A program made the translations under genes and the position numbers. From an uncultured Acidobacteriota bacterium (GTDB lineage Bacteria; Acidobacteriota; Terriglobia; Acidiferrales; UBA7541), in NCBI GenBank assembly GCA_963696035.1, contig CAVOIS010000006.1:180486-244485 (forward strand): DNA of 64,000 nt, read 5' to 3'. Below, piece by piece: positions 1-64,000 of this stretch (position 1 is its first letter; each line of letters starts with the position of its first letter). The notes beneath the pieces are model-generated. The model was not told the DNA's origin, did no database searches, and saw only the letters and a program-made list of their open reading frames with translations.

Positions 1-380
1 TGGCCGGATCGCTCGTAGCCGCGAATCGCTTGTCCTGGCTCGATAATCGCGCCCTCGAACGCAATGCCGCCTCCTACGGGCTGTTCCTCATGTTCATGCT
101 GATTCCGATTTGCCGTTTCCTCAACCGCCCGGTCAAAATGTTTGCTTCCGCCATGATCGCCTGGTCCATGTTCGTCGTCGCCTACGACATTGCCGGCTTC
201 TTCTTTCACAATCTCTTCCAGGCGTTGCGCGCGCCGTTTGATGCATTCCTCGAAGGAGCGATCGTTTACGGCGTTTGCGCGGTCGGTTCGTGGGTAGGCA
301 GCATGGCCCTGCTAGCGCGCCAACAACCCATCGCTCCGCGCCGCCGCCGCTCGGATTTCTTCGACAGCCACCATCGATGA
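1..380 (+). CDS. hypothetical integral membrane protein (5' end outside window)
   Basis: Listed ORF 30..380 stays open in the same frame back to base 3, so the gene starts upstream of the window. Hydrophobic segments LFLMFMLIPI, MIAWSMFVVAYDIAGFFF, IVYGVCAVGSWVGSMALL. Its TGA overlaps the next ATG (ATGA at 377-380). Confidence 0.45.
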   Translation, partial: AGSLVAANRLSWLDNRALERNAASYGLFLMFMLIPICRFLNRPVKMFASAMIAWSMFVVAYDIAGFFFHNLFQALRAPFDAFLEGAIVYGVCAVGSWVGSMALLARQQPIAPRRRRSDFFDSHHR

Positions 381-1189
381 AGCTCTGCCGTTTCCAGTCC
401 CTGGAATTTGACGCGCAAAACGTAGGCCGATCGGCCCGGGAAACTCATCCAGCGCCGCGCAACGGAATCATCGAAGACAGTCGTATCTCCGAAATTCATG
501 GCGAGCTCTGGGGCCCGCGCGAACACACCGGAAAATCGTGGCCGCTTGAGGAGGTGAAACTTCTGCCTCCCTCGACTCCCAGCAAGATCGTCTGCGTCGG
601 CCGCAACTATTCAGAACACGCCAAGGAACTCGGCAACCAAGTCCCGGAGCGGCCGCTGATTTTCTTTAAGCCGCCGTCATCGGTGATCGCTTCGGAAGAG
701 CCTATCGTGTTGCCGCCGATCTCCCAGCGCGTGGACTTCGAAGGAGAACTCGCCGTCGTCATCGGCCGCCGTTACTCGCAATCGTGCGCCGGCGAAGATA
801 CCGCCGGCTACATTCTCGGATACACTTGCCTCAACGACGTCACCGCGCGCGACCTGCAAAAACTGGACGTCCAATTCACCCGCGCGAAAAGCTTCGACAC
901 CTTTTGCCCCCTCGGCCCCATCCTCGAAACCCACCTTGATCCTGCCGGCGTCACCCTCGAAACCTTCGTGAACGGAACTAGGAAACAGACTGGACACACG
1001 TCGGAAATGATGTTTTCCGTTGATGCTATAATCCGCTACATTGCGCAGGTGATGACGCTCGAACCAGGCGACGTGATCGCCACCGGCACGCCCGCAGGTG
1101 TAGGAACGCTGGCGCCCGGCGACGTCGTCGAGGTGAGCGTCAGAGGTATCGGCACGCTAAGAAACCCAGTCATCGCCGCGCTAGAGTAA
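377..1189 (+). CDS. fumarylacetoacetate hydrolase (FAH) family protein
   Basis: ORF 275..1189. ATG 377 (MKLCRF...) chosen because it gives a typical FAH-family N-terminus and is coupled to the upstream stop. Motifs KIVCVGRNYSEHAKE, PLIFFKPPSS, VDFEGELAVVIGR, GDVIATGTPAGVG. Confidence 0.85.
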   Translation: MKLCRFQSLEFDAQNVGRSARETHPAPRNGIIEDSRISEIHGELWGPREHTGKSWPLEEVKLLPPSTPSKIVCVGRNYSEHAKELGNQVPERPLIFFKPPSSVIASEEPIVLPPISQRVDFEGELAVVIGRRYSQSCAGEDTAGYILGYTCLNDVTARDLQKLDVQFTRAKSFDTFCPLGPILETHLDPAGVTLETFVNGTRKQTGHTSEMMFSVDAIIRYIAQVMTLEPGDVIATGTPAGVGTLAPGDVVEVSVRGIGTLRNPVIAALE

Positions 1190-1224
1190 GTACGAGTAGC
1201 GAACCGCCCAGCCATGCACTTTGG

Positions 1225-1251
1225 GTAGGGGCACGGCAGGCCGTGCCCGCT
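1225..1251. repeat. GC-rich palindromic element, copy 1 (GTAGGGGCACGGC..GCCGTGCCCGCT)
   Basis: Perfect 8-bp stem 1229-1236/1241-1248 with CAGG loop, about 40 nt after the FAH-family stop. The same arms recur at 6170-6218. Confidence 0.6.
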
Positions 1252-1336
1252 GCGCTGTGGGCGCTCTCTCGAATCAAAATGTTTTCGAACAATCCGTCGC
1301 GATAGAGATCCAGCACGGCGGACGCAAAGGCAAGCG

Positions 1337-1804
1337 TTGAAAGAAATTCTGAGTGATTGGCACGAATGGCTTCCGCTAGCAGGAATTGCAGTGCTGGCCC
1401 TGGTCGGCATTGTCCTCTGGCTCCGCCGCACACCTGAAGACGAAAACGATATCGAACGCCAGCGCCGCGCTTACCTCAACCGCGTCGGCCGCATCGTCGA
1501 AGGCCAGGTTCTCGAGGTGGTTGACCATCACCCCGGCGAAACCCACGATCCCAACGCGAAGCAACCGAAGATGTTCCAGAAACGCCCGCCCGCGCCTACG
1601 ACATCCAATGGCATGCAAAAACTTCTCTACTACACCTACTCAATTTCCGGCGTAACCTACGAAACAGCCCAAGACATCACCGGCCTAGAAGTAGCCGCGC
1701 ATCTAAGCCGCATAGCGGCAGGCCAAACTGCCAGCGTAAAATACGACCCATCAAACCCCAGCAATTCCATCCTACTCGCCGACGATTGGTCCGGCTTACA
1801 CTGA
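1337..1804 (+). CDS. DUF3592-like membrane protein
   Basis: TTG-initiated ORF. One N-terminal TM helix (WLPLAGIAVLALVGIVLWL), then a beta-rich domain with YYTYSISGVTYE ... VKYDPSNPSNSIL, the pattern I associate with DUF3592. Confidence 0.55.
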   Translation: MKEILSDWHEWLPLAGIAVLALVGIVLWLRRTPEDENDIERQRRAYLNRVGRIVEGQVLEVVDHHPGETHDPNAKQPKMFQKRPPAPTTSNGMQKLLYYTYSISGVTYETAQDITGLEVAAHLSRIAAGQTASVKYDPSNPSNSILLADDWSGLH

Positions 1805-1846
1805 GCGTTTTTTGCGAAGTGTTTACATTGAGGCAGAGAGGCCGAA

Positions 1847-2416
1847 TCAGGCCGGACTCACTCGCTCACCGCTGGATTGTGACGTCTTCGCCACCGCCAC
1901 GGGGTTGGTAAACAGGACCGCATTCGGTATCACCACCTGCCGTCCGTCTTTTGTCGTCAGCACGGTTGCCCGAGCTTGAATATCTTCCACGTTCCCCTCG
2001 ATGCCCGTAACGCTGATCAGATCGCCAAGCTGAAACGGCTCACTCACCAATAGCAAAATACCCGCGAGAAAGTTCTGCAGAATGCTCTGGAACGCGAAGC
2101 CGATCGCCACACTGCCGATGCCCAGCATCTTGATCAGGTCGGCTGCCTGAAACGATGGCGCAACCACCGAAAGCGCAATCAGGAATCCCAGGATCACAAT
2201 ACCTGTCTGCACCAGGCGGCTGACCAGCAACGCCACACCTCGGTGTGTTCGGCGTCGCATTGTGAAGCGGCGGGTTAAAGATTTGCTGGCCGACGCCAGA
2301 ATCAGAAAGAGCACGAAAATTACAATCGCCAGTACGAAGTTCGGCAGAAGCGCAATACTCGAATTGATGATCCTGGCCCCGGACTTCCAAGCGTTGGATA
2401 TATCGATGGGCGGCAT
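1847..2416 (-). CDS. MscS-family mechanosensitive channel, short form
   Basis: TM helices plus the pore/beta-domain signature FAFQSILQNFLAGILLLVSEPFQLGDLISV ... GNVEDIQARATVLTTKDGRQVVIPNAVLFTNPV. Only 189 aa; it ends right after the beta domain. Confidence 0.75.
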   Translation of the reverse strand: MPPIDISNAWKSGARIINSSIALLPNFVLAIVIFVLFLILASASKSLTRRFTMRRRTHRGVALLVSRLVQTGIVILGFLIALSVVAPSFQAADLIKMLGIGSVAIGFAFQSILQNFLAGILLLVSEPFQLGDLISVTGIEGNVEDIQARATVLTTKDGRQVVIPNAVLFTNPVAVAKTSQSSGERVSPA

Positions 2417-2606
2417 GAGGCCCTCCTGTGAAAATCACTGCGAGGGCCGGGCCCAACCAAAGAATAGCGGTTTTGAACGCCGCTTACCAACCGTTGGTCC
2501 GCCACGTCTCAATGAACGCAATCGGAGATTGCCACTAACGTGGGCATCCGCAAATAGAACGCGGCCGTTAGGAGTGGTACACTTTTTAGTTTTCCGGAGG
2601 AGCAAA

Positions 2607-5600
2607 TTGTTTCAACTTCAACGCCAGCCCACCGTGGCCACTCTAGCCCTCGCCACAATCGCAGCTGCGGCCACGCTCGCAATCGCGCCGCTATCCGCTC
2701 AACCTCAGCCACCCACCCAGGCTCAGCAACAAAATTCCGCATCATCCGCGCCCACCATGGATCCCAGCCTGTACTCCGGCATGCGCTGGCGCCTGATCGG
2801 CCCCTACCGCGCCGGACGCGTCTCCGCCGTCGCAGGCATCCCCGGCGATCCCACCACCTATTACATGGGCACGCCAGGCGGCGGCGTCTGGAAAACCACC
2901 AGCGGCGGCACGGTTTGGAAGCCCATCTTCGACGACGCGCATGTCGCCTCTATCGGTGACGTCGCCGTCGCTCCGTCGAATCCCAATATCATCATCGTCG
3001 GCACGGGCGAACAAACCGACGGCGACGGCGTTTACCGATCCAGCGACGCCGGCGCTACCTGGATCAACATCGGCCTGAAAGATTCGCGCTACATTAGCAC
3101 CGTCGTCATTGATCCGCGCAACCCAGACACTATCATCGTCGGCGTCCTCGGCCATCCCATCCTCGGCGTCTCCAAACCCAGCGAAAATCGCGGCGTGTAC
3201 AAGACCACCGACGGCGGCAAGACCTGGACAAAAACTCTCTACAAGGACGATCTCGCCGGCGTGTCTAATATGACTGCGGACCCGAACAATCCGCGCATCC
3301 TCTACGCAGCTCTGTGGAAGCCGTTCGATTTCCGCGCGGGCCCGCCCGACGCTAGAACGCAGGACTCTTGGATTTACAAATCCACCGACGAAGGCTCCAC
3401 CTGGAAGCCCGTCTCCGAAACCGGCTTGCCCACCGAGCCCCGCGGTCGCGTGGGCCTCGCGGTAGCGCCCGGAACAAAGGGTCAGCGCGTTTTCGCCATC
3501 ATGGACCCCGGCCTGTATCGCTCAGACGATGGCGGCGCCAACTGGCGGCAAATCACAAAAGACCCGCGCATCACCGGCAATCTCTACATCTGCCGTGTTT
3601 ATGTGGACCCGAAAAATCCAGACGTCGTCTACGTGATGCAGACCACCACCTATCGCTCGACCGACGGCGGCCAGAATTTCATCGCCTATAAAGGCGCGCC
3701 CGGCGGCGATGATTATCATGTCCTCTGGATCGATCCGCAAAATTCCGACCGCATGATTCTCGGCGTGGACCAGGGCGCCACGATCAGTCTCGACGGCGGC
3801 CGCACCTGGAGCAGTTGGTACAATCAGCCGACCGGCCAGTTCTACCACGTCATTACGGACAACCAGTTCCCCTACATTTCCTACGCCCCGCAGCAGGATA
3901 GCGGCACCGTCGCCGTTCCCAATCGCAGCGACTACGGCGAAATCAGTTTCCGCGACTGGTTTTCTATCGGCGGCTTCGAATTCTGTTACATCGCGCCCGA
4001 TCCCGCGAACCCCGGCATCGTCTATTCCGGCGGCTGGTATGGCAGCGTCGTGCGCTTCGACAAAGTGACCGGACAGATCGTCCACGTTTTCGTTCGCCGC
4101 GCCAATGACCGCATGTCACAAATGCCGCCGCTGGTTTTTTCGCCGCAGGACCCGCACACGCTTTACCTCGGTGCGCAATACGTGATGAAAACCACCAACG
4201 GTGGCGTAAGTTGGACTGAGATCAGTCCCGATCTCACCACCACTGCTTCCGCGCCCGCAGCCGGTCAACCTCAGTCACAAAACGTCGCGCCCGCGTCAAG
4301 CGCGCAACCACGCCCCGCGAATGGCCACGTCCCGCTTGTCAACAACGAAAATGCCGCGGAACTAGAAGATCGCCAGACCGGCGGCAAGGATGACTTTGAA
4401 GAAGGCGCTCAACGTCCGCGCCGCACCGCGCTGACGGCTCTCACTCCTTCGCCCATCAGCGCCGACGTCATGTGGGCGGGCACCTCGAATGGCTTGATCC
4501 AATCCACCCGCGACGCTTCGCAAACCTGGCAGAACGTCACGCCGCCCGACGTCCCGGAAAAAAGTGAAATCGAAGCCATCGAAACGTCGCACTACGACGC
4601 CAACACCGCTTACGCCGTGCTCTCTGCCCGGCAGGATCCGCATCCCTATATTTATCGCACTCGCGACGCTGGAAAGTCCTGGCAGAAAATCACGCTCGGC
4701 CTCGATCCCGGTTGGATCGCCCGGGTAATTCGCGAAGACCCCGTCCGCAAAGGCTTGCTCTACGCCGGCACCGAAAACGCTCTCTACGTTTCATTCGACG
4801 ATGGCGATCACTGGCAGTCCCTGCAGCTCAACTTCCCTGCGTCGGACGTCCGCGACCTCGCCGTTCACGGCGACGACCTGGTCGCCGCCACCTATGGCCG
4901 GGGCCTTTGGATCCTTGACGATCTCTCAACTCTTCGCCAAGCCGATCCGCAAATCGCGAGCGTCAACGCCTATCTCTTCAAACCCGAGCCCACCGTGCGC
5001 GTTCGTTACGATAACAGCCAGGAAACTCCGCTGCCGCCCGAAGAGCCCACGGCGAAAAATCCTCCCGATGGCGCGATCATTGACTACTACCTAAAATCGG
5101 TTCCCACCACGCCGCTCACAATCGAAATCCACGACTCGCAGGGCAAGCTCGTGCGCCGGTTCACCAGCCTTCCGCCCAAGCCCGATACCACGCTCAAAAA
5201 TGTTCCCGATTACTGGTTCGGCCCGCAGCCGCACCTTTCGACCAGCGTCGGCATGAACCGTTTCGTCTGGGATTTGCGCTACGATCCGCCGCAAGCTCTG
5301 AATTTCAGTTACTACGGCGGGATGCTCGATTACATCGAATACACGCTGTCCGATCACGCGCTTCCCGGCGATACGCCGCGCGAACAAACTCTCGGTCCCA
5401 TCGCCGTTCCCGGTCAATACGAAGTTATTTTCATCGGCAATGGCTCGCTCATGAAACAGCCGCTCACCATCACGCTCGATCCGCGCGTGCACGTATCGCA
5501 AGCCGATCTGGAAGCCCAGCTAGTAGCCTCGAAACGAATCGTCGCAGGCCTTGCCGCAAGCTCCAAAGGCTATGAGTCCATCGCTTCGCTCCGCGCCGCC

Positions 5601-6164
5601 ATCGCCGACCGGCTGAAAACGCTCGGCCCCATGCCGGAAGAAAAGCCTGCAGCCGGGGCCCCCGGCGCAAGCGCCAAGGAAAAAACCGCGGAAGAAAAAG
5701 CCAAAGACGCGGAAGCCGCAAAGCGCGCAGGCGCCGCCGCGCCACAAGGCAACGCCAGCGCACAGAGCGGCGCCAATGCTGCCGCACAAGCTCCGGGCGT
5801 CAATCCCCAAGCCAAAGCATCCGCGGACGCGCTGAAAGACCTCGACAAGAAAGCCGCGACAATTCAGGACGGAACCTTTACGTCCCCCGGTGTAGGCCCC
5901 GTCAACCGCGACCTGGCCCGCACCTCCTTCTTCGTTCAATCCGGCGACGTAGCCCCCAGCGACACAGCGAAAGCCGCCTTAGACGAATCCTGCTCCGCCC
6001 TAAACAAAAATCTAGCAGCATGGCATGACCTGGACGCCAGCGCAGTCCCAGCCACCAACGTAATAATCGCCAAGTCCAGCCTAGCCGCCCTCCCCACAGC
6101 CACAATAATGTCAATCACGGCCGCGCCGTCAAGCCCTGCACCGACCGACGCCTGCCAACCGTAG
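2607..6164 (+). CDS. secreted BNR/Asp-box repeat protein (sortilin/VPS10-like, glycosidase-like)
   Basis: Start moved to TTG 2607 (GGAGG 6 nt upstream), which gives signal peptide MFQLQRQPTVATLALATIAAAATLAIAPLSAQ. The 2262-2606 part of the listed ORF overlaps the opposite-strand channel gene. Nine Asp-box-like repeats: YRSSDAGATW, YKTTDGGKTW, YKSTDEGSTW, YRSDDGGANW, YRSTDGGQNF, SLDGGRTW, TTNGGVSW, YRTRDAGKSW, SFDDGDHW. Confidence 0.8.
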   Translation: MFQLQRQPTVATLALATIAAAATLAIAPLSAQPQPPTQAQQQNSASSAPTMDPSLYSGMRWRLIGPYRAGRVSAVAGIPGDPTTYYMGTPGGGVWKTTSGGTVWKPIFDDAHVASIGDVAVAPSNPNIIIVGTGEQTDGDGVYRSSDAGATWINIGLKDSRYISTVVIDPRNPDTIIVGVLGHPILGVSKPSENRGVYKTTDGGKTWTKTLYKDDLAGVSNMTADPNNPRILYAALWKPFDFRAGPPDARTQDSWIYKSTDEGSTWKPVSETGLPTEPRGRVGLAVAPGTKGQRVFAIMDPGLYRSDDGGANWRQITKDPRITGNLYICRVYVDPKNPDVVYVMQTTTYRSTDGGQNFIAYKGAPGGDDYHVLWIDPQNSDRMILGVDQGATISLDGGRTWSSWYNQPTGQFYHVITDNQFPYISYAPQQDSGTVAVPNRSDYGEISFRDWFSIGGFEFCYIAPDPANPGIVYSGGWYGSVVRFDKVTGQIVHVFVRRANDRMSQMPPLVFSPQDPHTLYLGAQYVMKTTNGGVSWTEISPDLTTTASAPAAGQPQSQNVAPASSAQPRPANGHVPLVNNENAAELEDRQTGGKDDFEEGAQRPRRTALTALTPSPISADVMWAGTSNGLIQSTRDASQTWQNVTPPDVPEKSEIEAIETSHYDANTAYAVLSARQDPHPYIYRTRDAGKSWQKITLGLDPGWIARVIREDPVRKGLLYAGTENALYVSFDDGDHWQSLQLNFPASDVRDLAVHGDDLVAATYGRGLWILDDLSTLRQADPQIASVNAYLFKPEPTVRVRYDNSQETPLPPEEPTAKNPPDGAIIDYYLKSVPTTPLTIEIHDSQGKLVRRFTSLPPKPDTTLKNVPDYWFGPQPHLSTSVGMNRFVWDLRYDPPQALNFSYYGGMLDYIEYTLSDHALPGDTPREQTLGPIAVPGQYEVIFIGNGSLMKQPLTITLDPRVHVSQADLEAQLVASKRIVAGLAASSKGYESIASLRAAIADRLKTLGPMPEEKPAAGAPGASAKEKTAEEKAKDAEAAKRAGAAAPQGNASAQSGANAAAQAPGVNPQAKASADALKDLDKKAATIQDGTFTSPGVGPVNRDLARTSFFVQSGDVAPSDTAKAALDESCSALNKNLAAWHDLDASAVPATNVIIAKSSLAALPTATIMSITAAPSSPAPTDACQP

Positions 6165-6169
6165 CGCGA

Positions 6170-6218
6170 GTAGGGGCACGGCATGTCGAAGAGCCGCCGC
6201 AGGAGGGCCGTGCCCGCT
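6170..6218. repeat. GC-rich palindromic element, copy 2 (expanded loop)
   Basis: GTAGGGGCACGGC (6170-6182) and GCCGTGCCCGCT (6207-6218) form a 9-bp stem around a 24-nt loop. It begins 6 nt after the BNR-protein stop. Confidence 0.55.
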
Positions 6219-6781
6219 TCTCAACCGCCGCCCAGCGATTCGTAGAGCGCGCTGCTTGCTGCGCGCCCGGTTTTGATTTGCCGTCGTAGCGGCGGTCTTC
6301 AGAGGCTGGTCTCAGGCTCGCATTTTGCGTTCGGATGCCCTCACCCGGCTTCGCCACTTGGCCGCAAAACAGTCCAAGCCATACCAACCCCTGATCCACG
6401 AACTTCTGGAACGCGCCGCGCGAAGTTGAAGCAGGGATTGCATCCCTGGTGTACAAACCGCCATTCGCAATTTTTTTGCGAACGTGCTACGGTGCTCTTT
6501 GATTTATTACGATAACCCGAGATCGACTCAGGGAATGAACCAGCCGAAGCTCTCAACTCTTGGTTTCTCCTCCCGGAAACGCCCCGTCACAACAAGTTCT
6601 AGCCACTCATCGCTAGCCACTGGCCACTGGCCTTTTCACGAAACCCTCAATCGCCAACCCGCGCGATTAGAAATCTTCCTAACTCCAAGAAAACGAGCGG
6701 TCGCGGGACGTCTCAAGCACCAACTTTCACGAAGTTCTTGCAGCACGAATCGCGTGTCGTGGGCTATGCGGCACGGTCCAC

Positions 6782-6878
6782 GAATCACAAATCACGAATC
6801 ACAAGTCACCGCTCCCACTTCGCCAGTCGCGAGTCACCAATCACTAATCACCACTCCCCAATCACGCCTTTCCATCAC
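6782..6878 (+). repeat. heptanucleotide (nnnTCAC / AATCAC-type) repeat tract
   Basis: In-phase runs GAATCAC AAATCAC GAATCAC AAGTCAC (6782-6809) and GAGTCAC CAATCAC TAATCAC (6831-6851), plus CAATCAC (6859) and CCATCAC (6872). The tract ends 13 nt before the carboxyltransferase GTG. Confidence 0.7.
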
Positions 6879-6890
6879 CGAGCCCCGCCC

Positions 6891-8465
6891 GTGACCACCC
6901 CCACCCACCGCAAGCACTACGATCGCCTTGACGAGCTTCGCAAACTCAACCGCGAAGCCGAGGCTGGCGGCGGAGCCGAGCGCCGCGAACGCGAACACAA
7001 GCAAGGCAAGCTCAGCGCACGCGAACGTATTGACTTGCTGCTCGACGAAGGCTCGTTCGAAGAGCTAGATAAGTTCGTCCGCCACCACTCCCACGATTTC
7101 GGCATGGAAACGCAGCGCCCTCCCGGCGACGGATTCATCACCGGCTACGGCCGCATTGGTGGCCGCCTGGTCTATGTCTTCGCCCAGGATTTCACCGTGT
7201 TCGGCGGCTCGCTTTCCGAAGCCAACGCCGCGAAGATCACCAAAATCATGGACCTCGCTTTGCGTCAGGGCGCGCCCGTAATTGGCCTAAATGATTCCGG
7301 CGGCGCGCGAATTCAGGAAGGCGTGATGTCGCTTGCTGGCTACGCGGAAATTTTCCTGCGCAATACGCTCTCGAGCGGCGTGATCCCGCAGATCAGCGCA
7401 ATCATGGGCCCCTGCGCCGGCGGCGCGGTGTATTCTCCGGCCATCACCGATTTCATTTTCATGACTCGCGACACCTCCTACATGTTCGTCACCGGCCCAG
7501 ACGTGATCAAGACCGTCACCCATGAGGAAGTCACCAAGCAAGAACTCGGCGGTGCGATGACGCACAATGCGACCAGCGGCGTTGCGCATTTCGTGTCGCG
7601 CGACGATGCCGAGTGCCTGGCCATGATTCGCGAACTGTTCAGCTATCTTCCGTCGAATAATCTCGACGATCCGCCGCGCAAGCCCTCGAATGATCCCTGG
7701 GACCGCGCCACTCCCGCGCTCAACGCGCTCGTCCCCGAAAATCCGCAGCAGCCTTACGACATGAAGGACGTGATCCACGCGCTCGCCGATGATTCCGAGT
7801 TCTTCGAAGTCCACGAGCACTACGCGAAAAACATCGTGGTCGGTTTCGCGCGGCTCGATGGACGCTCCGTCGGCATCGTCGCCAATCAGCCCGCCTTCCT
7901 CGCGGGCGTACTCGATATCAACGCCTCCGTCAAAGGCGCGCGCTTCGTGCGCTTCTGCGACGCGTTCAATATCCCGCTGATAACCTTCGAAGACGTCCCC
8001 GGCTTCCTCCCCGGCACGCAGCAGGAATTCGGCGGCATCATCAAGCACGGCGCGAAGCTGCTTTTCGCGTTCGCCGAAGCCACGGTACCTAAGATCACGG
8101 TCATCACACGCAAAGCTTACGGCGGCGCCTACTGCGTCATGTCTTCCAAGCACATTCGTACGGACATCAACTTCGCCTGGCCCACCGCCGAAATTGCCGT
8201 GATGGGTCCCGAAGGCGCCGTCAACATCGTTTACAAGCGCGAAATTGACCGCGCTCCCGAATCCGACCGCGAAAACATCCGCCGTGAAAAAATCGAAGAC
8301 TTCCGCGAACGCTTCGCCAACCCCTACGTGGCCGCCGAACGCGGCTACGTCGACGCCGTAATCGAGCCTGCCCAAACCCGCGCCAAGCTGATCACCGCCT
8401 TGCGCTCCCTTGAAAACAAGCGCGACACCAACCCCCGCAAAAAGCACGGCAACATCCCGCTATGA
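6891..8465 (+). CDS. acyl-CoA carboxylase carboxyltransferase subunit (propionyl-CoA carboxylase beta / methylmalonyl-CoA carboxyltransferase 12S type)
   Basis: ORF 6738..8465. The first 51 codons only translate the heptamer repeat, so in-frame GTG 6891 is preferred. Strong family sequence: [80 protein letters not shown]. Confidence 0.9.
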
Positions 8466-8625
8466 CCGCGCCATCACCAGTCTGTGCAATCTAACGTTGG
8501 CCGTGGTCCACCGGACCGCAAGCCACCGGTTAAGAGTAATCCTGCCTGAATCTTTCTTGCATCTAAGGTAATCGTGGCTTCACACAGCGTTTTCTCGTCC
8601 TTCCTGTTATTGTCTTCAGAGCTCG

Positions 8626-8642
8626 TCGCGCGAATCGCGCGA
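8626..8642. terminator. possible bidirectional terminator hairpin between convergent genes
   Basis: TCGCGCG-AAT-CGCGCGA, a perfect 7-bp GC stem, lies between the convergent carboxyltransferase and PPIase genes. No clear U-tract. Confidence 0.3.
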
Positions 8643-8758
8643 GACCTATCACTCTCGTGTTTAGCTTTTTGTCTAATAGTTGCAAGCGGCCTGGCGATAC
8701 CGTCTAGATTTCTCGCTCTGGAGTCGTCCCAGGATTACGCACGAATCGGAATCGGCGT

Positions 8759-9835
8759 TTACAGGTAAGACTTGTCCGGCGACGCGACGTTGGCGCCGGA
8801 TAGCAGGGCGCTGTCGCTGTAGCCAGGCTTCACGATGATGTAGCTTTGTTCGCGGAGTTCGGCAAGGTAATCGCGCATGCGGGGCTGCATTTTCTGGGCG
8901 TGGATGGTGTTGCGGATGTCGGGTTCGACTTTGTCCATGGGCTGCAATCCCGCCTGGAGGTGATCTTCGACTTTCAGGACTTCGAATCCGGTGCGGGTCT
9001 GGATCACGTCGCTGATCTGGCCTTTGCTCATTTGGAAAACAGCCGTTTCGAGCTGTGGTGAGAGCTCTCCCCTTTTGAACGTACCGAGACCGCCGCCCTC
9101 CTTTGCGGTGCTGCCCTGGGAATAAAGCCGTGCGATCTGGTTGAAATCGTCGCCGTTGAGGACGCTGGTGCGCAGGCCCTCCGCTTTGCTGCGCACGGCA
9201 GCAGATTCTTCCGGGCTTTTTCCTTCGGTGCTTAGCGAAATTTCAGATAGCACTACGCGCTCGGGCAGCGTGAATTCCTGCAGGTGCGCTTCATAGTATT
9301 GCTTCACTTCGTCACTGGAGATGTCCACGTGCGAGCCGACTTCGCGCCGCACGAGTTCCTTCTGGAGTAGCCCGTTGCGAATGGTGGCCTTGTAATCTTC
9401 CCAAGTGAGGCCGGAAGCTTCGACGCCTTTTTGCAGATCGTCGAGGGTGGCGAGCCCGTTCTGCTGGCGCACTTCGTCGAGGCGCTTGGCCAGGTCTGAT
9501 TCGACGCTGATGCCCATGTCTTTGGCGCGTTGCACCATCAGCGACTGATCAATCATGCCGCGCAGCAAATCCTTCTGCTGCTCCTTGAACTGCGCGTCAA
9601 TCTGGTCCTGCGGGCAGCCCTGACAATCATGCGCTACTTCGTCGCGCAATTGCTGTTCGGCTTTCTGATAATCGGAGAGCGTGATGACGTCGTTGTTTAC
9701 GCGCGCGACGATGTCAGCGTCCGCCGCGGGCTTGGCTTGCGCGCGCACGCTCGGAGGAAGCAGCGCCGCGAGCAAAGTCAGCACGACGAGGGTCAAGATC
9801 AAGGCTAATCCCGATGCATGATCGCGATTTTTCAT
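8759..9835 (-). CDS. SurA-like periplasmic chaperone / parvulin-type peptidyl-prolyl isomerase
   Basis: Signal peptide (LALILTLVVLTLLAALLPPSVRAQA), SurA-N-like helical region, and PpiC rotamase domain FNQIARLYSQGSTAKEGGGLGTFKRGELSPQLETAVFQMSKGQISDVIQTRTGFEVLKV. Confidence 0.8.
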   Translation of the reverse strand: MKNRDHASGLALILTLVVLTLLAALLPPSVRAQAKPAADADIVARVNNDVITLSDYQKAEQQLRDEVAHDCQGCPQDQIDAQFKEQQKDLLRGMIDQSLMVQRAKDMGISVESDLAKRLDEVRQQNGLATLDDLQKGVEASGLTWEDYKATIRNGLLQKELVRREVGSHVDISSDEVKQYYEAHLQEFTLPERVVLSEISLSTEGKSPEESAAVRSKAEGLRTSVLNGDDFNQIARLYSQGSTAKEGGGLGTFKRGELSPQLETAVFQMSKGQISDVIQTRTGFEVLKVEDHLQAGLQPMDKVEPDIRNTIHAQKMQPRMRDYLAELREQSYIIVKPGYSDSALLSGANVASPDKSYL

Positions 9836-10007
9836 GGTGGTCGCCGCCTTAGATTTTGTCCACCACGATTGTAGCCGGAATTTGAGATTTAGACCTACGG
9901 ACGGTTGTAAACAGGCCGATTGTAACCGGGCATCTCCGATAGGGCGTTAATCCGGCAATGGCCAGCCTACCTACTGAGACAAGCTGAGATTTCAACTCGC
10001 AAAAGCG

Positions 10008-10434
10008 TTACAAAGTCGGCCGATCGTGAACTCTCACTTCTTTGGCGGCGGCAAGAACCTCAGCCACAACACGATCGATGTCTGAATTGGTAGGGCGGTG
10101 GTTAACGACACAAGCGCGCAGACAAAATCGCGATTGCAGAGTTGCGTTTGAGAGATAGATATTGCCGCGTTCCACGACGCGGCGAAGGATTTCGGAGTTT
10201 CAACGATTGAGATCGTCTTCCGCGTGTATGCCGCCAACGTATCGAAAACAGACGGCGCTCAGCTCGATCGGGGCCATCAACTGCAAATCGGGTGTTTCTG
10301 CGCGACAAGGCAGGAGCTATTTCCCTCCGAGCCGACAACCCGGGAGTCGAGTGACGAGAAGCGTGCTCATCAGTACCGATCAAGCTTGAGAGTCGGCGTT
10401 GGACACGACGGCAGTTCATGTCCGGAGGGCATGT
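10008..10434 (-). pseudogene. C-terminal remnant of a group II PLP-dependent decarboxylase
   Basis: My minus-strand reading: ..PCRAETPDLQLMAPIELSAVCFRYVGGIHAEDDLNR*NSEILRRVVERGNIYLSNATLQSRFCLRACVVNHRPTNSDIDRVVAEVLAAAKEV..*. This matches the C-terminal small-domain pattern (..vcFRy ... G...s.t...g...lR.cv.n..T...di). In-frame TGA at 10200-10202 and TAG at 10317-10319. The N-terminal two thirds are absent because the TetR gene abuts. Confidence 0.55.
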
Positions 10435-11019
10435 CTATGATGACCTCGCGCCGTAGCGCAGCCCGTCCACGAGCAGCGAAACCATGCGCCGAGCCTGTTC
10501 GGGTCCCTTAGCGTAAGCGTGCATGCACAAGCTTGCGACCGCACCCAAAAGATCCACGGCAACGATATCGGTACGGACCTCGCCGACAGCTGCCGCGGAC
10601 TCAAGAAGTTTCCGAAGCGCAGGTTCCAGTCGCTGCTGGAAGTACGCAGGCAAGGTGTCGAAGGCCGGGTCTCCCGAGTGCAGTGCCGTAGCGAGTCCGC
10701 GCTTGGCTGCGATAAAGTCCACGTAACGATGCATCCATCGCGCCAGCGCCTCGCCGGGCGCATGCTCGGCTGCTAGGGTCGCCGCAGCGTCTGCACATGC
10801 GTCAACCTCGTGACGGAAGACGGCCACGATAAGGTCCGAGCGCTGCGGAAAGTGGCGATAGATAGTTCCGATGCCCACGTCGGCCTTCTCAGCAATTTCT
10901 CGCACCGGCGCATCGACTCCGGAAGTCGCAAACACCGCCATAGCCGCCTGAAGCAACGATTCGATGTTGCGCTGCGCGTCGGCGCGCATGTGCCGACTCG
11001 CGCGGCCGCGACGCTTCAA
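10435..11019 (-). CDS. TetR/AcrR family transcriptional regulator
   Basis: N-terminal HTH ADAQRNIESLLQAAMAVFATSGVDAPVREIAEKADVGIGTIYRHFPQRSDLIVAVF, followed by a helical ligand-binding domain. Confidence 0.9.
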   Translation of the reverse strand: MKRRGRASRHMRADAQRNIESLLQAAMAVFATSGVDAPVREIAEKADVGIGTIYRHFPQRSDLIVAVFRHEVDACADAAATLAAEHAPGEALARWMHRYVDFIAAKRGLATALHSGDPAFDTLPAYFQQRLEPALRKLLESAAAVGEVRTDIVAVDLLGAVASLCMHAYAKGPEQARRMVSLLVDGLRYGARSS

Positions 11020-11066
11020 ACCATCACCTCGGTATTCCGTTTCTGGTACATGAAGTTACCCATTGC

Positions 11067-11110
11067 AAGCGGAACAATGTTCCAAATATAATTGGAACGC
11101 CGTTCCGCTT
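11067..11110. promoter_or_regulatory. 44-bp inverted repeat, candidate TetR operator overlapping a TATAAT box
   Basis: AAGCGGAACAATGTTCCAAATATAATTGGAACGCCGTTCCGCTT. It contains two 13-bp perfect palindromes (GGAACAATGTTCC, GGAACGCCGTTCC) within a larger inverted repeat, and TATAAT at 11087-11092. It sits in the 157-bp divergent tetR/SDR spacer. Confidence 0.6.
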
Positions 11111-11176
11111 ATGCTTCTCTTTATCTTTACACAGCTAGGCGGCATTGGCCACATCAATGCAAAAGAGGAGATTGCT

Positions 11177-11932
11177 ATGCAGAACAAACCCGTCGCCCTG
11201 GTCACCGGGGCTAATCAAGGAATCGGTCTTCAGATCGCAAAGGATCTCGTGGCACAGCGCTTCACTGTGCTGGTCGGGTCGCGCAATCTAGAGCGCGGCG
11301 AGGCTGCGGCCAAGGAGGTTGGGCCGGACGCACGCGCGCTCCAGCTCGACGTGACGGATCAGGCTTCGATCGCCGCCGCGGCGGAGCGCATCCGCAAGGA
11401 GCTTGGCCGCCTCGACGTGCTCGTCAACAACGCGGCCATCTCGAATACGAGTAAACTGCCGGGCATGTCCATCCAGGAGTACGCTAAGTTGACCCGCACG
11501 AGCAACGTGTCCCTCGATGAAATGCGCGCGGTGTGGGAGACCAACGTGTTCGGCGTCCTGGCCGTTACCCAGGCGATGCTGCCGCTCCTGCGCGAGGCGC
11601 CGGCAGCCCGCATCGTCAACGTGTCGAGTGGCGTTGGCTCGCTGACGCGGAACTCGGACCCGGCCTACGCCTACCGCTCGATCTTCGGCCCCGTCTACCC
11701 TGCGTCCAAGACGGCTCTCAACGCTATCACGCTCGCCATGGCCATCGAGCTGGAGTCAACCGGGATCAAGGTCAACGCCGCCTGCCCGGGCTACACCAAG
11801 ACGAACCTCAACAACTATACAGGCACGCGGACTGTTGAGGAGGGCGCCCGCGAGCCGGTGCGCCTCGCGCTCCTCGACGCGAACGGTCCGACGGGCACGT
11901 TCTCGAACGAGGACGGCCCGCTCCCGTGGTGA
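11177..11932 (+). CDS. SDR family oxidoreductase
   Basis: Start at ATG 11177 (AGAGGAG upstream). TGANQGIGLQ cofactor motif, NNAA, catalytic YPASK. Confidence 0.9.
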   Translation: MQNKPVALVTGANQGIGLQIAKDLVAQRFTVLVGSRNLERGEAAAKEVGPDARALQLDVTDQASIAAAAERIRKELGRLDVLVNNAAISNTSKLPGMSIQEYAKLTRTSNVSLDEMRAVWETNVFGVLAVTQAMLPLLREAPAARIVNVSSGVGSLTRNSDPAYAYRSIFGPVYPASKTALNAITLAMAIELESTGIKVNAACPGYTKTNLNNYTGTRTVEEGAREPVRLALLDANGPTGTFSNEDGPLPW

Positions 11933-12189
11933 TGTGGTCTCGCGTGCGCGATCGAAGAAGTCGTCGGGCCAGCTCTAAAGGGCCGCCGCGACAACATCGT
12001 GATGGCCGCCGAAGCGCACATGCCGATGGGTTAAGACTCGAACCAGCGGGGCAATTCGCGCCGCTCGTATAAATCCACCGTTTCCTAGAGTGGGTAGTTC
12101 GTGGCTCCTATGAGGCGGATCGGCAGTCGGTCGCGGGCTGACAACCCGCCTAACCCACCTTCCGCAGCCTGATGTGATTTGAATATTTT

Positions 12190-14005
12190 TTGAGCACATT
12201 TTCGGAGTAATTCGAATCTAGAGATTTCTTAACCTTCCTATCCTCAGTACGAGTCCTCAGGAAATATTGCGTGTCCTGCGAAAAAGTCTTTGTAGTGAAG
12301 ACCAACTCTCTTGAAAGTGGAGTGGCCATGCGTAGGATCGATGCATGTACTTGCGTCGCTGCTATCGCAACAAGGATGGCAAGCGCCATGGCTACTGGGC
12401 GCTGGTCGAGAGTTATCGTTCGTCGCGAGGTCCACGGCAGCGCGTGGTGGCCTACCTCGGTGAGATGGATGCGGCCGGCCGTCTGGGCATTCAGCAACAG
12501 GCGGCAGGTGCTGCCACGATTGCTCAGCGCGGATTATTCCAGGACATAGAGCCGCAGTGGGTGGAAGTCGATCTGAAGCGGATCGCTATCGAACGGAAGC
12601 GTGCCTTTGGCGGTCCCTGGCTGGGGCTGGAGTTGTGCCGGCAAGTGGGGCTGGTCGATTTTCTGGAACAGACCTTGCCAACGGGACGAGAAGAGATTTC
12701 CTGGCCGGTGATGGCACAGATCCTGATGCTGGCACGACTCTGTGAGCCCTCGAGCGAGTTGCAGATCGCGGAACGTTTCTATGAAGCCAGTGCGTTAAGC
12801 GATTTGCTAGGCGTGCCTGCTAACAAGGTAAATGAAGACCGACTCTACCGCTCTCTGGATCGACTCCTGCCGCATAAGGAAGAGCTGGAAAAACATCTGA
12901 AGAATCGCCTGGGAGAACTATTCGATCTGGACTACGACCTGTTGTTGTACGACGTCACCAGTACGTACTTTGAAGGCGAGGCCAAGCGGAACCAACTGGC
13001 TCAGCGGGGTTATTCGCGCGATCACCGCCCCGACTGCAAGCAGGTAAACATTGCTCTGGTGGTAAGCCGCGAAGGAATGCCCTTGGGCTACCAGTTGTTC
13101 ACGGGGAACCGCAACGATGCGGTTTTTGAAAGCAGCCAAGCGACGGTACATCGTGGGGACACCGAAGGGCATGCTGAAACGGTTCGAGGGAGAACTGCGC
13201 GCCCAAGACTGGAATCAAGTGCGGGAAGGTCTGGAGGTGAGGTTGTGTCCGGCCCCTGGTGGGGAAGAAGTATTCCTTCTGTGCCGGAGTGCGCAGAGGA
13301 AACAGAAAGAGCAGGCCATGCATGAGCGCTTTGAAAACCGCATCGAGGAGGGGCTGGAAAAGATCGTGGCCAGCTGCGCAAAGCGCCAACAACTGCCGGC
13401 CGCTGTGGGGCAGCGGGTGGGGCGATTATTGGGCAAGAACTCGCGGGCAGCAGGAGCGTTTGCGGTCAAGATCGATCCCGATACAAACGGCTTTGCGAAG
13501 TGTCAGTGGAAAAGAATCGATCGCTGGCGGGAGTGGGCACAACTCAGTGAGGGTTGTTATGTGTTGCGCAGCAACGTGACGGACTGGAGCCCAGAAGAAC
13601 TCTGGCGTGCCTACATGCAGCTGACCGAGGCCGAGGCCGCGTTCCGCATCCAGAAGACGGATTTGCAACTGCGACCGATCTGGCACCAGAAACAAGAGCG
13701 GGTGGAAGCGCACATCCTGGTGTGCTTTCTGGCCTTTGTGTTGTGGAAGACGCTGGCGCAACTTTGCCAACGCGCTGGGTTGGGCAACGAACCACGAAAA
13801 GTATTCCAGGAGTTGGCGGACATCACCCTGGTCGACGTCGTGTTACCAACGCGCAGCGGAGTAATCATCCGCAAGCGCTGCATCAGTCGACCGACCGAGC
13901 ACCAGGCGACACTGTTGCAACACCTGAATCTACATCTCCCCAACTCGCAGGAAATGACCCAAGTGTAGTGAAGACTCCGGTATGTCCGTGTTGAAAACAC
14001 AGGTA
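12190..14005 (+). mobile_element. IS1634-family insertion sequence, degenerate (ends approximate)
   Basis: Contains the split transposase below. Only weak terminal similarity was seen (TTTTGAGCAC..TTTTCGGAGT at about 12186-12210 versus the reverse complement of 13975-14005), so the boundaries are uncertain. Confidence 0.55.
12345..13968 (+). pseudogene. IS1634-family DDE transposase with internal deletion/frameshift
   Basis: ORF 12345..13325 begins MYLRRCYRNKDGKRHGYWALVESYRSSRGPRQRVVAYLG and includes LLLYDVTSTYFEG ... GYSRDHRPDCKQVNIALVV ... GNRND. The reading then continues only in the +1 frame (13117..13968: FLKAAKRRYIVGTPK ... WSPEELWRAYMQLTEAEAAFRIQKTDLQLRPIWHQKQERVEAHILVCFLAF). The expected middle block with the second catalytic Asp (..DRG..) is missing at about 13117-13125. 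Confidence 0.75.
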
Positions 14006-14143
14006 TTTATTCTTCAAACTGCGGAACTTGGGCTAACAGCGTTGGGAAGGCCGATCTGGCGATTAATCATCTACGTTTTGTCACGACACAGTTCCTTCGA
14101 CGGAATAAAATACCGCTCCTTGAGTGGGTATCATAAGGGGCCA

Positions 14144-15004
14144 TTACGACCTGGGAATCAAGTGGCTGAAGATTTTCCAGTACGAAATCGGCGCCAGGCG
14201 TTCGAGGAATGCCAGAAACTTTGCGTCGTTGCCGACCAGCACACGCGGCGAGCGGCGCTCGATGCCCTTCACGATAATTTCGCCGGCGGCTGCGGGCGGC
14301 ATCCGCAGCGCTTTTTTCGCGATAGCTTTGAGCTCTGCGACTTCTTCCGGAGGCATGCCCTTGGGTAATCGAGCGTTATCTGCAATCGAAGTTGCGACGC
14401 CGCCCGGGTGAACGACCGTAACCCCGACTTTCGAACCCGCGAGTTCGTGCCGCAGTGAATTCGAAAATCCGCGCACGGCGAACTTGCTTGCCGAGTAGGC
14501 CGTTTGCCCGGGCGGCGAGATCAGTCCGTAAACACTTGAAAGATTCACCAGGCGTGCGTCATCGCTTTGTTGCAACAGAGGCAGAAACGCCCGGGTCATG
14601 CGCACCACGCCCCAGAAGTTAATTTCGAACAACCACTCGAAATCTTCCTCGCTGACCGCTTCGAACGTGCCGCCGATGGCGACCCCGGCGTTGTTAACGA
14701 GGATGTCCACCCGGGGATGGGCAGCGATCACAACTTGTGGAAACGCTGCCACCGCACGACAATCTGCAACGTCAATATGATGTTGGCTGATGCGCAGCGC
14801 GCTCCGCGAAGCGGTCAGGTTTGTTGCATCCTTTTGAGCTAATTGTGCCATACGCGCCGTTTCTGATAGTCCCGCGTCATTCACGTCAGCGAGCGCGAGG
14901 CTGCAGCCACGGCGAGCGAGCGATACGGCAATGGCACGGCCGATGCCGCTGGCAGAGCCGGTGATCACCGCCGTGCGGTTCTCAAGGTTCATTGCGCTAG
15001 TCAT
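14144..15004 (-). CDS. SDR family oxidoreductase
   Basis: TGSASGIGRA, NNAG, YSASK motifs. Confidence 0.9.
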   Translation of the reverse strand: MTSAMNLENRTAVITGSASGIGRAIAVSLARRGCSLALADVNDAGLSETARMAQLAQKDATNLTASRSALRISQHHIDVADCRAVAAFPQVVIAAHPRVDILVNNAGVAIGGTFEAVSEEDFEWLFEINFWGVVRMTRAFLPLLQQSDDARLVNLSSVYGLISPPGQTAYSASKFAVRGFSNSLRHELAGSKVGVTVVHPGGVATSIADNARLPKGMPPEEVAELKAIAKKALRMPPAAAGEIIVKGIERRSPRVLVGNDAKFLAFLERLAPISYWKIFSHLIPRS

Positions 15005-15077
15005 AATCTCCCGCCCACGAGCAAGTGCAGGCTATTGTCAATTTCTTCAGGCGCATGACTCTACCCTGGGTTGCGAT

Positions 15078-15890
15078 CTAAGTCGCGGAGGGTTGGACAT
15101 GGCCATGCTGGGTGGCGAGATATTCCAAAATCGCGTGGTTTGCTACGGCGGGCTGGTCGGTCTCGAAAATGTGGCTGGCGCGAGCAATCAGCACCAGCTT
15201 GGCGTGAGGGATACGTTTAGAGATTAGCCGGCCATTTGTGGGCGGAATGAGCATGTCGGTCTCGCCGTGAAGGACCATCGTTGGAGCCGTTATTTGCGCG
15301 ATACGGCTGTAGGCCTCCCAACCGATAATCCCTTGTAGTTGACCTATATATCCTTGTGCAGTGGGATACCACTTCATGCGGATGGCCATATCTTCATCGA
15401 TTCGCTCGCGCAGCGTGCCAGAGTCGTAGATGAATGGGATGATGGCCTCCTTTGCTTCTTCCGGGGTCATACCTTGGCGCATTAGAACTTCAAGAACTTT
15501 GGGTTCGGCCTGCACTGCATGGGGGCCGCCTGCAGCAGTACAACCCAAAATCAGCGAACGCACGCGCTTCGGATATTGCAAGGCGAATTCCTGCGCGATC
15601 ATGCCCCCCATTGAAACACCGAATACATGCGCGCTCTGGACGTCCGCAGCATCGAGGACGGCGGCTGCGTCGGAGGCCATCAATGCGATGGAATAAACGC
15701 CGGGGGGTACGTCGCTTTGTCCCACGCCGCGATTATCCAGAGCGATCGTGCGATAGGTTTGAGCAAGAACTGGGCGGGTGCGATGCCACATGTAAGATGG
15801 ATAGCTCAGGCCCATGATGAGCAGCAAAGGTTCGCCAGCACCTTCTTCATCCCAGTAAATTTTGGCGCCTTGATTTTCAACAAACGGCAT
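15078..15890 (-). CDS. alpha/beta-fold hydrolase (esterase/lactonase-type)
   Basis: GEPLLLIMGLS ... DNRGVGQSD, nucleophile elbow GVSMGG, C-terminal ASHIF histidine region. Confidence 0.9.
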   Translation of the reverse strand: MPFVENQGAKIYWDEEGAGEPLLLIMGLSYPSYMWHRTRPVLAQTYRTIALDNRGVGQSDVPPGVYSIALMASDAAAVLDAADVQSAHVFGVSMGGMIAQEFALQYPKRVRSLILGCTAAGGPHAVQAEPKVLEVLMRQGMTPEEAKEAIIPFIYDSGTLRERIDEDMAIRMKWYPTAQGYIGQLQGIIGWEAYSRIAQITAPTMVLHGETDMLIPPTNGRLISKRIPHAKLVLIARASHIFETDQPAVANHAILEYLATQHGHVQPSAT

Positions 15891-15947
15891 GAATGCTCCG
15901 AGTGCCCAAGATATTAGACCCCGGCGGGGTGGAGAAAATCATTCAAA

Positions 15948-17504
15948 TCAGATAGTGACCCAGGGATGAACGTTGCTAATGCGCCCGCCATCGTAAGCTT
16001 CCGACGCTCGCAGAAAATTCATGGTCCCGTCTGTTACCGACCCAAGCGTAAAGGAGGCCAGGTCTTTGACATAATTCTGGTGCACTCTCCACGGCGTTTT
16101 CTGTCCCTGCCTGGGCAGCACGCCATCGGCACGGCGAACATAGCCGGAACTAAAATCGACCAAAGGCTCGGGGTTGATTGAAGGATCCGGAAGACTCGGC
16201 ACACATACCGACCATCCCTTACGATCCATATATTTGAGCAACCGGCAGACAAAACGCGCCGTGAGATCACACCTCAGCGTCCAGGAATTATTCGTATACC
16301 CAAAGGCGAACGCTAGATTCGGAATACCGCTGAACATTGCGCCTTTGTATACCAGCTTTTCGTAAAATTTGGCCGGCACGCCATCAATGAGAATGTCAGC
16401 CCCGCCCATCAGCTCCACGACGAGGCCTGTCGCGGAAACGATGATATCCGCCGGCAATGTTGTGCCGGAGCTTAAACGGATGCCGGACTCCACAACTTCT
16501 GCGATCGTGTCGGTGACGATCTCGACTCGGCCGGAGCGGATCGCGGCAAACAGGTCGCCGTCGGGCACCAGGCATATACGCTGGTCCCATGGGTTATAGC
16601 GCGGCGTAAAATGCCGCTTGACGTCGTAATCGGGATGAAGCTGTCGCTTGACCCCCTTGATGATCAGGCCCTTCATCTTCTCTGGTTTGGTGCGCGCGAG
16701 GTGAAACATGGTGATGCTGTACAGCACGTTCTTCCATTTTGTGAGTTTCGCGGCAAGCCTTTTTGGCAAATGCCGATACATCCAGATGGCCTTTGCGTCC
16801 TTGCTCGGGCGGGTAACGACATAGCTGGGAGAGCGCTGCAGCATCGTCACATGGGCGGCATCCTTGGCCAGCGCCGGAACCAGCGTCACCGCCGTAGCGC
16901 CGCTTCCAATGACAATGATTCGCTTGCCCGCATAGTCGAGGGCCTCGGGCCACTCCTGTGGATGCAAGAACCGCCCCTGAAACCGTTTCATACCCGCAAA
17001 CTCCGGGCTGAAGCCTTTTTCGTAACTGTAATAACCACTGCACATATAAAGGAAGCTGCAGACCAGTCGCACGATCGGTCCATCTTTGGTCTGCGCCTCG
17101 ACCGTCCAGCGCGCGTCGGCTGAAGACCAGGAAGCTCGAATCATCCGATGTCCCAGTCTGATGTGGCGGTCGATGCCATAGTGTGTCGCGGTCTCGCGGA
17201 TATAATTCCAGATGGCAGGCCCACCTGCGATCGCCTCGTCCGCCTGCCATGGCCGAAAAGGAAATCCGAGGGTGTGCATATCAGAATCGGAGCGCACGCC
17301 TGGATAGCGAAAAAGGTCCCAGGTTCCGCCGATTGCGTCGCGCGCCTCGAGAATCGCGTAGGTCTTTCCGGGAAAGGCGGCCTGCAAATGGTAAGCAGCA
17401 TCAATACCCGATATTCCGGCGCCAACGATCAGTATGTCGAGACGTTCTTGTGATTCCATCGGCATGTCTGTCTCGTTCGCGTGTCGGGCGCGCCGCTTTA
17501 GCAT
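15948..17504 (-). CDS. type I Baeyer-Villiger / flavin-containing monooxygenase
   Basis: Two Rossmann motifs (GAGISG, GSGATA) and the BVMO fingerprint FxGxxxHxxxWP, present as FQGRFLHPQEWP. Alternative start ATG 17465 (MPMESQ). Confidence 0.85.
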   Translation of the reverse strand: MLKRRARHANETDMPMESQERLDILIVGAGISGIDAAYHLQAAFPGKTYAILEARDAIGGTWDLFRYPGVRSDSDMHTLGFPFRPWQADEAIAGGPAIWNYIRETATHYGIDRHIRLGHRMIRASWSSADARWTVEAQTKDGPIVRLVCSFLYMCSGYYSYEKGFSPEFAGMKRFQGRFLHPQEWPEALDYAGKRIIVIGSGATAVTLVPALAKDAAHVTMLQRSPSYVVTRPSKDAKAIWMYRHLPKRLAAKLTKWKNVLYSITMFHLARTKPEKMKGLIIKGVKRQLHPDYDVKRHFTPRYNPWDQRICLVPDGDLFAAIRSGRVEIVTDTIAEVVESGIRLSSGTTLPADIIVSATGLVVELMGGADILIDGVPAKFYEKLVYKGAMFSGIPNLAFAFGYTNNSWTLRCDLTARFVCRLLKYMDRKGWSVCVPSLPDPSINPEPLVDFSSGYVRRADGVLPRQGQKTPWRVHQNYVKDLASFTLGSVTDGTMNFLRASEAYDGGRISNVHPWVTI

Positions 17505-17556
17505 TAGAGCGAAGCCGTTGCCGCGTTAACTTAGTACCCCTCCAGCAGCAAGCGAA

Positions 17557-18333
17557 CTATTCAAGCAGATTAGGCTCGTCCCGGATGATACGCGCGAGCA
17601 GCGGTTGAAACTGGAACCATCCCGCGAGATGGTTTCCGACTTGCTCCCTCGTTGCAATTGCGGTGGCATGATCGATCTTCACCGGTACACCTGCCGCCTC
17701 TGCGAGCAACTGCGCCTGACAACTACGGTCCATGGTGATGAACCACCACGCCGCTTCCTCGACACAGTGGCCAACGGTGATCAATCCGTGATTGCGCAGA
17801 ATCGCAGCTTTGTGCTGTCCGAGAGCCTGCGCGATCCGCTCACCTTCCGACGTTTCATAGACCACGCCGGTGAACTCCGCGAACAGTCCGTGGTCCTCGT
17901 AAAACGCGCAGGCATCCTGCGTGATAGGGTCCAGCAGCCGCCCGAGCGACGCCCAGGATTTCCCGTACATCGAATGCGCATGCGCCGCCGCGATCACGTC
18001 GGGACGTGCGGCGTGTACCTGAGAGTGGATCGCAAAGGCCGCTCCATTAACCGGATAATTTCCTTCCACGACTTCGCCGCGATGATTCACCAGAATCAGG
18101 TCGGACGCGCGAATTTGGCTGAAGTGCATCCCGAATGGATTCACCCAGAAGTGGTCGAGTCGTTCCGGATCGCGTGCGGTGATGTGTCCCGCCACTCCTT
18201 CATCGAATCCGAAACGCGAAAAAAGACGGAATGCGGCGGCCAACATGCGTTTGCGATGCAAGCGCTCTTCGGCAACGGTGGCAAACACAGGCGGCCGCGG
18301 AATGTTCAGTACATTTGCGGGCGCTCCGGCCAT
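17557..18333 (-). CDS. class II aldolase/adducin family protein
   Basis: GHITARDP ... FAIHSQVHAARPDVIAAAHAHSMYG ... LRNHGLITVG pattern. Confidence 0.85.
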   Translation of the reverse strand: MAGAPANVLNIPRPPVFATVAEERLHRKRMLAAAFRLFSRFGFDEGVAGHITARDPERLDHFWVNPFGMHFSQIRASDLILVNHRGEVVEGNYPVNGAAFAIHSQVHAARPDVIAAAHAHSMYGKSWASLGRLLDPITQDACAFYEDHGLFAEFTGVVYETSEGERIAQALGQHKAAILRNHGLITVGHCVEEAAWWFITMDRSCQAQLLAEAAGVPVKIDHATAIATREQVGNHLAGWFQFQPLLARIIRDEPNLLE

Positions 18334-18419
18334 TTAGACCTCCCGGTTCCTGACTTGGCACAGCGTCCGCGATTATATACAATCACCCGCCGCGTTAGTC
18401 ACAGTCATCTATAAGCGAC

Positions 18420-19435
18420 TATCAACAGGGATTTCGAGGAAAAGTGGCTACGCTGCTCGTATGGGCTAACGTGCTCAACCGTTCTGCTCCGGCATTCACA
18501 GACGCGCAACGACTTCTCAAAGGCGAGGAGTCGGTCATCGGTCGCATTATCAGGCGTATGAAGCATCGGCAAACCGGGTAAGTTCCTCCAAAAAACCACA
18601 AACCTAGTATGCCTCGATGTTGGCCGATCTGATTCCACAGGGATGTGACAATGCCGACTGAAAACAATTCTGGCTTCCCTTCGCGCCGCAGCACCCGGTC
18701 TGGCTTAGGTGCGCCAGACCGGCCGCTACAAGCCAGTGGCCTGGCACCACGGTGGTCTCCGCATTGATGAACGGCAAGAGCCGCTCAATCGCCCGAATCA
18801 TTCCATGCAAGGATCCGCAAGACGATTCGTCGATGACCGGATAACTTCCGTTCGTCATCAAATCGCCCATCACCAGGACGTTTGCTGAGGGCAACCACAC
18901 CACAACATCCCCATCCGTGTGGGCCGGCTCCTGCGGCATCAATTCGAGAGTCTGCGAACCGAGATCAATGCTAACCGCGGCATTGAACGTCAGAACGGGC
19001 CATGCCAAGCGCGGCGAGCTTCGCACGCTCCATTCGAGCGAGGGAACGAATTGATCTTGAGACATGCGCGCCCGGCAGTTCGCATGGCCCACCACCGTCG
19101 TTTGATCTTCCGCAAACGTGGAGTTTCCATCTGTGTGGTCGAAGTGCCAGTGCGTGTCAATCCAGCCAGCGAGGCGATTGGTGAAGCGCCCAGGCGATGG
19201 CGCTGCGTATTTCAGGAACGCGCGGGCCATAGCCCGTGTCGATCACCGCATATTCCAGGGAGCCGCCGACTGCGGTTACCGTTCCGCCGGCTCCAATGAA
19301 GGAAAAGACCGTTGGGCGAATCTCGACAACAGTCAGAGGAGTGCTTTGGTATGTGGCCCGAGAAAGTTCGACAAGACCGCCCAGCGGGAAACTGTGGCGG
19401 TCATTTATGCGAACAGCGGACTGTCCTCCCGTCAT
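18420..19435 (-). pseudogene. MBL-fold metallo-hydrolase, frameshifted
   Basis: The N-terminal piece (19157..19435, ..EYAVIDTGYGPRVPEIRSAIA) and the core (18604..19230, WIDTHWHFDHTDGN ... VVPGH) are in different frames. The expected C-terminal helices are scattered over two more frames (18405-18694). Confidence 0.65.
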
Positions 19436-19586
19436 ATTTCTCTCTCCTCGGCCGCACCTGACATTTCATGACCGCCACTATTGGATGAAGCGGCAGAAGC
19501 GAAGTTTGGACCTGGCCATCTCTTGAGTTTCTCCACATGCAAAATTGAATATAGAGACTTGGGCGTCGGCCGGCGCTAGCGTCACC

Positions 19587-20580
19587 TCATGCAACAGAAC
19601 GGCTGTCACGCGGCACCTCCATCTGATATTTTTGAAATGTCTCTTCGATGATATCGGCGGCCACATCCAATCCTCGAGTCTTTGAAATCACCTTCCGGAA
19701 ATAATCAGCCCGCTCGCGATAGCTCGGATCTTGCAAAACCTTCTCGATCAAGCCCCTCAGACGCTTCGTTGTTAGCTCGTCCAGTTCTATAAATTCGCCT
19801 ACGCCATGATGTGCAATCCTGGCGGCAGTACCTGGCTGGTCATAGCCTATTGGAATAGCAACCATGGGCACTCCATGCGCCAGGGATTCAAGAACACTAT
19901 TCAGTCCAGCATGCGTAATGCAAAGCGCTGCACGCTTCAGCAATTCAATTTGAGGAGCAGAGCGGACGACAATCGTATTGGAAGGAATACGACCACAATT
20001 CTGTGGACTAATATTCTTGCCGACAGAAAGTACGACTTGAACATCTTTCAGGGGTTCAACCGCTTTAAGAATGTGTTTGTACACGTCAACTTGGCCATTC
20101 ACCAGTGTCCCCAGTGAAGCGTAAATAAGAGGTTTGCCTGTCAATTGTTCCCAGGGAAAAGGCACCGGCGGCGCGAAGCAGTTTCCTTGTAAGCGGATGC
20201 TCTAGTTGGTTGCTGTCCTTGCGCAATCCTCATCCGGGCCTAGTTTTCTGGGAGATGAATCGCCAGGTAGCTCTGAGTGGATCGTCGGCTACGCGGAAGT
20301 TATCCAGAACGGGGTTGTGGGAAATAGCTCCTGCCTTGTCGCGCAGTGCTGACGATGACTTTCGGGAGGAGGGTTTCGCAGTTATCGGACTCAAGTACTG
20401 GTAAACGATTCTCCAGAAACTTGCTGATAAGTTCTCTCGAATCAGCAAGTCGGTTTGGACAAGTTTCTGGCACCAGTGACGCGTCGAAGACGCAGTCGGG
20501 GCTTATTCCAGTTAGCACGTCCATGCCGAACTGATTGCTGGTGGGAAGACGAATTATCAACGCCTTCCAGGACAAGAGCT
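19587..20580 (-). pseudogene. GT1-family (UDP-glycosyltransferase/MGT-type) glycosyltransferase, N-terminally degraded
   Basis: The C-terminal half is intact (19587..20165: PLIYASLGT ... ITHAGLNSVLESLAHGVPMVAIPIGYDQPGTAARI). Only out-of-frame fragments lie upstream. There is not enough room for a full N-domain before the neighbouring gene ends at 20587. Confidence 0.6.
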
Positions 20581-20586
20581 TAGTTA

Positions 20587-21744
20587 TCAGCGACCCGTGA
20601 TGTCGACGGCCAGAAGCGAAATGTCGTCTTTGTGTCCCTCGCCCGGAGGTTGTTCCAGCCAGTGGGCCAACTCGAGCAATAGGGCGTCCGCAAATGGTCC
20701 TGCTGTAAGCTTGTTATTCGTTTCCATGAACTGCATGAAGCGATCGGTTCCAAATTCCTCCTGCGCTGGATTGCAGGTTTCAAGGATTCCATCCGTGTAA
20801 AGGACGAACCGATCGCCAGCCTCGATTGCTACTTGCAGCGAATCGTACGTGGCTTCCTCGAACTGCCCCATGACCAATCCGTTTTCCAGGAGTTGGCTGG
20901 CGCTGCCAGTTGACTTGCGCCAAAGTAAAAGCGGCGGATGGCCTGCACCGGCATAATTCATAATGTTTTTTTCCAAATCCACATAAACATAAGCTGCGGT
21001 GACAAAATTATGCTGAAACTTGCCGCAAAGCGCTTGATTCAAACCGGCCAGAACTTTGCCTGGTTCAGACGCGTGGCGGGCTTGTGCGGTGAGGGCAACC
21101 TGCAGCATTGACGCGATGAGTGCGGCAGGCAAGCCGTGTCCCGACACGTCCGCTATCAGGATGCCCAGGTGACGTTCGTCCACGACGATGAAATCGTAAA
21201 AATCGCCGGCCACCGAGGTCATGGGAATGTAGCGTGCCACAATATCCATGCCGGTGATCTTGGGCGTGGTGCTCGGGAGAATGGATAGCTGAATCTGCCG
21301 CGCCATTTCCAGTTCCGTGTTTATTTCGACCAGTTGTCGCGCAATCTGGTCATGTGCTTCGCGGAGCATAAGATGAGTACGCACACGAGCCTTTACGACG
21401 GCGGCGGAGAATGGTTTATGAATGTAGTCAACAGCGCCAACCTCGAAACCTTTGGTTTCGTCCTCGGCCTCCGTCTGGCTGGTAAGAAAAACTACCGGAA
21501 TATCGCGCGTGTCGGGATTTGCTTTCAAGCGGCGACAGACCTCGTAGCCGTCCATTTCCGGCATCATTATGTCCAACAAGATAAGATCCGGCTTTTCCTT
21601 TCCTGAGACGATGGCCAGAGCCTTTTGGCCACTGGTTGCCACTTTCGTCGCGAACGAGTCTTTCAGGGCGCCAGAAATGACTCCGATGTTGATAGGCGTG
21701 TCATCCACGATCAAAATCGACTTCTGAGCCGACGTCTGAGTCAT
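20587..21744 (-). CDS. response regulator with PP2C/SpoIIE-type phosphatase output
   Basis: REC domain (ILIVDDTP ... DLILLDIMMPEMDGYEVCRRLK ... PVVFLTSQ ... DYIHKPF) followed by a PP2C-like domain (GDFYDF ... ADVSGHG ... NYAGAGHPP ... LYTDGI). Confidence 0.9.
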   Translation of the reverse strand: MTQTSAQKSILIVDDTPINIGVISGALKDSFATKVATSGQKALAIVSGKEKPDLILLDIMMPEMDGYEVCRRLKANPDTRDIPVVFLTSQTEAEDETKGFEVGAVDYIHKPFSAAVVKARVRTHLMLREAHDQIARQLVEINTELEMARQIQLSILPSTTPKITGMDIVARYIPMTSVAGDFYDFIVVDERHLGILIADVSGHGLPAALIASMLQVALTAQARHASEPGKVLAGLNQALCGKFQHNFVTAAYVYVDLEKNIMNYAGAGHPPLLLWRKSTGSASQLLENGLVMGQFEEATYDSLQVAIEAGDRFVLYTDGILETCNPAQEEFGTDRFMQFMETNNKLTAGPFADALLLELAHWLEQPPGEGHKDDISLLAVDITGR

Positions 21745-21748
21745 GATG

Positions 21749-24700
21749 TCACTCCAGCTGAAGACCTAAACGACCGGCGATCTCCGAAACACACTTGAGC
21801 GCGCCATTAAAATCATAATTCCCCACGAAAGCTTGGAGGGTGGTGATCTCAGATCCTGTGAGCACCTTTGCTAAGCCTGGCTGTGCGTCCACAATGAAAT
21901 CGGCTGCCTCACCGTCGTCGTTCGATAAGAGTTTCGTCAACCGTCGCAAGGGCGCCGCGACGGAGGCGGGGTCGGCGGTCGCGGCACCGGCCGTGTCGGT
22001 GACTTGTTCAGTTGGCAAGGCCGACCGGATTGCCTGCACAACCGTGCGAAGTTTAGCGGCCAGCGCGTCTAGCACCGGCTGCACGCTCTGTCCCGCTTTA
22101 ATCACCGTTTCCACTTCGGCTGCTGCATTGGCTGCCGCCGTCGCGCCGAGGTTCGCCGCCGCGCCTTTCAACGAATGAGCTGCGCGTGCTGCTGTGGCTG
22201 TATCGCCTGAAGCGTGCGCCTCGCGAATTTCTTCAACGTTTGCCGACTCCGCGAACTTGCGTAACAACATCTGGTAGCGCTTGAGATTTCCCCCTGTCCG
22301 CCGCAGGGCCGATTGGGTGTCGACACCGGCAATCTGAAATGGGGTGGTTTCGGGAGAGCCGGCCGGTTCCGGCAAGCGACCCGCAACTGCGATGGTGTCT
22401 GGTGCGTCTGCGCCGAGGTTCCCACGCGGTTTTATCCAGCGCAACAAAGCAGCGAAAAGGGCCTGCGGGTCTATAGGCTTGGTGAGATGGTCGTTCATTC
22501 CCGCCTCGGTGCATTTATCGCGATCGCTTTCCATCACGTTCGCGGTCATGGCGATGATTGGAAGCGACTGGAATTCCGGTTTCAAGCGGATCGCTCGTGT
22601 AGCGTCGACGCCGTCCATCACTGGCATTTGCATGTCCATCAGCACCAGATCGTAGTTGTGTTCAGCGACCATCTGTACAGCGATCTGTCCGTTTTCAGCC
22701 GTGTCAATCGCCAAACGCGCGTCGTCTAACAGGCCGATCGCGACCTCGCGATTGAGCTCGTTGTCTTCGACGAGCAAGACACGCGCGCCGCGTATTTGCC
22801 CGAGCTCAACGGCCGGAGCCGCCGCGACTTCGTAATTCTTGGAACTACTTGCACCGAGGACCTCGACGGCTGAATCGAACAGCATGGAGGCCGTAACCGG
22901 CTTGATTAGAACACTTGCAAACGAGTTCTCATCAGCCTGTTTCAAAACCTCTTCACGGCCGTAGGCGGTTACCATCACCAGATGCGGACGAACGTGCAGA
23001 TTTGGTAGAGCTCGAATTTGTTTGCCCGTTTCGAAGCCATCGAGACCTGGCATCTGCCAGTCCACAAAAACGATTTCGTATGGTTTGTTGGCTTCCGCGG
23101 CATGGCGCACCATTTCAATTCCTTCTAGTCCGGAGGGAGCTTCATCCGCCTCGAACGTCAAGCTGATCAGCATGCTGGAAAGTACCGCACGGGCTTGGGG
23201 ATTATCGTCAATAATCAGAACCCTGCGACCCCTAAGGTCGGGTGGGACGGTCTGCCGTCGAGTCGCCGCGCCATTGCCAAGCCGTGCGGTGAACCAAAAC
23301 GTGCTGCCTTTACCTTCCTCGCTATCTACGCCAACATCTCCTCCCATCAGCTGCGCAAGCCGCTTGGAGATCGCCAGTCCCAGTCCGGTCCCGCCGTGCT
23401 GGCGAGTAGTGGATGCATCGGCCTGCTCGAACGCCTGGAACAGCCTTCCCATTTGTTCTTTGGTGAGTCCGATGCCGGTGTCGCGCACCGAGAAGTAAAT
23501 CAACTGGCTGTCGTAAGCTTTCTCCTGAATCCGCGCATCAACGACGATTTCACCGTGTTCGGTAAACTTTACGGCGTTGTTGCAGAAGTTGATCAGGATT
23601 TGACCGAGGCGCAACGGGTCGCCCTTGAGCTGCGTGGGGACCGCAGGATCGATGTCAAAGATCAGTTCCAAGCCTTTGGCCGAAGCCTTCTCGGATATCA
23701 GATTGCTCACGTTTTCGAGCACTCTCTCCAGATCGAAGTCGATGTTTTCCACCGACAGTTTGCCCGCTTCGATTTTCGAGAAATCCAAAATGTCGTTGAT
23801 GATGCCGAGCAGGTGCTGGCCGGAAAGTTGAATTTTCCTTACGTAGTCGCGTTGCCTGGGATTCAGATCCGTCCGTAGGGTCAGATGCGACATGCCGATA
23901 ATCGCGTTCATCGGAGTGCGGATTTCGTGGCTCATGTTGGCCAGAAAATCGGACTTGATCTTGGTGGCTTCCTCTGCCACCTCTTTGGCTCGCCGCAATT
24001 CTTCTCCAGACGCCTCGAGCGCCCGGTTGATGCTCTCCAGTTCTTGTTTGCGAGCGCCAAGCTGACGTTCCGACACTGCCAAAGATTCAGCCTGGGCCTT
24101 CGTGCGGTCGAGAAGCTCTCGAGTGGCGATGTTGCCGGACAATATTTCAGCGCTGAGAGCGATGGAGGGCAACAACGAGTCGAGCAAGACACGTTGGCGC
24201 TCCGACAGTGATGAATTCGTCGCCAATTCGATGACGGCGGTCACTTCGTCCTTATTCAGCACCGGAACGAAGTGGACTTTCCCGACCGTCAAGGTTCCCA
24301 TGCCTGCGGAGATTCGAACCTGATCCCCGGCCGTAGCTTCAAGCATGCGCCGCTCGACGGCGGCTTGCCCGGCAAGTCCCTCGCCAAGGGCAAATTCGCT
24401 GGGGCTACCGGCATCGGTATTTGCAAACGAATACGCGCGAGAGAAACGCGTGCGACTTTCGTCGGCGACGTAGAACGCTCCGTAAATCAGTGGAATGGAT
24501 TGGGACAACCGTGACAACAAAGCTTTCCCAAATCCAGGACAGTCTTGAACCGATTGCAACGCCGCCAGCGTCGCTCCCACTTCTGCCTTCACCCATGCTT
24601 GCGTTTCGCGCTCGCGGGCGCCCAGTTGCAGGGTCCGCAGCGCGCGTCCGATCTCACCGATTTCATTCTTGCGATCGAGGTAGGGGATGTTCTGATCCAG

Positions 24701-25396
24701 CCGCCCGTCGGCCAAATCCTGGATGCTGCCCTGCAGAGACAGCAGTTCGTTCACCACTTCTGTTTGCACGATGTAGAAGGCGGCGGCCCACGATGCCAGC
24801 AACCCCAAGCCAATCACGAGCCAGGTAATCAAAATCGCGTGATGCGTATTGCGGGTCAAATTGTAGGAGCGCTGATCAATATATGTTTGCAAATCCGACA
24901 TGATCTCGATCGTGGCCTCGCGCGCCCGCTGCAGCTCCTGGTTTACGCCTCCACGCAACAGATCTAACGCTTTCACATTGTTGCCGGCCAGGGCTGCCGC
25001 GCGGACGGGACGAGCGTCCGCTTCCGCCTGTTCGAACAGAGCGGATGCTCTATTGATCTTGTCCGCGCGCTCGGGACTCTCTTGGAGTGCTGTTGTCATC
25101 GCCGTGTGGTAGTCGGCGCCAACCTTTTCCAATTGTCCGTCGAGCACTTGTCTGCGATTGGGATCGGTCTCGTCAGCCAGTTCAAACAGAAACAGACCGA
25201 ATCGATTGGTATGCGCTCGCGCCTCCCCGACGCTTCTGAGCGCTTTGACCTGAGTGTCGATCAACACGCTATACCAGTTGTCGATTATGTTGCTTTCAAA
25301 CGATGAATAGCCCCCCGCCACCACTACCATCAGGACGAGCGGAACCATAGCAATCAGCAGTTTCCGCCGCAGCCTCAAATTCGTAAAAAAGCCCAT
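21749..25396 (-). CDS. hybrid sensor histidine kinase (4HB/HAMP-GAF-HisKA-HATPase-REC-REC-Hpt)
   Basis: N-terminal TM plus helical sensor, HAMP ([10 protein letters not shown]), GAF, H-box [14 protein letters not shown], HATPase ([17 protein letters not shown]), two receivers (VLIIDDNP.., [10 protein letters not shown]..), C-terminal Hpt ([12 protein letters not shown]). Its stop lies 4 nt before the start of the downstream REC-PP2C gene. Confidence 0.9.
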
Positions 25397-25692
25397 CGGA
25401 ATGCGCTCCGACGTTCGCTTAAGCTAAATGTGTGAACCGCTGCGCCCTGCAAAATCCTGCAATCGGGCGTCGAGCGACCCCGTCGAACGGGCTTGCCCCC
25501 GCCGTTTTAGCCCGGCCAAAGACACCATTGGCGAAGATTACGCGCGCAATGAGTTGCAGCATATCGTCATTACTACCAATGGCGCGGACGCGTCTCCGTC
25601 GCTCTGGTGAGTTGGTCATGTGGTAACTAGCGGCGTCCTCCTGAAGCAGATCGGTTCACGTGCCAGGCACTGCAAGATCAATTACCGTTGTT

Positions 25693-26124
25693 TCAAAGCA
25701 GAAGAATATTCCCTAGGAGACTGACTAGGAGAATGATCCCAAGCAAGAGAATCACGCCAGCCATCTGAAAATTAGGGTTAACGAACACACCCTCTGACTT
25801 TCCCATCCGCTTCAATGTCCTGGAATACTGGACGATCATAAAAAATAGCGGGATCGTTCCTGCCGCCAGCATTAAGAGCCCGATATTTCTCGGCGTGTGA
25901 GGCTGCATGAGCTTCACGGAAGCATGCTCCTGCAAGTACCTTAAAATAGTGAATATCGTGAAACCAAAGCCGATGAATGACATCGATGTGCGCACCCCGG
26001 CTAGCATCGTTCGGTCTGCTGCTAGAACTGTTCTTTCCACAGCAAGCTTGTCGGCCAGCTTCAGTTCTTGCCCAATTATGATCTCTTCTTCGCTTCCTAC
26101 CGCACTTTTTACTTTATCCGGCAT
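25693..26124 (-). CDS. DUF202 (YidH-like) membrane protein
   Basis: LAVERTVLAADRTMLAGVRTSMSFIGFGFTIF plus two more TM helices. Confidence 0.7.
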   Translation of the reverse strand: MPDKVKSAVGSEEEIIIGQELKLADKLAVERTVLAADRTMLAGVRTSMSFIGFGFTIFTILRYLQEHASVKLMQPHTPRNIGLLMLAAGTIPLFFMIVQYSRTLKRMGKSEGVFVNPNFQMAGVILLLGIILLVSLLGNILLL

Positions 26125-26191
26125 TTTGCTCCTTCGCCGTCTTCATCGTTTGCGACAGTCCCAGTCTCAACGGTCGTCGCCTCCGGCGGCT

Positions 26192-26893
26192 TCAATCGCA
26201 GGAACCATCATCTACAAACTGGCCACTCGCGGCCATTGCCCCCAGTGAGTGACCGCAAGCCACGAAGCGCTGGTTCAAATCGTCATTCTGGAGAGCGTCT
26301 GGGGAAATGTAATTCATGTTGGCGCGCGCGGCGGCGTATTTGTCGGTCAATTTCACCATGTTCTGAAATTCATTGCTCAATAACTGGTAGGCGCTGCGAT
26401 CCGAGTCAGTCGAAACCGCGGTTGAGCTCAAACGGAGATTGGTACTCGCTTGAGCGCGATACGGCGCAAGAGCACCGGTCGTGACCGGGTATCCGTTTTG
26501 AATGGCACTCGCAAGAGCTGTGTGCCATTCCCGAAGGGTCGCCGCTGTTTCTATGCCCGCATTCAAGAACCCTTTTGAAAATCCCGGATTCGATGCTGGA
26601 GCGGCGGAGGACGCTGGCTTTGCAGCCGTAGTTGGAAGTGCGCTGCTTGCGGAGCCGAGAGGCACACTGAACGCGATTTGGCTTCCAGCAGAGCTGAGCG
26701 AACCGTTTACCGCGCTCGCCAACGCTTCCAGGTCAACGTAGGAGCGGCCATTCAATTGGATCACGGGTACCTGTGTGGACTGGCCATTGATGATGAGAGT
26801 GCGGCTCTGGTTCACGTTCTGGGACAACCCGATCTCAGGCACAACAAGGAATAGTGTCGCTAGCAGGCACGCAAATGATTTTCTTTTTCTCAT
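26192..26893 (-). CDS. secreted hypothetical protein with copper-amine-oxidase-N-like stalk domain
   Basis: Signal peptide FACLLATLFLVVPEIGLSQ. LIINGQSTQVPVIQLNGRSYVDLEALASAVNGSL resembles the Cu_amine_oxidN1 fold. The C-terminal half is unassigned. Confidence 0.5.
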   Translation of the reverse strand: MRKRKSFACLLATLFLVVPEIGLSQNVNQSRTLIINGQSTQVPVIQLNGRSYVDLEALASAVNGSLSSAGSQIAFSVPLGSASSALPTTAAKPASSAAPASNPGFSKGFLNAGIETAATLREWHTALASAIQNGYPVTTGALAPYRAQASTNLRLSSTAVSTDSDRSAYQLLSNEFQNMVKLTDKYAAARANMNYISPDALQNDDLNQRFVACGHSLGAMAASGQFVDDGSCD

Positions 26894-27370
26894 AAGTCTG
26901 CTCCTGGAATTCGGCTGTTAGGCGAGCGATAAAACGGTAGTTCGACAGCGGCTGGAAGGTCGGGTCTAGAGCCTTCCAACCGCTGATGCGATGAGCGCGG
27001 GCATGGGGTCCCAGCCCATCTGACCCAGGAGCAGGTCCGGGGTCTTGCATTCAGGCGGCGCGCCAGCCTGTCAAAACCGAGCCCGTGGCATGAAGCCAAC
27101 GCGCGCACGCCGCGAGAGCAATTACTTTTGACCCGCTTGAGCTGACTCGACCACTTCCCTGGCGGGTTAAATCGTCAACGAACCATCGGCATTGATAGCA
27201 AGGGTTTAGCGTATCGGGGAATTGTCAGAATTAACAGGTCCAGTAATATAAGCGTTATTCGGCGCAGGCCTTCAATTCGCACACTAAGTCCTTCCATCCC
27301 ATCTGTCAGCGGACAATTGGATTTAACTAGTAAGGTAGAATGAGGCAGATCTGCGAAACCAGGAGGACCA

Positions 27371-28099
27371 ATGCTCGTCGCGCGCTTAAGTTCGGCTGTG
27401 ATTCTCGCGTTCTTTTGCGTTTGTTCGCAGGCACAGGAACAAGCACAGAAAATAACCGTCACAGGCACGCTCAACCGCGCAATGGCCATCGGAGGGGAAT
27501 CAACAGGCTGGGCTATTCAGTTGGATTCCGAGACTACGATCGAAGGCAAGCAGCTCAGTTCTATCGAGGTTGACTATCCCAAAACCCAAAAATTGGAAAA
27601 ACTGAACAGCAAGCGTGTCACGGCGTCAGGGGCCATCTCCCACCGGCAAGGAGTGGAGACAGGCGACCGAGCCGTGCTAATCGTTTCCTCAATAAAAGAG
27701 ACAAAGGCCACAATCCAGCCGGGAACCGGGAGTACCGATGCCTTCCACCTGGTCGGTAGCGAATGGCTACTGGAAGACCTTGGCGCCAGTGGAGTGATTG
27801 ATGGCGTTCAAGCGACGCTCGCTTTCCCCGAAGCCGGGAAGGTAGCGGGTAACGGCTCATGCAATCGTTTCTTTGGTTCAGCCGAGATCAGCGGACACGC
27901 CATCAAATTCGGTCCTCTGGCTTCGTCCCGAATGGCTTGCCCGGAAGCGGTAATGAATCAAGAAGGAAAATACATGGATGCACTGCAGAAAGCCGAGCGT
28001 TTTGAGTGGAAAGATCCTTATTTGCTGATTTATTGCAAAGATTTCGACAAGCCACTGCGCTTTACGCGGATGGAAACACCCAAACCCGCTGCGCACTGA
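27371..28099 (+). CDS. META (HslJ-like) domain protein with extra N-terminal domain
   Basis: Signal peptide. C-terminal META pattern LVGSEWLLEDL ... ATLAFPEAGKVAGNGSCNRFFGSAEISGHAIKFGPLASSRMACPEAVMNQEGKYMDAL. Confidence 0.8.
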   Translation: MLVARLSSAVILAFFCVCSQAQEQAQKITVTGTLNRAMAIGGESTGWAIQLDSETTIEGKQLSSIEVDYPKTQKLEKLNSKRVTASGAISHRQGVETGDRAVLIVSSIKETKATIQPGTGSTDAFHLVGSEWLLEDLGASGVIDGVQATLAFPEAGKVAGNGSCNRFFGSAEISGHAIKFGPLASSRMACPEAVMNQEGKYMDALQKAERFEWKDPYLLIYCKDFDKPLRFTRMETPKPAAH

Positions 28100-28507
28100 C
28101 TAATCCCGGCAAAATCCTTCGCCGATTTTGATGATGAGGCAATTCTTTTTGTCCAACAGCCATTTCATCCCGGTGTCGCGCCCATTACCGGCGCTGATCG
28201 TCTCGGACTTGCCGTCACGCTGAAACTGCATGTGATTTCCGGCAGGAATTCCCACATAGGTCGCAGGCCCGTCGAGCGATTGTATTTTCACGACATACCT
28301 ATCGCCATTTTTGGAAAGCAGGAGATAGGTTCCCTCCGGTCCATTCCATTGGCCGAGCCATTGGTCTGTCAGATTGTTTACCTGGGGGGCCTCAGTCGTT
28401 TGATTGTCCGGTGAGCTGTTAGGAGTAGAGAATTGATTGCGAGCCTGGCAGGCGGCCAGAACCAGGAGCGCCGCGAAGAGGCTTGTGGCGAAGTTAGTTT
28501 TCCTCAT
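28100..28507 (-). CDS. hypothetical lipoprotein
   Basis: Start taken at MRKTNFATSLFAALLVLAAC (lipobox LAAC). Its stop codon abuts the convergent META gene. Confidence 0.55.
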   Translation of the reverse strand: MRKTNFATSLFAALLVLAACQARNQFSTPNSSPDNQTTEAPQVNNLTDQWLGQWNGPEGTYLLLSKNGDRYVVKIQSLDGPATYVGIPAGNHMQFQRDGKSETISAGNGRDTGMKWLLDKKNCLIIKIGEGFCRD

Positions 28508-28901
28508 GGCGATCTTCAAGGAAAAAGTAGAACAAAAACTCAAACGATATAGTACCGCAAGTGTAGGACAACCTCTGAATTGGCAATGAGCGAGTTTGCT
28601 AAACGTTTGGGCCGTGGTACCGACCTACCGCTACCGCTGTCGTTGTGGACTGATAAACGCATTATAAAAGGGCGCCCTGTGAAGTAGGTTTTGATCGTTC
28701 GCACCAAGACCCACACCCGATGGAGCGCCCTCATGAATGACAGGATTCGGATCAGCCGGTTGCGTGCGACGCGCGTGGATCCGATGGTTGCGCTGCGATA
28801 CAAATAGGCTAGGACCCAGCGCTTGACTCTAGAACCGGTTGAGACTATACGTAGTGCGAAAGAGAAAAACGCGAACTTCCCATTCTAAGATGGATTAGTG
28901 C

Positions 28902-29618
28902 ATGAATAACCGCCTAGTCGCGCTGTTCCTCGCCATCCTCGGAGCGACGGTCTTTGTGCCGTCCGCACAAGCCCAGAGACACGTCGCGTCTGTTCCAGTT
29001 GGGCGACCGGGATTGGCTGTGGAAGGGCGCGGTGGTGTGAGAACCCGCTTCGTCCGCCAAAGCCACGGGCGCCGATTTTCCCCTGGTTGGGCGTTCGCGC
29101 CATACTTCTATTCTGACTACGATTCCGAGCCGGAAACAGTCGACTCGCCTCCCGCCCAGATCATCGAACAGACCGCTGAGCCAGCTTCTGCGGTGCCCAT
29201 GCCGAATAGAGCCGGAGCGCTGGTGCTCGAGTTGCAGGACGATCATTGGGTGCGGATCACAAATTCCGGTCAGTCGCAGACTGACGGACAATCCGGCCCA
29301 CCGGAGTCGGCGGGAATATCCAAGCTGCCATCAACTATAGTTCCCGCTGCCGTTCGCCGAACCCCGGCAGCAGAGTCCCCCAGAGGGCTGCCAAGGGCCG
29401 TGCTCGTATTTCGCGATGGCCGCAGAGAAGAAATCGGAAAATATATCATCATCGGCACAACGATATACACCGGCACGGATTCTTGGAGCAACAGTCCGTG
29501 GACGCGCAAAGTTCAGATTGTTGAGTTGGATGTTCCAGCGACTTTGGAACTGAATCAGGAGCGGGGCACGAAGTTTAGTCTGCCGTCCGGCCCGAATGAA
29601 GTGATGATTCGGCAGTGA
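28902..29618 (+). CDS. secreted hypothetical protein
   Basis: Signal peptide MNNRLVALFLAILGATVFVPSAQAQ. No recognisable domain. Its N-terminus is duplicated at 33666. Confidence 0.55.
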   Translation: MNNRLVALFLAILGATVFVPSAQAQRHVASVPVGRPGLAVEGRGGVRTRFVRQSHGRRFSPGWAFAPYFYSDYDSEPETVDSPPAQIIEQTAEPASAVPMPNRAGALVLELQDDHWVRITNSGQSQTDGQSGPPESAGISKLPSTIVPAAVRRTPAAESPRGLPRAVLVFRDGRREEIGKYIIIGTTIYTGTDSWSNSPWTRKVQIVELDVPATLELNQERGTKFSLPSGPNEVMIRQ

Positions 29619-29696
29619 ATTTCACCCGCCTCGTTCCTCGCACTTCGTCTTCACCGGTGCTGTCGAGTACCGCTGACAAGTTCTGGACCAAAAGGA

Positions 29697-30878
29697 ATGG
29701 AGGAAGAAATGGACACCAGAGCGCGACTGTTTTTGCTCTTGGCCGTTGCGATCGGCGTTTCATTTGTGGCTCGGCCAGTTTCAGCCAATACGGCGACCCT
29801 TAAGTGTAATTCTCAGCGGGATCAAATCTGGGTCTATGACTCCCTCAGCACCTTCGATGTCGAGGCAAAGCTGAAATGCGGGGAGCACGTCGAAATCGTT
29901 GGGCGTGTGACGGACTACGTCAAGATTCGCGCTCAAAATGGAGTCGAGGGCTACGTCCCGGAAGCCGCCTTGGCCGATTTGCCGCCGGTCGAAATTCACC
30001 CTGACCCGACCCATGACGTTGCCCTGGTCGCGAAGCAAGTCCAGGCGAAGGAAATCGCGAAAGCCGCGGCGGCTAGCGCTTTTCCTGCCCCTGTTGATTC
30101 GAGCCGTTCAGAATTCGCGCCCCTGTCTGGTTCGGTTGCTACAACGCCAGCGAAGACCACGACAGAGAGCGAGTCGATTTCCAGTGACTCGGCCGCATCG
30201 TTTAGTGCTTTCGCCGAAATGAATCCTACGCCAGCATCTCCAAGGGCCACATCATCGACCGACGCTGCGGAGACATCTTCCACTCAGCCAACAGTCGCAA
30301 ATCCATCTTCATCGCCCAGCATATCGGTCGTCGATGCGACCGCTGCAAGAATCGTCAAGCCGCCTGCTACTGCGAAGGGTCCGCCGGGTGATTCCGCTGA
30401 GATTTCCGATCTCCAGCCGCGAAATGAAAACGCGGACGTCGCCTGTCAGAAGTATTTTTCCGCATACGGCCTGACGCCTAGCCAGGTGAAATGGATTGCC
30501 CAAAATCGGAAAAGGTTATTTTCGAATGTCTGCCCGGCTCCTGATCCTTCGAAAGTTGACTTTGTGATTATCTTTACCCACGACGTGGATTTTTTTAGTA
30601 CCACGATGCCCGAGCCGGTTCACAAGACCAGCGGGTTTTCCGATTTCACGCCGATGACGCCGATCGACACTGCCCTCGTGCCTGAATCCGAGGCGGACAA
30701 AGCACACCGTGAATATGTTTGGATATTTCAATTCGCGAAGGGCACCTTCGATCCGGCCAGTTTCTCTCCGCACTCCCAATATCAATTCTCGAAAATGGAA
30801 ACCAGCTCGCTCGGTTCCAAGGGAAGTCTCAAGACCGTCGCGGATGCTTTTCAATTTGTGGCTGCCGCAAGCCACTGA
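29697..30878 (+). CDS. secreted SH3b-domain protein with Ser/Thr/Ala-rich linker and uncharacterised C-terminal domain
   Basis: Signal peptide (alternative start MDTRAR at 29709). SH3b-like block GEHVEIVGRVTDYVKIRAQNGVEGYVPEAAL. Low-complexity linker. The C-terminal ~150 aa are paralogous to ORF 44498..45064. Confidence 0.65.
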   Translation: MEEEMDTRARLFLLLAVAIGVSFVARPVSANTATLKCNSQRDQIWVYDSLSTFDVEAKLKCGEHVEIVGRVTDYVKIRAQNGVEGYVPEAALADLPPVEIHPDPTHDVALVAKQVQAKEIAKAAAASAFPAPVDSSRSEFAPLSGSVATTPAKTTTESESISSDSAASFSAFAEMNPTPASPRATSSTDAAETSSTQPTVANPSSSPSISVVDATAARIVKPPATAKGPPGDSAEISDLQPRNENADVACQKYFSAYGLTPSQVKWIAQNRKRLFSNVCPAPDPSKVDFVIIFTHDVDFFSTTMPEPVHKTSGFSDFTPMTPIDTALVPESEADKAHREYVWIFQFAKGTFDPASFSPHSQYQFSKMETSSLGSKGSLKTVADAFQFVAAASH

Positions 30879-31051
30879 GATTCAGCTGGAAGATAGCAAG
30901 GTTTGGTTCTTCGTGGGCTTCGATCCGCGCATCCATTGTTAGAGTTGCGCATTCATGACTTCATCGTCGTGTCGGACGGTGGTCGCCGAGAAACCAGTTT
31001 CACGTTCCGCTTCTGATTGCGACGCTTCGGCGTGAACAGATGGGAGGTCTG

Positions 31052-31255
31052 TTAGCGACGAAGGTTAATTTGCGAGGGGTCCACCTCGTAGCCCTCGTCC
31101 TCTACAATTTTCTGGGCAGCTGAGCGAAGAGTCTGCTCGCCTGCATTCTTCGGTGCGTCGCAATAACGGCGAATCACTTCCTCGCCAGATTCGATTCGAA
31201 TCACCCACTTCGACTTGGCCGTATCCCATAAGACTTCCACGTGGTCTGGACGCAT
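31052..31255 (-). CDS. 67-aa hypothetical protein (paralogue of 60217..60420)
   Basis: ATG 31255 preceded by GGAGGAAGCC. MRPDHVEVLWDTAKSKWVIRIESGEEVIRRYCDAPKNAGEQTLRSAAQKIVEDEGYEVDPSQINLRR. A near-identical copy lies 29 kb away. Confidence 0.6.
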   Translation of the reverse strand: MRPDHVEVLWDTAKSKWVIRIESGEEVIRRYCDAPKNAGEQTLRSAAQKIVEDEGYEVDPSQINLRR

Positions 31256-31296
31256 GGCTTCCTCCACTGCAATCTACACGACATTGTAGTGCAGGC
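31256..31296 (-). promoter_or_regulatory. conserved leader/promoter of the 67-aa gene (TACAAT -10-like box)
   Basis: Minus strand reads TGCACTACAATGTCGTGTAGATTGCAGTGGAGGAAGCC-ATG. The paralogous copy reads TGCACTATAATCTCGTGTAGATCGCAGTCGGAGGAAACC-ATG. No convincing -35. Confidence 0.4.
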
Positions 31297-31558
31297 TTCC
31301 GTCTTGGAGAGTCCAGTTTCTCCGCTCATCGGAAACGATCGCCTTGACCCCTCCGCGGCCGCAGGGTCGGTCGGCCTGAAATTATCTAAGCCCTTTCCCT
31401 CTCTGGGGATAGTCGTTCGCTCTATTCAACAGTTCGTACGTATTTCGATGCGCTTGGGTGAATGGTCCGACAACGACAGCACCGGGCCATTTACTTTTGC
31501 AACCTTCTTCGTTAGCTTTCTATCCCCGGCCAATCATCATATGATCTCGAGGTGACAC

Positions 31559-32503
31559 ATGAGAAGAACGACTGCCGTTGGTGCGGCGGTTTCGCTTCTG
31601 CTCGGCGGCGTCCTTTTGCCTTGTGATGCAAAACAACTGAACGTCTCGCAGGACTTGGGGATACAGCAGGGGCCCAAGGTGCAGACATTCAGCGGGAAAA
31701 TCGTCTCCCAAAACGACGTGCGGTTGGTTTTGAGGGACGACGATAATAATGTCTGGTACCACTTAGATGATCAACAGAAGGCCCGCCAACTCTTTGGCAA
31801 AGATGTCCTGGTCACCGGCACCTTGGACGGGCTTACAGGTACAATTCGCGTTCAGAGCATCGTGGAAGGGAAACCTCCTGAGAAGCCTCCCGTTCAGAGC
31901 GAGGAGATGAAACAGAATAACGAACCGGCCAGAGGCGCAACGGCTCCCCCGGCAAGCACTGGTACTGTTGCTCCTCGTGCACGGCAGGTAAGTCCAACCC
32001 AAGAGCCGGTTGGCAATGTATCTAAGCCGCGTTTAGATGCTCAAGTTTCCTCGGAGAGCGAGGCTTTGCACCGCCCGCAAGGCGACGTGTCGACCAGTCC
32101 CGTACCGCAACCGACCCCGACCTTCTTTCTAACTTTGCCCGATGAAGCAGTGAGTGCATCGTCTTCCGTTGCGATCAGCTCTCGCCGTTTGATCCCGACA
32201 CCTCCCGGCTTCAAGCCGCAAGGACAGAACAAGAATTTGCTGGTTGGTCGACTGCTCAGACGCGTCGATCCTTCCTACCCCCTAGAGGCTGTGCAGCAAC
32301 GGATTGAAGGAACGGTGCAGTTACATGCCGTGATAGGCAAGGACGGAAAAATCCAGAGCCTCGAACCGGTCAGTGGCCCACCTTTGCTTGTGGGATCTGC
32401 GGAAATTGCTGTTCGCGAGTGGCGCTACGGTCCAACTCTTCTTGATGGACGTCCGATTCAAACTCAGGCGGATATCCGCCTCATATTCCGGCTCCCAAGT
32501 TAG
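31559..32503 (+). CDS. TonB C-terminal domain protein
   Basis: Signal peptide, Pro/Ser-rich spacer, and TonB_C block VDPSYPLEAVQQRIEGTVQLHAVIGKDGKIQSLEPVSGPPLL ... AVREWRYGPTLLDGRPIQ. Confidence 0.75.
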   Translation: MRRTTAVGAAVSLLLGGVLLPCDAKQLNVSQDLGIQQGPKVQTFSGKIVSQNDVRLVLRDDDNNVWYHLDDQQKARQLFGKDVLVTGTLDGLTGTIRVQSIVEGKPPEKPPVQSEEMKQNNEPARGATAPPASTGTVAPRARQVSPTQEPVGNVSKPRLDAQVSSESEALHRPQGDVSTSPVPQPTPTFFLTLPDEAVSASSSVAISSRRLIPTPPGFKPQGQNKNLLVGRLLRRVDPSYPLEAVQQRIEGTVQLHAVIGKDGKIQSLEPVSGPPLLVGSAEIAVREWRYGPTLLDGRPIQTQADIRLIFRLPS

Positions 32504-32508
32504 CTGAA

Positions 32509-32556
32509 GGATTTGCGACCCCGGCATGTTTGAAATCAGCCCCCGGGTCGCAAATC
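32509..32556 (+). terminator. long hairpin after the TonB-C gene
   Basis: GGATTTGCGACCCCGG (32509-32524) pairs with CCCCGGGTCGCAAATC (32541-32556) around a 16-nt loop. It starts 6 nt after the stop. No U-tract. Confidence 0.5.
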
Positions 32557-32715
32557 TCGATCATGTTGGGTTCTATCCCGACTATTCCTAGCGCCACGCG
32601 GTCGCCTCTAATTCCTCGACGGTCCTGTGTTCGGACAAATCCCCAACAATACATTCGCCGGGTTCACATGCCCGGTGACGCGCGAACATATGCGATTGCT
32701 AACGACTGCTTTGAT

Positions 32716-32919
32716 CTAGGCCCGCAACAAGATAGGCGTCCCGCTTTCGGTGACGTAATAGTTCGCAGCTACGAAAACGGCTCGACAATATGGGCAGGCC
32801 TCGCGTCCCGCGCGCGGCCTGGGAGGTCTGCGAAGTGAATTGGTATCTGAGTTCCCGCGGTCTTCCAACACAATCTGAGCGCTGCAATTCTTACAGCGAC
32901 AGCATACGTACGTATACAT
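32716..32919 (-). CDS. 67-aa putative zinc-ribbon protein
   Basis: Internal ATG 32919 is preceded by GGAAGGAGAACATCCA. MYTYVCCRCKNCSAQIV ... CPYCRAVF gives a CxxC...CxxC pair. Confidence 0.45.
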   Translation of the reverse strand: MYTYVCCRCKNCSAQIVLEDRGNSDTNSLRRPPRPRAGREACPYCRAVFVAANYYVTESGTPILLRA

Positions 32920-33156
32920 TGGATGTTCTCCTTCCGTGGCCGGCAACCAGTGACCCTGGGGTGTGCGTGACGTGTGAACCGCTGCGAACCGGCTTTTATC
33001 GAAGAGAAGAGCTTCCAAGGTTATTCCGGTTCACGGCTCTTCAGTTTAGGACAAGAATCCGTCGAGAAGTGCGGCGGAAGGATGTTCGACTACTCTGAGA
33101 GTATAAGTCTGGTCGAGCCTACAATCCACTGCAACCTGCAAATAAATGGAGCTGGC

Positions 33157-33265
33157 GACCCAAAAGCGCCCTGCGACGGCTCTTGCTCAGAAAAGAACTT
33201 GGCTTTCCACTTCCTTACACGCAGCCGCCGGGTAGGTCGAAAGTTTTTTTCGATCCGAGATCACA
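33157..33265 (+). repeat. dispersed repeat R3, copy 1
   Basis: GACCCAAAAGCGCCCTGCGACGG..CTCAGAAAAGAACTTGGCTTTCCACTTCCTTACACGCAGCCGCCGGGTAGGTCG.. matches 46634-46745 in the same orientation. Confidence 0.6.
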
Positions 33266-33665
33266 GCGAGAACCATGAATACACCGGTCACGACTGGATC
33301 CAAACCAACTATCGTCGATAATTACAAACAGTCCGCGATCTTTTTGCGCGAAATACACTCAAATATGTAGTAAACCCCGTGTTGGCGCAACGGGTCGCCA
33401 GCCTCAACTTCGCCGATTCCTTGACAACACGCACCGGCCTATGGTTTAGGGCAACGACGGTCGGAAATCCAAATTTTCAACCTCAACGAAGGATTCCCGA
33501 TTCGGGAGGTGCCCGATGCCACTGGATATCACGAGTTTCACGCTGGTAGACAAGCCGGTAACTTTCCAAGAAGGCATAAAAATTTGGGAACGCGACGGCT
33601 ACCGCTGCCGCTACGGTGGGCTCGACAGCAACGTCAGCTTCGAAAACGCGTTGGTGATGGTTGTA

Positions 33666-33770
33666 TGAATAATCGCCTGGTCGCGCTGTCCGTTGCCGTT
33701 CTCGGCGCGACGGTCTTTGCGTCGTCCGCGCGAGCTCAAAGACGCTTCGCGTCTGCTCCAGCGAGTCGGC
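33666..33770 (+). pseudogene. truncated duplicate of the 28902 gene (signal-peptide fragment only)
   Basis: MNNRLVALSVAVLGATVFASSARAQRRFASAP versus MNNRLVALFLAILGATVFVPSAQAQRHVASVP. Similarity stops where the opposite-strand GNAT gene begins. Confidence 0.55.
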
Positions 33771-34320
33771 CGAATCGCTTTGCCATCTTTACAATCGGCA
33801 GCACCTCTCCGTTGCCAAGACGGACTTCCAAATTCTCCAACGACACGTACCCCTGCGCCTGATAAAAAGCCACGCCGCTGAGGGTTGCGCCCATCTCAAG
33901 GCGCGTGAAGCCCGCCTCCCTGGCCGCCTTCTCACAGGCTTCGAGGATCAAGGCGCCGATGCCACGCCGCGTCCACTTCGGGTGTGTGAAAAACGCTCGA
34001 ATCTTCGCCGCATCCCTCGCCGGGTCCAGGAGTAAGTCGTCGCGCCCCGCGCATTGGTCACCTCCATACAGCGTCTTGCGGGTGCTCCACCCGCCACAGC
34101 CGACGATCTCGGGTGTCGCCTCCTCGGATTCCACGACCTCTGCGACCAGATACGTTCCGTCGGCAATGAGTTGGCTGTCGACCCCATATACCGACCTCAG
34201 CGCGCCTTCAATCTGTGCAGGCGAATAGTTATCGGCTTGCAAGGATCGCACGGAGGCCTCAATTACTTCACGCAGCCGAGGAACATCGAGCTCGGTCGCC
34301 TTTCGTACATGAATGATCAC
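33736..34320 (-). CDS. GNAT family N-acetyltransferase
   Basis: Acetyl-CoA binding region IRAFFTHPKWTRRGIGALILEACEKAAREAGFTRLEM. Confidence 0.9.
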   Translation of the reverse strand: MIIHVRKATELDVPRLREVIEASVRSLQADNYSPAQIEGALRSVYGVDSQLIADGTYLVAEVVESEEATPEIVGCGGWSTRKTLYGGDQCAGRDDLLLDPARDAAKIRAFFTHPKWTRRGIGALILEACEKAAREAGFTRLEMGATLSGVAFYQAQGYVSLENLEVRLGNGEVLPIVKMAKRFGRLAGADAKRL

Positions 34321-34558
34321 TGTGTTGCGTGCCTCATCGAATTCGCGACATTCTAACCGGAATCTACTCTTTCGACGTTGAGAACCCCAAATCTACATTC
34401 ATGCCGACTGTCGCAAGCGATGCAAGCCATTCGGGCGCAAGCCCCCTAGGATCAGACGAACAGAATTCACTGCGCGTCAGTAAACACAAACCGCAGGGCG
34501 TGCGCAACGCGATGCAACTTTTAGCGCTGCGATCGTGACCCAAAGCGACTCGTTGTGC

Positions 34559-35596
34559 TCAGTGTTTTTTAGGCGGCAAATATTTTTTGTCAACTTTGGC
34601 GATCACTACGTAATTCGGGTCAACCATTTCAGTGAGATGAATCTTTGCTACTTGGGAGAGCAGCTCGTAGGCGTCGAGTTCAGACAAGCCGTAGTCGGCG
34701 TGAATCCACGCGACCAGTTGGGTAAAGGCAATCCGCAAGGCGTCGTCCACGGGACGGTAAATTCCGGCGGCCATGATTTCGTCTTGATTTTCAAACCGTG
34801 GCCAGTCAATTTTCTGGCCTTTCAACACCGTAACGCGTAAGCGAACGTGCAGCGGAACTTCGATCGCCGTACCGGCAACTTCTCCATCGCCCATCGCCGC
34901 GTGGCCATCACCGATATAGAGCAGCGCGCCGGGCACATTCACAGGAAGATAGAGAGTATTCCCGACGCTGGCTTCCGGTGTGTCCATATTTCCACCAAAT
35001 TCCGCGGGCACCACGGAGCTTCTGGCTTCACCACCCGCGGGACACACGCCGATGCATCCAAGGAAAGGGTGGAGCGGAATATCGACGGAGAAATTCGCAT
35101 CGTGCGCTTCAAAGGTCGCGGTGCCTTCGTTCTGGTGAATCGGGTAGAGCCAGATATGTTCCGGCAACGGCGGATTGATCATCGGGGTGTAGTTTGTCGA
35201 ATTGATTGCACCGAAGCCGGGAGCAAACGCGCCAATACCCTGCGGCCCGGTCACTTTCAGCGCGAGAAACTCGATAGCGATCGTATCGCCCACTTCGGCA
35301 CCCTCGACATAAAACGGCCCCGTCAGCGGATTGTCACCTCTTACCAGTGCCAGCGTATCGCCCGGCTTTTGAATCGCACCGCCAAAACAGTCGAGGGTGT
35401 TGGTGTCGAGGATGTCGCCGGAGGCGAGTCGCACGACGGGATCGGCCACGCCATAAACATATTTCACGGTATTGATCGTCGCATGATATTGCACGACGTG
35501 CGGCGGCGCGGCTTGTGCATGGAGTGCGCAAGAGAATGGCATGATCGCAAAGAACAAGAGCCACAATCGAGTTCGCATCGGCAAATCCTCCAGCAA
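34559..35596 (-). CDS. acetamidase/formamidase family protein (with signal peptide)
   Basis: FGGNMDTPEASVGNTLYLPVNVPGALLYIGDGHAAMGDGEVAGTAIE is the FmdA/AmdA signature. N-terminus LWLLFFAIMPFSCALHAQA. Confidence 0.85.
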   Translation of the reverse strand: MLEDLPMRTRLWLLFFAIMPFSCALHAQAAPPHVVQYHATINTVKYVYGVADPVVRLASGDILDTNTLDCFGGAIQKPGDTLALVRGDNPLTGPFYVEGAEVGDTIAIEFLALKVTGPQGIGAFAPGFGAINSTNYTPMINPPLPEHIWLYPIHQNEGTATFEAHDANFSVDIPLHPFLGCIGVCPAGGEARSSVVPAEFGGNMDTPEASVGNTLYLPVNVPGALLYIGDGHAAMGDGEVAGTAIEVPLHVRLRVTVLKGQKIDWPRFENQDEIMAAGIYRPVDDALRIAFTQLVAWIHADYGLSELDAYELLSQVAKIHLTEMVDPNYVVIAKVDKKYLPPKKH

Positions 35597-35740
35597 AGGC
35601 CAACCGCGATCAATGTTTTCAGTGGCGCGCGAATCGCCGATCGATAATTCCGCCGAACAGACGATGCCTCGGTCGACGATCGCGCATCAAGCAGAGCCCA
35701 ACAGCGGCTTCCATTCGCTTCTTTGAGCTTCGACAACACG

Positions 35741-37609
35741 CTAATTTCGCCCGATCACCGCTGTTGATGTTGCGACCCCCGATGATGTGCGGGGTGGGTT
35801 TTCACTGACAAGCTTCTGCTTCTTCTGGGGCAAACTTTGCAGTCTATCGAGATAGGTCGCAATGCCGCGGTATAGGCCCTCGGCCACACGCTGGCGCTGG
35901 CCGCTCTCGAGCAGCAGGTTCTCGTCGCTCGCATTGTTGACAAAGGAAATCTCCGAAAGCACCGCAGGCATGCTGGCGCCGATCAAAACGACGAAGGGTG
36001 CCTGCTTCACCCCGCGGTTGGTCTCGCGGCGGCTCACGAGCTGGAGTTTCTGCGAGAGCGCGCTTTGGATATCCACGGCAAGCTGTTTCGATTCCACAAT
36101 CTTCTGGTCGCGTGTGATCTTCCTGATCAGTTCCGGAAGATCGTGGAGGGAAGACTGCGCGAGCGCGTTTTCGCGCGTCGCGAGTTCCGTGGATTCCGGA
36201 GAGGCTGTCAGACTGAGGGAGTAGGTTTCGACGCCGCGCGCGTCGCGGTTCTCGCTAGAATTCGCGTGAATCGAGATGAATAGGTCCGCGTTGGCGCCAT
36301 TGGCGATCGCCGTGCGCTCTTCCAGCGAAACGTGCCTGTCGTCCTTGCGTGTGTAAACTACTTCCACACGCGGAATGTTTTCCTCTATCATTTGGCCCAG
36401 CCGCTGCGCCACATCGAGGCATAGGGTTTTCTCGAGCAGCCCGTGGGGCCCGATCGTGCCCGTATCATACCCCCCGTGACCGGGATCAATCGCGATGCGG
36501 TTGATCTTCAGCCCCAATTCCCGTGTCAGTGAGAGTTGACTTTCATGATTGGCGCTTAGCTCCGGCGGCGCCTTGGCCGCAACGTACTTAGGCGCGTCCG
36601 AGCTCAGACCGCGCGGCAGGGCTAGGCCTGCCGATAGCAGAATGACAACGAGGGCGCCCGTCCAAAGACCCCAGCCAGGCGAGCGAGACTCCGCGAGCGG
36701 CTTGTACGAAAGCTGTGCCGGCGCAGGAACGCCGGCAGCCTCCACAGAATCGGTGTCCCCATGCGAAGGCGATAGCGTCGGCGTCGGACGAACAGCAACC
36801 CCAACGTCCAACCCACGATCCGCCTTCTCGACGATGTCCCGCGACACCGTGGGGCGTCCTTGGGCATGTGCTTCCAACAAGGCATGGAAGCAGATGTTGT
36901 TGATGTTCCTCGGAATGCCCTGGCTTCGCTCGGCGACCAGAGCCACGGCCTCCGGCTCAAATAGCGCGCCGCCGCTATGGCCCGCCACTTTAAGCCGGTG
37001 CCGGATATAACCGGCCGTTTCCTCCAGTGACAGGGCTTCCAGATGCTTCACCACCGTAATGCGCTGTAGCAGTTGCGCCAGCTGCTTCTGCCGCAGTTTC
37101 TCCCCGAGTTGCGACTGCCCGGCCAGAACGATTTGCAGCAATTTGGTGTGTGACGTCTCGAAGTTCGAAAGCAGCCGGATGGTTTCGAGCACCGAATCGT
37201 CCAGGTTTTGCGCCTCATCGACGATCAGGACGAATCGCCTGCCCGCCAGCATTTCAGCAAACAACATTTCATTCAATTTGTTGTGCATGGCCACAAGTCC
37301 CATGCCCGTCGAATCGACCCCTAGCTCGCTCAGAAGGTATTGGAAGAATTCGCGCGAGTTGCACTGCGTCTGGAACAGGTACGCGGCACGCGCTCTATCG
37401 CGCAGTCCCTCGAGCACTTGATATAGGAGCGTGGTCTTGCCCATGCCCGGCTCTGCGATCAGCGCCAGAAATCCCCGTCCGCCCAGAATTCCCTCTGTGA
37501 GCGAGTCGAGCGCCTCGCAGTGCGTCCGGCTCGGGTACAGATACGCCGGGTCGGGCGTGACGCCAAACGGCTGCTGGTGCAAATGATAAAAATCGAGAAA
37601 CATACGCAT
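35741..37609 (-). CDS. ExeA/GspA-like AAA+ ATPase fused via one TM helix to an N-acetylmuramoyl-L-alanine amidase (Amidase_3) domain
   Basis: N-terminus: FGVTPDPAYLYPSRTH, Walker A AEPGMGKTT, Walker B FVLIVDEAQNL, LLQIVLAGQ. TM: GWGLWTGALVVILLSAGLAL. C-terminus: IAIDPGHGGYDTGT ... DLFISIHANS ... GVETYS ... PAVLSEISFVNN. Confidence 0.85.
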   Translation of the reverse strand: MRMFLDFYHLHQQPFGVTPDPAYLYPSRTHCEALDSLTEGILGGRGFLALIAEPGMGKTTLLYQVLEGLRDRARAAYLFQTQCNSREFFQYLLSELGVDSTGMGLVAMHNKLNEMLFAEMLAGRRFVLIVDEAQNLDDSVLETIRLLSNFETSHTKLLQIVLAGQSQLGEKLRQKQLAQLLQRITVVKHLEALSLEETAGYIRHRLKVAGHSGGALFEPEAVALVAERSQGIPRNINNICFHALLEAHAQGRPTVSRDIVEKADRGLDVGVAVRPTPTLSPSHGDTDSVEAAGVPAPAQLSYKPLAESRSPGWGLWTGALVVILLSAGLALPRGLSSDAPKYVAAKAPPELSANHESQLSLTRELGLKINRIAIDPGHGGYDTGTIGPHGLLEKTLCLDVAQRLGQMIEENIPRVEVVYTRKDDRHVSLEERTAIANGANADLFISIHANSSENRDARGVETYSLSLTASPESTELATRENALAQSSLHDLPELIRKITRDQKIVESKQLAVDIQSALSQKLQLVSRRETNRGVKQAPFVVLIGASMPAVLSEISFVNNASDENLLLESGQRQRVAEGLYRGIATYLDRLQSLPQKKQKLVSENPPRTSSGVATSTAVIGRN

Positions 37610-37672
37610 GCCCCCCTTCTATCGGCGGCGCAAGGCAGATAGCCTTATCAGATCTCCTGCATCCGAAGGTTA

Positions 37673-37996
37673 CAGCACAAGCTTGAGTCACAGAACGACT
37701 ACGTCCACAGTCAGCGCTCGATTGGCGGGCGGGAGAGCAACTGCACGCGTCTTACGCCATCTGCGACGAACAGAGGATTCTGCTACAGCCAGCTTCTGAC
37801 CGCAACAGTCAGCCCCCCTCGGCGCAGTCGCCTCGTTGGCGGCTGGCACTGGGCGCGCATCCCGGTCCAGATCGCGCGAATTTTGGCCAGCTCTTTTGCG
37901 AGAGGCACTTTCGATCCGGCCAGCTTCTCCCCGCACTGCCAGTATTCTTGAGACCTGCCTTTGAACCGAGCGAGTTTGTTTGCATCTTCGAGAATT
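37673..37996 (+). repeat. dispersed repeat R2, copy A (longest)
   Basis: Aligns by eye with 46908-47190 over most of its length and with 41011-41135 over the core ..CGATTGGCGGG..GAGCAACTGCACGCGTCTTACGCCATCTGCGACGAACAGAGGATTCTGCTACAGCCAGCTTCTGACCGCAACAGTCAGCC... The 3' third is homologous to codons of gene 29697..30878. Confidence 0.7.
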
Positions 37997-38236
37997 TCGT
38001 CAAGGCCTGCAGCCTCTGTCCGAAGCAAGAGTGTGCCTAATCAGTTAACACGTGGATGCGCAGTGTCTCGTTTTGGACAGCTACCTCCGGTCCTGTCTGA
38101 ATATGGTTGTCATCGGTTGTTTCTGGCCGAATTCCGGGGGTCAGTTCGCGAAGGGGCTGGCTCCCGTGAATCAGGAGGACTTTCGATACTTTCAGCCTTA
38201 CGAGATCGCGTCAAGCAAGCTGACCAACCCTCGGTC

Positions 38237-39577
38237 TTGAACGGACCGGCTGGCAGAAGGCTCCCCTTGCGCATCCTGTTTGTTCATAGTGAGGCCGCGG
38301 AAGTACAGCATTGCGTACGGGAGCTCAGGAGGGCGTATTTCAAGGTCAGCGCAGACGTGGTTCTAACTCCGGCGCAGTCTGCTAGACGTCTGAACTCAAA
38401 ATATTATGACGTGGTGCTAGCTGAGTACCCAGGGCCGAACTGGCGACGACCGCAGGCGCTGGAAATCCTGCATCTACGGGATCGGCAGATTCCTTGCATC
38501 TTCCTGACCGACACAATCCAACCGGAGACCGTGGCGAAACTTATTACAGAAGGCGCTGCGGATTGCGTTGAAATGGATCACGTGGGGCACCTTCCTGTAG
38601 CCATTCGCCGAGCCCTCAATGAGAACAAGCTGCGCGAAGAGCGCGATCAAACAGAAAAAAAGCTGCGCCATTCAGAAGCACGCTACCGCGCTCTTGTAGG
38701 AAACCTGACCTATGGTATGTGTCGTTGCAACGTCAAAGGAAAGTTCCTGGACGTCAATCAGGCGTTGGTGACCATGCTTGGTTATTCTTCTCGCGAGGAA
38801 CTCCTGACCGCGAACCTTGCAACTGATATCCTTTGCGATCCCTCCAAACGAGCACATTTACTGGGCCACTCCATCTCGCAGGATGGCGCCGATCCCCTGG
38901 AAATTGAATGGAGGCGGAAGAATGGCACGACCCTCACAGTTCGGCTCAGCGGACGCGAGGTCAGCAGTCGCGGCGAAATGGACAGCTACGAGATGATCGT
39001 CGAGGACGTCACCCAACAGCGCAAGCTCGAGGATCATTTGCGTCAACAGGCAACCAAGGATTCTCTGACCGGACTAGCCAACTACCGGCATCTGGTGGAA
39101 ACCGTCGACACTGAGATCAAGCGCTCCGAGCGCACAGCGCGGGAGTTCGCGCTCTTGTTCCTTGACCTGGACGGGTTGAAACAGATCAATGATCGGTTTG
39201 GCCACCTAGTTGGCAGTCAGGCGCTTTGCCGGCTGGCCGACGTTTTGTGCATTTGTAGCCGGAAGATTGATACTGCGGCGCGTTTCGGCGGCGATGAGTT
39301 TGCGCTTGTGCTGCCCGAGACAGGGCAGGTGCAGGCCCACTTAGTTGCCCGGCGGATTTGCGACCGTCTTGCGAATGATGGAAAGGAGCCAAAGCTGTCG
39401 GTCAGCATCGGCGTTGCTATTTATCCGACAGATGGCGAAACGATAGATTTTCTCTTAGGCGCGGCAGACGCAGCATTGTACTCGATGAAAGCTAGAACAC
39501 GCAGCCGGACGCGAGCACCCAGTGGAAGACCGCGGAGATCCGTGATAAGGCGGAGGGACGGTAGCAAGACGGGCTAG
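38237..39577 (+). CDS. pseudo-receiver-PAS-GGDEF diguanylate cyclase
   Basis: ORF 37961..39577. The upstream part translates repeat R2, so TTG 38237 is proposed (start uncertain). The REC-like domain lacks the acidic pocket (VHSE), the phospho-Asp (VLAEY) and the Lys (CVEMD). PAS follows, then GGDEF with intact RFGGDEFALV and I-site RKID five residues upstream. Confidence 0.85.
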   Translation: MNGPAGRRLPLRILFVHSEAAEVQHCVRELRRAYFKVSADVVLTPAQSARRLNSKYYDVVLAEYPGPNWRRPQALEILHLRDRQIPCIFLTDTIQPETVAKLITEGAADCVEMDHVGHLPVAIRRALNENKLREERDQTEKKLRHSEARYRALVGNLTYGMCRCNVKGKFLDVNQALVTMLGYSSREELLTANLATDILCDPSKRAHLLGHSISQDGADPLEIEWRRKNGTTLTVRLSGREVSSRGEMDSYEMIVEDVTQQRKLEDHLRQQATKDSLTGLANYRHLVETVDTEIKRSERTAREFALLFLDLDGLKQINDRFGHLVGSQALCRLADVLCICSRKIDTAARFGGDEFALVLPETGQVQAHLVARRICDRLANDGKEPKLSVSIGVAIYPTDGETIDFLLGAADAALYSMKARTRSRTRAPSGRPRRSVIRRRDGSKTG

Positions 39578-39584
39578 GGAACCA

Positions 39585-39818
39585 ATGAAGCACAAACCCA
39601 ACCTGATTGGTATCCACTGCATTTCAGCTTTTCGGTTGGACCCAACGTTGACCAGCGAAGAGGCAATCGTACTGCGGGCGCTCGTCGCCGGACAGACCGA
39701 CAGACAGGTATGTAATGAGCTCCGCATGGACCCAACGACGTTCCTTCTTATGATGCGTGACATGCGGGAAAAGAGCGGCACGGCGGATAACGTTAGTGGG
39801 GGCCGTAGAGCCAAGTAG
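39585..39818 (+). CDS. 77-aa LuxR/GerE-type HTH protein
   Basis: ATG lies 8 nt after the GGDEF stop. LTSEEAIVLRALVAGQTDRQVCNELRMDPTTFLLMMRDMREK fits the GerE helix-turn-helix pattern. Confidence 0.6.
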   Translation: MKHKPNLIGIHCISAFRLDPTLTSEEAIVLRALVAGQTDRQVCNELRMDPTTFLLMMRDMREKSGTADNVSGGRRAK

Positions 39819-39840
39819 ATTCCCCGCGAAAAGTCGACGA

Positions 39841-40533
39841 TTACTCGTGCAGGACGACGCTGAGGAGGGAATTGTGAATCTCAAGTCCGCCATTGTAATG
39901 AATGAAGCCGAGTTTCCTGAATTTGTTCATAAAAAAATTTACGCGTGAGCGTGTTGTGCCGACCATTTCCGCCAGCATCTCCTGAGATACTTTGGGGAGC
40001 ATCTTTGGAGGTTGGCTTTGTTTACCATAGCGCGCCAGCAGCAGCAGAGTACGCGCCAGCCGTTTCTCGCTGGAGTTGAAAAGCTGATCGACCAAGTCTT
40101 CCTCGACTCGGATGTTCCGTCCAAGTATGTAATAAATGAAACGGTCGGAAAACGCGTGTTCCTCACGGAGCACGCGCATCATCTCTTTCTTTTCAATGAA
40201 TAGTATGGACGCGGGTATAATGGCCGTGGCCGTCGCCGTGCAAACAGTCTGACCTACCAGGCATCCCTCACCAAAAAAATCGCCCGGTCCCAGAATCGCC
40301 ACGACCGCCTCTTTGCCGACCTCATTGACAACGGAGAGTTTCACACCGCCTTTTTGGATGTACTCCACGCTCTTGGTGGGATCACCTTGAGAGTAGATCT
40401 TCTCTGATCTTCGATACCTCGCAACCTTTCTCGCCACACCGGCCGAATCGAGAAAAGCTTGCACATCGAAAGCGTGCTTGTCCTTGAATTGTATCTTGGA
40501 TTTGACGATGTTCGACCTCGCGATTGCCCGCAT
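39841..40533 (-). CDS. Crp/Fnr family transcriptional regulator
   Basis: cNMP-binding beta-roll (IYSQGDP ... GPGDFFGEG) and C-terminal HTH (SQEMLAEMVGTTRSRVNFFMNKFRKLGFI). Confidence 0.9.
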   Translation of the reverse strand: MRAIARSNIVKSKIQFKDKHAFDVQAFLDSAGVARKVARYRRSEKIYSQGDPTKSVEYIQKGGVKLSVVNEVGKEAVVAILGPGDFFGEGCLVGQTVCTATATAIIPASILFIEKKEMMRVLREEHAFSDRFIYYILGRNIRVEEDLVDQLFNSSEKRLARTLLLLARYGKQSQPPKMLPKVSQEMLAEMVGTTRSRVNFFMNKFRKLGFIHYNGGLEIHNSLLSVVLHE

Positions 40534-40664
40534 AACACCACCGCTTGATCAAAATACTAGCAGAATCATACGACTCAAGACAAGATTCATGCATGGCTGG
40601 CATGGCTGGTCGTGGTGCGGTTTGACTCGGTTGCTCCGCGGATAAGATTCCCAATTGAGAGTTG

Positions 40665-40871
40665 CTACTTCTTCGATAGCTCGCCCTTGAAATGACCTTC
40701 AACATCTTCACGACTCAGAGGGTTTCTGGCTTTGGTCAATACGACCGAATAGACGACCTCATTCCCTGCAATCTGCGCGGTGATAAATGCCCCGTCTTCC
40801 GGCAGTTCTTGGTAGATGAATTTCACCTTCCTGCCGTCTTCAAGTTTCTTGATCCACTCTTCGTCTTGCAT
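40665..40871 (-). CDS. 68-aa hypothetical protein
   Basis: ATG preceded by GGAGAGATACGAAA. No recognisable domain. Confidence 0.4.
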   Translation of the reverse strand: MQDEEWIKKLEDGRKVKFIYQELPEDGAFITAQIAGNEVVYSVVLTKARNPLSREDVEGHFKGELSKK

Positions 40872-40939
40872 TTTCGTATCTCTCCAGGCGAGATCAGTGT
40901 ATGTGGCGAGTATACGTTGTTCAGTGCGGGACAGGACTC

Positions 40940-40995
40940 CATAGCATTGAAGGCACGCTGCGGCTACATGCCGTGATCGGCGAGGACGCGCCGCT
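40940..40995 (+). pseudogene. remnant of a TonB C-terminal domain
   Basis: IEGTLRLHAVIGEDA (from 40946) versus IEGTVQLHAVIGKDG of gene 31559..32503. The nucleotide similarity is also visible. Confidence 0.45.
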
Positions 40996-41010
40996 CTGGT
41001 GCCTCATCAT

Positions 41011-41135
41011 GTCCAGCGACACCGTGGGGCGATTGGCGGGGCCGGGGGAGCAAACTTCGCGCGTCTCAAGCCATCTGCGACGAACATGGGTTTCTGCTAC
41101 AGGCAGCTTCTGACCGCAACAGTCAGCCTCCTCGG
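41011..41135 (+). repeat. dispersed repeat R2, copy C (core only)
   Basis: ..GCGATTGGCGGGGCCGGGGGAGCAAACTTCGCGCGTCTCAAGCCATCTGCGACGAACATGGGTTTCTGCTACAGGCAGCTTCTGACCGCAACAGTCAGCC... It lies 320 nt upstream of the TonB-dependent receptor. Confidence 0.65.
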
Positions 41136-41454
41136 CCTACTGGTTTGCTATCGGTCGCTGACGCATCCTAGCTCTGACATTGAGCTTAGAAATGCTGAAA
41201 TCAACAGGGCCTGGACGGCCACGCGAAGATCCGTGGCCGTCGCAACTTTCCGCTCAGTCGCTGCTCAACGGCACCATCGGATCCACCCGGGACGCAATGA
41301 GCGCCGGGATTTAACATTGTGCGAGCGCGGCTGTGGTGAGCAAAACTGACCCTCCAATGAAAGTGGCAGGGTCGGTCGCAGTCACGCCAAACAATTCGCT
41401 TGAGAACAAACGTGTCAGGGACGGGGCCCAACACCGGTTGTAGAATAGGCCCAA

Positions 41455-43989
41455 ATGGCTTGCTCTGCGATTTCCGCAGGGAGGCGCCGCGTGGCTGCAT
41501 GGGCGTTTACGCTCGTTGCGGCCACGACGCCGTGGGTGCGCGCCGCCGAGCCCCCAGGCTTCCAACCTCCGCAGCAGGGTCCCGAAAGTTACCGTTTGAC
41601 GGTAACGGTCAAGGACGAGACCGGCATCGTGGTTGCGAGCGCCCACATGACGCTCACGCCTCCTGGTGGGCAAGCTCCGCTCGACACTTCCACTGATTTC
41701 GCCGGCCGCGTCGAATTCACCGGCCTTGCCGCCGGCCTCTATTCGCTCTCCGTGGAAAAAGTAGGCTTCTACGCGCGGTTGAATACTCCCGTGCAAGTCG
41801 GGCAAACCGAGTCCGTCGATATCACGCTTCCTCACCAGCAGGAATATAAAGAGAACGTGCAGGTGTATTATTCCCCTCCGGCAATCGACCCGGCCCAAAC
41901 CTCCACCTCCCAGCAATTGACCGCGCAGGAAATTATCCAGCTCCCCTATCCCGCCACGCGCGACATTCGCAACGCCTTGCCGCTCCTGCCGGGGGTCTTG
42001 CCGGACAACTCCTCTCCCGGCCAGATCCATGTCGCCGGCGCCGCCAGCAATCAAACCCTCTACACCCTCGACGGATTTGACATCAGCCAGCCCGTTAGCG
42101 GCCTTCTCGATATTCGCGTCAGCACCGACGCCATCCGCTCCGTTGAAGTTCTCACGAGCCGGTATTCCGTCGCCTCCGGATGGGGTTCCGGCGGCTTACT
42201 CAGTTTCGAGACCGGAATGGGCGACGACCATTTCCGCTTCTTCGCCACCGATTTCGTTCCCAGTTTTCAAGATCGCCGCGGACTTCACATCGATAACACC
42301 ACTCCGCGTTTCACTTTCTCCGGCCCGCTTTGGAAGGGCAAGGCCTGGTTTTACGAAGCCGTCGAGGGGGAATACGACTACAATCTTTTTGCGGAACTTC
42401 CCCCCGGCCAGGATACCGACCATTACTGGCGCTACAGCAACCTGACCCGCGCGCAGGTCAACCTCACACAAGGCAATCGCCTCACTGCCAGTTACCTCTA
42501 CAATCATTCCAATGAGGACCACGCCGGCCTTTCGATTATTCAGCCGCTCTCGACGACTACCCACAAGATCAAGTCCGCCGATCTGGCGGACTTGAAAGAC
42601 CAAAACACGTGGTCCAACGGCATGTTGTTCGAACTGGGTTTCGGTTTCCTTCAATTCACCTCCGATGCCTTGCCGCTAGGATCTCTTCCTTACGTCCAGC
42701 TTCCGGGCAGCGCCTCGGGCAATTATTACCTGACGTCTTCGAGCACTGTCCGCCGCTTCGAAGGCCTCGCGAACCTGTACCTTCCCTCCGTCGAATGGCA
42801 CGGCCGCCATGAATTTTCGCTTGGCGCCGCCCTCGAGCGCACCAGCGACCTCCAATTCGCCACGCGCCAGCCCTTTACTATCGAAACCACTGCTGGCGTA
42901 CTTGTCCGCTCCGTCAACTTCACCAGCAGCCCTTCCTTCGAGCAAGATCTCTTTGCTGGCACCGCCTTCTTGCAGGATCGCTGGTCGCCTATGTCATCTC
43001 TGCTTCTCGAATCCGGCGTGCGTTTCGACGAGGATGATCTTCTCCACCGCGCCGTCGTCTCTCCGCGCGTCGCCGTCACCTGGATGATCACCCGCGACGA
43101 CCAGACCAAACTTTCGGCCGGCGCCGGCCTCTACTACGACCGCACCGACCTCGATAAACTCACGCGCCCGCTGGCCGGCATCCGCCAGGACGTTTTTTAC
43201 GCGCCCGACGGCATCACGCCACTCGGCGCCCCGGTCACCACGAGGTTCCAAGCCGATCCGCGCGCACTCCACGCACCTGGCTACTTGAACTGGAGCCTTG
43301 CCTTAGAGCGCAAACTTCCTGCCGCAATCTACTTGAAGGCCGAATTTCTCGAGAAACGCGGCTATGATGGATTTGACTACGTGGACGAAGGCCTGGTAAT
43401 CAGCCAGAGCGGGCTTCCCAGCAGCGGGTTGTTCACCCTGCAAAACGGGCGCCGTGACAAATATGACGCGGTCACGCTCACGTTCCGCCACACCTTTCAG
43501 GAGCAGTACCCGCTGTTTTTTGCTTACACCCACTCGAAGGCCCGTTCGAACGCGGTCCTGGATTCCACTCTCGACATGCCTCTTTATAGTCCGCAGCTTC
43601 CTGGACCATTTCCGTGGGATTCGCCGAACCGTGTCCAGTTCTGGGGCGCCGCGCCGTTCCGCTTGCCCCGACTTCACGCGCTCGAATTCGATTACTCCTT
43701 CGATTGGCGCACCGGCTATCCCTACAACGTCATCAACCTCGAACAGGAGCTGGTCGGACTCCCCGGCCAAGTCCGCTTCCCCGACTTTGCCTCTCTGAAT
43801 CTCCACGTGGAGAAGCGGTTTCATCTCTTCGGATTCGAATGGGCATTGCGCGCCGGCTTCAATAACATCACCAATCGCCAGGACCCCCTCATCGTGGACA
43901 ACAACATCGATTCTCCCAACTTCCGCACCTATGGCGACTTCCTGCATCGCTCCTTCACCGGCCGCATCCGTTTCCTTGGCAGGAAGTAA
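41455..43989 (+). CDS. TonB-dependent outer-membrane receptor with N-terminal carboxypeptidase-regulatory-like domain
   Basis: Signal peptide. CarboxypepD_reg block YRLTVTVKDETGIVVASAHMTL ... GRVEFTGLAAGLYSLSVEKVGFY. Plug-like region (RDIRNALPLLPGVL ... TLYTLDGFDISQP). Long beta-barrel with alternating aromatic strands. Confidence 0.85.
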   Translation: MACSAISAGRRRVAAWAFTLVAATTPWVRAAEPPGFQPPQQGPESYRLTVTVKDETGIVVASAHMTLTPPGGQAPLDTSTDFAGRVEFTGLAAGLYSLSVEKVGFYARLNTPVQVGQTESVDITLPHQQEYKENVQVYYSPPAIDPAQTSTSQQLTAQEIIQLPYPATRDIRNALPLLPGVLPDNSSPGQIHVAGAASNQTLYTLDGFDISQPVSGLLDIRVSTDAIRSVEVLTSRYSVASGWGSGGLLSFETGMGDDHFRFFATDFVPSFQDRRGLHIDNTTPRFTFSGPLWKGKAWFYEAVEGEYDYNLFAELPPGQDTDHYWRYSNLTRAQVNLTQGNRLTASYLYNHSNEDHAGLSIIQPLSTTTHKIKSADLADLKDQNTWSNGMLFELGFGFLQFTSDALPLGSLPYVQLPGSASGNYYLTSSSTVRRFEGLANLYLPSVEWHGRHEFSLGAALERTSDLQFATRQPFTIETTAGVLVRSVNFTSSPSFEQDLFAGTAFLQDRWSPMSSLLLESGVRFDEDDLLHRAVVSPRVAVTWMITRDDQTKLSAGAGLYYDRTDLDKLTRPLAGIRQDVFYAPDGITPLGAPVTTRFQADPRALHAPGYLNWSLALERKLPAAIYLKAEFLEKRGYDGFDYVDEGLVISQSGLPSSGLFTLQNGRRDKYDAVTLTFRHTFQEQYPLFFAYTHSKARSNAVLDSTLDMPLYSPQLPGPFPWDSPNRVQFWGAAPFRLPRLHALEFDYSFDWRTGYPYNVINLEQELVGLPGQVRFPDFASLNLHVEKRFHLFGFEWALRAGFNNITNRQDPLIVDNNIDSPNFRTYGDFLHRSFTGRIRFLGRK

Positions 43990-44189
43990 GCCCGGCCTTG
44001 CGCTTGCCCGTAAAAACTTCTTCGTTGTCCGGCACGAGGCGAGCTGTATGTGGCCACTGACTTTCCCGCTCCAGAGCCGTCGCCTTTACAATCAAGTCAT
44101 CGAAGCCAATGAAGCTCTTGGCGCTCAGTCAAATTTTTCCTGCGGCTCGCGAGCTCACAATGATAGGAGGTCCTGCTCGGGACCCCGCG

Positions 44190-44480
44190 TCAAGAATTCT
44201 TGTGCCTCAAGGGACCTGTTCCGGAGCACCAGAGTTTCGTCACGACTTGGCGAGCATGCCACGAATTACGCGGTAGATAATCAGCAATCGCACCAGCAAT
44301 CGACATGATGAAACCCGCTGATTGTCCCGCCTGGTACCAACCGATCAGCTGACCCAGGTATGTGGCAACTATCGATCCCGCGATTCCTAGAGCCATAGCG
44401 ATCCAGATGCCGCCCGGATCCTTACCCGGCATGAACAGCTTCGCCAGAGCTCCCACGATCAGTCCGATGATCGCTTCCCA
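44190..44480 (-). pseudogene. GlsB/YeaQ/YmgE (transglycosylase-associated) family membrane protein, probably frameshifted
   Basis: ..LLWEAIIGLIVGALAKLFMPGKDPGGIWIAMALGIAGSIVATYLGQLIG... No ATG/GTG/TTG covers the first helix (listed ORF starts at GTG 44456). The family-typical tail LLIIYRVIRGMLAKS* is read only after a 1-nt shift near 44285. Confidence 0.5.
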
Positions 44481-44497
44481 CAGAAGGCTCAGCGATC

Positions 44498-45064
44498 TTA
44501 TTCCTTCTGACCGGCAATGAATCTGAAGGCGGCGGCGACTGCACGCTCACCAGCGTGGGCGCCAGATTCCACCTGTGTGTAATCAGGTTTCGCATTTGGC
44601 GGGAAATGCGCGGGTTCATAGCTGCCTCTTTTGATTCGAAAAACCCACACATACTCGCGTTTGTACTTTTCTGTCGGCTGAGTGTTATCCAAGAGAACTA
44701 TCGCCGACCAATTCGAAAAACCTGAACTATCGGTATGAACGGGTATCGGCATTGTGTAGTTATAGTAGTCGACGTCATGCGTAAAAATTAGAACGAAATC
44801 GACACTCGCTGGCGCAAGGGCTGGGCAGATGCTCTGAAACTTCTTCCAATTGTTTTCTATTCGCTGGTACTGCGCTATGGAAACGCCATAGGCGGAAACG
44901 TATGAGGAACAGTGCGAATCCGCCATTCGGCTGCTCGACGGCGAACTCCCCGTAATGGCAGCTTGGCCGGCCGTGCACGACCAGCCGTTGCTCGAAAAAG
45001 GCACAAGACATGCAATAAGTAGCAGAAGATTTTGCAGCTTGGCGCTTATCTGATTTCTCCTCAC
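44498..45064 (-). CDS. putative lipoprotein carrying the same uncharacterised domain as 29697..30878
   Basis: Lipobox LLLIAC. CSSYVSAYG ... ICPALAPASVDFVLIFTHDVDYYNYTMPIPVH ... KREYVWVFRIKRGSYEP aligns along the whole C-terminal domain of the 393-aa protein. Confidence 0.65.
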   Translation of the reverse strand: MRRNQISAKLQNLLLLIACLVPFSSNGWSCTAGQAAITGSSPSSSRMADSHCSSYVSAYGVSIAQYQRIENNWKKFQSICPALAPASVDFVLIFTHDVDYYNYTMPIPVHTDSSGFSNWSAIVLLDNTQPTEKYKREYVWVFRIKRGSYEPAHFPPNAKPDYTQVESGAHAGERAVAAAFRFIAGQKE

Positions 45065-45909
45065 GTTCAGTGCCTTAGTAAATGTTTTCGGTCGCAGCCA
45101 AGCCTAGTTGGTCCTGTGCTGATTTCCTCTCCCAACCAGGGATACGGCAACTCACATACCAAGGGTAAGTGTCATGTGTTCAATGAGGTGGTTTCGCCGG
45201 GCGCCATCGCTATGGAACTTCAGTTCCAACGAGTTCGCAGGATATTCCGTGCCGAGGTTCTTTCAAAGGTCCGTGGCTATTGCGTGGGAATTTTTTTCAA
45301 GCTGCCGACAACCGTAAGAGCCTGGGCCCGGGTGAACCTCTCCGAGGTCTCCGACGTTAGTTCTTGTACTACCAGGACGCTTCCCTGGCGCATTCGAAGA
45401 ATGACTCCTGGGACCGGTTCTATCACCAAGGCATTCACCTGCTCGAATGGTTTGGCCAGGATGATCGCGTTCGGATACGACGATCGAAACAGAATCTCCA
45501 GGTGAAATTGACGCGTTCTCTTCCCTATGGTGGCGATTTCGTGTCGTACATCGATGCGATCGGCGAAGTGGATGGGACAAAATGCATCATCGGTGCCTAC
45601 ATGAAAATATCTCCGTCTATTCCGTTTTAAGTGCACCTAGTTCACCATGTTCACGTTCTCCGATTTGTGGTCCACCTGGGGGCACGGTTTTCTGTGGTTC
45701 CGGTTGATTCATTTGCGCCAGACGGTGGGTTCTTCAGGTCCGAGCACAAGCTGCAGCCCTCGCGGTTAACCGAAGTATCGATCTCGAGTGCGGAGCGACG
45801 TAGCAGCGTGTGAATCCGCGCTCGGGTATCGCGGCTGAGCAGAAGTACCCAGCCAGTGTTCGTCCGTTTGCGCTCGGTCAGACCGAATGACGTCAAGACG
45901 TGCCCGAAC

Positions 45910-46174
45910 GCCCTGGCTTCGCTCGGCGACGAGCGCCACGGCCTCCGGCTCAAATAGCGCTTCGCCGCAATGGCCCGCCACTTTCAGCCGATGCCGGATA
46001 TAACCGGTCGTTTCCTCCAGCGACAGAGCTTCCAGATGGTTCACCACCGTAATGCGCTGCAGCAGTTGTGCCAGCCGATTCTGTCGCAGTTTCCTCCCCG
46101 AGTTGCGACTGCCCGGCCAGAACGATTTGCTGCAATTTGGTGTGCGACGTCTCGAAGTTCGAAAGCAGCCGGAT
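45910..46174 (-). pseudogene. fragment copy of the ExeA-like ATPase gene
   Basis: About 265 bp align with 36917-37181 at high identity by eye (KLRQNRLAQLLQRITVVNHLEALSLEETTGYIRHRLKVAGHCGEALFEPEAVALVAERSQG). A 1-nt insertion (GTTTCCTCCCC versus GTTTCTCCCC) breaks the frame, and both gene ends are missing. Confidence 0.75.
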
Positions 46175-46633
46175 GATTCACTCAAGATTGTAAGTTGAAA
46201 AGAATAAATTCCACGATTCCTTCGCGTCTCGAAGAGGGAATCGACCGCACAAAACAGCGTTATCTCCAGATTGTCATCTGTGATGCCACGGTGCGGGGTA
46301 CCAAGAAAGAAGTACCAATAGGCTATTGCTGTAACCGAATTTAAGGAGTCGTATGAAGAATAGCCGCCGCAGCGATTCGCTCAGTTCGGCTCGCTATGGC
46401 TCTTGTGTTTTGGTCTTGTCGCCGCAACGAATTGGGCGCAGAAGGATGAAATGGGCGCAATTAGCTCTCAGGTAGATTATAGCTTCGTGCTCGGAGTGGC
46501 CAGTGCAGTCGTCGGTCTCTGCGTTATGTTGACGGCGCATCACGCGCTGAGGGCTTTGTGGAAGATGCAGCGCACTACGCATTCTGGACGACCGCGGCGA
46601 CGAAAGTGAAGGGTCTAGTTACTGGTATGAGTT

Positions 46634-46745
46634 GACCCAACAACGCCCGGCGACGGCCGAGAACTTTCTCAGAAAAGACTTGGCTTTCGACTTCCTTACA
46701 CGCCGCCGCTGGGCAGGTGGTAAGTCTTTTCCGACCCGAGTCACG
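46634..46745 (+). repeat. dispersed repeat R3, copy 2
   Basis: GACCCAACAACGCCCGGCGACGG..CTCAGAAAAGACTTGGCTTTCGACTTCCTTACACGCCGCCGCTGGGCAGGTGG.. matches 33157-33265. Confidence 0.6.
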
Positions 46746-46907
46746 CCGTGCCCGCCCCCCATTCAGCCAAGCTATTGCTGGCGACGCTCAACGCCAAATC
46801 TGCAGCCAACAAATCAAGTAACTGGAGCCAGCGCCACCGACGAGAGATTGAAGCAGAACAAACCGAAGAAGAAATATGCAGGAGACAGGCTCCCCGCATC
46901 GGGGTTC

Positions 46908-47190
46908 CAGCACAAGCTCGAGTCACAGAATGACTGCATCCGCAGTCGGCGCTCGATTGGTGGGGGTGGGAGAGCAACTGCACGCGTCTTAAGCCATCTG
47001 CGACGAACAGGGGATTCTGTTACAGCCATCTTCTGACCGCAACAGTCAGTCTCCTCGCGCAGGCGCCTCGTTGGCGGCTGGCATTGGGCGCGCATCCCAT
47101 ATATCCAGATCGCGCGAATTTTGGCCAGCTCGCTTTCGCGAGAGGCACTTTCGATGCCAGTATCAATTCTCGAAGAGGGAAATAAACTCG
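46908..47190 (+). repeat. dispersed repeat R2, copy B
   Basis: Starts CAGCACAAGCTCGAGTCACAGAATGACT.. like copy A and contains the same core. Its 3' end is homologous to gene 29697..30878 codons, with a 24-bp deletion and no inversion. Confidence 0.7.
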
Positions 47191-47242
47191 GGCGGATGAC
47201 GCGAAGCTAAATCGTCACGTTTCTCTGACGGTCTTGTGAAAT

Positions 47243-49315
47243 CTACGGCACCGTAACACTAGCCGGATTCGAATCAGCACTCTCGACACCGCTGGAATTT
47301 ACCGCAGTCACTACGTAGTAATAAGTGATGCCCTGGCCCGACTGCACGGTCGTGTCCGTGTAGGTGGTTCCCGCAAATGGGGAAGAGGTAAGTTTCGAGT
47401 ACGATCCCGATGTAGTCCCGCGGTACTCGTTATATCCCACAATGTCGGGCGACGTACTCGCAATCCAGGAAAGCGCTACGGATGTGGGTGCAACACCAGT
47501 GCCGGAAAGCGCAATCGTGGCTGGGGAATTCGCGGCGCTGCTGCTAACGGTCACTGTGCCGGTCGCGGCTCCCGGCGTTGCCGGATCGAAAGCCACGGTG
47601 AGCGTCGTTGATTGATTCGGTGCCAGCGTGATTCCCGCGCTTACACCGCTGGGACTGAAGCCGGCGCCCGTCTCGTTTACTCCAGAGATGGTTTCGTTTG
47701 TATTCCCGGTGTTTGTGAGGGTAACGGCCAGCGAACTGGTGGTTCCATCATTCACGTTCCCGAAGCTCAAGCTCGTCGGATTCGTCGCCAGTAGTGCGCT
47801 GGCGGCCACTCCGGTTCCGCCCAAAGCGATGGTAAGCGGCGAACTGGGTGCATTGCTGATCAGTGTGACAGATCCGGACGCGCTGCCGGCAGACGATGGA
47901 GTGAAAACCGCGTTGAACGTCGCGCTCTTTCCCGTCGCGATAGTCAAGGGTGCATTCAGTCCGGAAGTGCTGAAGCCAGTTCCAATCAAGGCAGCCTGTG
48001 AAATCGTCAGGCTCGCATTGCCGCCGTTCGACACGGTGATGGTTTGCGAGTTACTGTTGCCCACTACTACGCTCCCGAATGCGGCGCTCGATGGTGCAAC
48101 CGCGATTTGTGCCTGCATCCCGGTCCCACTCAACGCAATAGCCATAGGGGAACCTGGGGTGTTGCTGGCAATCGAAACGCTGCCGCTGGCGTTGCCTGCA
48201 GAGGACGGCGTGAAACTCACCGAAAAACCCACGCTCTGACCTGCGCTGAGCGTCATCGGCGTGGACAAGCCGGCGATGGCAAAACCGGTGCCCGAAGTGC
48301 TCGCAGATGAAATCGTGATACTGGCTGTACCGGAGTTCGTCAGGGTCATCGACTGCAATCCGCTGCTGCCTACGGCCACGCTGCCGAAACTCACGCTCGT
48401 CGAACTAGCGTTGAGTTTTCCCTGAACTCCTGTTCCGCTTAGTGCAATAGTTGCCGGTGATCCGGGGGCATTACTGCTAACCGAGATGCTGCCCGAATTG
48501 CTACCCGCCGCTGCCGGTGCAAATTGGGCCGCAAATGTTGCGCTTGCACCTGGAGCAACCGTTTGGGGCAGAGCTAGTCCACTGATGCTGAATCCTTGAC
48601 CAGACAATGTCGCCGACGAAATCACCAGCGTGGCGGTTCCAGAGTTGGTCAGCGTAATGTTTTGCGAAGAATTGCTTCCCACGTTGACGTTGCCGAAATT
48701 CAAGCTCGTGGGGATGATGCTCCATTGCGACTGCGTCCCGGTTCCGCTCAATGCGATAGTCATGGGAGAACCTGGAGCGTCGCTGGCAATTGAGATGCTG
48801 CCGCTTGCGTTGCCTGCAGAGGACGGCGTGAAACTCGCTGAGAAGCCTACGCTCTGACCCGCGCTGAGCGTCATCGGCATGGACAACCCGGCGATGGCAA
48901 AACCAGTGCCGGAAACGTTCGCAGATGAAATCGTGATACTGGCTGTGGCGGAGTTGGTCAGGGTCATCGGCTGTAATCCGCTGCTACCTACGGCCACGCT
49001 GCCGAAACTCACGCTCATCGAATTAGCGGTCAGTTGTCCGCGCCAGTGATGTCGGAGCCTTTCTGCTGGCGTGCCAGTGCGTCCCGAAGTGTGGCCTGTC
49101 GACGCCGGTGCCGATCGCGCCGGAAATGTTGTGCCCGCAGCTGCGTTAATTGTTGGGGGCAGAGCCAGTCCAGCGATGCTGATAATTATTGCGATGGCTC
49201 TGAGGGTAGTGGTGGGTTGAGGAAGGCGAATGATCCCGGACGGCTTGTGCGAAGTCTGTCTGTAAACTTGAATCTGATAATTCCAATTCTGGGCCCGTAT
49301 TTTCATAGCGCGCAC
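47243..49315 (-). CDS. secreted repeat protein: five Ig-like (choice-of-anchor-D/ASH-like) domains plus a C-terminal fibronectin type III domain
   Basis: Signal peptide LRAIAIIISIAGLALPPTINA. Five ~100-aa units of pattern SxxFGxVxVGxxxxQxxTLTNSGxAxxxIS ... GFSxSG ... FTPxxAGxxSGSxxxxSNAPxSPxTIALSGTG. The tail VALSWIASTSPDIVGYNEYRG ... TYTDTTV ... YYYVVTAVNSSGVES is FN3-like. Confidence 0.75.
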   Translation of the reverse strand: MRAMKIRAQNWNYQIQVYRQTSHKPSGIIRLPQPTTTLRAIAIIISIAGLALPPTINAAAGTTFPARSAPASTGHTSGRTGTPAERLRHHWRGQLTANSMSVSFGSVAVGSSGLQPMTLTNSATASITISSANVSGTGFAIAGLSMPMTLSAGQSVGFSASFTPSSAGNASGSISIASDAPGSPMTIALSGTGTQSQWSIIPTSLNFGNVNVGSNSSQNITLTNSGTATLVISSATLSGQGFSISGLALPQTVAPGASATFAAQFAPAAAGSNSGSISVSSNAPGSPATIALSGTGVQGKLNASSTSVSFGSVAVGSSGLQSMTLTNSGTASITISSASTSGTGFAIAGLSTPMTLSAGQSVGFSVSFTPSSAGNASGSVSIASNTPGSPMAIALSGTGMQAQIAVAPSSAAFGSVVVGNSNSQTITVSNGGNASLTISQAALIGTGFSTSGLNAPLTIATGKSATFNAVFTPSSAGSASGSVTLISNAPSSPLTIALGGTGVAASALLATNPTSLSFGNVNDGTTSSLAVTLTNTGNTNETISGVNETGAGFSPSGVSAGITLAPNQSTTLTVAFDPATPGAATGTVTVSSSAANSPATIALSGTGVAPTSVALSWIASTSPDIVGYNEYRGTTSGSYSKLTSSPFAGTTYTDTTVQSGQGITYYYVVTAVNSSGVESADSNPASVTVP

Positions 49316-49747
49316 AGTTTAAGAAGGGCGCAGTTCACCTATCTACTGGACGCGGGGACAAAACAGGGTCAGTGCGCTTTCGCCTGTTCGCCCGAGGGAC
49401 TGTACCTGTCCGGAACGCGCGGGGAGCTGCGCGGCGCGCACCGCCTGGCGCGATCTATCCCGTGAGTAAATCGACTACCTAGTGCTAATTTGTTGGCGGG
49501 AATTCCAGTTCAGTGGAAGGACAGGTCGGATTAATGTGCGGCTCATGGCGCAGCGCGTCTGAATAAAGCGTGCAACTCTGCGCGTCAGCAATACCGGACG
49601 TCGGAGAGGCGCCGACGCGGGTCTATATTCAGAGATGGTGATGGCGGGGGAGCCCGGAAATCCCTTCAGGTAGGTGTTCCCGCTGTAGCTAGGACATTTT
49701 TTGCAGATTTTGCAGGTGAAAAAAGACCGAGTGACTCGGAGGCGCGA

Positions 49748-50896
49748 ATGGAAGCAAAGAACAATTCGCGAATTGGTGCTGTTATTTTGGCGGCTGGGAC
49801 TTCCTCTCGAATGGGGGAAGCCAAGCAACTGCTTCGTCTTGGCGACAGCACCTTGCTGGATCAAGTAGTGGAGAACGTGCGCGGCTCCCAAGTGGACGAA
49901 ATCGTTATCGTTCTCGGTCACGAGGCGGAAACAATAAAAGAGCTGATTGCGATCAAGAGTCTCCATGTGGTGATCAACGAATCCTATAGGCAAGGAATGG
50001 GGACTTCACTGCGGACTGGCCTCTCGGCTTTATCTGCCGGAGCGGATGCGGCACTAATCGTTTTAGCGGACCAGCCCTTTGTTCGTTCCGCGACTCTCGA
50101 CCGCATCATTGATCACTATCGGCAGTCCGGTGCCCAAATTGTGATTCCTATCTACAAGGGTTTTCGCGGCAATCCAGTGCTATTGGATCGCTCGGTCTTT
50201 TCCGAAGTCATGGCTCTCACCGGAGACCTTGGCTGCCGCGCCATTTTTGGCAACCACTTGGAGGGAATCGCCAAGGTGCCGGTTGAAGACGTCGGAGTTC
50301 TTCTCGACCTGGACAGTAAACACGACGTGGAACGCTTGCAAGATTTCCGTCGCGGCACGTCGGACGAAAGCTCCTTGATGGAAGCAGCCGATCTGGAAGG
50401 CAGAGCGATTACAGATGAGAGCCAGTCCTCTCAGAGTCCAGAAGTCACCATCGTCGGTACGGAGCCGGTTGGAATCGCCCTGGCGAAATTGGCGAAAGTA
50501 CTGCGCTTCACGGTGACATTTGTTGCCCCTATGCTGAAGATCTCCGATTTGCCGGAGGCGGATCGCTTGCTAAATTCCCTGGATTTTTCGCATTTGCCGA
50601 AGTGCTCAACGCGATATGTAGTGGCGGCGAGCCGCGGACAATTCGACGAAGAGGTGGTCGAGCAAGCCTTGCACGCGAACAGTTCCTACATCGCACTGGT
50701 CGCGAACAAAAAAAGAGCGCAAGAGATTCGCCGTAGCCTGGAGTTGAAAGGTGCGCCACCTGAAAAGTTAGCGAAGGTGCATGCTCCCGCAGGACTTCCC
50801 ATCGGGGCAGAAACTCCGGAGGAGATAGCGCTAAGCATCATGGCGGAGATCGTTTCTGAAATTCGAACCAGCGGCGGAAGTAAAATCAGTTGCTGA
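49748..50896 (+). CDS. MocA-like molybdenum cofactor cytidylyltransferase fused to an XdhC-type Rossmann domain
   Basis: N-terminus: GAVILAAGTSSRMGEAKQLL ... VINESYRQGMGTSLRTGL ... LIVLADQPFV ... GFRGNPVLL (NTP_transf_3/MobA-MocA). C-terminus: VTIVGTEPVGIALAKLAKVLRFTVTFV ... YVVAASRGQFDEE ... PAGLPIGAETPEEIALSIMAEIV (XdhC_C). Confidence 0.8.
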   Translation: MEAKNNSRIGAVILAAGTSSRMGEAKQLLRLGDSTLLDQVVENVRGSQVDEIVIVLGHEAETIKELIAIKSLHVVINESYRQGMGTSLRTGLSALSAGADAALIVLADQPFVRSATLDRIIDHYRQSGAQIVIPIYKGFRGNPVLLDRSVFSEVMALTGDLGCRAIFGNHLEGIAKVPVEDVGVLLDLDSKHDVERLQDFRRGTSDESSLMEAADLEGRAITDESQSSQSPEVTIVGTEPVGIALAKLAKVLRFTVTFVAPMLKISDLPEADRLLNSLDFSHLPKCSTRYVVAASRGQFDEEVVEQALHANSSYIALVANKKRAQEIRRSLELKGAPPEKLAKVHAPAGLPIGAETPEEIALSIMAEIVSEIRTSGGSKISC

Positions 50897-50933
50897 TTCC
50901 GAGAAATGTGAATCGGACGGCAGGGCCGAAGGA

Positions 50934-51782
50934 TCAGCGGGCCGGGTTCGCCTCACACTGGTGAATTACCTTGTCGGCGGCGGTGCTTTCCGAAGGCACA
51001 TGGGAGTGCTTGAGACTTTTCACGCTGCTACCCCGCCGCAGCGCAACCATTTGACTCACGATACTTAGCGCAATCTCCTCCGGCGTGGCAGCTCCGAGAT
51101 CGAGACCTGCTGGCGCCCAGACCTTCTCCACTTTCTCTGGAGCCACTCCGGTCGCAAGAAGAAAGTCGAGTACGAGTTTCGAACGATACTGGCTGGCGAT
51201 GAGGGCAACGTAGGCCGCATTGCCTTCTAACGCCTTCTGCAGCCAGAGATGGTCTTGCTTATGCAGCGTTGCGATTACCACGAAAGTTCGGGAACTAATC
51301 GGCGTTTCGGTGAGATCGAAGTCTTCATTGACGAGACGAACTGCATGAGGAAACGATTCGCGGTCAGCCGCCGGATCATTGACCGTAACGGAAAAGCTCA
51401 TTAGATGCGCGAGCGTGGCCAGCACTTCTGCAATCCGGCCGTGGCCAACAATCAACAACTCGGGTTGCGGGAGAACGGGCTCGATATACACATCCATTTT
51501 CCCTCCGCATGGCATCCCTACGCCCAACAGTTCGTCCATCATGTCCAAAGTGATGAGTTCTGGCCTTTGCAGTTCCATGCATTTCAAGGCTTCGCTTCTC
51601 ACCGCGCTCTCGGCGCAGCCGCCGCCCACCCATCCCAGCGCGATCTTGCCCTGTGCGTCAATAATGGCTTTCGAACCTTGTTTAGCGGACGATGAGCCCT
51701 CCACGCGAACGACAGTAGCTATCGCAAAGGCTTTCCCCTGCGCTGCGAGTGCAGAGGCCTTGCAATAAAATTCGGAGGACAT
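50934..51782 (-). CDS. XdhC/CoxI family molybdoenzyme maturation protein
   Basis: Start taken at MSSEFY (51782; the listed ORF extends to 51824). FAIATVVRVEGSSSAKQGSKAII ... GWVGGGCAE ... LLIVGHGRIAEVLATLA ... PAGLDLGAATPEEIALSIV. Confidence 0.8.
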   Translation of the reverse strand: MSSEFYCKASALAAQGKAFAIATVVRVEGSSSAKQGSKAIIDAQGKIALGWVGGGCAESAVRSEALKCMELQRPELITLDMMDELLGVGMPCGGKMDVYIEPVLPQPELLIVGHGRIAEVLATLAHLMSFSVTVNDPAADRESFPHAVRLVNEDFDLTETPISSRTFVVIATLHKQDHLWLQKALEGNAAYVALIASQYRSKLVLDFLLATGVAPEKVEKVWAPAGLDLGAATPEEIALSIVSQMVALRRGSSVKSLKHSHVPSESTAADKVIHQCEANPAR

Positions 51783-51787
51783 GATCC

Positions 51788-52234
51788 TTGACGTATCATA
51801 TTCCTTCCATATCGTGCATTTCAACGCAGGCGACGGATCCTACGTTATACAGTGAACAAGTCCGCGAGCACTATACCAACCCACGAAACGCGGGCAGCAT
51901 TGCCGACCCTTCCGGCAAGGCGATGGTCAAGAGTTCGGTCGACAGCGACACCGTCTTAATCACACTGCGAATTGAAAATGACGTGATCCAGGATGTGAGA
52001 TTCAAATGCATGGGATGCGCCATAGCCATCGCCTGTTCGTCGGTGGCCACTGAAATGGTCCGGGGCAAGCCCGTCCGGGAGGCCTATGAGATCACCAAGC
52101 AGGCTGTGGCGGACGCTGTAGGTGGCATTCCCGAGTACAAGATGCAGTGCAGTAATCTGGCCCCAGAAGCCATTCGGAAAGCCATTGACGATTGGCGTCT
52201 CGGGCGGCGAAGCAAAGTTGAAACGACACGATAG
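51788..52234 (+). CDS. IscU/NifU-N-like Fe-S scaffold-type protein
   Basis: YSEQVREHYTNPRNAGS ... DVRFKCMGCAIAIACSSVATEMVRGK ... MQCSNLAPEAIRKAI aligns with IscU. TTG start uncertain. Confidence 0.7.
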   Translation: MTYHIPSISCISTQATDPTLYSEQVREHYTNPRNAGSIADPSGKAMVKSSVDSDTVLITLRIENDVIQDVRFKCMGCAIAIACSSVATEMVRGKPVREAYEITKQAVADAVGGIPEYKMQCSNLAPEAIRKAIDDWRLGRRSKVETTR

Positions 52235-52647
52235 TCGACGCGTCGATGGTCATCATGAGACGCTCCTTGAGTATCAGGGAAATCCTGATATAGGAAGTGG
52301 TATTTTCCCCCGCAACTGAGTGAGTACAACTCCCGCTTGCCATCATTACTCAGGAGGTTAACCTCTCGTTGCGCGCGCCTGGATCCTATGTCTGTTTTAA
52401 AACTGGGAACCGAGATGAACAGCAACCGAATCAGAACGTTAGAACATTCACCGGACGCAAAGCAAAGCTCGCCACTCGGTTCAGGTTCGCTTAAATCGTG
52501 GACCGTCCAATCTGGGATGTAGTATCCTCGCAAACTGATATGGGGATTTCGTGTGATTTCGTCCCTGTTTTTGGAATTGACCGCCCTTCCTGCAGACCCC
52601 TATCCATTGCTAGATTCAGCGGCACCCAGTCGAGGTGAAAGGCAAAC

Positions 52648-53517
52648 ATGATTCCACCATCGTTTGAGTACTTCCGGCCCAAAACGATTCCAGAGGCGAT
52701 CGCTCTGCTGCAACAACACGGGGACGACGCGAAAATTCTAAGCGGCGGCCAAAGCCTGATTCCGATGATGAAGCTCCGACTCGCAAGGCCGGGTTATCTC
52801 ATCGACATTAATCGCATCGCAGGCCTAGCGCATATCAAGGAAGAAGGCGGCCATTTGAAGATCGGCGGGCTGACCCGCGAAGCCGAGCTGGAGGCGTCGC
52901 CGGTGGTGCGCGCAAAGTATCCGATCATCGTTGATACGGCTCACGTGATCGCGGACCCTCAGGTGCGAAATCTGGCCACCGTGGGAGGTAATTTGGCCCA
53001 TGGGGATCCAGCGAACGACCATCCTGCGACCATGGTGGCCCTGGGTGCTCAAGTGGTGGCAACCGGGCCGAAGGGTGAGAGAATCATACCGATCGAGAAT
53101 TTCTTCCTGTCTTTATTTAGCACCGCACTTCAGCACGATGAGATCCTCACTGAAATTCGTATACCGATTCCGCCGCCTCGCAGCGGGGGCGCCTACTTCA
53201 AGCTAGAGCGAAAGGTCGGGGACTTTGCCACGGCGGCTGTGGCCGTCCAGTTAACTTTGGACGGAAAAGGTGCTTGTCAGAGAGTAGGTATCGGCCTGAC
53301 GAATGTTGGCCCCACGCCGGTGAAAGCAAAAAAAGCAGAGGATTATCTGCGCGGCAAGAAACTCGACGAAGCCAACATTAAACAAGCAGCCCAGCTCGCT
53401 GCCGACGAGTCGGAACCGAGCGCAGACTTGCGTGGCCCGGTTGCATACAAGAAGGGTTTGGTAAAGGAGCTAACGAAGCGGGCGTTGATGCGGGCGTCGG
53501 ACCGCGCCAGCAAATAA
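52648..53517 (+). CDS. coxM: CO dehydrogenase medium (FAD-binding) subunit
   Basis: FEYFRPKTIPEAIALL ... KILSGGQSLIPMMKLRLA ... ATVGGNLAHGDPANDHP is the FAD_binding_5/CO_deh_flav_C pattern. It is the first gene of the M-S-L order. Confidence 0.9.
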   Translation: MIPPSFEYFRPKTIPEAIALLQQHGDDAKILSGGQSLIPMMKLRLARPGYLIDINRIAGLAHIKEEGGHLKIGGLTREAELEASPVVRAKYPIIVDTAHVIADPQVRNLATVGGNLAHGDPANDHPATMVALGAQVVATGPKGERIIPIENFFLSLFSTALQHDEILTEIRIPIPPPRSGGAYFKLERKVGDFATAAVAVQLTLDGKGACQRVGIGLTNVGPTPVKAKKAEDYLRGKKLDEANIKQAAQLAADESEPSADLRGPVAYKKGLVKELTKRALMRASDRASK

Positions 53518-53544
53518 CGATTTTCATCAATCGAGGCAAACGCG

Positions 53545-54057
53545 ATGGCAAAAAAACAGACGGTGCGCGTCAAGGTGAATGGCCGGGAGCGAGAGGCAAA
53601 CGTCGAGCCGCGAACACTGCTTGTGCATTTCATCCGGGACTGGCTGGGATTGACCGGCACGCATGTCGGCTGCGACACCAGTAATTGTGGCGCTTGTACC
53701 GTCGTCCTTGACGGTAAGAACGTAAAATCATGCACCATGTTTGCGGTGCAGGCTGACGGCTCGGAGCTACTCACCGTCGAGGGTCTAATCAAAGATGGGC
53801 AGTGGCATCCATTGCAAGATGGATTCAAACAAGAGCACGGGCTGCAGTGTGGTTTCTGTACTCCCGGCATGCTGATGTCCACCTACGCTCTGCTGCAAAG
53901 GAATCCCGATCCGACCGAAGAGGAGATCCGCTGGGGCATTTCGGGGAATTTGTGCCGCTGCACGGGCTATCAGAACATCGTGAAAGCAGTTCAGTTTGCC
54001 GTCGGCAAGATGGGACAACCGAAGGAACAGCCGGTGGAAGAAGGAGTGGCCAAGTGA
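53545..54057 (+). CDS. coxS: CO dehydrogenase small ([2Fe-2S]) subunit
   Basis: Two cluster motifs: [12 protein letters not shown] and CGFCTPGM ... CRCTGY. Confidence 0.9.
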
Positions 54058-56408
54058 TCACGAAAACGTCTCCCGAAGTCGGTGGGATGGGCCACCCCAT
54101 CAAGCGCAAGGAAGATGCCCGATTTATTCAAGGTAAGGGCAACTATGTGGACGATGTCCATCTTCCCGGCATGGTCTATGGACACATGGTGCGTAGCCCG
54201 TATGCCCACGCGCGGCTCAAGTCCATCAACGCTGAAAAGGCGAAGCAACTGCCCGGCGTGTTGGCCATCATCACCGGTGAAGACCTGGCCAAGGCCAACC
54301 TCGCCTGGATGCCGACACTTTTCTTCGATAAGCAGATGGTGCTGGCCACGGGCAAAGTCCTGTTTCAGTCACAGGAAGTGGCCTTCGTCGTTGCCGAAGA
54401 TCAATACACCGCAGCCGACGCGGCCGAACTTGTGGAAGTTGAATACGAGGAACTACCCGTATTGGTGGATCCGCATAGGGCCACGGACCCGGATGCGCCT
54501 ATCCTGCGTGAGGACCGCGAAGAAAAATCCAACCACATTTTTCATTGGGAAGTTGGAGACCGAGCGGCGACCGACAAGGACTTTCAAGACTCCCCGGTGA
54601 AGGCCACCGTGCATGCGATCTCGCAGCGCTGCCATCCCGCACCGCTCGAAACCTGTGGCTGCGTTGCCGATTACAACAAGGCAACGGAAAAGCTGACGAT
54701 CTACCTCACGTCTCAGGCGCCGCACGCTCACCGGACTCTTTTCTCGATTGTAGGCGGAATACCTGAGCAGAATATTCGCGTCGTCTCTCCGGATATCGGC
54801 GGCGGCTTCGGAAACAAAGTGCCAATTTATCCGGGATACGTCTGCGCGGTGGTAGCTTCGTTGACGCTCGGCGCCCCCGTAAAGTGGATTGAGACCCGCT
54901 CCGAGAATCTCCAATCCACCGGCTTTGCTCGCGACTACCACATGACGGCGGAGATCGCCGCCGATCAGAGTGGCAAGGTCAGAGCACTGCGGGTGAAAAC
55001 GCTGGCCGACCATGGAGCATTCAACGCCGCGGCACAACCCACCAAATTTCCCGCAGGATTGTTCAGTGTCTGCACGGGGTCCTATGACTTCGCCAACTCC
55101 TTCTGCGAAGTGGATGGGGTATACACCAACAAAGCACCGGGCGGAATAGCGTATCGCTGCTCGTTTCGAATCACCGAAGCCGCTTATCTGATAGAACGAG
55201 CGATCGACGTGCTTGCTGCCGAATTGAAAATGGATCCGGCGGAATTCCGGCGCAAGAACTTCATTCAACCAGACCAGTTCCCCTACAAAACTCCGCTTGG
55301 CTGGACCTATGACAGCGGGAACTATGAAGGCGCGTTGAACAAGGCACTCGAGATGGTCGGATACAAAGAGCTTCGCAAGGAACAGGCAGAGAAACGCAAA
55401 AAGGGCGAGCTGATGGGCATTGGAATTTCCAGCTTCACGGAGGCCGTCGGTGCCGGTCCTGCCCACACTTTCGACATTGCCGGCATCAAGATGTTCGACA
55501 GTGCCGAGATCCGCGTGCACCCCACCGGTAAAGCGATTTGCCGTATGGGCACGAAGAGTCAGGGACAAGGGCACGAGACCACATATGCTCAGATCGTCGC
55601 CCAAGAACTGGGAATTCCGGCTTCCGACGTGATCATTGAGGAGGGTGATACGGATACCGCTCCCTACGGCCTGGGCACTTATGCCAGCCGCAGCACTCCG
55701 ACGTCCGGGGCGGCGACGGCCATGGCCGCGCGGAAAATTCGAGACAAAGCGAAAAAGATTGCCGCCCATTTGCTCGAATGCAGCGAGGAAGATTTGGAAT
55801 GGGAAACTGGAAAGTTCTTCGTGAAAGGGGCGCCCAGTAAGTCGAAGACCATCCAAGAAATCGCCTTTGCCGCGTACACTAATATTCCCGAGGGGCTGGA
55901 GGCCGGTCTTGAAGCCGTCAACTATTACGATCCACCGAACCTTACCTTTCCATTCGGAACCTATATCTGTGTAACGGACATCGATAAGGGCACGGGAGAG
56001 ATCAAAGTTCGCCGTTTCGTGGCGGTGGACGACTGCGGCAACGTCATCAATCCTATGATCGTGGAAGGGCAAATCCATGGCGGCTTGACGGAAGGCTTGG
56101 CCATCGCCTTCATGCAGCTGATTGACTACGACGAAAGCGGCAATGTGCAAGGCGGCACGTTTATGGACTATCTGATCCCCACGGCAGTCGAAACGCCGCA
56201 CTGGGAAACAGGCAGCACTTGCACGCCGTCGCCGCACCATCCGTTCGGCGCAAAGGGCGTGGGCGAATCGCCCAACGTCGGCTCTCCGGCTGCCTTCGTG
56301 AACTCGGTTGTGGATGCTCTCTCTCATCTGGGCGTAAAGCACATCGACATGCCGATTACGCCATGGAAGGTTTGGAATATCTTAAAGGAAAAAGGCGTGG
56401 TGAACTGA
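54054..56408 (+). CDS. coxL: form I CO dehydrogenase large (Mo-Cu, molybdopterin) subunit
   Basis: GTG 54054 overlaps the coxS stop (GTGA); alternative start ATG 54087. [18 protein letters not shown]-terminus. Active-site loop [10 protein letters not shown] (AYRCSFR at nt 55149-55169). The listed ORF start 53802 overlaps coxS and is rejected. Confidence 0.9.
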
Positions 56409-56411
56409 GGC

Positions 56412-56972
56412 ATGGCGCTGCAAATCCAAAAGACTTTCCAGGTAAGCGAGCCGGTGGAAAAAGTGTGGAGCTTCCTGAGCGATCCCAGGAAGGTCGCCGC
56501 GTGCGTGCCCGGCGCGCAAATCACCGAGCAAGTGGACGAAAAGACCTACAAAGGCGCGATCAGCGTCAAGGTGGGCCCGAGCGTCACCGATTACAAGGGT
56601 GAAGTGCAGATCGTTCGCCTGGATAATCAGAACCACGAGATCGAAATCCTGGGCAAAGGGCAGGACGTGCGAGGCCGCGGCAGCGCATCCATGAAGATGA
56701 CGGGCAAGCTCCGCGCGCTAGATGATGGCGGCACGGAGGTAACCAGCACTTCCGAGTTGAACGTGGTGGGCATCCTGGCCCAGATGGGGTCGCGCGTCAT
56801 CAGCGAAGTCTCGAATATTATGTTCGGAGAATTTACCAAGGAGTTCCAAGCTCGCATCGCGCAGCCGGAGGCTGCTCCTGACACGGCCGCGGAGGCAACC
56901 CCTGGCAAACCGATTAGCGCTACTTCGGTGGCGTGGCAAGCCGCTAAAGGTGTATTTCGCCGCGATTCTTGA
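56412..56972 (+). CDS. coxG: SRPBCC-fold CoxG family protein
   Basis: FQVSEPVEKVWSFLSDPRKVAACVPGAQITEQVDEKTYKGAISVKVGP is the typical CoxG N-terminus. It starts 4 nt after coxL. Confidence 0.85.
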   Translation: MALQIQKTFQVSEPVEKVWSFLSDPRKVAACVPGAQITEQVDEKTYKGAISVKVGPSVTDYKGEVQIVRLDNQNHEIEILGKGQDVRGRGSASMKMTGKLRALDDGGTEVTSTSELNVVGILAQMGSRVISEVSNIMFGEFTKEFQARIAQPEAAPDTAAEATPGKPISATSVAWQAAKGVFRRDS

Positions 56973-57022
56973 AGCATGCGCGAACGAAAATGATTGATGA
57001 TGGAATTTGATTTGAACCTACC

Positions 57023-57925
57023 ATGACGGCCTCCCCAAAGGTTCCCGACGATGAGGAAATCAAGGACGTAGATAACCTCGCGCAGAGGTTTGAGCGGCTG
57101 GGCTACGTCACCGACCGCGCGTTAGCCACTGCCGTTTACCTTGTCACCAAACTGCGCAAACCGCTGCTGATCGAAGGACACGCCGGACTGGGAAAGACAG
57201 AAGTGGCCAAGACCCTCGCGGCAATGTTGGGAACCCGTCTGATCCGATTGCAATGCTATGAAGGTCTGGACGTCAACTCCGCCGTGTACGAATGGAATTA
57301 TCAAAAGCAGTTGCTGGCCATCAAAATCGAGGAAAAAACGGAGCAAACGGTCGAAGAAAAGGAAAAGCACATCTTCAGCAAAGAATTCCTTCTGGAGCGC
57401 CCTTTGCTTCAGTCTATTCTCGCTGAGGATGCTTCGCCGGTGCTGCTGATTGACGAAATTGACCGCGCGGATGAGGCCTTCGAGGCATTCCTGCTCGAGT
57501 TGCTCTCCGATTTTCAAATCACCGTTCCGGAGATGGGCACCATCAAGGCCAAACATGTGCCTCATGTGATTCTCACCTCCAACCGCACGCGGGAATTGAG
57601 CGACGCTCTCAAGCGACGGTGCTTCTATCACTGGATTGACTATCCCAGTTTTGAAAAAGAAATGAAAATAGTCCGCGCGCGGCTGCCCGGCATCGAAGAA
57701 GAGCTGGGCGAGCAAGTCGTTCGATTCGTTCACGCCGTGCGGCAATTGGATCTCACCAAGCCTCCCGGCGTGACAGAAACTCTGGATTGCGCCCAGTCCG
57801 CGATGGCCTTGGGAAAACATCGGCTGGATGTCCAGGCCGTCGAGGAAACCTTGGGCTGCGTGGTGAAGTCGCATGAAGACAGCGCCAAGCTCAAGGCGGC
57901 AGGGATCGACAAAATGCTTTCGTAA
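57023..57925 (+). CDS. coxD: MoxR-type AAA+ ATPase
   Basis: Walker A EGHAGLGKTE, Walker B VLLIDEIDRA, and TSNRTRELSDALKRRC sensor region. Confidence 0.85.
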   Translation: MTASPKVPDDEEIKDVDNLAQRFERLGYVTDRALATAVYLVTKLRKPLLIEGHAGLGKTEVAKTLAAMLGTRLIRLQCYEGLDVNSAVYEWNYQKQLLAIKIEEKTEQTVEEKEKHIFSKEFLLERPLLQSILAEDASPVLLIDEIDRADEAFEAFLLELLSDFQITVPEMGTIKAKHVPHVILTSNRTRELSDALKRRCFYHWIDYPSFEKEMKIVRARLPGIEEELGEQVVRFVHAVRQLDLTKPPGVTETLDCAQSAMALGKHRLDVQAVEETLGCVVKSHEDSAKLKAAGIDKMLS

Positions 57926-57994
57926 TCCCATTCGGTGATTACATTTTTTGCGTGCGAATCGGGATGCGAAATCACGGCGCGGTGGATAGTGACC

Positions 57995-59128
57995 ATGCAT
58001 GAAGAAAAACCCGAGCACTCAGCGGTTTCCATCATCGAATTCTGCCGTTTCGCCCGCGACAACGGCTTGTCCATCGGCGTGCAGCAGACTTTGCACGCGT
58101 GCGAAGTTGCAAAAATGACCGGCATCGCCGACACCGAAGAATTGGCATTCGCTTTGCGCGCCGTACTTACTTCATCGAAACAAGAGTGGGATCGGTTCAA
58201 TGAACTGTTCGAAATCTTCTGGAACGCTGCGCAGCACACATCGGAGCCCCCCTCAGAAGATGGCAAGGAGGCCCGTTTCCGCACGCACCGGCCGCAAGCT
58301 AGTTCCCAGGCATTGCTGGCACAGTCGGCTGGTGGCGCTTCCCCCGCGGACCGCGAAGGCAAAGACGTTTCCGGCGCCAGCGCGCAGCATCGCCTGCAGA
58401 AGATGGACTTGTCTGATGTGCCGCACGAGGACCTCGCGGCGCTCGAGCAAATTTCTTCGCGCCTGTTCCGCAAAATGAGCCTGCGTCTCTCCCGAAGACG
58501 TCACATCAAGAATCTCGCCGATCGCGTGGATGTGCGCAGAACCATTCGGCACAGCATTTCCCGCGGAGGCGATCCGATTGATCTGACCTTCCACGAAAAA
58601 AAATCGCGGAAGCGCAGGCTCGTGATCTTTCTCGACATCAGCGGTTCTATGAATTCCTACAGCTTGTTTCTAGTGCGATTTGCCTACGCCCTACAAAAAT
58701 ACTTCAAGAGTGTGAATACATTCCTGTTCAGCACCAGCGTCGTGGAGATCACCGACCTGCTGCGGAATCGGGATCTGCCCGATGCCCTGCGAGGACTTTC
58801 GGAAAGAGCGGCCGGATGGGCGGGCGGCACCAGGATCGGCGAGTCGCTCCGCGACTTCAACCAGCGCCACGGCGGAAAATTGCTTTCCCGCAATACCGTG
58901 TTCATAATTCTGAGTGATGGCTGGGATACCGGGGAGCCGGCAATGCTCGCCGCCGAACTTCGCAGCATCAGGCGCCGCGTGGAAAAACTGATATGGCTGA
59001 ATCCGCTCTTGGGGCTGGAACAGTATGCGCCGGTCACACGGGGGATGAGCGCCGCGCTGCCCTACGTCAACGTTTTCGCGGCGGCGCATAATCTGCAGAG
59101 CCTACTGGCTCTCGAACGATATCTCTAG
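57995..59128 (+). CDS. coxE: VWA-domain CoxE family protein
   Basis: ATG 57995 preferred over GTG 57935. LVIFLDISGSM (MIDAS DxSxS), ILSDGWDTGEP, LIWLNPLLG. Confidence 0.8.
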   Translation: MHEEKPEHSAVSIIEFCRFARDNGLSIGVQQTLHACEVAKMTGIADTEELAFALRAVLTSSKQEWDRFNELFEIFWNAAQHTSEPPSEDGKEARFRTHRPQASSQALLAQSAGGASPADREGKDVSGASAQHRLQKMDLSDVPHEDLAALEQISSRLFRKMSLRLSRRRHIKNLADRVDVRRTIRHSISRGGDPIDLTFHEKKSRKRRLVIFLDISGSMNSYSLFLVRFAYALQKYFKSVNTFLFSTSVVEITDLLRNRDLPDALRGLSERAAGWAGGTRIGESLRDFNQRHGGKLLSRNTVFIILSDGWDTGEPAMLAAELRSIRRRVEKLIWLNPLLGLEQYAPVTRGMSAALPYVNVFAAAHNLQSLLALERYL

Positions 59129-59149
59129 TGCCTGACAAGGTGATGCGAA

Positions 59150-60118
59150 ATGTTTGATCAATTCCTCAGCAAAGCGGATGAGCTGCTGGCTCAAGACCAA
59201 CCTTTCGCTGTCGCCGTGGTGGTGCGCTATCAGGCGCCGATCTCGGGCAAACCGGGAAACAAAGCGATCATCTTCCCCGACGGAAAAATGTGGGGTTGGA
59301 TTGGCGGTGGATGCTCGCAGCCGGTGGTGGTGAAAGAAGCGCTGAAGGCGCTGGCAGACGGCCAACCTCGGTTGATTCGCATCAGCCCGTCGTCATCTCC
59401 CGAGGAGGGCATCGTGGATTACGCCATGACCTGCCACAGCGGCGGAACGTTAGACATTTTCATCGAGCCAATCCTGCCCAAGCTCCACATACTGATTCTG
59501 GGCCGGTCGCCGGTTGCCGTGGCCTTGGCAAAACTGGCCACCGTGACTAACTACGTCGTCTCTGTCGCCGCTCCGGGCGCAGATCGAGAGAATTTTCCCG
59601 ATGCCAGGCTGTTGCGGACGGATCTAGACTTGTCCCCGCTGAAAATCACGGCGCAGACTTTCATCGCGGTGTCCACGCAGGGAGAGTGCGATGAGGAGGC
59701 GCTCGAAAAGGCCCTGGGTACCCAGGCCGCGTATGTGGCATTCGTAGCCAGCAAAGTGAAGGCGGGCAAGGTTCTGGAGTGCCTGCGAGACCGGGGAGTG
59801 ACGGCCGCTCGGTTGAGCCAGGTGCGTTCGCCAGCCGGGCTCGACATTCGCGCAGCCTCTCCCGAGGAAATCGCGGTCAGCATTCTTGCCGAAATCATTC
59901 AGGTGCATGGCGCGAAGCCGAAGGCGCTGCAGGCGAAGGTAGAATTGCCGCTCCTGACGGAGGAGGCCAAAGATCCTATTTGTGGAATGTCGGTGGACGT
60001 AGGCGCCGCAAAGTACAAATCGGAATTTCAAGGAAATTCGTTCTACTTCTGCTGCGCTGGCTGCAAGCAAACGTTCGATAAGCAGCCTGATAAGTACGCG
60101 CTCGCAACTGCAGAGTGA
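59150..60118 (+). CDS. coxF: XdhC/CoxF-like maturation protein with C-terminal YHS/TRASH metal-binding domain
   Basis: FAVAVVVRYQAPISGKPGNKAII ... GWIGGGCSQ ... ILILGRSPVAVALAKLA ... PAGLDIRAASPEEIAVSILAEII. Then DPICGMSVDVGAAKYKSEFQGNSFYFCCAGCKQTFDKQPDKY. Confidence 0.8.
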   Translation: MFDQFLSKADELLAQDQPFAVAVVVRYQAPISGKPGNKAIIFPDGKMWGWIGGGCSQPVVVKEALKALADGQPRLIRISPSSSPEEGIVDYAMTCHSGGTLDIFIEPILPKLHILILGRSPVAVALAKLATVTNYVVSVAAPGADRENFPDARLLRTDLDLSPLKITAQTFIAVSTQGECDEEALEKALGTQAAYVAFVASKVKAGKVLECLRDRGVTAARLSQVRSPAGLDIRAASPEEIAVSILAEIIQVHGAKPKALQAKVELPLLTEEAKDPICGMSVDVGAAKYKSEFQGNSFYFCCAGCKQTFDKQPDKYALATAE

Positions 60119-60216
60119 CATCGCCGTCCAGGCAATTTGCACTCTGGATGCCGAGAAACCGGTTTCATGTTCCGCTTCGGATTGCGACGCTTCAGCGTGA
60201 ACACGTGGAAGGCCAG

Positions 60217-60420
60217 CTAACGACGAAGACTAATTTGCGAGGGGTCCACCTCGTAGCCCTCGTCCATTACAGTTTTCTGTCCCGCTGAGCGGAGGGTCTG
60301 CTCGCTTGCATTCTTCGGTGCATCGCAATAACGACGAATCACTTCCTCACCAGATTCGATTCGAATCAGCCACTTCGACTTGGCCGTATCCCAAGAGACT
60401 TCTACATCGTCTGGACGCAT
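60217..60420 (-). CDS. 67-aa hypothetical protein (paralogue of 31052..31255)
   Basis: MRPDDVEVSWDTAKSKWLIRIESGEEVIRRYCDAPKNASEQTLRSAGQKTVMDEGYEVDPSQISLRR, with GGAGGAAACC before the ATG. Confidence 0.6.
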   Translation of the reverse strand: MRPDDVEVSWDTAKSKWLIRIESGEEVIRRYCDAPKNASEQTLRSAGQKTVMDEGYEVDPSQISLRR

Positions 60421-60462
60421 GGTTTCCTCCGACTGCGATCTACACGAGATTATAGTGCAGGC
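60421..60462 (-). promoter_or_regulatory. conserved leader/promoter of the 67-aa gene (TATAAT box)
   Basis: Minus strand TGCACTATAATCTCGTGTAGATCGCAGTCGGAGGAAACC-ATG. TATAAT is the complement of 60449-60454. Confidence 0.4.
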
Positions 60463-61072
60463 ATCAGCCCGGTGGCTCCGTCATCTGGGGAGAACAACCG
60501 TTTATAGAGTCACATCTACGGAAAGACGACTTTTCGTCCAAGTGAAACTGTGTCGGTAACACATGCACATTTCTCGTTACCTATCTGGTTAGACTCCCCA
60601 CAACGGGACTTCTGGAAAGTCAACGAGATTTCACTTTTCCGGTTTGCGAGTTAGAACGTAGTCGCTGGCGCGACGGACGCTTCGCGTGCTATGCTCCTTA
60701 CGTCATGCCGCAAGGTAGAGCTTTTGACTGCGATTTTCGGTTTTCCGTGATTTTCCTAAGCCAAGCAAAATCAATAGGCTGCAAACGAAAAAAGATTCAA
60801 TTCCCATAGCCATTAGATCGGTGCAGCCACTAGCCCGCGTCCGCCGCAACCGCCAGCGCCCACCTTCAAACGGATTAATCGAACGCGCGCAGAGCACCGT
60901 GCCGAATTTCGACCGTTCCCGAAAACGCGCATCCGATTCATCACTAGCGTTAATCGGGACTTGTAGCAACTCTCGCTATGCGGCAGAAGGGTTGGCATTC
61001 GGGTTGAAGACCCGAAGCTCCGACCGTGCAATTAGACGTAGTTAGGAAGGATCATCTTTCGGATAGGATTAT

Positions 61073-61290
61073 CTATGGACATCGGCAACGTTGATGATAT
61101 GGATCGGAACACGAGATTTCCACCTCCGTCCCGCCTCCTAGCCTGCTCCATACCCGGAGTTGCGCTCCTACTCTTGCTGCCCGTTCGCGCATCCCCAGAA
61201 GACCCCAGTGCGGATGCCGGCTTGACCGAACTACCTGCGGATCCATCCCGCAGCCATTGTCACGCACGACCACGCGCAATCGGCGGGATC
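61073..61290 (-). pseudogene. C-terminal remnant of a NarL-class sensor histidine kinase (HATPase_c)
   Basis: ..LRVVVRDNGCGMDPQ ... HWGLLGMRERAARVGAQLRVWSRLGGGTEVEI. Only the G1/G2 end of the ATPase domain is present. The upstream part of the ORF has no kinase features. Confidence 0.55.
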
Positions 61291-61381
61291 GAGAATTTGA
61301 CCGCGAGCTGTGGATTTTGAGCAAAAAACTGACAGGCATATACTTCCAAACTGAGGATTTCGCTCTGTTTTGTTGCGCATT

Positions 61382-63055
61382 ATGACCGAACCAACGATTC
61401 ACCTTCCGCTGACTGCTTCGCGGGCTGATCAGGTATTCCCGACGCTGACGTCGGCGCAAATCGGCCGAATCGCAAGTCACGGTTACGCTCGTTCAACCAA
61501 AGCGGGAGATGTCTTGCTTGAGCAAGGTGACAAGAACATACCGATTTTCGTCGTAATTTCCGGCGAACTGGAGACGGTGCGCCCTTCTGGTGCTCATGAA
61601 ACATTGATCGCACGTGTACCGCCGGGGCAGTTCACTGGCGAAGTAAACACGCTTTCCGGACGGCGTGCTCTGAACCGCATCCGGGCCCGTGTAGCCAGTG
61701 AGGTCATCGAAGTCAGCCGCGAAAATGTGTTGGCACTAGTGCAGACCGATGGAGAGTTGAGCCAGATCCTGATGCGTGCTTTCATTCTTCGCCGGGCAGA
61801 ATTGTTCGCGCAGGGCCTAGGCGATGTCACCGTTGTGGGGTCCAGCCACTCAGCTGACACGCTCCGCATTAAGGAATTCCTGGCTCGCAATGGCCACCCT
61901 TGTGCCTACATCGATCTCGATCGCGATGCTGACGTACAGAGCCTGCTCGATCACTTCCACGTTTCTGCGTCCGACATCCCGGTGGTGATATGCCGAGGCG
62001 AAACTGTGTTGCGTAATCCCACCAACCAGGAGGTTGCCGACTGTCTCGGTTTTAACCAGGCTGTGGACCAATCCGAGGTGCGCGATCTGGTTATAGTGGG
62101 CGCAGGACCAGCGGGCCTAGCTGCCGCGGTTTATGGTGCATCTGAAGGCCTCAATGTCCTGCTGCTGGAAACGTACTCGCCGGGAGGTCAAGCTGGCTCC
62201 AGTTCGCGAATCGAGAACTATCTTGGCTTTCCTTCAGGTATTTCGGGAAATAGTCTGGCGTCCCGAGCCTACGCACAGGCACAGAAGTTCGGCGCGCAAA
62301 TGCTCCTCGCGAAAGGGACGCGGCTCATCTGCGAGCATAAGCCTTATGTCGTCGAATTAGCAGATGGCGCTCGAGTCCCGGCGCGCGCCGTCATGATCGC
62401 TACCGGTGCGAAATACCGAAAACTGGCCGTCGAGAATCTTTCACGGTTTGAAGGTGTTGGAGTCTATTACGGTGCAACGTTTATCGAGGCTCAGCTATGC
62501 AAGGACGAGGAGGTCAGCGTCGTTGGCGGTGGAAATTCGGCCGGTCAAGCGGCAGTGTTTTTGGCTGAAAGCGCAAAACATGTTTTCGTGGTGGTTAGAT
62601 CAGACGGGTTGGCAGACACTATGTCGCGCTATCTGATTCGGCGGATCGAGGAAACTCCGAACATCACGGTCCTTCCACATACTGAAATTGTCGCGCTCGA
62701 TGGCACCGAACACCTTGGGCGTGTGACTTGGCGGAACGGGCAGAGCGGCGAGACCATCGAGAAGAGCATTGCTCATCTATTCGTAATGACAGGAGCTATT
62801 CCGAACACCACGTGGCTTGAGGGCTGTGTCGTGCTGGATGCAAAAGGATTCATCAAGACCGGTTTTGATCTTTCCGCGGATGAGCTGCGTGCCGCGAACT
62901 GGCCACTCGCGCGCCGGCCGTACCTGCTCGAAACCAGTCTGCCGGGTGTGTTCGCCGCCGGAGATGTGCGCGGCGGGAACGTCAAGCGTGTTGCGTCGGC
63001 AGTAGGCGAAGGTTCAATCGCGATTCCCTTGGTCCATCAACTTCTTCGCGAATAA
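61382..63055 (+). CDS. cyclic-nucleotide-binding domain fused to a thioredoxin-reductase-like FAD/NAD(P) oxidoreductase
   Basis: cNMP beta-roll (GDVLLEQGDKNIPIFVVISGELE ... FTGEVNTLSG). FAD motif VIVGAGPAGLAAAVYGASEG, NAD motif VVGGGNSAGQAAVFLA, FAAGDVR. Confidence 0.85.
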   Translation: MTEPTIHLPLTASRADQVFPTLTSAQIGRIASHGYARSTKAGDVLLEQGDKNIPIFVVISGELETVRPSGAHETLIARVPPGQFTGEVNTLSGRRALNRIRARVASEVIEVSRENVLALVQTDGELSQILMRAFILRRAELFAQGLGDVTVVGSSHSADTLRIKEFLARNGHPCAYIDLDRDADVQSLLDHFHVSASDIPVVICRGETVLRNPTNQEVADCLGFNQAVDQSEVRDLVIVGAGPAGLAAAVYGASEGLNVLLLETYSPGGQAGSSSRIENYLGFPSGISGNSLASRAYAQAQKFGAQMLLAKGTRLICEHKPYVVELADGARVPARAVMIATGAKYRKLAVENLSRFEGVGVYYGATFIEAQLCKDEEVSVVGGGNSAGQAAVFLAESAKHVFVVVRSDGLADTMSRYLIRRIEETPNITVLPHTEIVALDGTEHLGRVTWRNGQSGETIEKSIAHLFVMTGAIPNTTWLEGCVVLDAKGFIKTGFDLSADELRAANWPLARRPYLLETSLPGVFAAGDVRGGNVKRVASAVGEGSIAIPLVHQLLRE

Positions 63056-63365
63056 CCTGTGCCCAGGTTGAGCAGGGGCTGGCAATCCAATCACGCAGCG
63101 ACGGGCAGGCTCGGGTCGAGCACTACGCCCGTAAGCTCAATCCGAGGAAGAGCGCAATGCTGACCAATTCCCTCCAGTGGACTGCATAGATCTTGCGAGG
63201 CACCGGACGCCATGGTGCGCATTTCACTTCGACGAAAAACGCCCTTTTCGCTCTTCTGACCAACCATAGCCGTAATTTCATAAGCCGCCGTTGGGGAGCG
63301 GCAGATTCTAGGAAAGACCTGATTGCCGTAAACTAGCGTGTGACAAAAACGTCCCGCGGAGCGTT

Positions 63366-64000
63366 ATGAGCAGCCCTTCCACGCTTATCCTTACTGCTGG
63401 TGACTTGCAAGCATCATTCTGGCCCGCGGCTGGAATGCTCGGCGCTTCTCTTCGCTTCCGTGGAGTTGAGCTTCTGCGCCGCGTGGACGATCTCGATGCC
63501 GCCCGCATCAAAGGAAGCACTGCCGGCATTCCACTCCTGTATCCTTGGGCAAATCGCCTCGGCAGTTTGAAATATCGCGCGGCTGGACGTCAGGTCTCGC
63601 TGGATTCCTCCTCGCCGCGTTTGCATTTCGATGATCACAAACTCCCTATGCACGGCGTTCCCTGGTCCGAACTGCAGTGGAACGTTGTTTCGAGCCACGC
63701 GGATGCACTAACTGCGCGTTTGGATTGGTTGAGCCAGGAACTGCTCGCGATTTTTCCATTCCCGCATCACGTCGAGATGGCGGTGCGGCTGCGGCCTGTT
63801 GATTTGGAGATTCAAACTACAGTCTTTGCAGATTCAGGTTCACCGGTTCCGATCAGTTTCGGTTTCCATCCCTATTTCGGCCTTCCGGGAATCCCGCGGG
63901 CAGAGTGGACACTGAACGCTCCTGCCATGCGCAAGCTGGCTCTCGATGCGCAAGGGATTCCCACCGGCCAGGAAACTCCGTCGACGCCCCTCGCCGCGCG
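63366..64000 (+). CDS. aldose 1-epimerase family protein (3' end outside window)
   Basis: Not in the ORF track because no stop is reached. My translation from ATG 63366: MSSPSTLILTAGDLQASFWPAAGMLGASLRFRGVELLRR ... GIPLLYPWANRLG ... FPFPHHVEMAV ... SFGFHPYFGLPG. Confidence 0.7.
   Translation, partial: MSSPSTLILTAGDLQASFWPAAGMLGASLRFRGVELLRRVDDLDAARIKGSTAGIPLLYPWANRLGSLKYRAAGRQVSLDSSSPRLHFDDHKLPMHGVPWSELQWNVVSSHADALTARLDWLSQELLAIFPFPHHVEMAVRLRPVDLEIQTTVFADSGSPVPISFGFHPYFGLPGIPRAEWTLNAPAMRKLALDAQGIPTGQETPSTPLAA

Follow-up and report, generated by a model that had tools for sequence, protein, structure and literature searches.

The DNA analyzed, a window of 64,000 nucleotides from an uncultured soil member of the Acidobacteriota, carries a complete ORF with an ATG start and, according to the list of ORFs, no internal stops (Table 1). 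It joins an ATPase, a transmembrane (TM) helix and an amidase in one chain of 622 aa, exactly as had been read from the sequence in the original prediction, and all the motifs quoted in that prediction were found: those of Walker A and Walker B, the hydrophobic stretch GWGLWTGALVVILLSAGLAL at aa 312-331, and DPGHGG (aa 375-380), HANS (aa 448-451) and GVETY (aa 459-463) in the amidase. Both domains were upheld by HMM searches, with AAA_22 matching aa 44-171 (E 3e-21) and Amidase_3 matching aa 372-584 (E 1.4e-48); among NCBIfam-type models, TIGR03015 spanned aa 3-262 and the AmiA, AmiC and AmiB models spanned aa 324-598. Homologue architectures were surveyed in 150 representatives by local phmmer together with hydropathy analysis, and Pfam scans were made of a sample. 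The domain-architecture census found the ATPase and amidase Pfam domains in a single protein in all of the 120 best database relatives, which came from independent assemblies, and one metagenome protein matched over the full length at a rounded identity of 100%. The fusion is real and not an assembly artefact.

Table 1. Features of the ATPase/amidase fusion gene and of its second copy (positions are those of the 64-kb window)
Feature	Position	Strand	Basis or description
Complete fusion ORF	35741..37609	minus	622 aa; ExeA-type ATPase + linker + TM helix + AmiA/B/C-type amidase
ExeA/GspA-type AAA+ ATPase, presumed cytoplasmic (aa 1-270)	36800..37609	minus	AAA_22, TIGR03015, ExeA identity, AF2/Foldseek
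Walker A, AEPGMGKTT (aa 52-60)	37430..37456	minus	read from sequence
Walker B, VLIVDEAQ (aa 127-134)	37208..37231	minus	read from sequence
Low-complexity linker, presumed cytoplasmic (aa 271-311)	36677..36799	minus	poor conservation
Single TM helix (aa 312-331)	36617..36676	minus	hydropathy + AF2
Amidase_3 catalytic domain, presumed periplasmic (aa 372-584)	35858..36496	minus	Pfam E 1.4e-48; PDB matches
Predicted AmiA/B/C-type regulatory insert (aa ~465-525)	36035..36217	minus	blocking helix E480 (RENA) + activator-docking helix L494, I495, I498
Conserved gene-specific leader, ~230 nt	37610..37840	minus	aligns with orthologue upstream regions
Pseudogene fragment of second copy	45906..46255	minus	ATPase codons ~120/144-232, frameshifted
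Leader copy belonging to pseudogene copy	46893..47155	minus	88% identity to 37656-37915

The ATPase (aa 3-263) was collinear with residues 1-262 of Aeromonas (A. caviae) ExeA (40% identity, E 2e-50 by BLASTP), the reference being the Aeromonas exeAB locus taken from a plasmid collection. GspA of E. coli K-12, a cryptic and itself divergent protein that no NCBIfam model matched, gave no BLASTP match with the ATPase. The best NCBIfam match of the domain was TIGR03015, the XrtA/PEP-CTERM system-associated ATPase, which covered 261 of 269 model positions (2.3e-69) with 233.9 bits, a score below the cutoff of 324.5. No other part of the protein was as well conserved as this domain, with an amino-acid identity of 80-94% and dN/dS of 0.11-0.22. 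Residues G55, G57, K58, T59 and T60 of Walker A showed no variation among 30 fusion homologues or nine divergent clusters, and the same was true of D131 of Walker B; E132 of the latter motif was invariant in the 30 homologues, and R234 of the conserved GIPRNIN motif was likewise invariant in the fusion-homologue alignment. The domain was modelled by AlphaFold2 (AF2) with pLDDT values of 94-98, and Foldseek retrieved MuB and TnsC with this model (TM-score 0.75-0.78), as well as ORC/Cdc6. As modelled, the fold is that of the oligomerising initiator clade to which these proteins belong.

Between the two domains, the sequence was less constrained. Linker and TM helix presented dN/dS values of 0.44-0.78, the linker being relaxed, and pLDDT in the linker was lower than 50. 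The Kyte-Doolittle maximum (1.93) was obtained at aa 313-331, the only strongly hydrophobic segment outside the amidase core; AlphaFold2 modelled this segment as a helix at aa 314-329, and equivalent segments were present in seven of the nine divergent fusion clusters. No Sec/Tat signal peptide was found: the N-terminus consists of the 270-aa ATPase, and the internal TM helix is the sole hydrophobic segment ahead of the amidase, from which it is separated by only 40 residues. The AlphaFold2 model used here was built from 123 diverse sequences (pLDDT 78.9); a model built from 30 near-identical homologues was discarded (pLDDT 43). The charges flanking the TM helix provided no decisive signal of orientation, and domain logic together with the topology described for ExeA (PMC4098917) leads us to presume that the N-terminus is cytoplasmic and the C-terminus periplasmic.

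In the amidase, the zinc ligands H378, E393 and H448 and the catalytic E553 were invariant both in the 30 fusion homologues and in the nine divergent clusters. Matches in the PDB included AmiA (8c2o, E 1.8e-27) and AmiC (4bin, E 1.7e-23), and the modelled domain retrieved AmiB (8c0j, TM-score 0.70-0.73) with Foldseek. The domain contains an insert that aligned contiguously with AmiA, AmiB and AmiC, whereas the alignments with CwlV, 4rn7 and 5emi were split in two pieces. According to a mapping from PMC10268282, E480 corresponds to Glu167 of AmiA, and L494, I495 and I498 correspond to Leu184, Leu185 and Val188 of the EnvC-binding helix. Residues R479, E480, N481, L491, P492 and L494 of the insert were invariant in the fusion-homologue alignment, and dN/dS values of 0.15-0.41 reflected purifying selection. 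AF2 modelled the insert at low confidence, so the occlusion of the active site is proposed on the basis of sequence. By these features, the amidase is predicted to be of the regulated AmiA/B/C type, with the autoinhibitory latch and the activator-docking helix kept, and it probably still depends on an activator of the LytM type. Retention of both elements makes it unlikely that catalysis is gated by ATP alone, which corrects the ATP-gated cleavage initially proposed.

The Pfam analysis of the C-terminal half of the window gene detected Amidase_3 only and no AMIN domain, whereas, of the 120 closest relatives, 58 carried AMIN (PF11741). The short form represented by the window gene was collinear with the AMIN-bearing relatives minus about 200 aa; the long forms were collinear with the whole of AmiC and AmiB, AMIN included, and the closest standalone relatives were AMIN-Amidase_3 proteins. 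This collinearity indicates that an ExeA-like ATPase-TM module took the place of the export signal in a complete AmiC-type amidase (AMIN plus regulated Amidase_3) and that the window gene is an AMIN-deleted derivative, AMIN having been lost later in its lineage. The original prediction had assumed that a binding domain was replaced by a hydrolase; according to the alignments, what was replaced is instead the export signal of the amidase. Both domains displayed dN/dS values of 0.11-0.23, indicative of purifying selection. The same ATPase-TM module was found elsewhere fused to TonB_C, LysM, TPR or PEGA in acidobacterial paralogues (50-65% identity), and some ATPase-TM paralogues presented an N-terminal PilZ domain.

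The fusion was abundant in metagenomes and, as far as taxa were assigned, confined to Acidobacteriota resembling Candidatus Acidiferrales; cluster look-ups returned no taxon names for the divergent fusion clusters. Such an architecture can hardly be called rare, being common in metagenome sequences of the Acidiferrales type, and proteins of this kind are already labelled 'amidase / ExeA' by JGI; no description of an ExeA-type ATPase/amidase fusion was found in literature searches. In a census of GTDB genomes, the fusion was present in at least one species genome among the 600 pattern matches listed. A second amidase was not seen in the fusion-bearing GTDB MAG among the matches listed, an observation that is only suggestive.

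Upstream of the gene, the leader was conserved among orthologues, including that of locus L004, where dS was around 1, and in a scan of metagenomes all eight matches to the extended leader lay directly upstream of a fusion gene. The leader probably comprises promoter, operator and 5'UTR; a scan for sigma-70 promoters found no site upstream on the strand of the fusion gene. A copy of the distal half of the leader also precedes the gene of the neighbouring Crp-type regulator. A structured RNA or riboswitch was not supported, with no Rfam match, negligible covariation and RNAalifold energies of -4.9 kcal/mol (7 sequences) and -9.9 kcal/mol (15 sequences). A decayed second copy had been placed at 45910-46174, and a partial and frameshifted copy was indeed located at 45906-46178, with 92% DNA identity to 36913-37184 over 273 nt. 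The fragment covers approximately codons 144-232, with weak protein similarity reaching back to codon 120; tblastn matched aa 120-170 and aa 184-232, and in the translation the frame shifts near codon 171 and a stop precedes codon 144. This fragment lacks Walker A and contains nothing of the amidase.

The genomic surroundings of the fusion were compared in six contexts (the window and five others), which had no neighbour in common. GspB/T2SSB, secretin, pilus and T2SS genes were absent beside the fusion in the six contexts and within the 64-kb window, in agreement with the earlier remark that no T2SS/T4P genes lie nearby. No divisome, FtsEX, EnvC or LytM (Peptidase_M23) genes were linked in the six contexts, and no exosortase/PEP-CTERM genes were found in them. 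Genes for glycosyltransferases, Wzy_C, UDPGP or NTP-transferases occurred in some contexts (L001, L084 and L087), and GGDEF genes adjoined the fusion in the window and in L003. Membership of an anti-phage defence system was rejected, since the sole PADLOC match was to AbiO (E 9.5e-4, 16 bits), in which no individual stretch passed.

Taking these data together, we give about even chances to the reading that the protein is an inner-membrane AAA+ ATPase coupled to an autoinhibited amidase, in which ATP would control clustering and whose most probable job would be the splitting or remodelling of peptidoglycan at daughter-cell separation. The order of the domains was observed directly and, with the topology presumed above, the TM helix would act as a signal-anchor that keeps the amidase attached to the inner membrane on its outer side. 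The conserved residues suggest that the resting amidase would be autoinhibited, with E480 of the blocking helix on the active-site zinc, and that, to fire, it would require the binding of an activator, probably a protein with a LytM domain, to the adjacent helix. The ATPase, by oligomerising or binding a partner in an ATP-dependent manner, would set where and when the tethered amidases cluster. This step is proposed from the MuB/TnsC/ORC-like fold and from ExeA, which multimerises on peptidoglycan and whose ATPase is needed for complex formation (PMC4098917). As no divisome, FtsEX, EnvC or LytM gene was linked in any context, it is the type of amidase that points to cell separation, and the lack of the AMIN septal-targeting domain in the window form speaks against this role. 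Conformational changes are poorly transmitted through one TM helix, so that the control exerted by ATP may be limited to assembly or concern something unrelated.

Other explanations were weighed against the same evidence. The protein could be an ExeA-like assembly factor that cuts peptidoglycan and opens a gap for a secretin or another envelope machine, be it a T2SS, T4P or an EPS exporter, with genes in another part of the genome; we consider this possible but unlikely. The identity of the ATPase to a genuine ExeA favors this option, and the periplasmic domain of canonical GspA is already peptidase-like. A study referenced in PMC9239104 reportedly found, to judge from its title, that altered cross-linking suppresses the failure of a GspA mutant to assemble the secretin, which would also fit. 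Nevertheless, gspA normally adjoins gspB (in the Aeromonas locus exeB overlaps exeA), and none of the genes expected for such a machine appeared in the six independent contexts or in the window, so that the role in machine insertion put forward in the original prediction found no support; furthermore, the periplasmic part is collinear with AmiC/AmiB and keeps the LytM-dependent regulatory apparatus. That prediction was sustained in part: homology to ExeA, the overall plan and the lack of T2SS/T4P genes stood, whereas the domain-swap history had to be corrected, gating by ATP alone is unlikely and machine insertion was unsupported.

It is quite unlikely that the ATPase-TM module is a mere membrane anchor or export signal with no regulatory ATP turnover, the protein then being a tethered AmiC. 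The module does stand in the place of a signal peptide and is joined to many unrelated periplasmic domains, and one TM helix leaves little scope for passing signals through the membrane. Against this, conservation along the protein is highest in the ATPase, its Walker motifs and R234 are invariant, and a 270-aa domain would not be kept so strictly for anchoring alone. Still less can be said for an accessory of exopolysaccharide, PEP-CTERM/exosortase-type or biofilm systems, in which an amidase with an XrtA-type ATPase would remodel the wall for polymer export. TIGR03015 as best NCBIfam match, the polysaccharide-related and GGDEF neighbours and the PilZ domains on some ATPase paralogues are in line with such a function, but the neighbours differ between loci, exosortase/PEP-CTERM genes were missing from all six contexts, and the TIGR03015 score was under the family cutoff; as TonB_C/PilZ paralogues score the same or higher on this model, the match reflects the superfamily and not the specific family, and we regard the explanation as very improbable. 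Finally, that an error of assembly or sequencing merged two adjacent genes, or that the fusion is non-functional and decaying, has a practically negligible probability and is already refuted. A partial decayed copy does lie 9 kb away, but an intact ORF was found here and in over 100 independent protein clusters drawn from JGI, ENA, NCBI and Logan assemblies; when clustering is at 50% identity, nine clusters contain the fusion as well, and both halves are under purifying selection.

How lethal cell-wall hydrolases are controlled in space and time is an active question, and the best-understood answer, FtsEX-EnvC-AmiA/B, involves a cytoplasmic ATPase acting via three separate proteins. The fusion would offer a compact system in which to ask whether, and how, the activity of a hydrolase outside the cell can be set by the nucleotide state within it, a practical limit being that the host lineage is uncultured. 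It also bears on the general role of ExeA/GspA-type ATPases, which is unclear although type II secretion has been studied for decades; the ATPase-TM module is here joined to several envelope-directed domains. In Acidobacteriota, the module may be plugged onto TonB_C, LysM, TPR, PEGA and amidase domains, sometimes with c-di-GMP control through N-terminal PilZ. A single-chain relay of a cytoplasmic ATP signal to an autoinhibited septal amidase, replacing FtsEX-EnvC in an uncultured acidobacterial order, is conceivable though doubtful, as is the broader notion of the ATPase-TM module as a general 'inside-out' coupling device.

With ExeA/GspA, the ATPase of T2SS secretin assembly in Aeromonas hydrophila, A. 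caviae and Vibrio, the fusion shares the overall plan, namely an AAA_22-type ATPase from residue 1 that is connected through a linker and one TM helix to a cell-wall-directed periplasmic domain. Common to both are the N-terminal motif F..L...PF...P.P.YLY.S..H.EAL, intact Walker A/B motifs and 40% identity over 260 residues. At the periplasmic position, however, ExeA carries GspA_C39-like (PF21327) and PG_binding_1 (PF01471) domains, whereas the fusion carries an AmiC-type catalytic Amidase_3; ExeA, from Gammaproteobacteria, is encoded with an overlapping exeB/gspB, whereas the acidobacterial fusion has neither such a gene nor a T2SS nearby. As regards the XrtA/PEP-CTERM ATPase, the TIGR03015 model (269 positions) ends at about aa 262 of the fusion, leaving the TM helix and the periplasmic domain outside, and the fusion differs in its below-cutoff score and in lacking an exosortase context. 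The acidobacterial TonB_C/LysM/TPR/PEGA paralogues have in common with it the ATPase-TM module, the bitopic plan and an envelope-directed C-terminal domain, but their periplasmic domains bind, whereas that of the fusion is predicted to hydrolyse.

The amidase half resembles AmiC, AmiB and AmiA (E. coli, Bartonella and Citrobacter), the LytM-activated amidases of cell separation, in the Amidase_3 fold, the H/E/H zinc ligands and the catalytic glutamate, and apparently also in the insert with a blocking-helix glutamate and a hydrophobic activator-docking helix. The AMIN position of AmiC/AmiB is matched by the sister long forms of the fusion and deleted in the window gene, and Asp135 of AmiA is replaced by an asparagine (N450, in HANS). 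Whereas AmiA/B/C are soluble enzymes exported by Sec/Tat, the fusion has no signal and would be tethered to the inner membrane behind its 270-aa cytoplasmic ATPase. The likeness to FtsEX-EnvC-AmiA/B of E. coli, in which a cytoplasmic ATPase controls an autoinhibited periplasmic amidase across the inner membrane (PMC10268282), is one of functional analogy only. FtsE is an ABC ATPase on the multi-pass FtsX, and control passes via the separate EnvC to a soluble amidase; in the fusion, an AAA+ ATPase and an amidase lie in a single chain with one TM helix between them, its ATPase and membrane parts have no homology to those of FtsEX, and its coupling is putative. The fusion would therefore resemble, in outcome and not by homology, a one-polypeptide counterpart of the cytoplasmic ATP control over septal amidases.

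The fusion protein combined an ExeA-type ATPase and an amidase in one uninterrupted reading frame, with a match to both Pfam profiles (AAA_22, residues 44-171, E 3e-21; Amidase_3, residues 372-584, E 1.4e-48), so that the three-part product of the original prediction (ATPase, TM helix and amidase) held in position, length and both domains. Catalytic and nucleotide-binding residues were intact. Residues 313-331 formed the sole strongly hydrophobic stretch outside the amidase core, and in the AlphaFold2 model, rated confident (mean pLDDT 78.9; 94-98 in the ATPase domain), a helix of residues 314-329 sat between both globular domains. Both domains occurred in a single chain in all of the 120 best relatives from a database of 5.8 billion proteins, with assemblies from JGI, ENA, NCBI and Logan; many carried the JGI label 'N-acetylmuramoyl-L-alanine amidase/type II secretory pathway predicted ATPase ExeA'. 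No stop or frameshift separated the halves, and the fusion is not an artefact. Against five orthologues, dN/dS (Nei-Gojobori) was 0.11-0.22 in the ATPase and 0.12-0.23 in the amidase; the regulatory insert had 0.15-0.41 and linker plus TM helix 0.44-0.78. The range of 0.11-0.23 in ATPase and amidase indicated that both halves are kept by purifying selection.

Table. Features of the window discussed in the text
Feature	Positions	Strand	Remarks
Fusion gene	35741-37609	minus	622 aa; ATG start; no internal stops
Leader of the fusion gene	37610-37840	minus	~230 nt upstream; conserved in orthologues
Response-regulator-PAS-GGDEF diguanylate cyclase	37961-39577	+	divergent from fusion gene, same intergenic region
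Crp/Fnr-type regulator	39841-40533	minus (as read)	downstream of the 41030-41136 copy
68-aa ORF	40665-40871	minus (as read)	downstream of the 41030-41136 copy
Partial third copy, distal half of leader	41030-41136	minus (as read)	87%; upstream of 68-aa ORF and Crp/Fnr-type regulator
Pseudogene fragment (second copy)	45906-46255	minus	~codons 120/144-232; frameshift and stop
Leader copy with pseudogene	46893-47155	minus	distal half of leader recurs
690-aa repeat protein	47243-49315	minus	at least five ASH/HYDIN/Cep192-type Ig-like repeats (DUF1573 family)
Mo-hydroxylase (cox/xdh-type) cluster	49748-60118		MobA-like/XdhC, FAD-binding subunit, large MoCo subunit, CoxG, AAA_5 ATPase, VWA_CoxE, XdhC/YHS

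The amidase half was of the regulated type. Residues 324-598 matched the NCBIfam models of AmiA, AmiC and AmiB, and the domain aligned in a single piece with E. coli AmiA (8c2o), AmiC (4bin) and AmiB (8c0j, 3ne8), whereas CwlV-type enzymes, which are devoid of the regulatory insert, aligned in two pieces. Features were mapped from the AmiA/AmiB-EnvC structural study (PMC10268282): the zinc ligands were H378, E393 and H448; the 'latch' of the AmiA blocking helix, Glu167, corresponded to E480, inside a RENA motif that is invariant in the family; and Leu184/Leu185/Val188, which form the hydrophobic side of the interaction helix that binds EnvC, corresponded to L494/I495/I498. At sequence level the fusion amidase therefore keeps both the autoinhibition and the activator-docking devices of division amidases.

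In fold comparisons the ATPase grouped with MuB and TnsC (TM 0.75-0.78) and also with ORC/Cdc6, AAA+ ATPases that work through nucleotide-dependent oligomerisation and partner recruitment. We propose that the N-terminus would lie inside and the C-terminus outside, that the amidase would be autoinhibited and dependent on an activator, and that ATP-dependent oligomerisation would position or cluster it, probably for cell separation or remodelling. The original prediction had instead envisaged ATP-gated wall cleavage for the insertion of an envelope-spanning machine. Kinship with ExeA, which does serve secretin assembly, makes such a role possible, but the periplasmic half is of division type and the context gave no support: genes for GspB, secretin, pilus, FtsEX, EnvC, LytM or dcw proteins were absent from six contexts and from the rest of the 64-kb window, as anticipated for T2SS and T4P genes. 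We thus consider machine insertion unlikely. Somewhat less likely still is that the ATPase serves purely as an 'anchor', a role poorly fitting its very strong conservation. The case for an EPS or exosortase link consists of a superfamily match to TIGR03015 (XrtA/PEP-CTERM-associated ATPase; NCBIfam, residues 3-262) that stayed below threshold (234 bits, cutoff 324.5) and of some neighbour genes that are not conserved, which makes this link improbable.

Positioning or clustering of a division-type amidase remained the preferred reading. The gene stands alone, between an acetamidase/formamidase gene and the divergent GGDEF gene, and PADLOC found no meaningful match to defence systems in the fusion protein. 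Neighbours differed among the window and five other loci with the fusion gene (L001, L003, L084, L086 and L087), with the exception of partial synteny with a 91%-identical orthologue. Between the window and L003, L084, L086 and L087, dS of gene and leader was just 0.3-0.6 (0.9 for the linker against L084) and the flanks were wholly different; either rapid local rearrangement or lateral cassette movement may account for differing flanks at such low dS. In L003 a gene of the same Response_reg, PAS and GGDEF composition (1-792) lies 9 kb upstream. The GGDEF neighbours, together with paralogues bearing PilZ, weakly hint at an involvement of c-di-GMP.

Among the 120 closest relatives, 58 were ~800 aa long and carried AMIN (PF11741) between TM helix and amidase. 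The 622-aa form was collinear with these long forms apart from ~200 aa that are cleanly missing; in some other forms the gap is partial. From AMIN to the C-terminus, the periplasmic part of the long forms matched AmiC and AmiB; the nearest standalone amidases (57-68% identity) consisted of an anchor or signal, sometimes TPR, and then AMIN plus Amidase_3. In the simplest history suggested by these alignments, an ExeA-like ATPase-TM module would have taken the place of the signal by which an AmiC-type amidase was exported, with AMIN lost later in this lineage. In an alignment of 30 fusion homologues, AMIN was lost wholly or partly several times among close family members, which are 74-95% identical to the window protein; the deletions are in frame and of unequal extent (P0023, P0087, P0091, P0100 and P0110, set against long and short forms).

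The fusion was restricted in lineage. When 1.84 billion cluster representatives were searched exhaustively with HMMER, 67,240 matched, and among the best 150 both halves occurred in nine clusters (50% identity level); named relatives were MAGs of Candidatus Acidiferrales (Acidobacteriota, Terriglobia). In a scan of ~185,000 species genomes, at least one of the best 80 loci contained the fusion (a Candidatus Acidoferrales MAG), the remainder being standalone amidases or ATPase-only genes. Elsewhere the ATPase-TM module (50-65% identity) was joined to TonB_C (6 of 10 sampled), LysM plus TPR, TPR alone or PEGA, some relatives carrying an N-terminal PilZ (uncharacterised library proteins P0153, P0199, P0203, P0206, P0218, P0226, P0255, P0262, P0135 and P0145). 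The amidase fusion thus belongs to a larger family of modular proteins in Acidobacteriota. At locus L091 the TonB_C-bearing paralogue P0206 is flanked by two bactofilin genes (2831-3226 and 7855-8250), a single setting, which hints that wall remodelling guided by the cytoskeleton may be involved.

The decayed second copy was also confirmed: 45906-46178 shared 92% DNA identity with 36913-37184, and its frameshift and stop make it a pseudogene fragment. Fragment and accompanying leader copy point the same way as the intact gene, 9 kb away, which suggests that a cassette of gene plus leader was once duplicated or recombined. Leader conservation exceeded neutral expectation, even including an orthologue with dS ~1; orthologous leaders occurred in L003, L004, L084, L086, L112, L124, L126, L141, L150, L174, L180 and L192, and a proximal block of ~60 nt was missing from those of L087 and L150. 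When metagenomes were scanned with an 18-mer taken from the leader, 8 of 120 matches showed extended similarity to it, all eight directly upstream of a fusion gene; the leader is specific to this gene. It matched no Rfam family, conservation of an RNA fold was not convincing, and it is probably promoter, operator and 5'UTR. For the partial third copy, operator sharing and a repeat element are both conceivable. Other short repeats between genes, 81-84% identical, paired 33157-33264 with 46634-46744 and 30732-30782 with 37895-37945. Elsewhere in the window, the Mo-hydroxylase cluster looks ordinary and the 690-aa repeat protein is probably surface or periplasmic.

Neither domain is new, nor is the general body plan of ExeA, and the combination is already visible in automated annotation; no description of the fusion was found in 8.3 million full texts, among them a survey of AMIN domains and a review on how cell-wall hydrolases are built. 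Its function is as yet putative, but for studies of how a periplasmic hydrolase is controlled from the cytoplasm it makes a good and compact candidate. BLASTP against E. coli K-12 GspA gave no match, that cryptic protein being itself aberrant and a poor yardstick of ExeA likeness. An Aeromonas caviae record with a classical exeAB operon, located by tblastn of annotated replicons, was used for comparison, and fusion residues 3-263 were collinear with ExeA 1-262 (40% identity, E 2e-50). In ExeA/GspA proteins a single TM segment separates the cytoplasmic AAA+ ATPase from a periplasmic peptidase-like domain plus PF01471; gspA usually adjoins gspB, ExeAB complex formation requires the ATPase, and ExeA multimerises on peptidoglycan (PMC4098917, PMC9239104). 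The plan of ATPase plus TM helix is common to both proteins, whereas Aeromonas ExeA has GspA_C39-like and PG_binding_1 domains after the ATPase, and its gene is overlapped by the next one, exeB (T2SSB).
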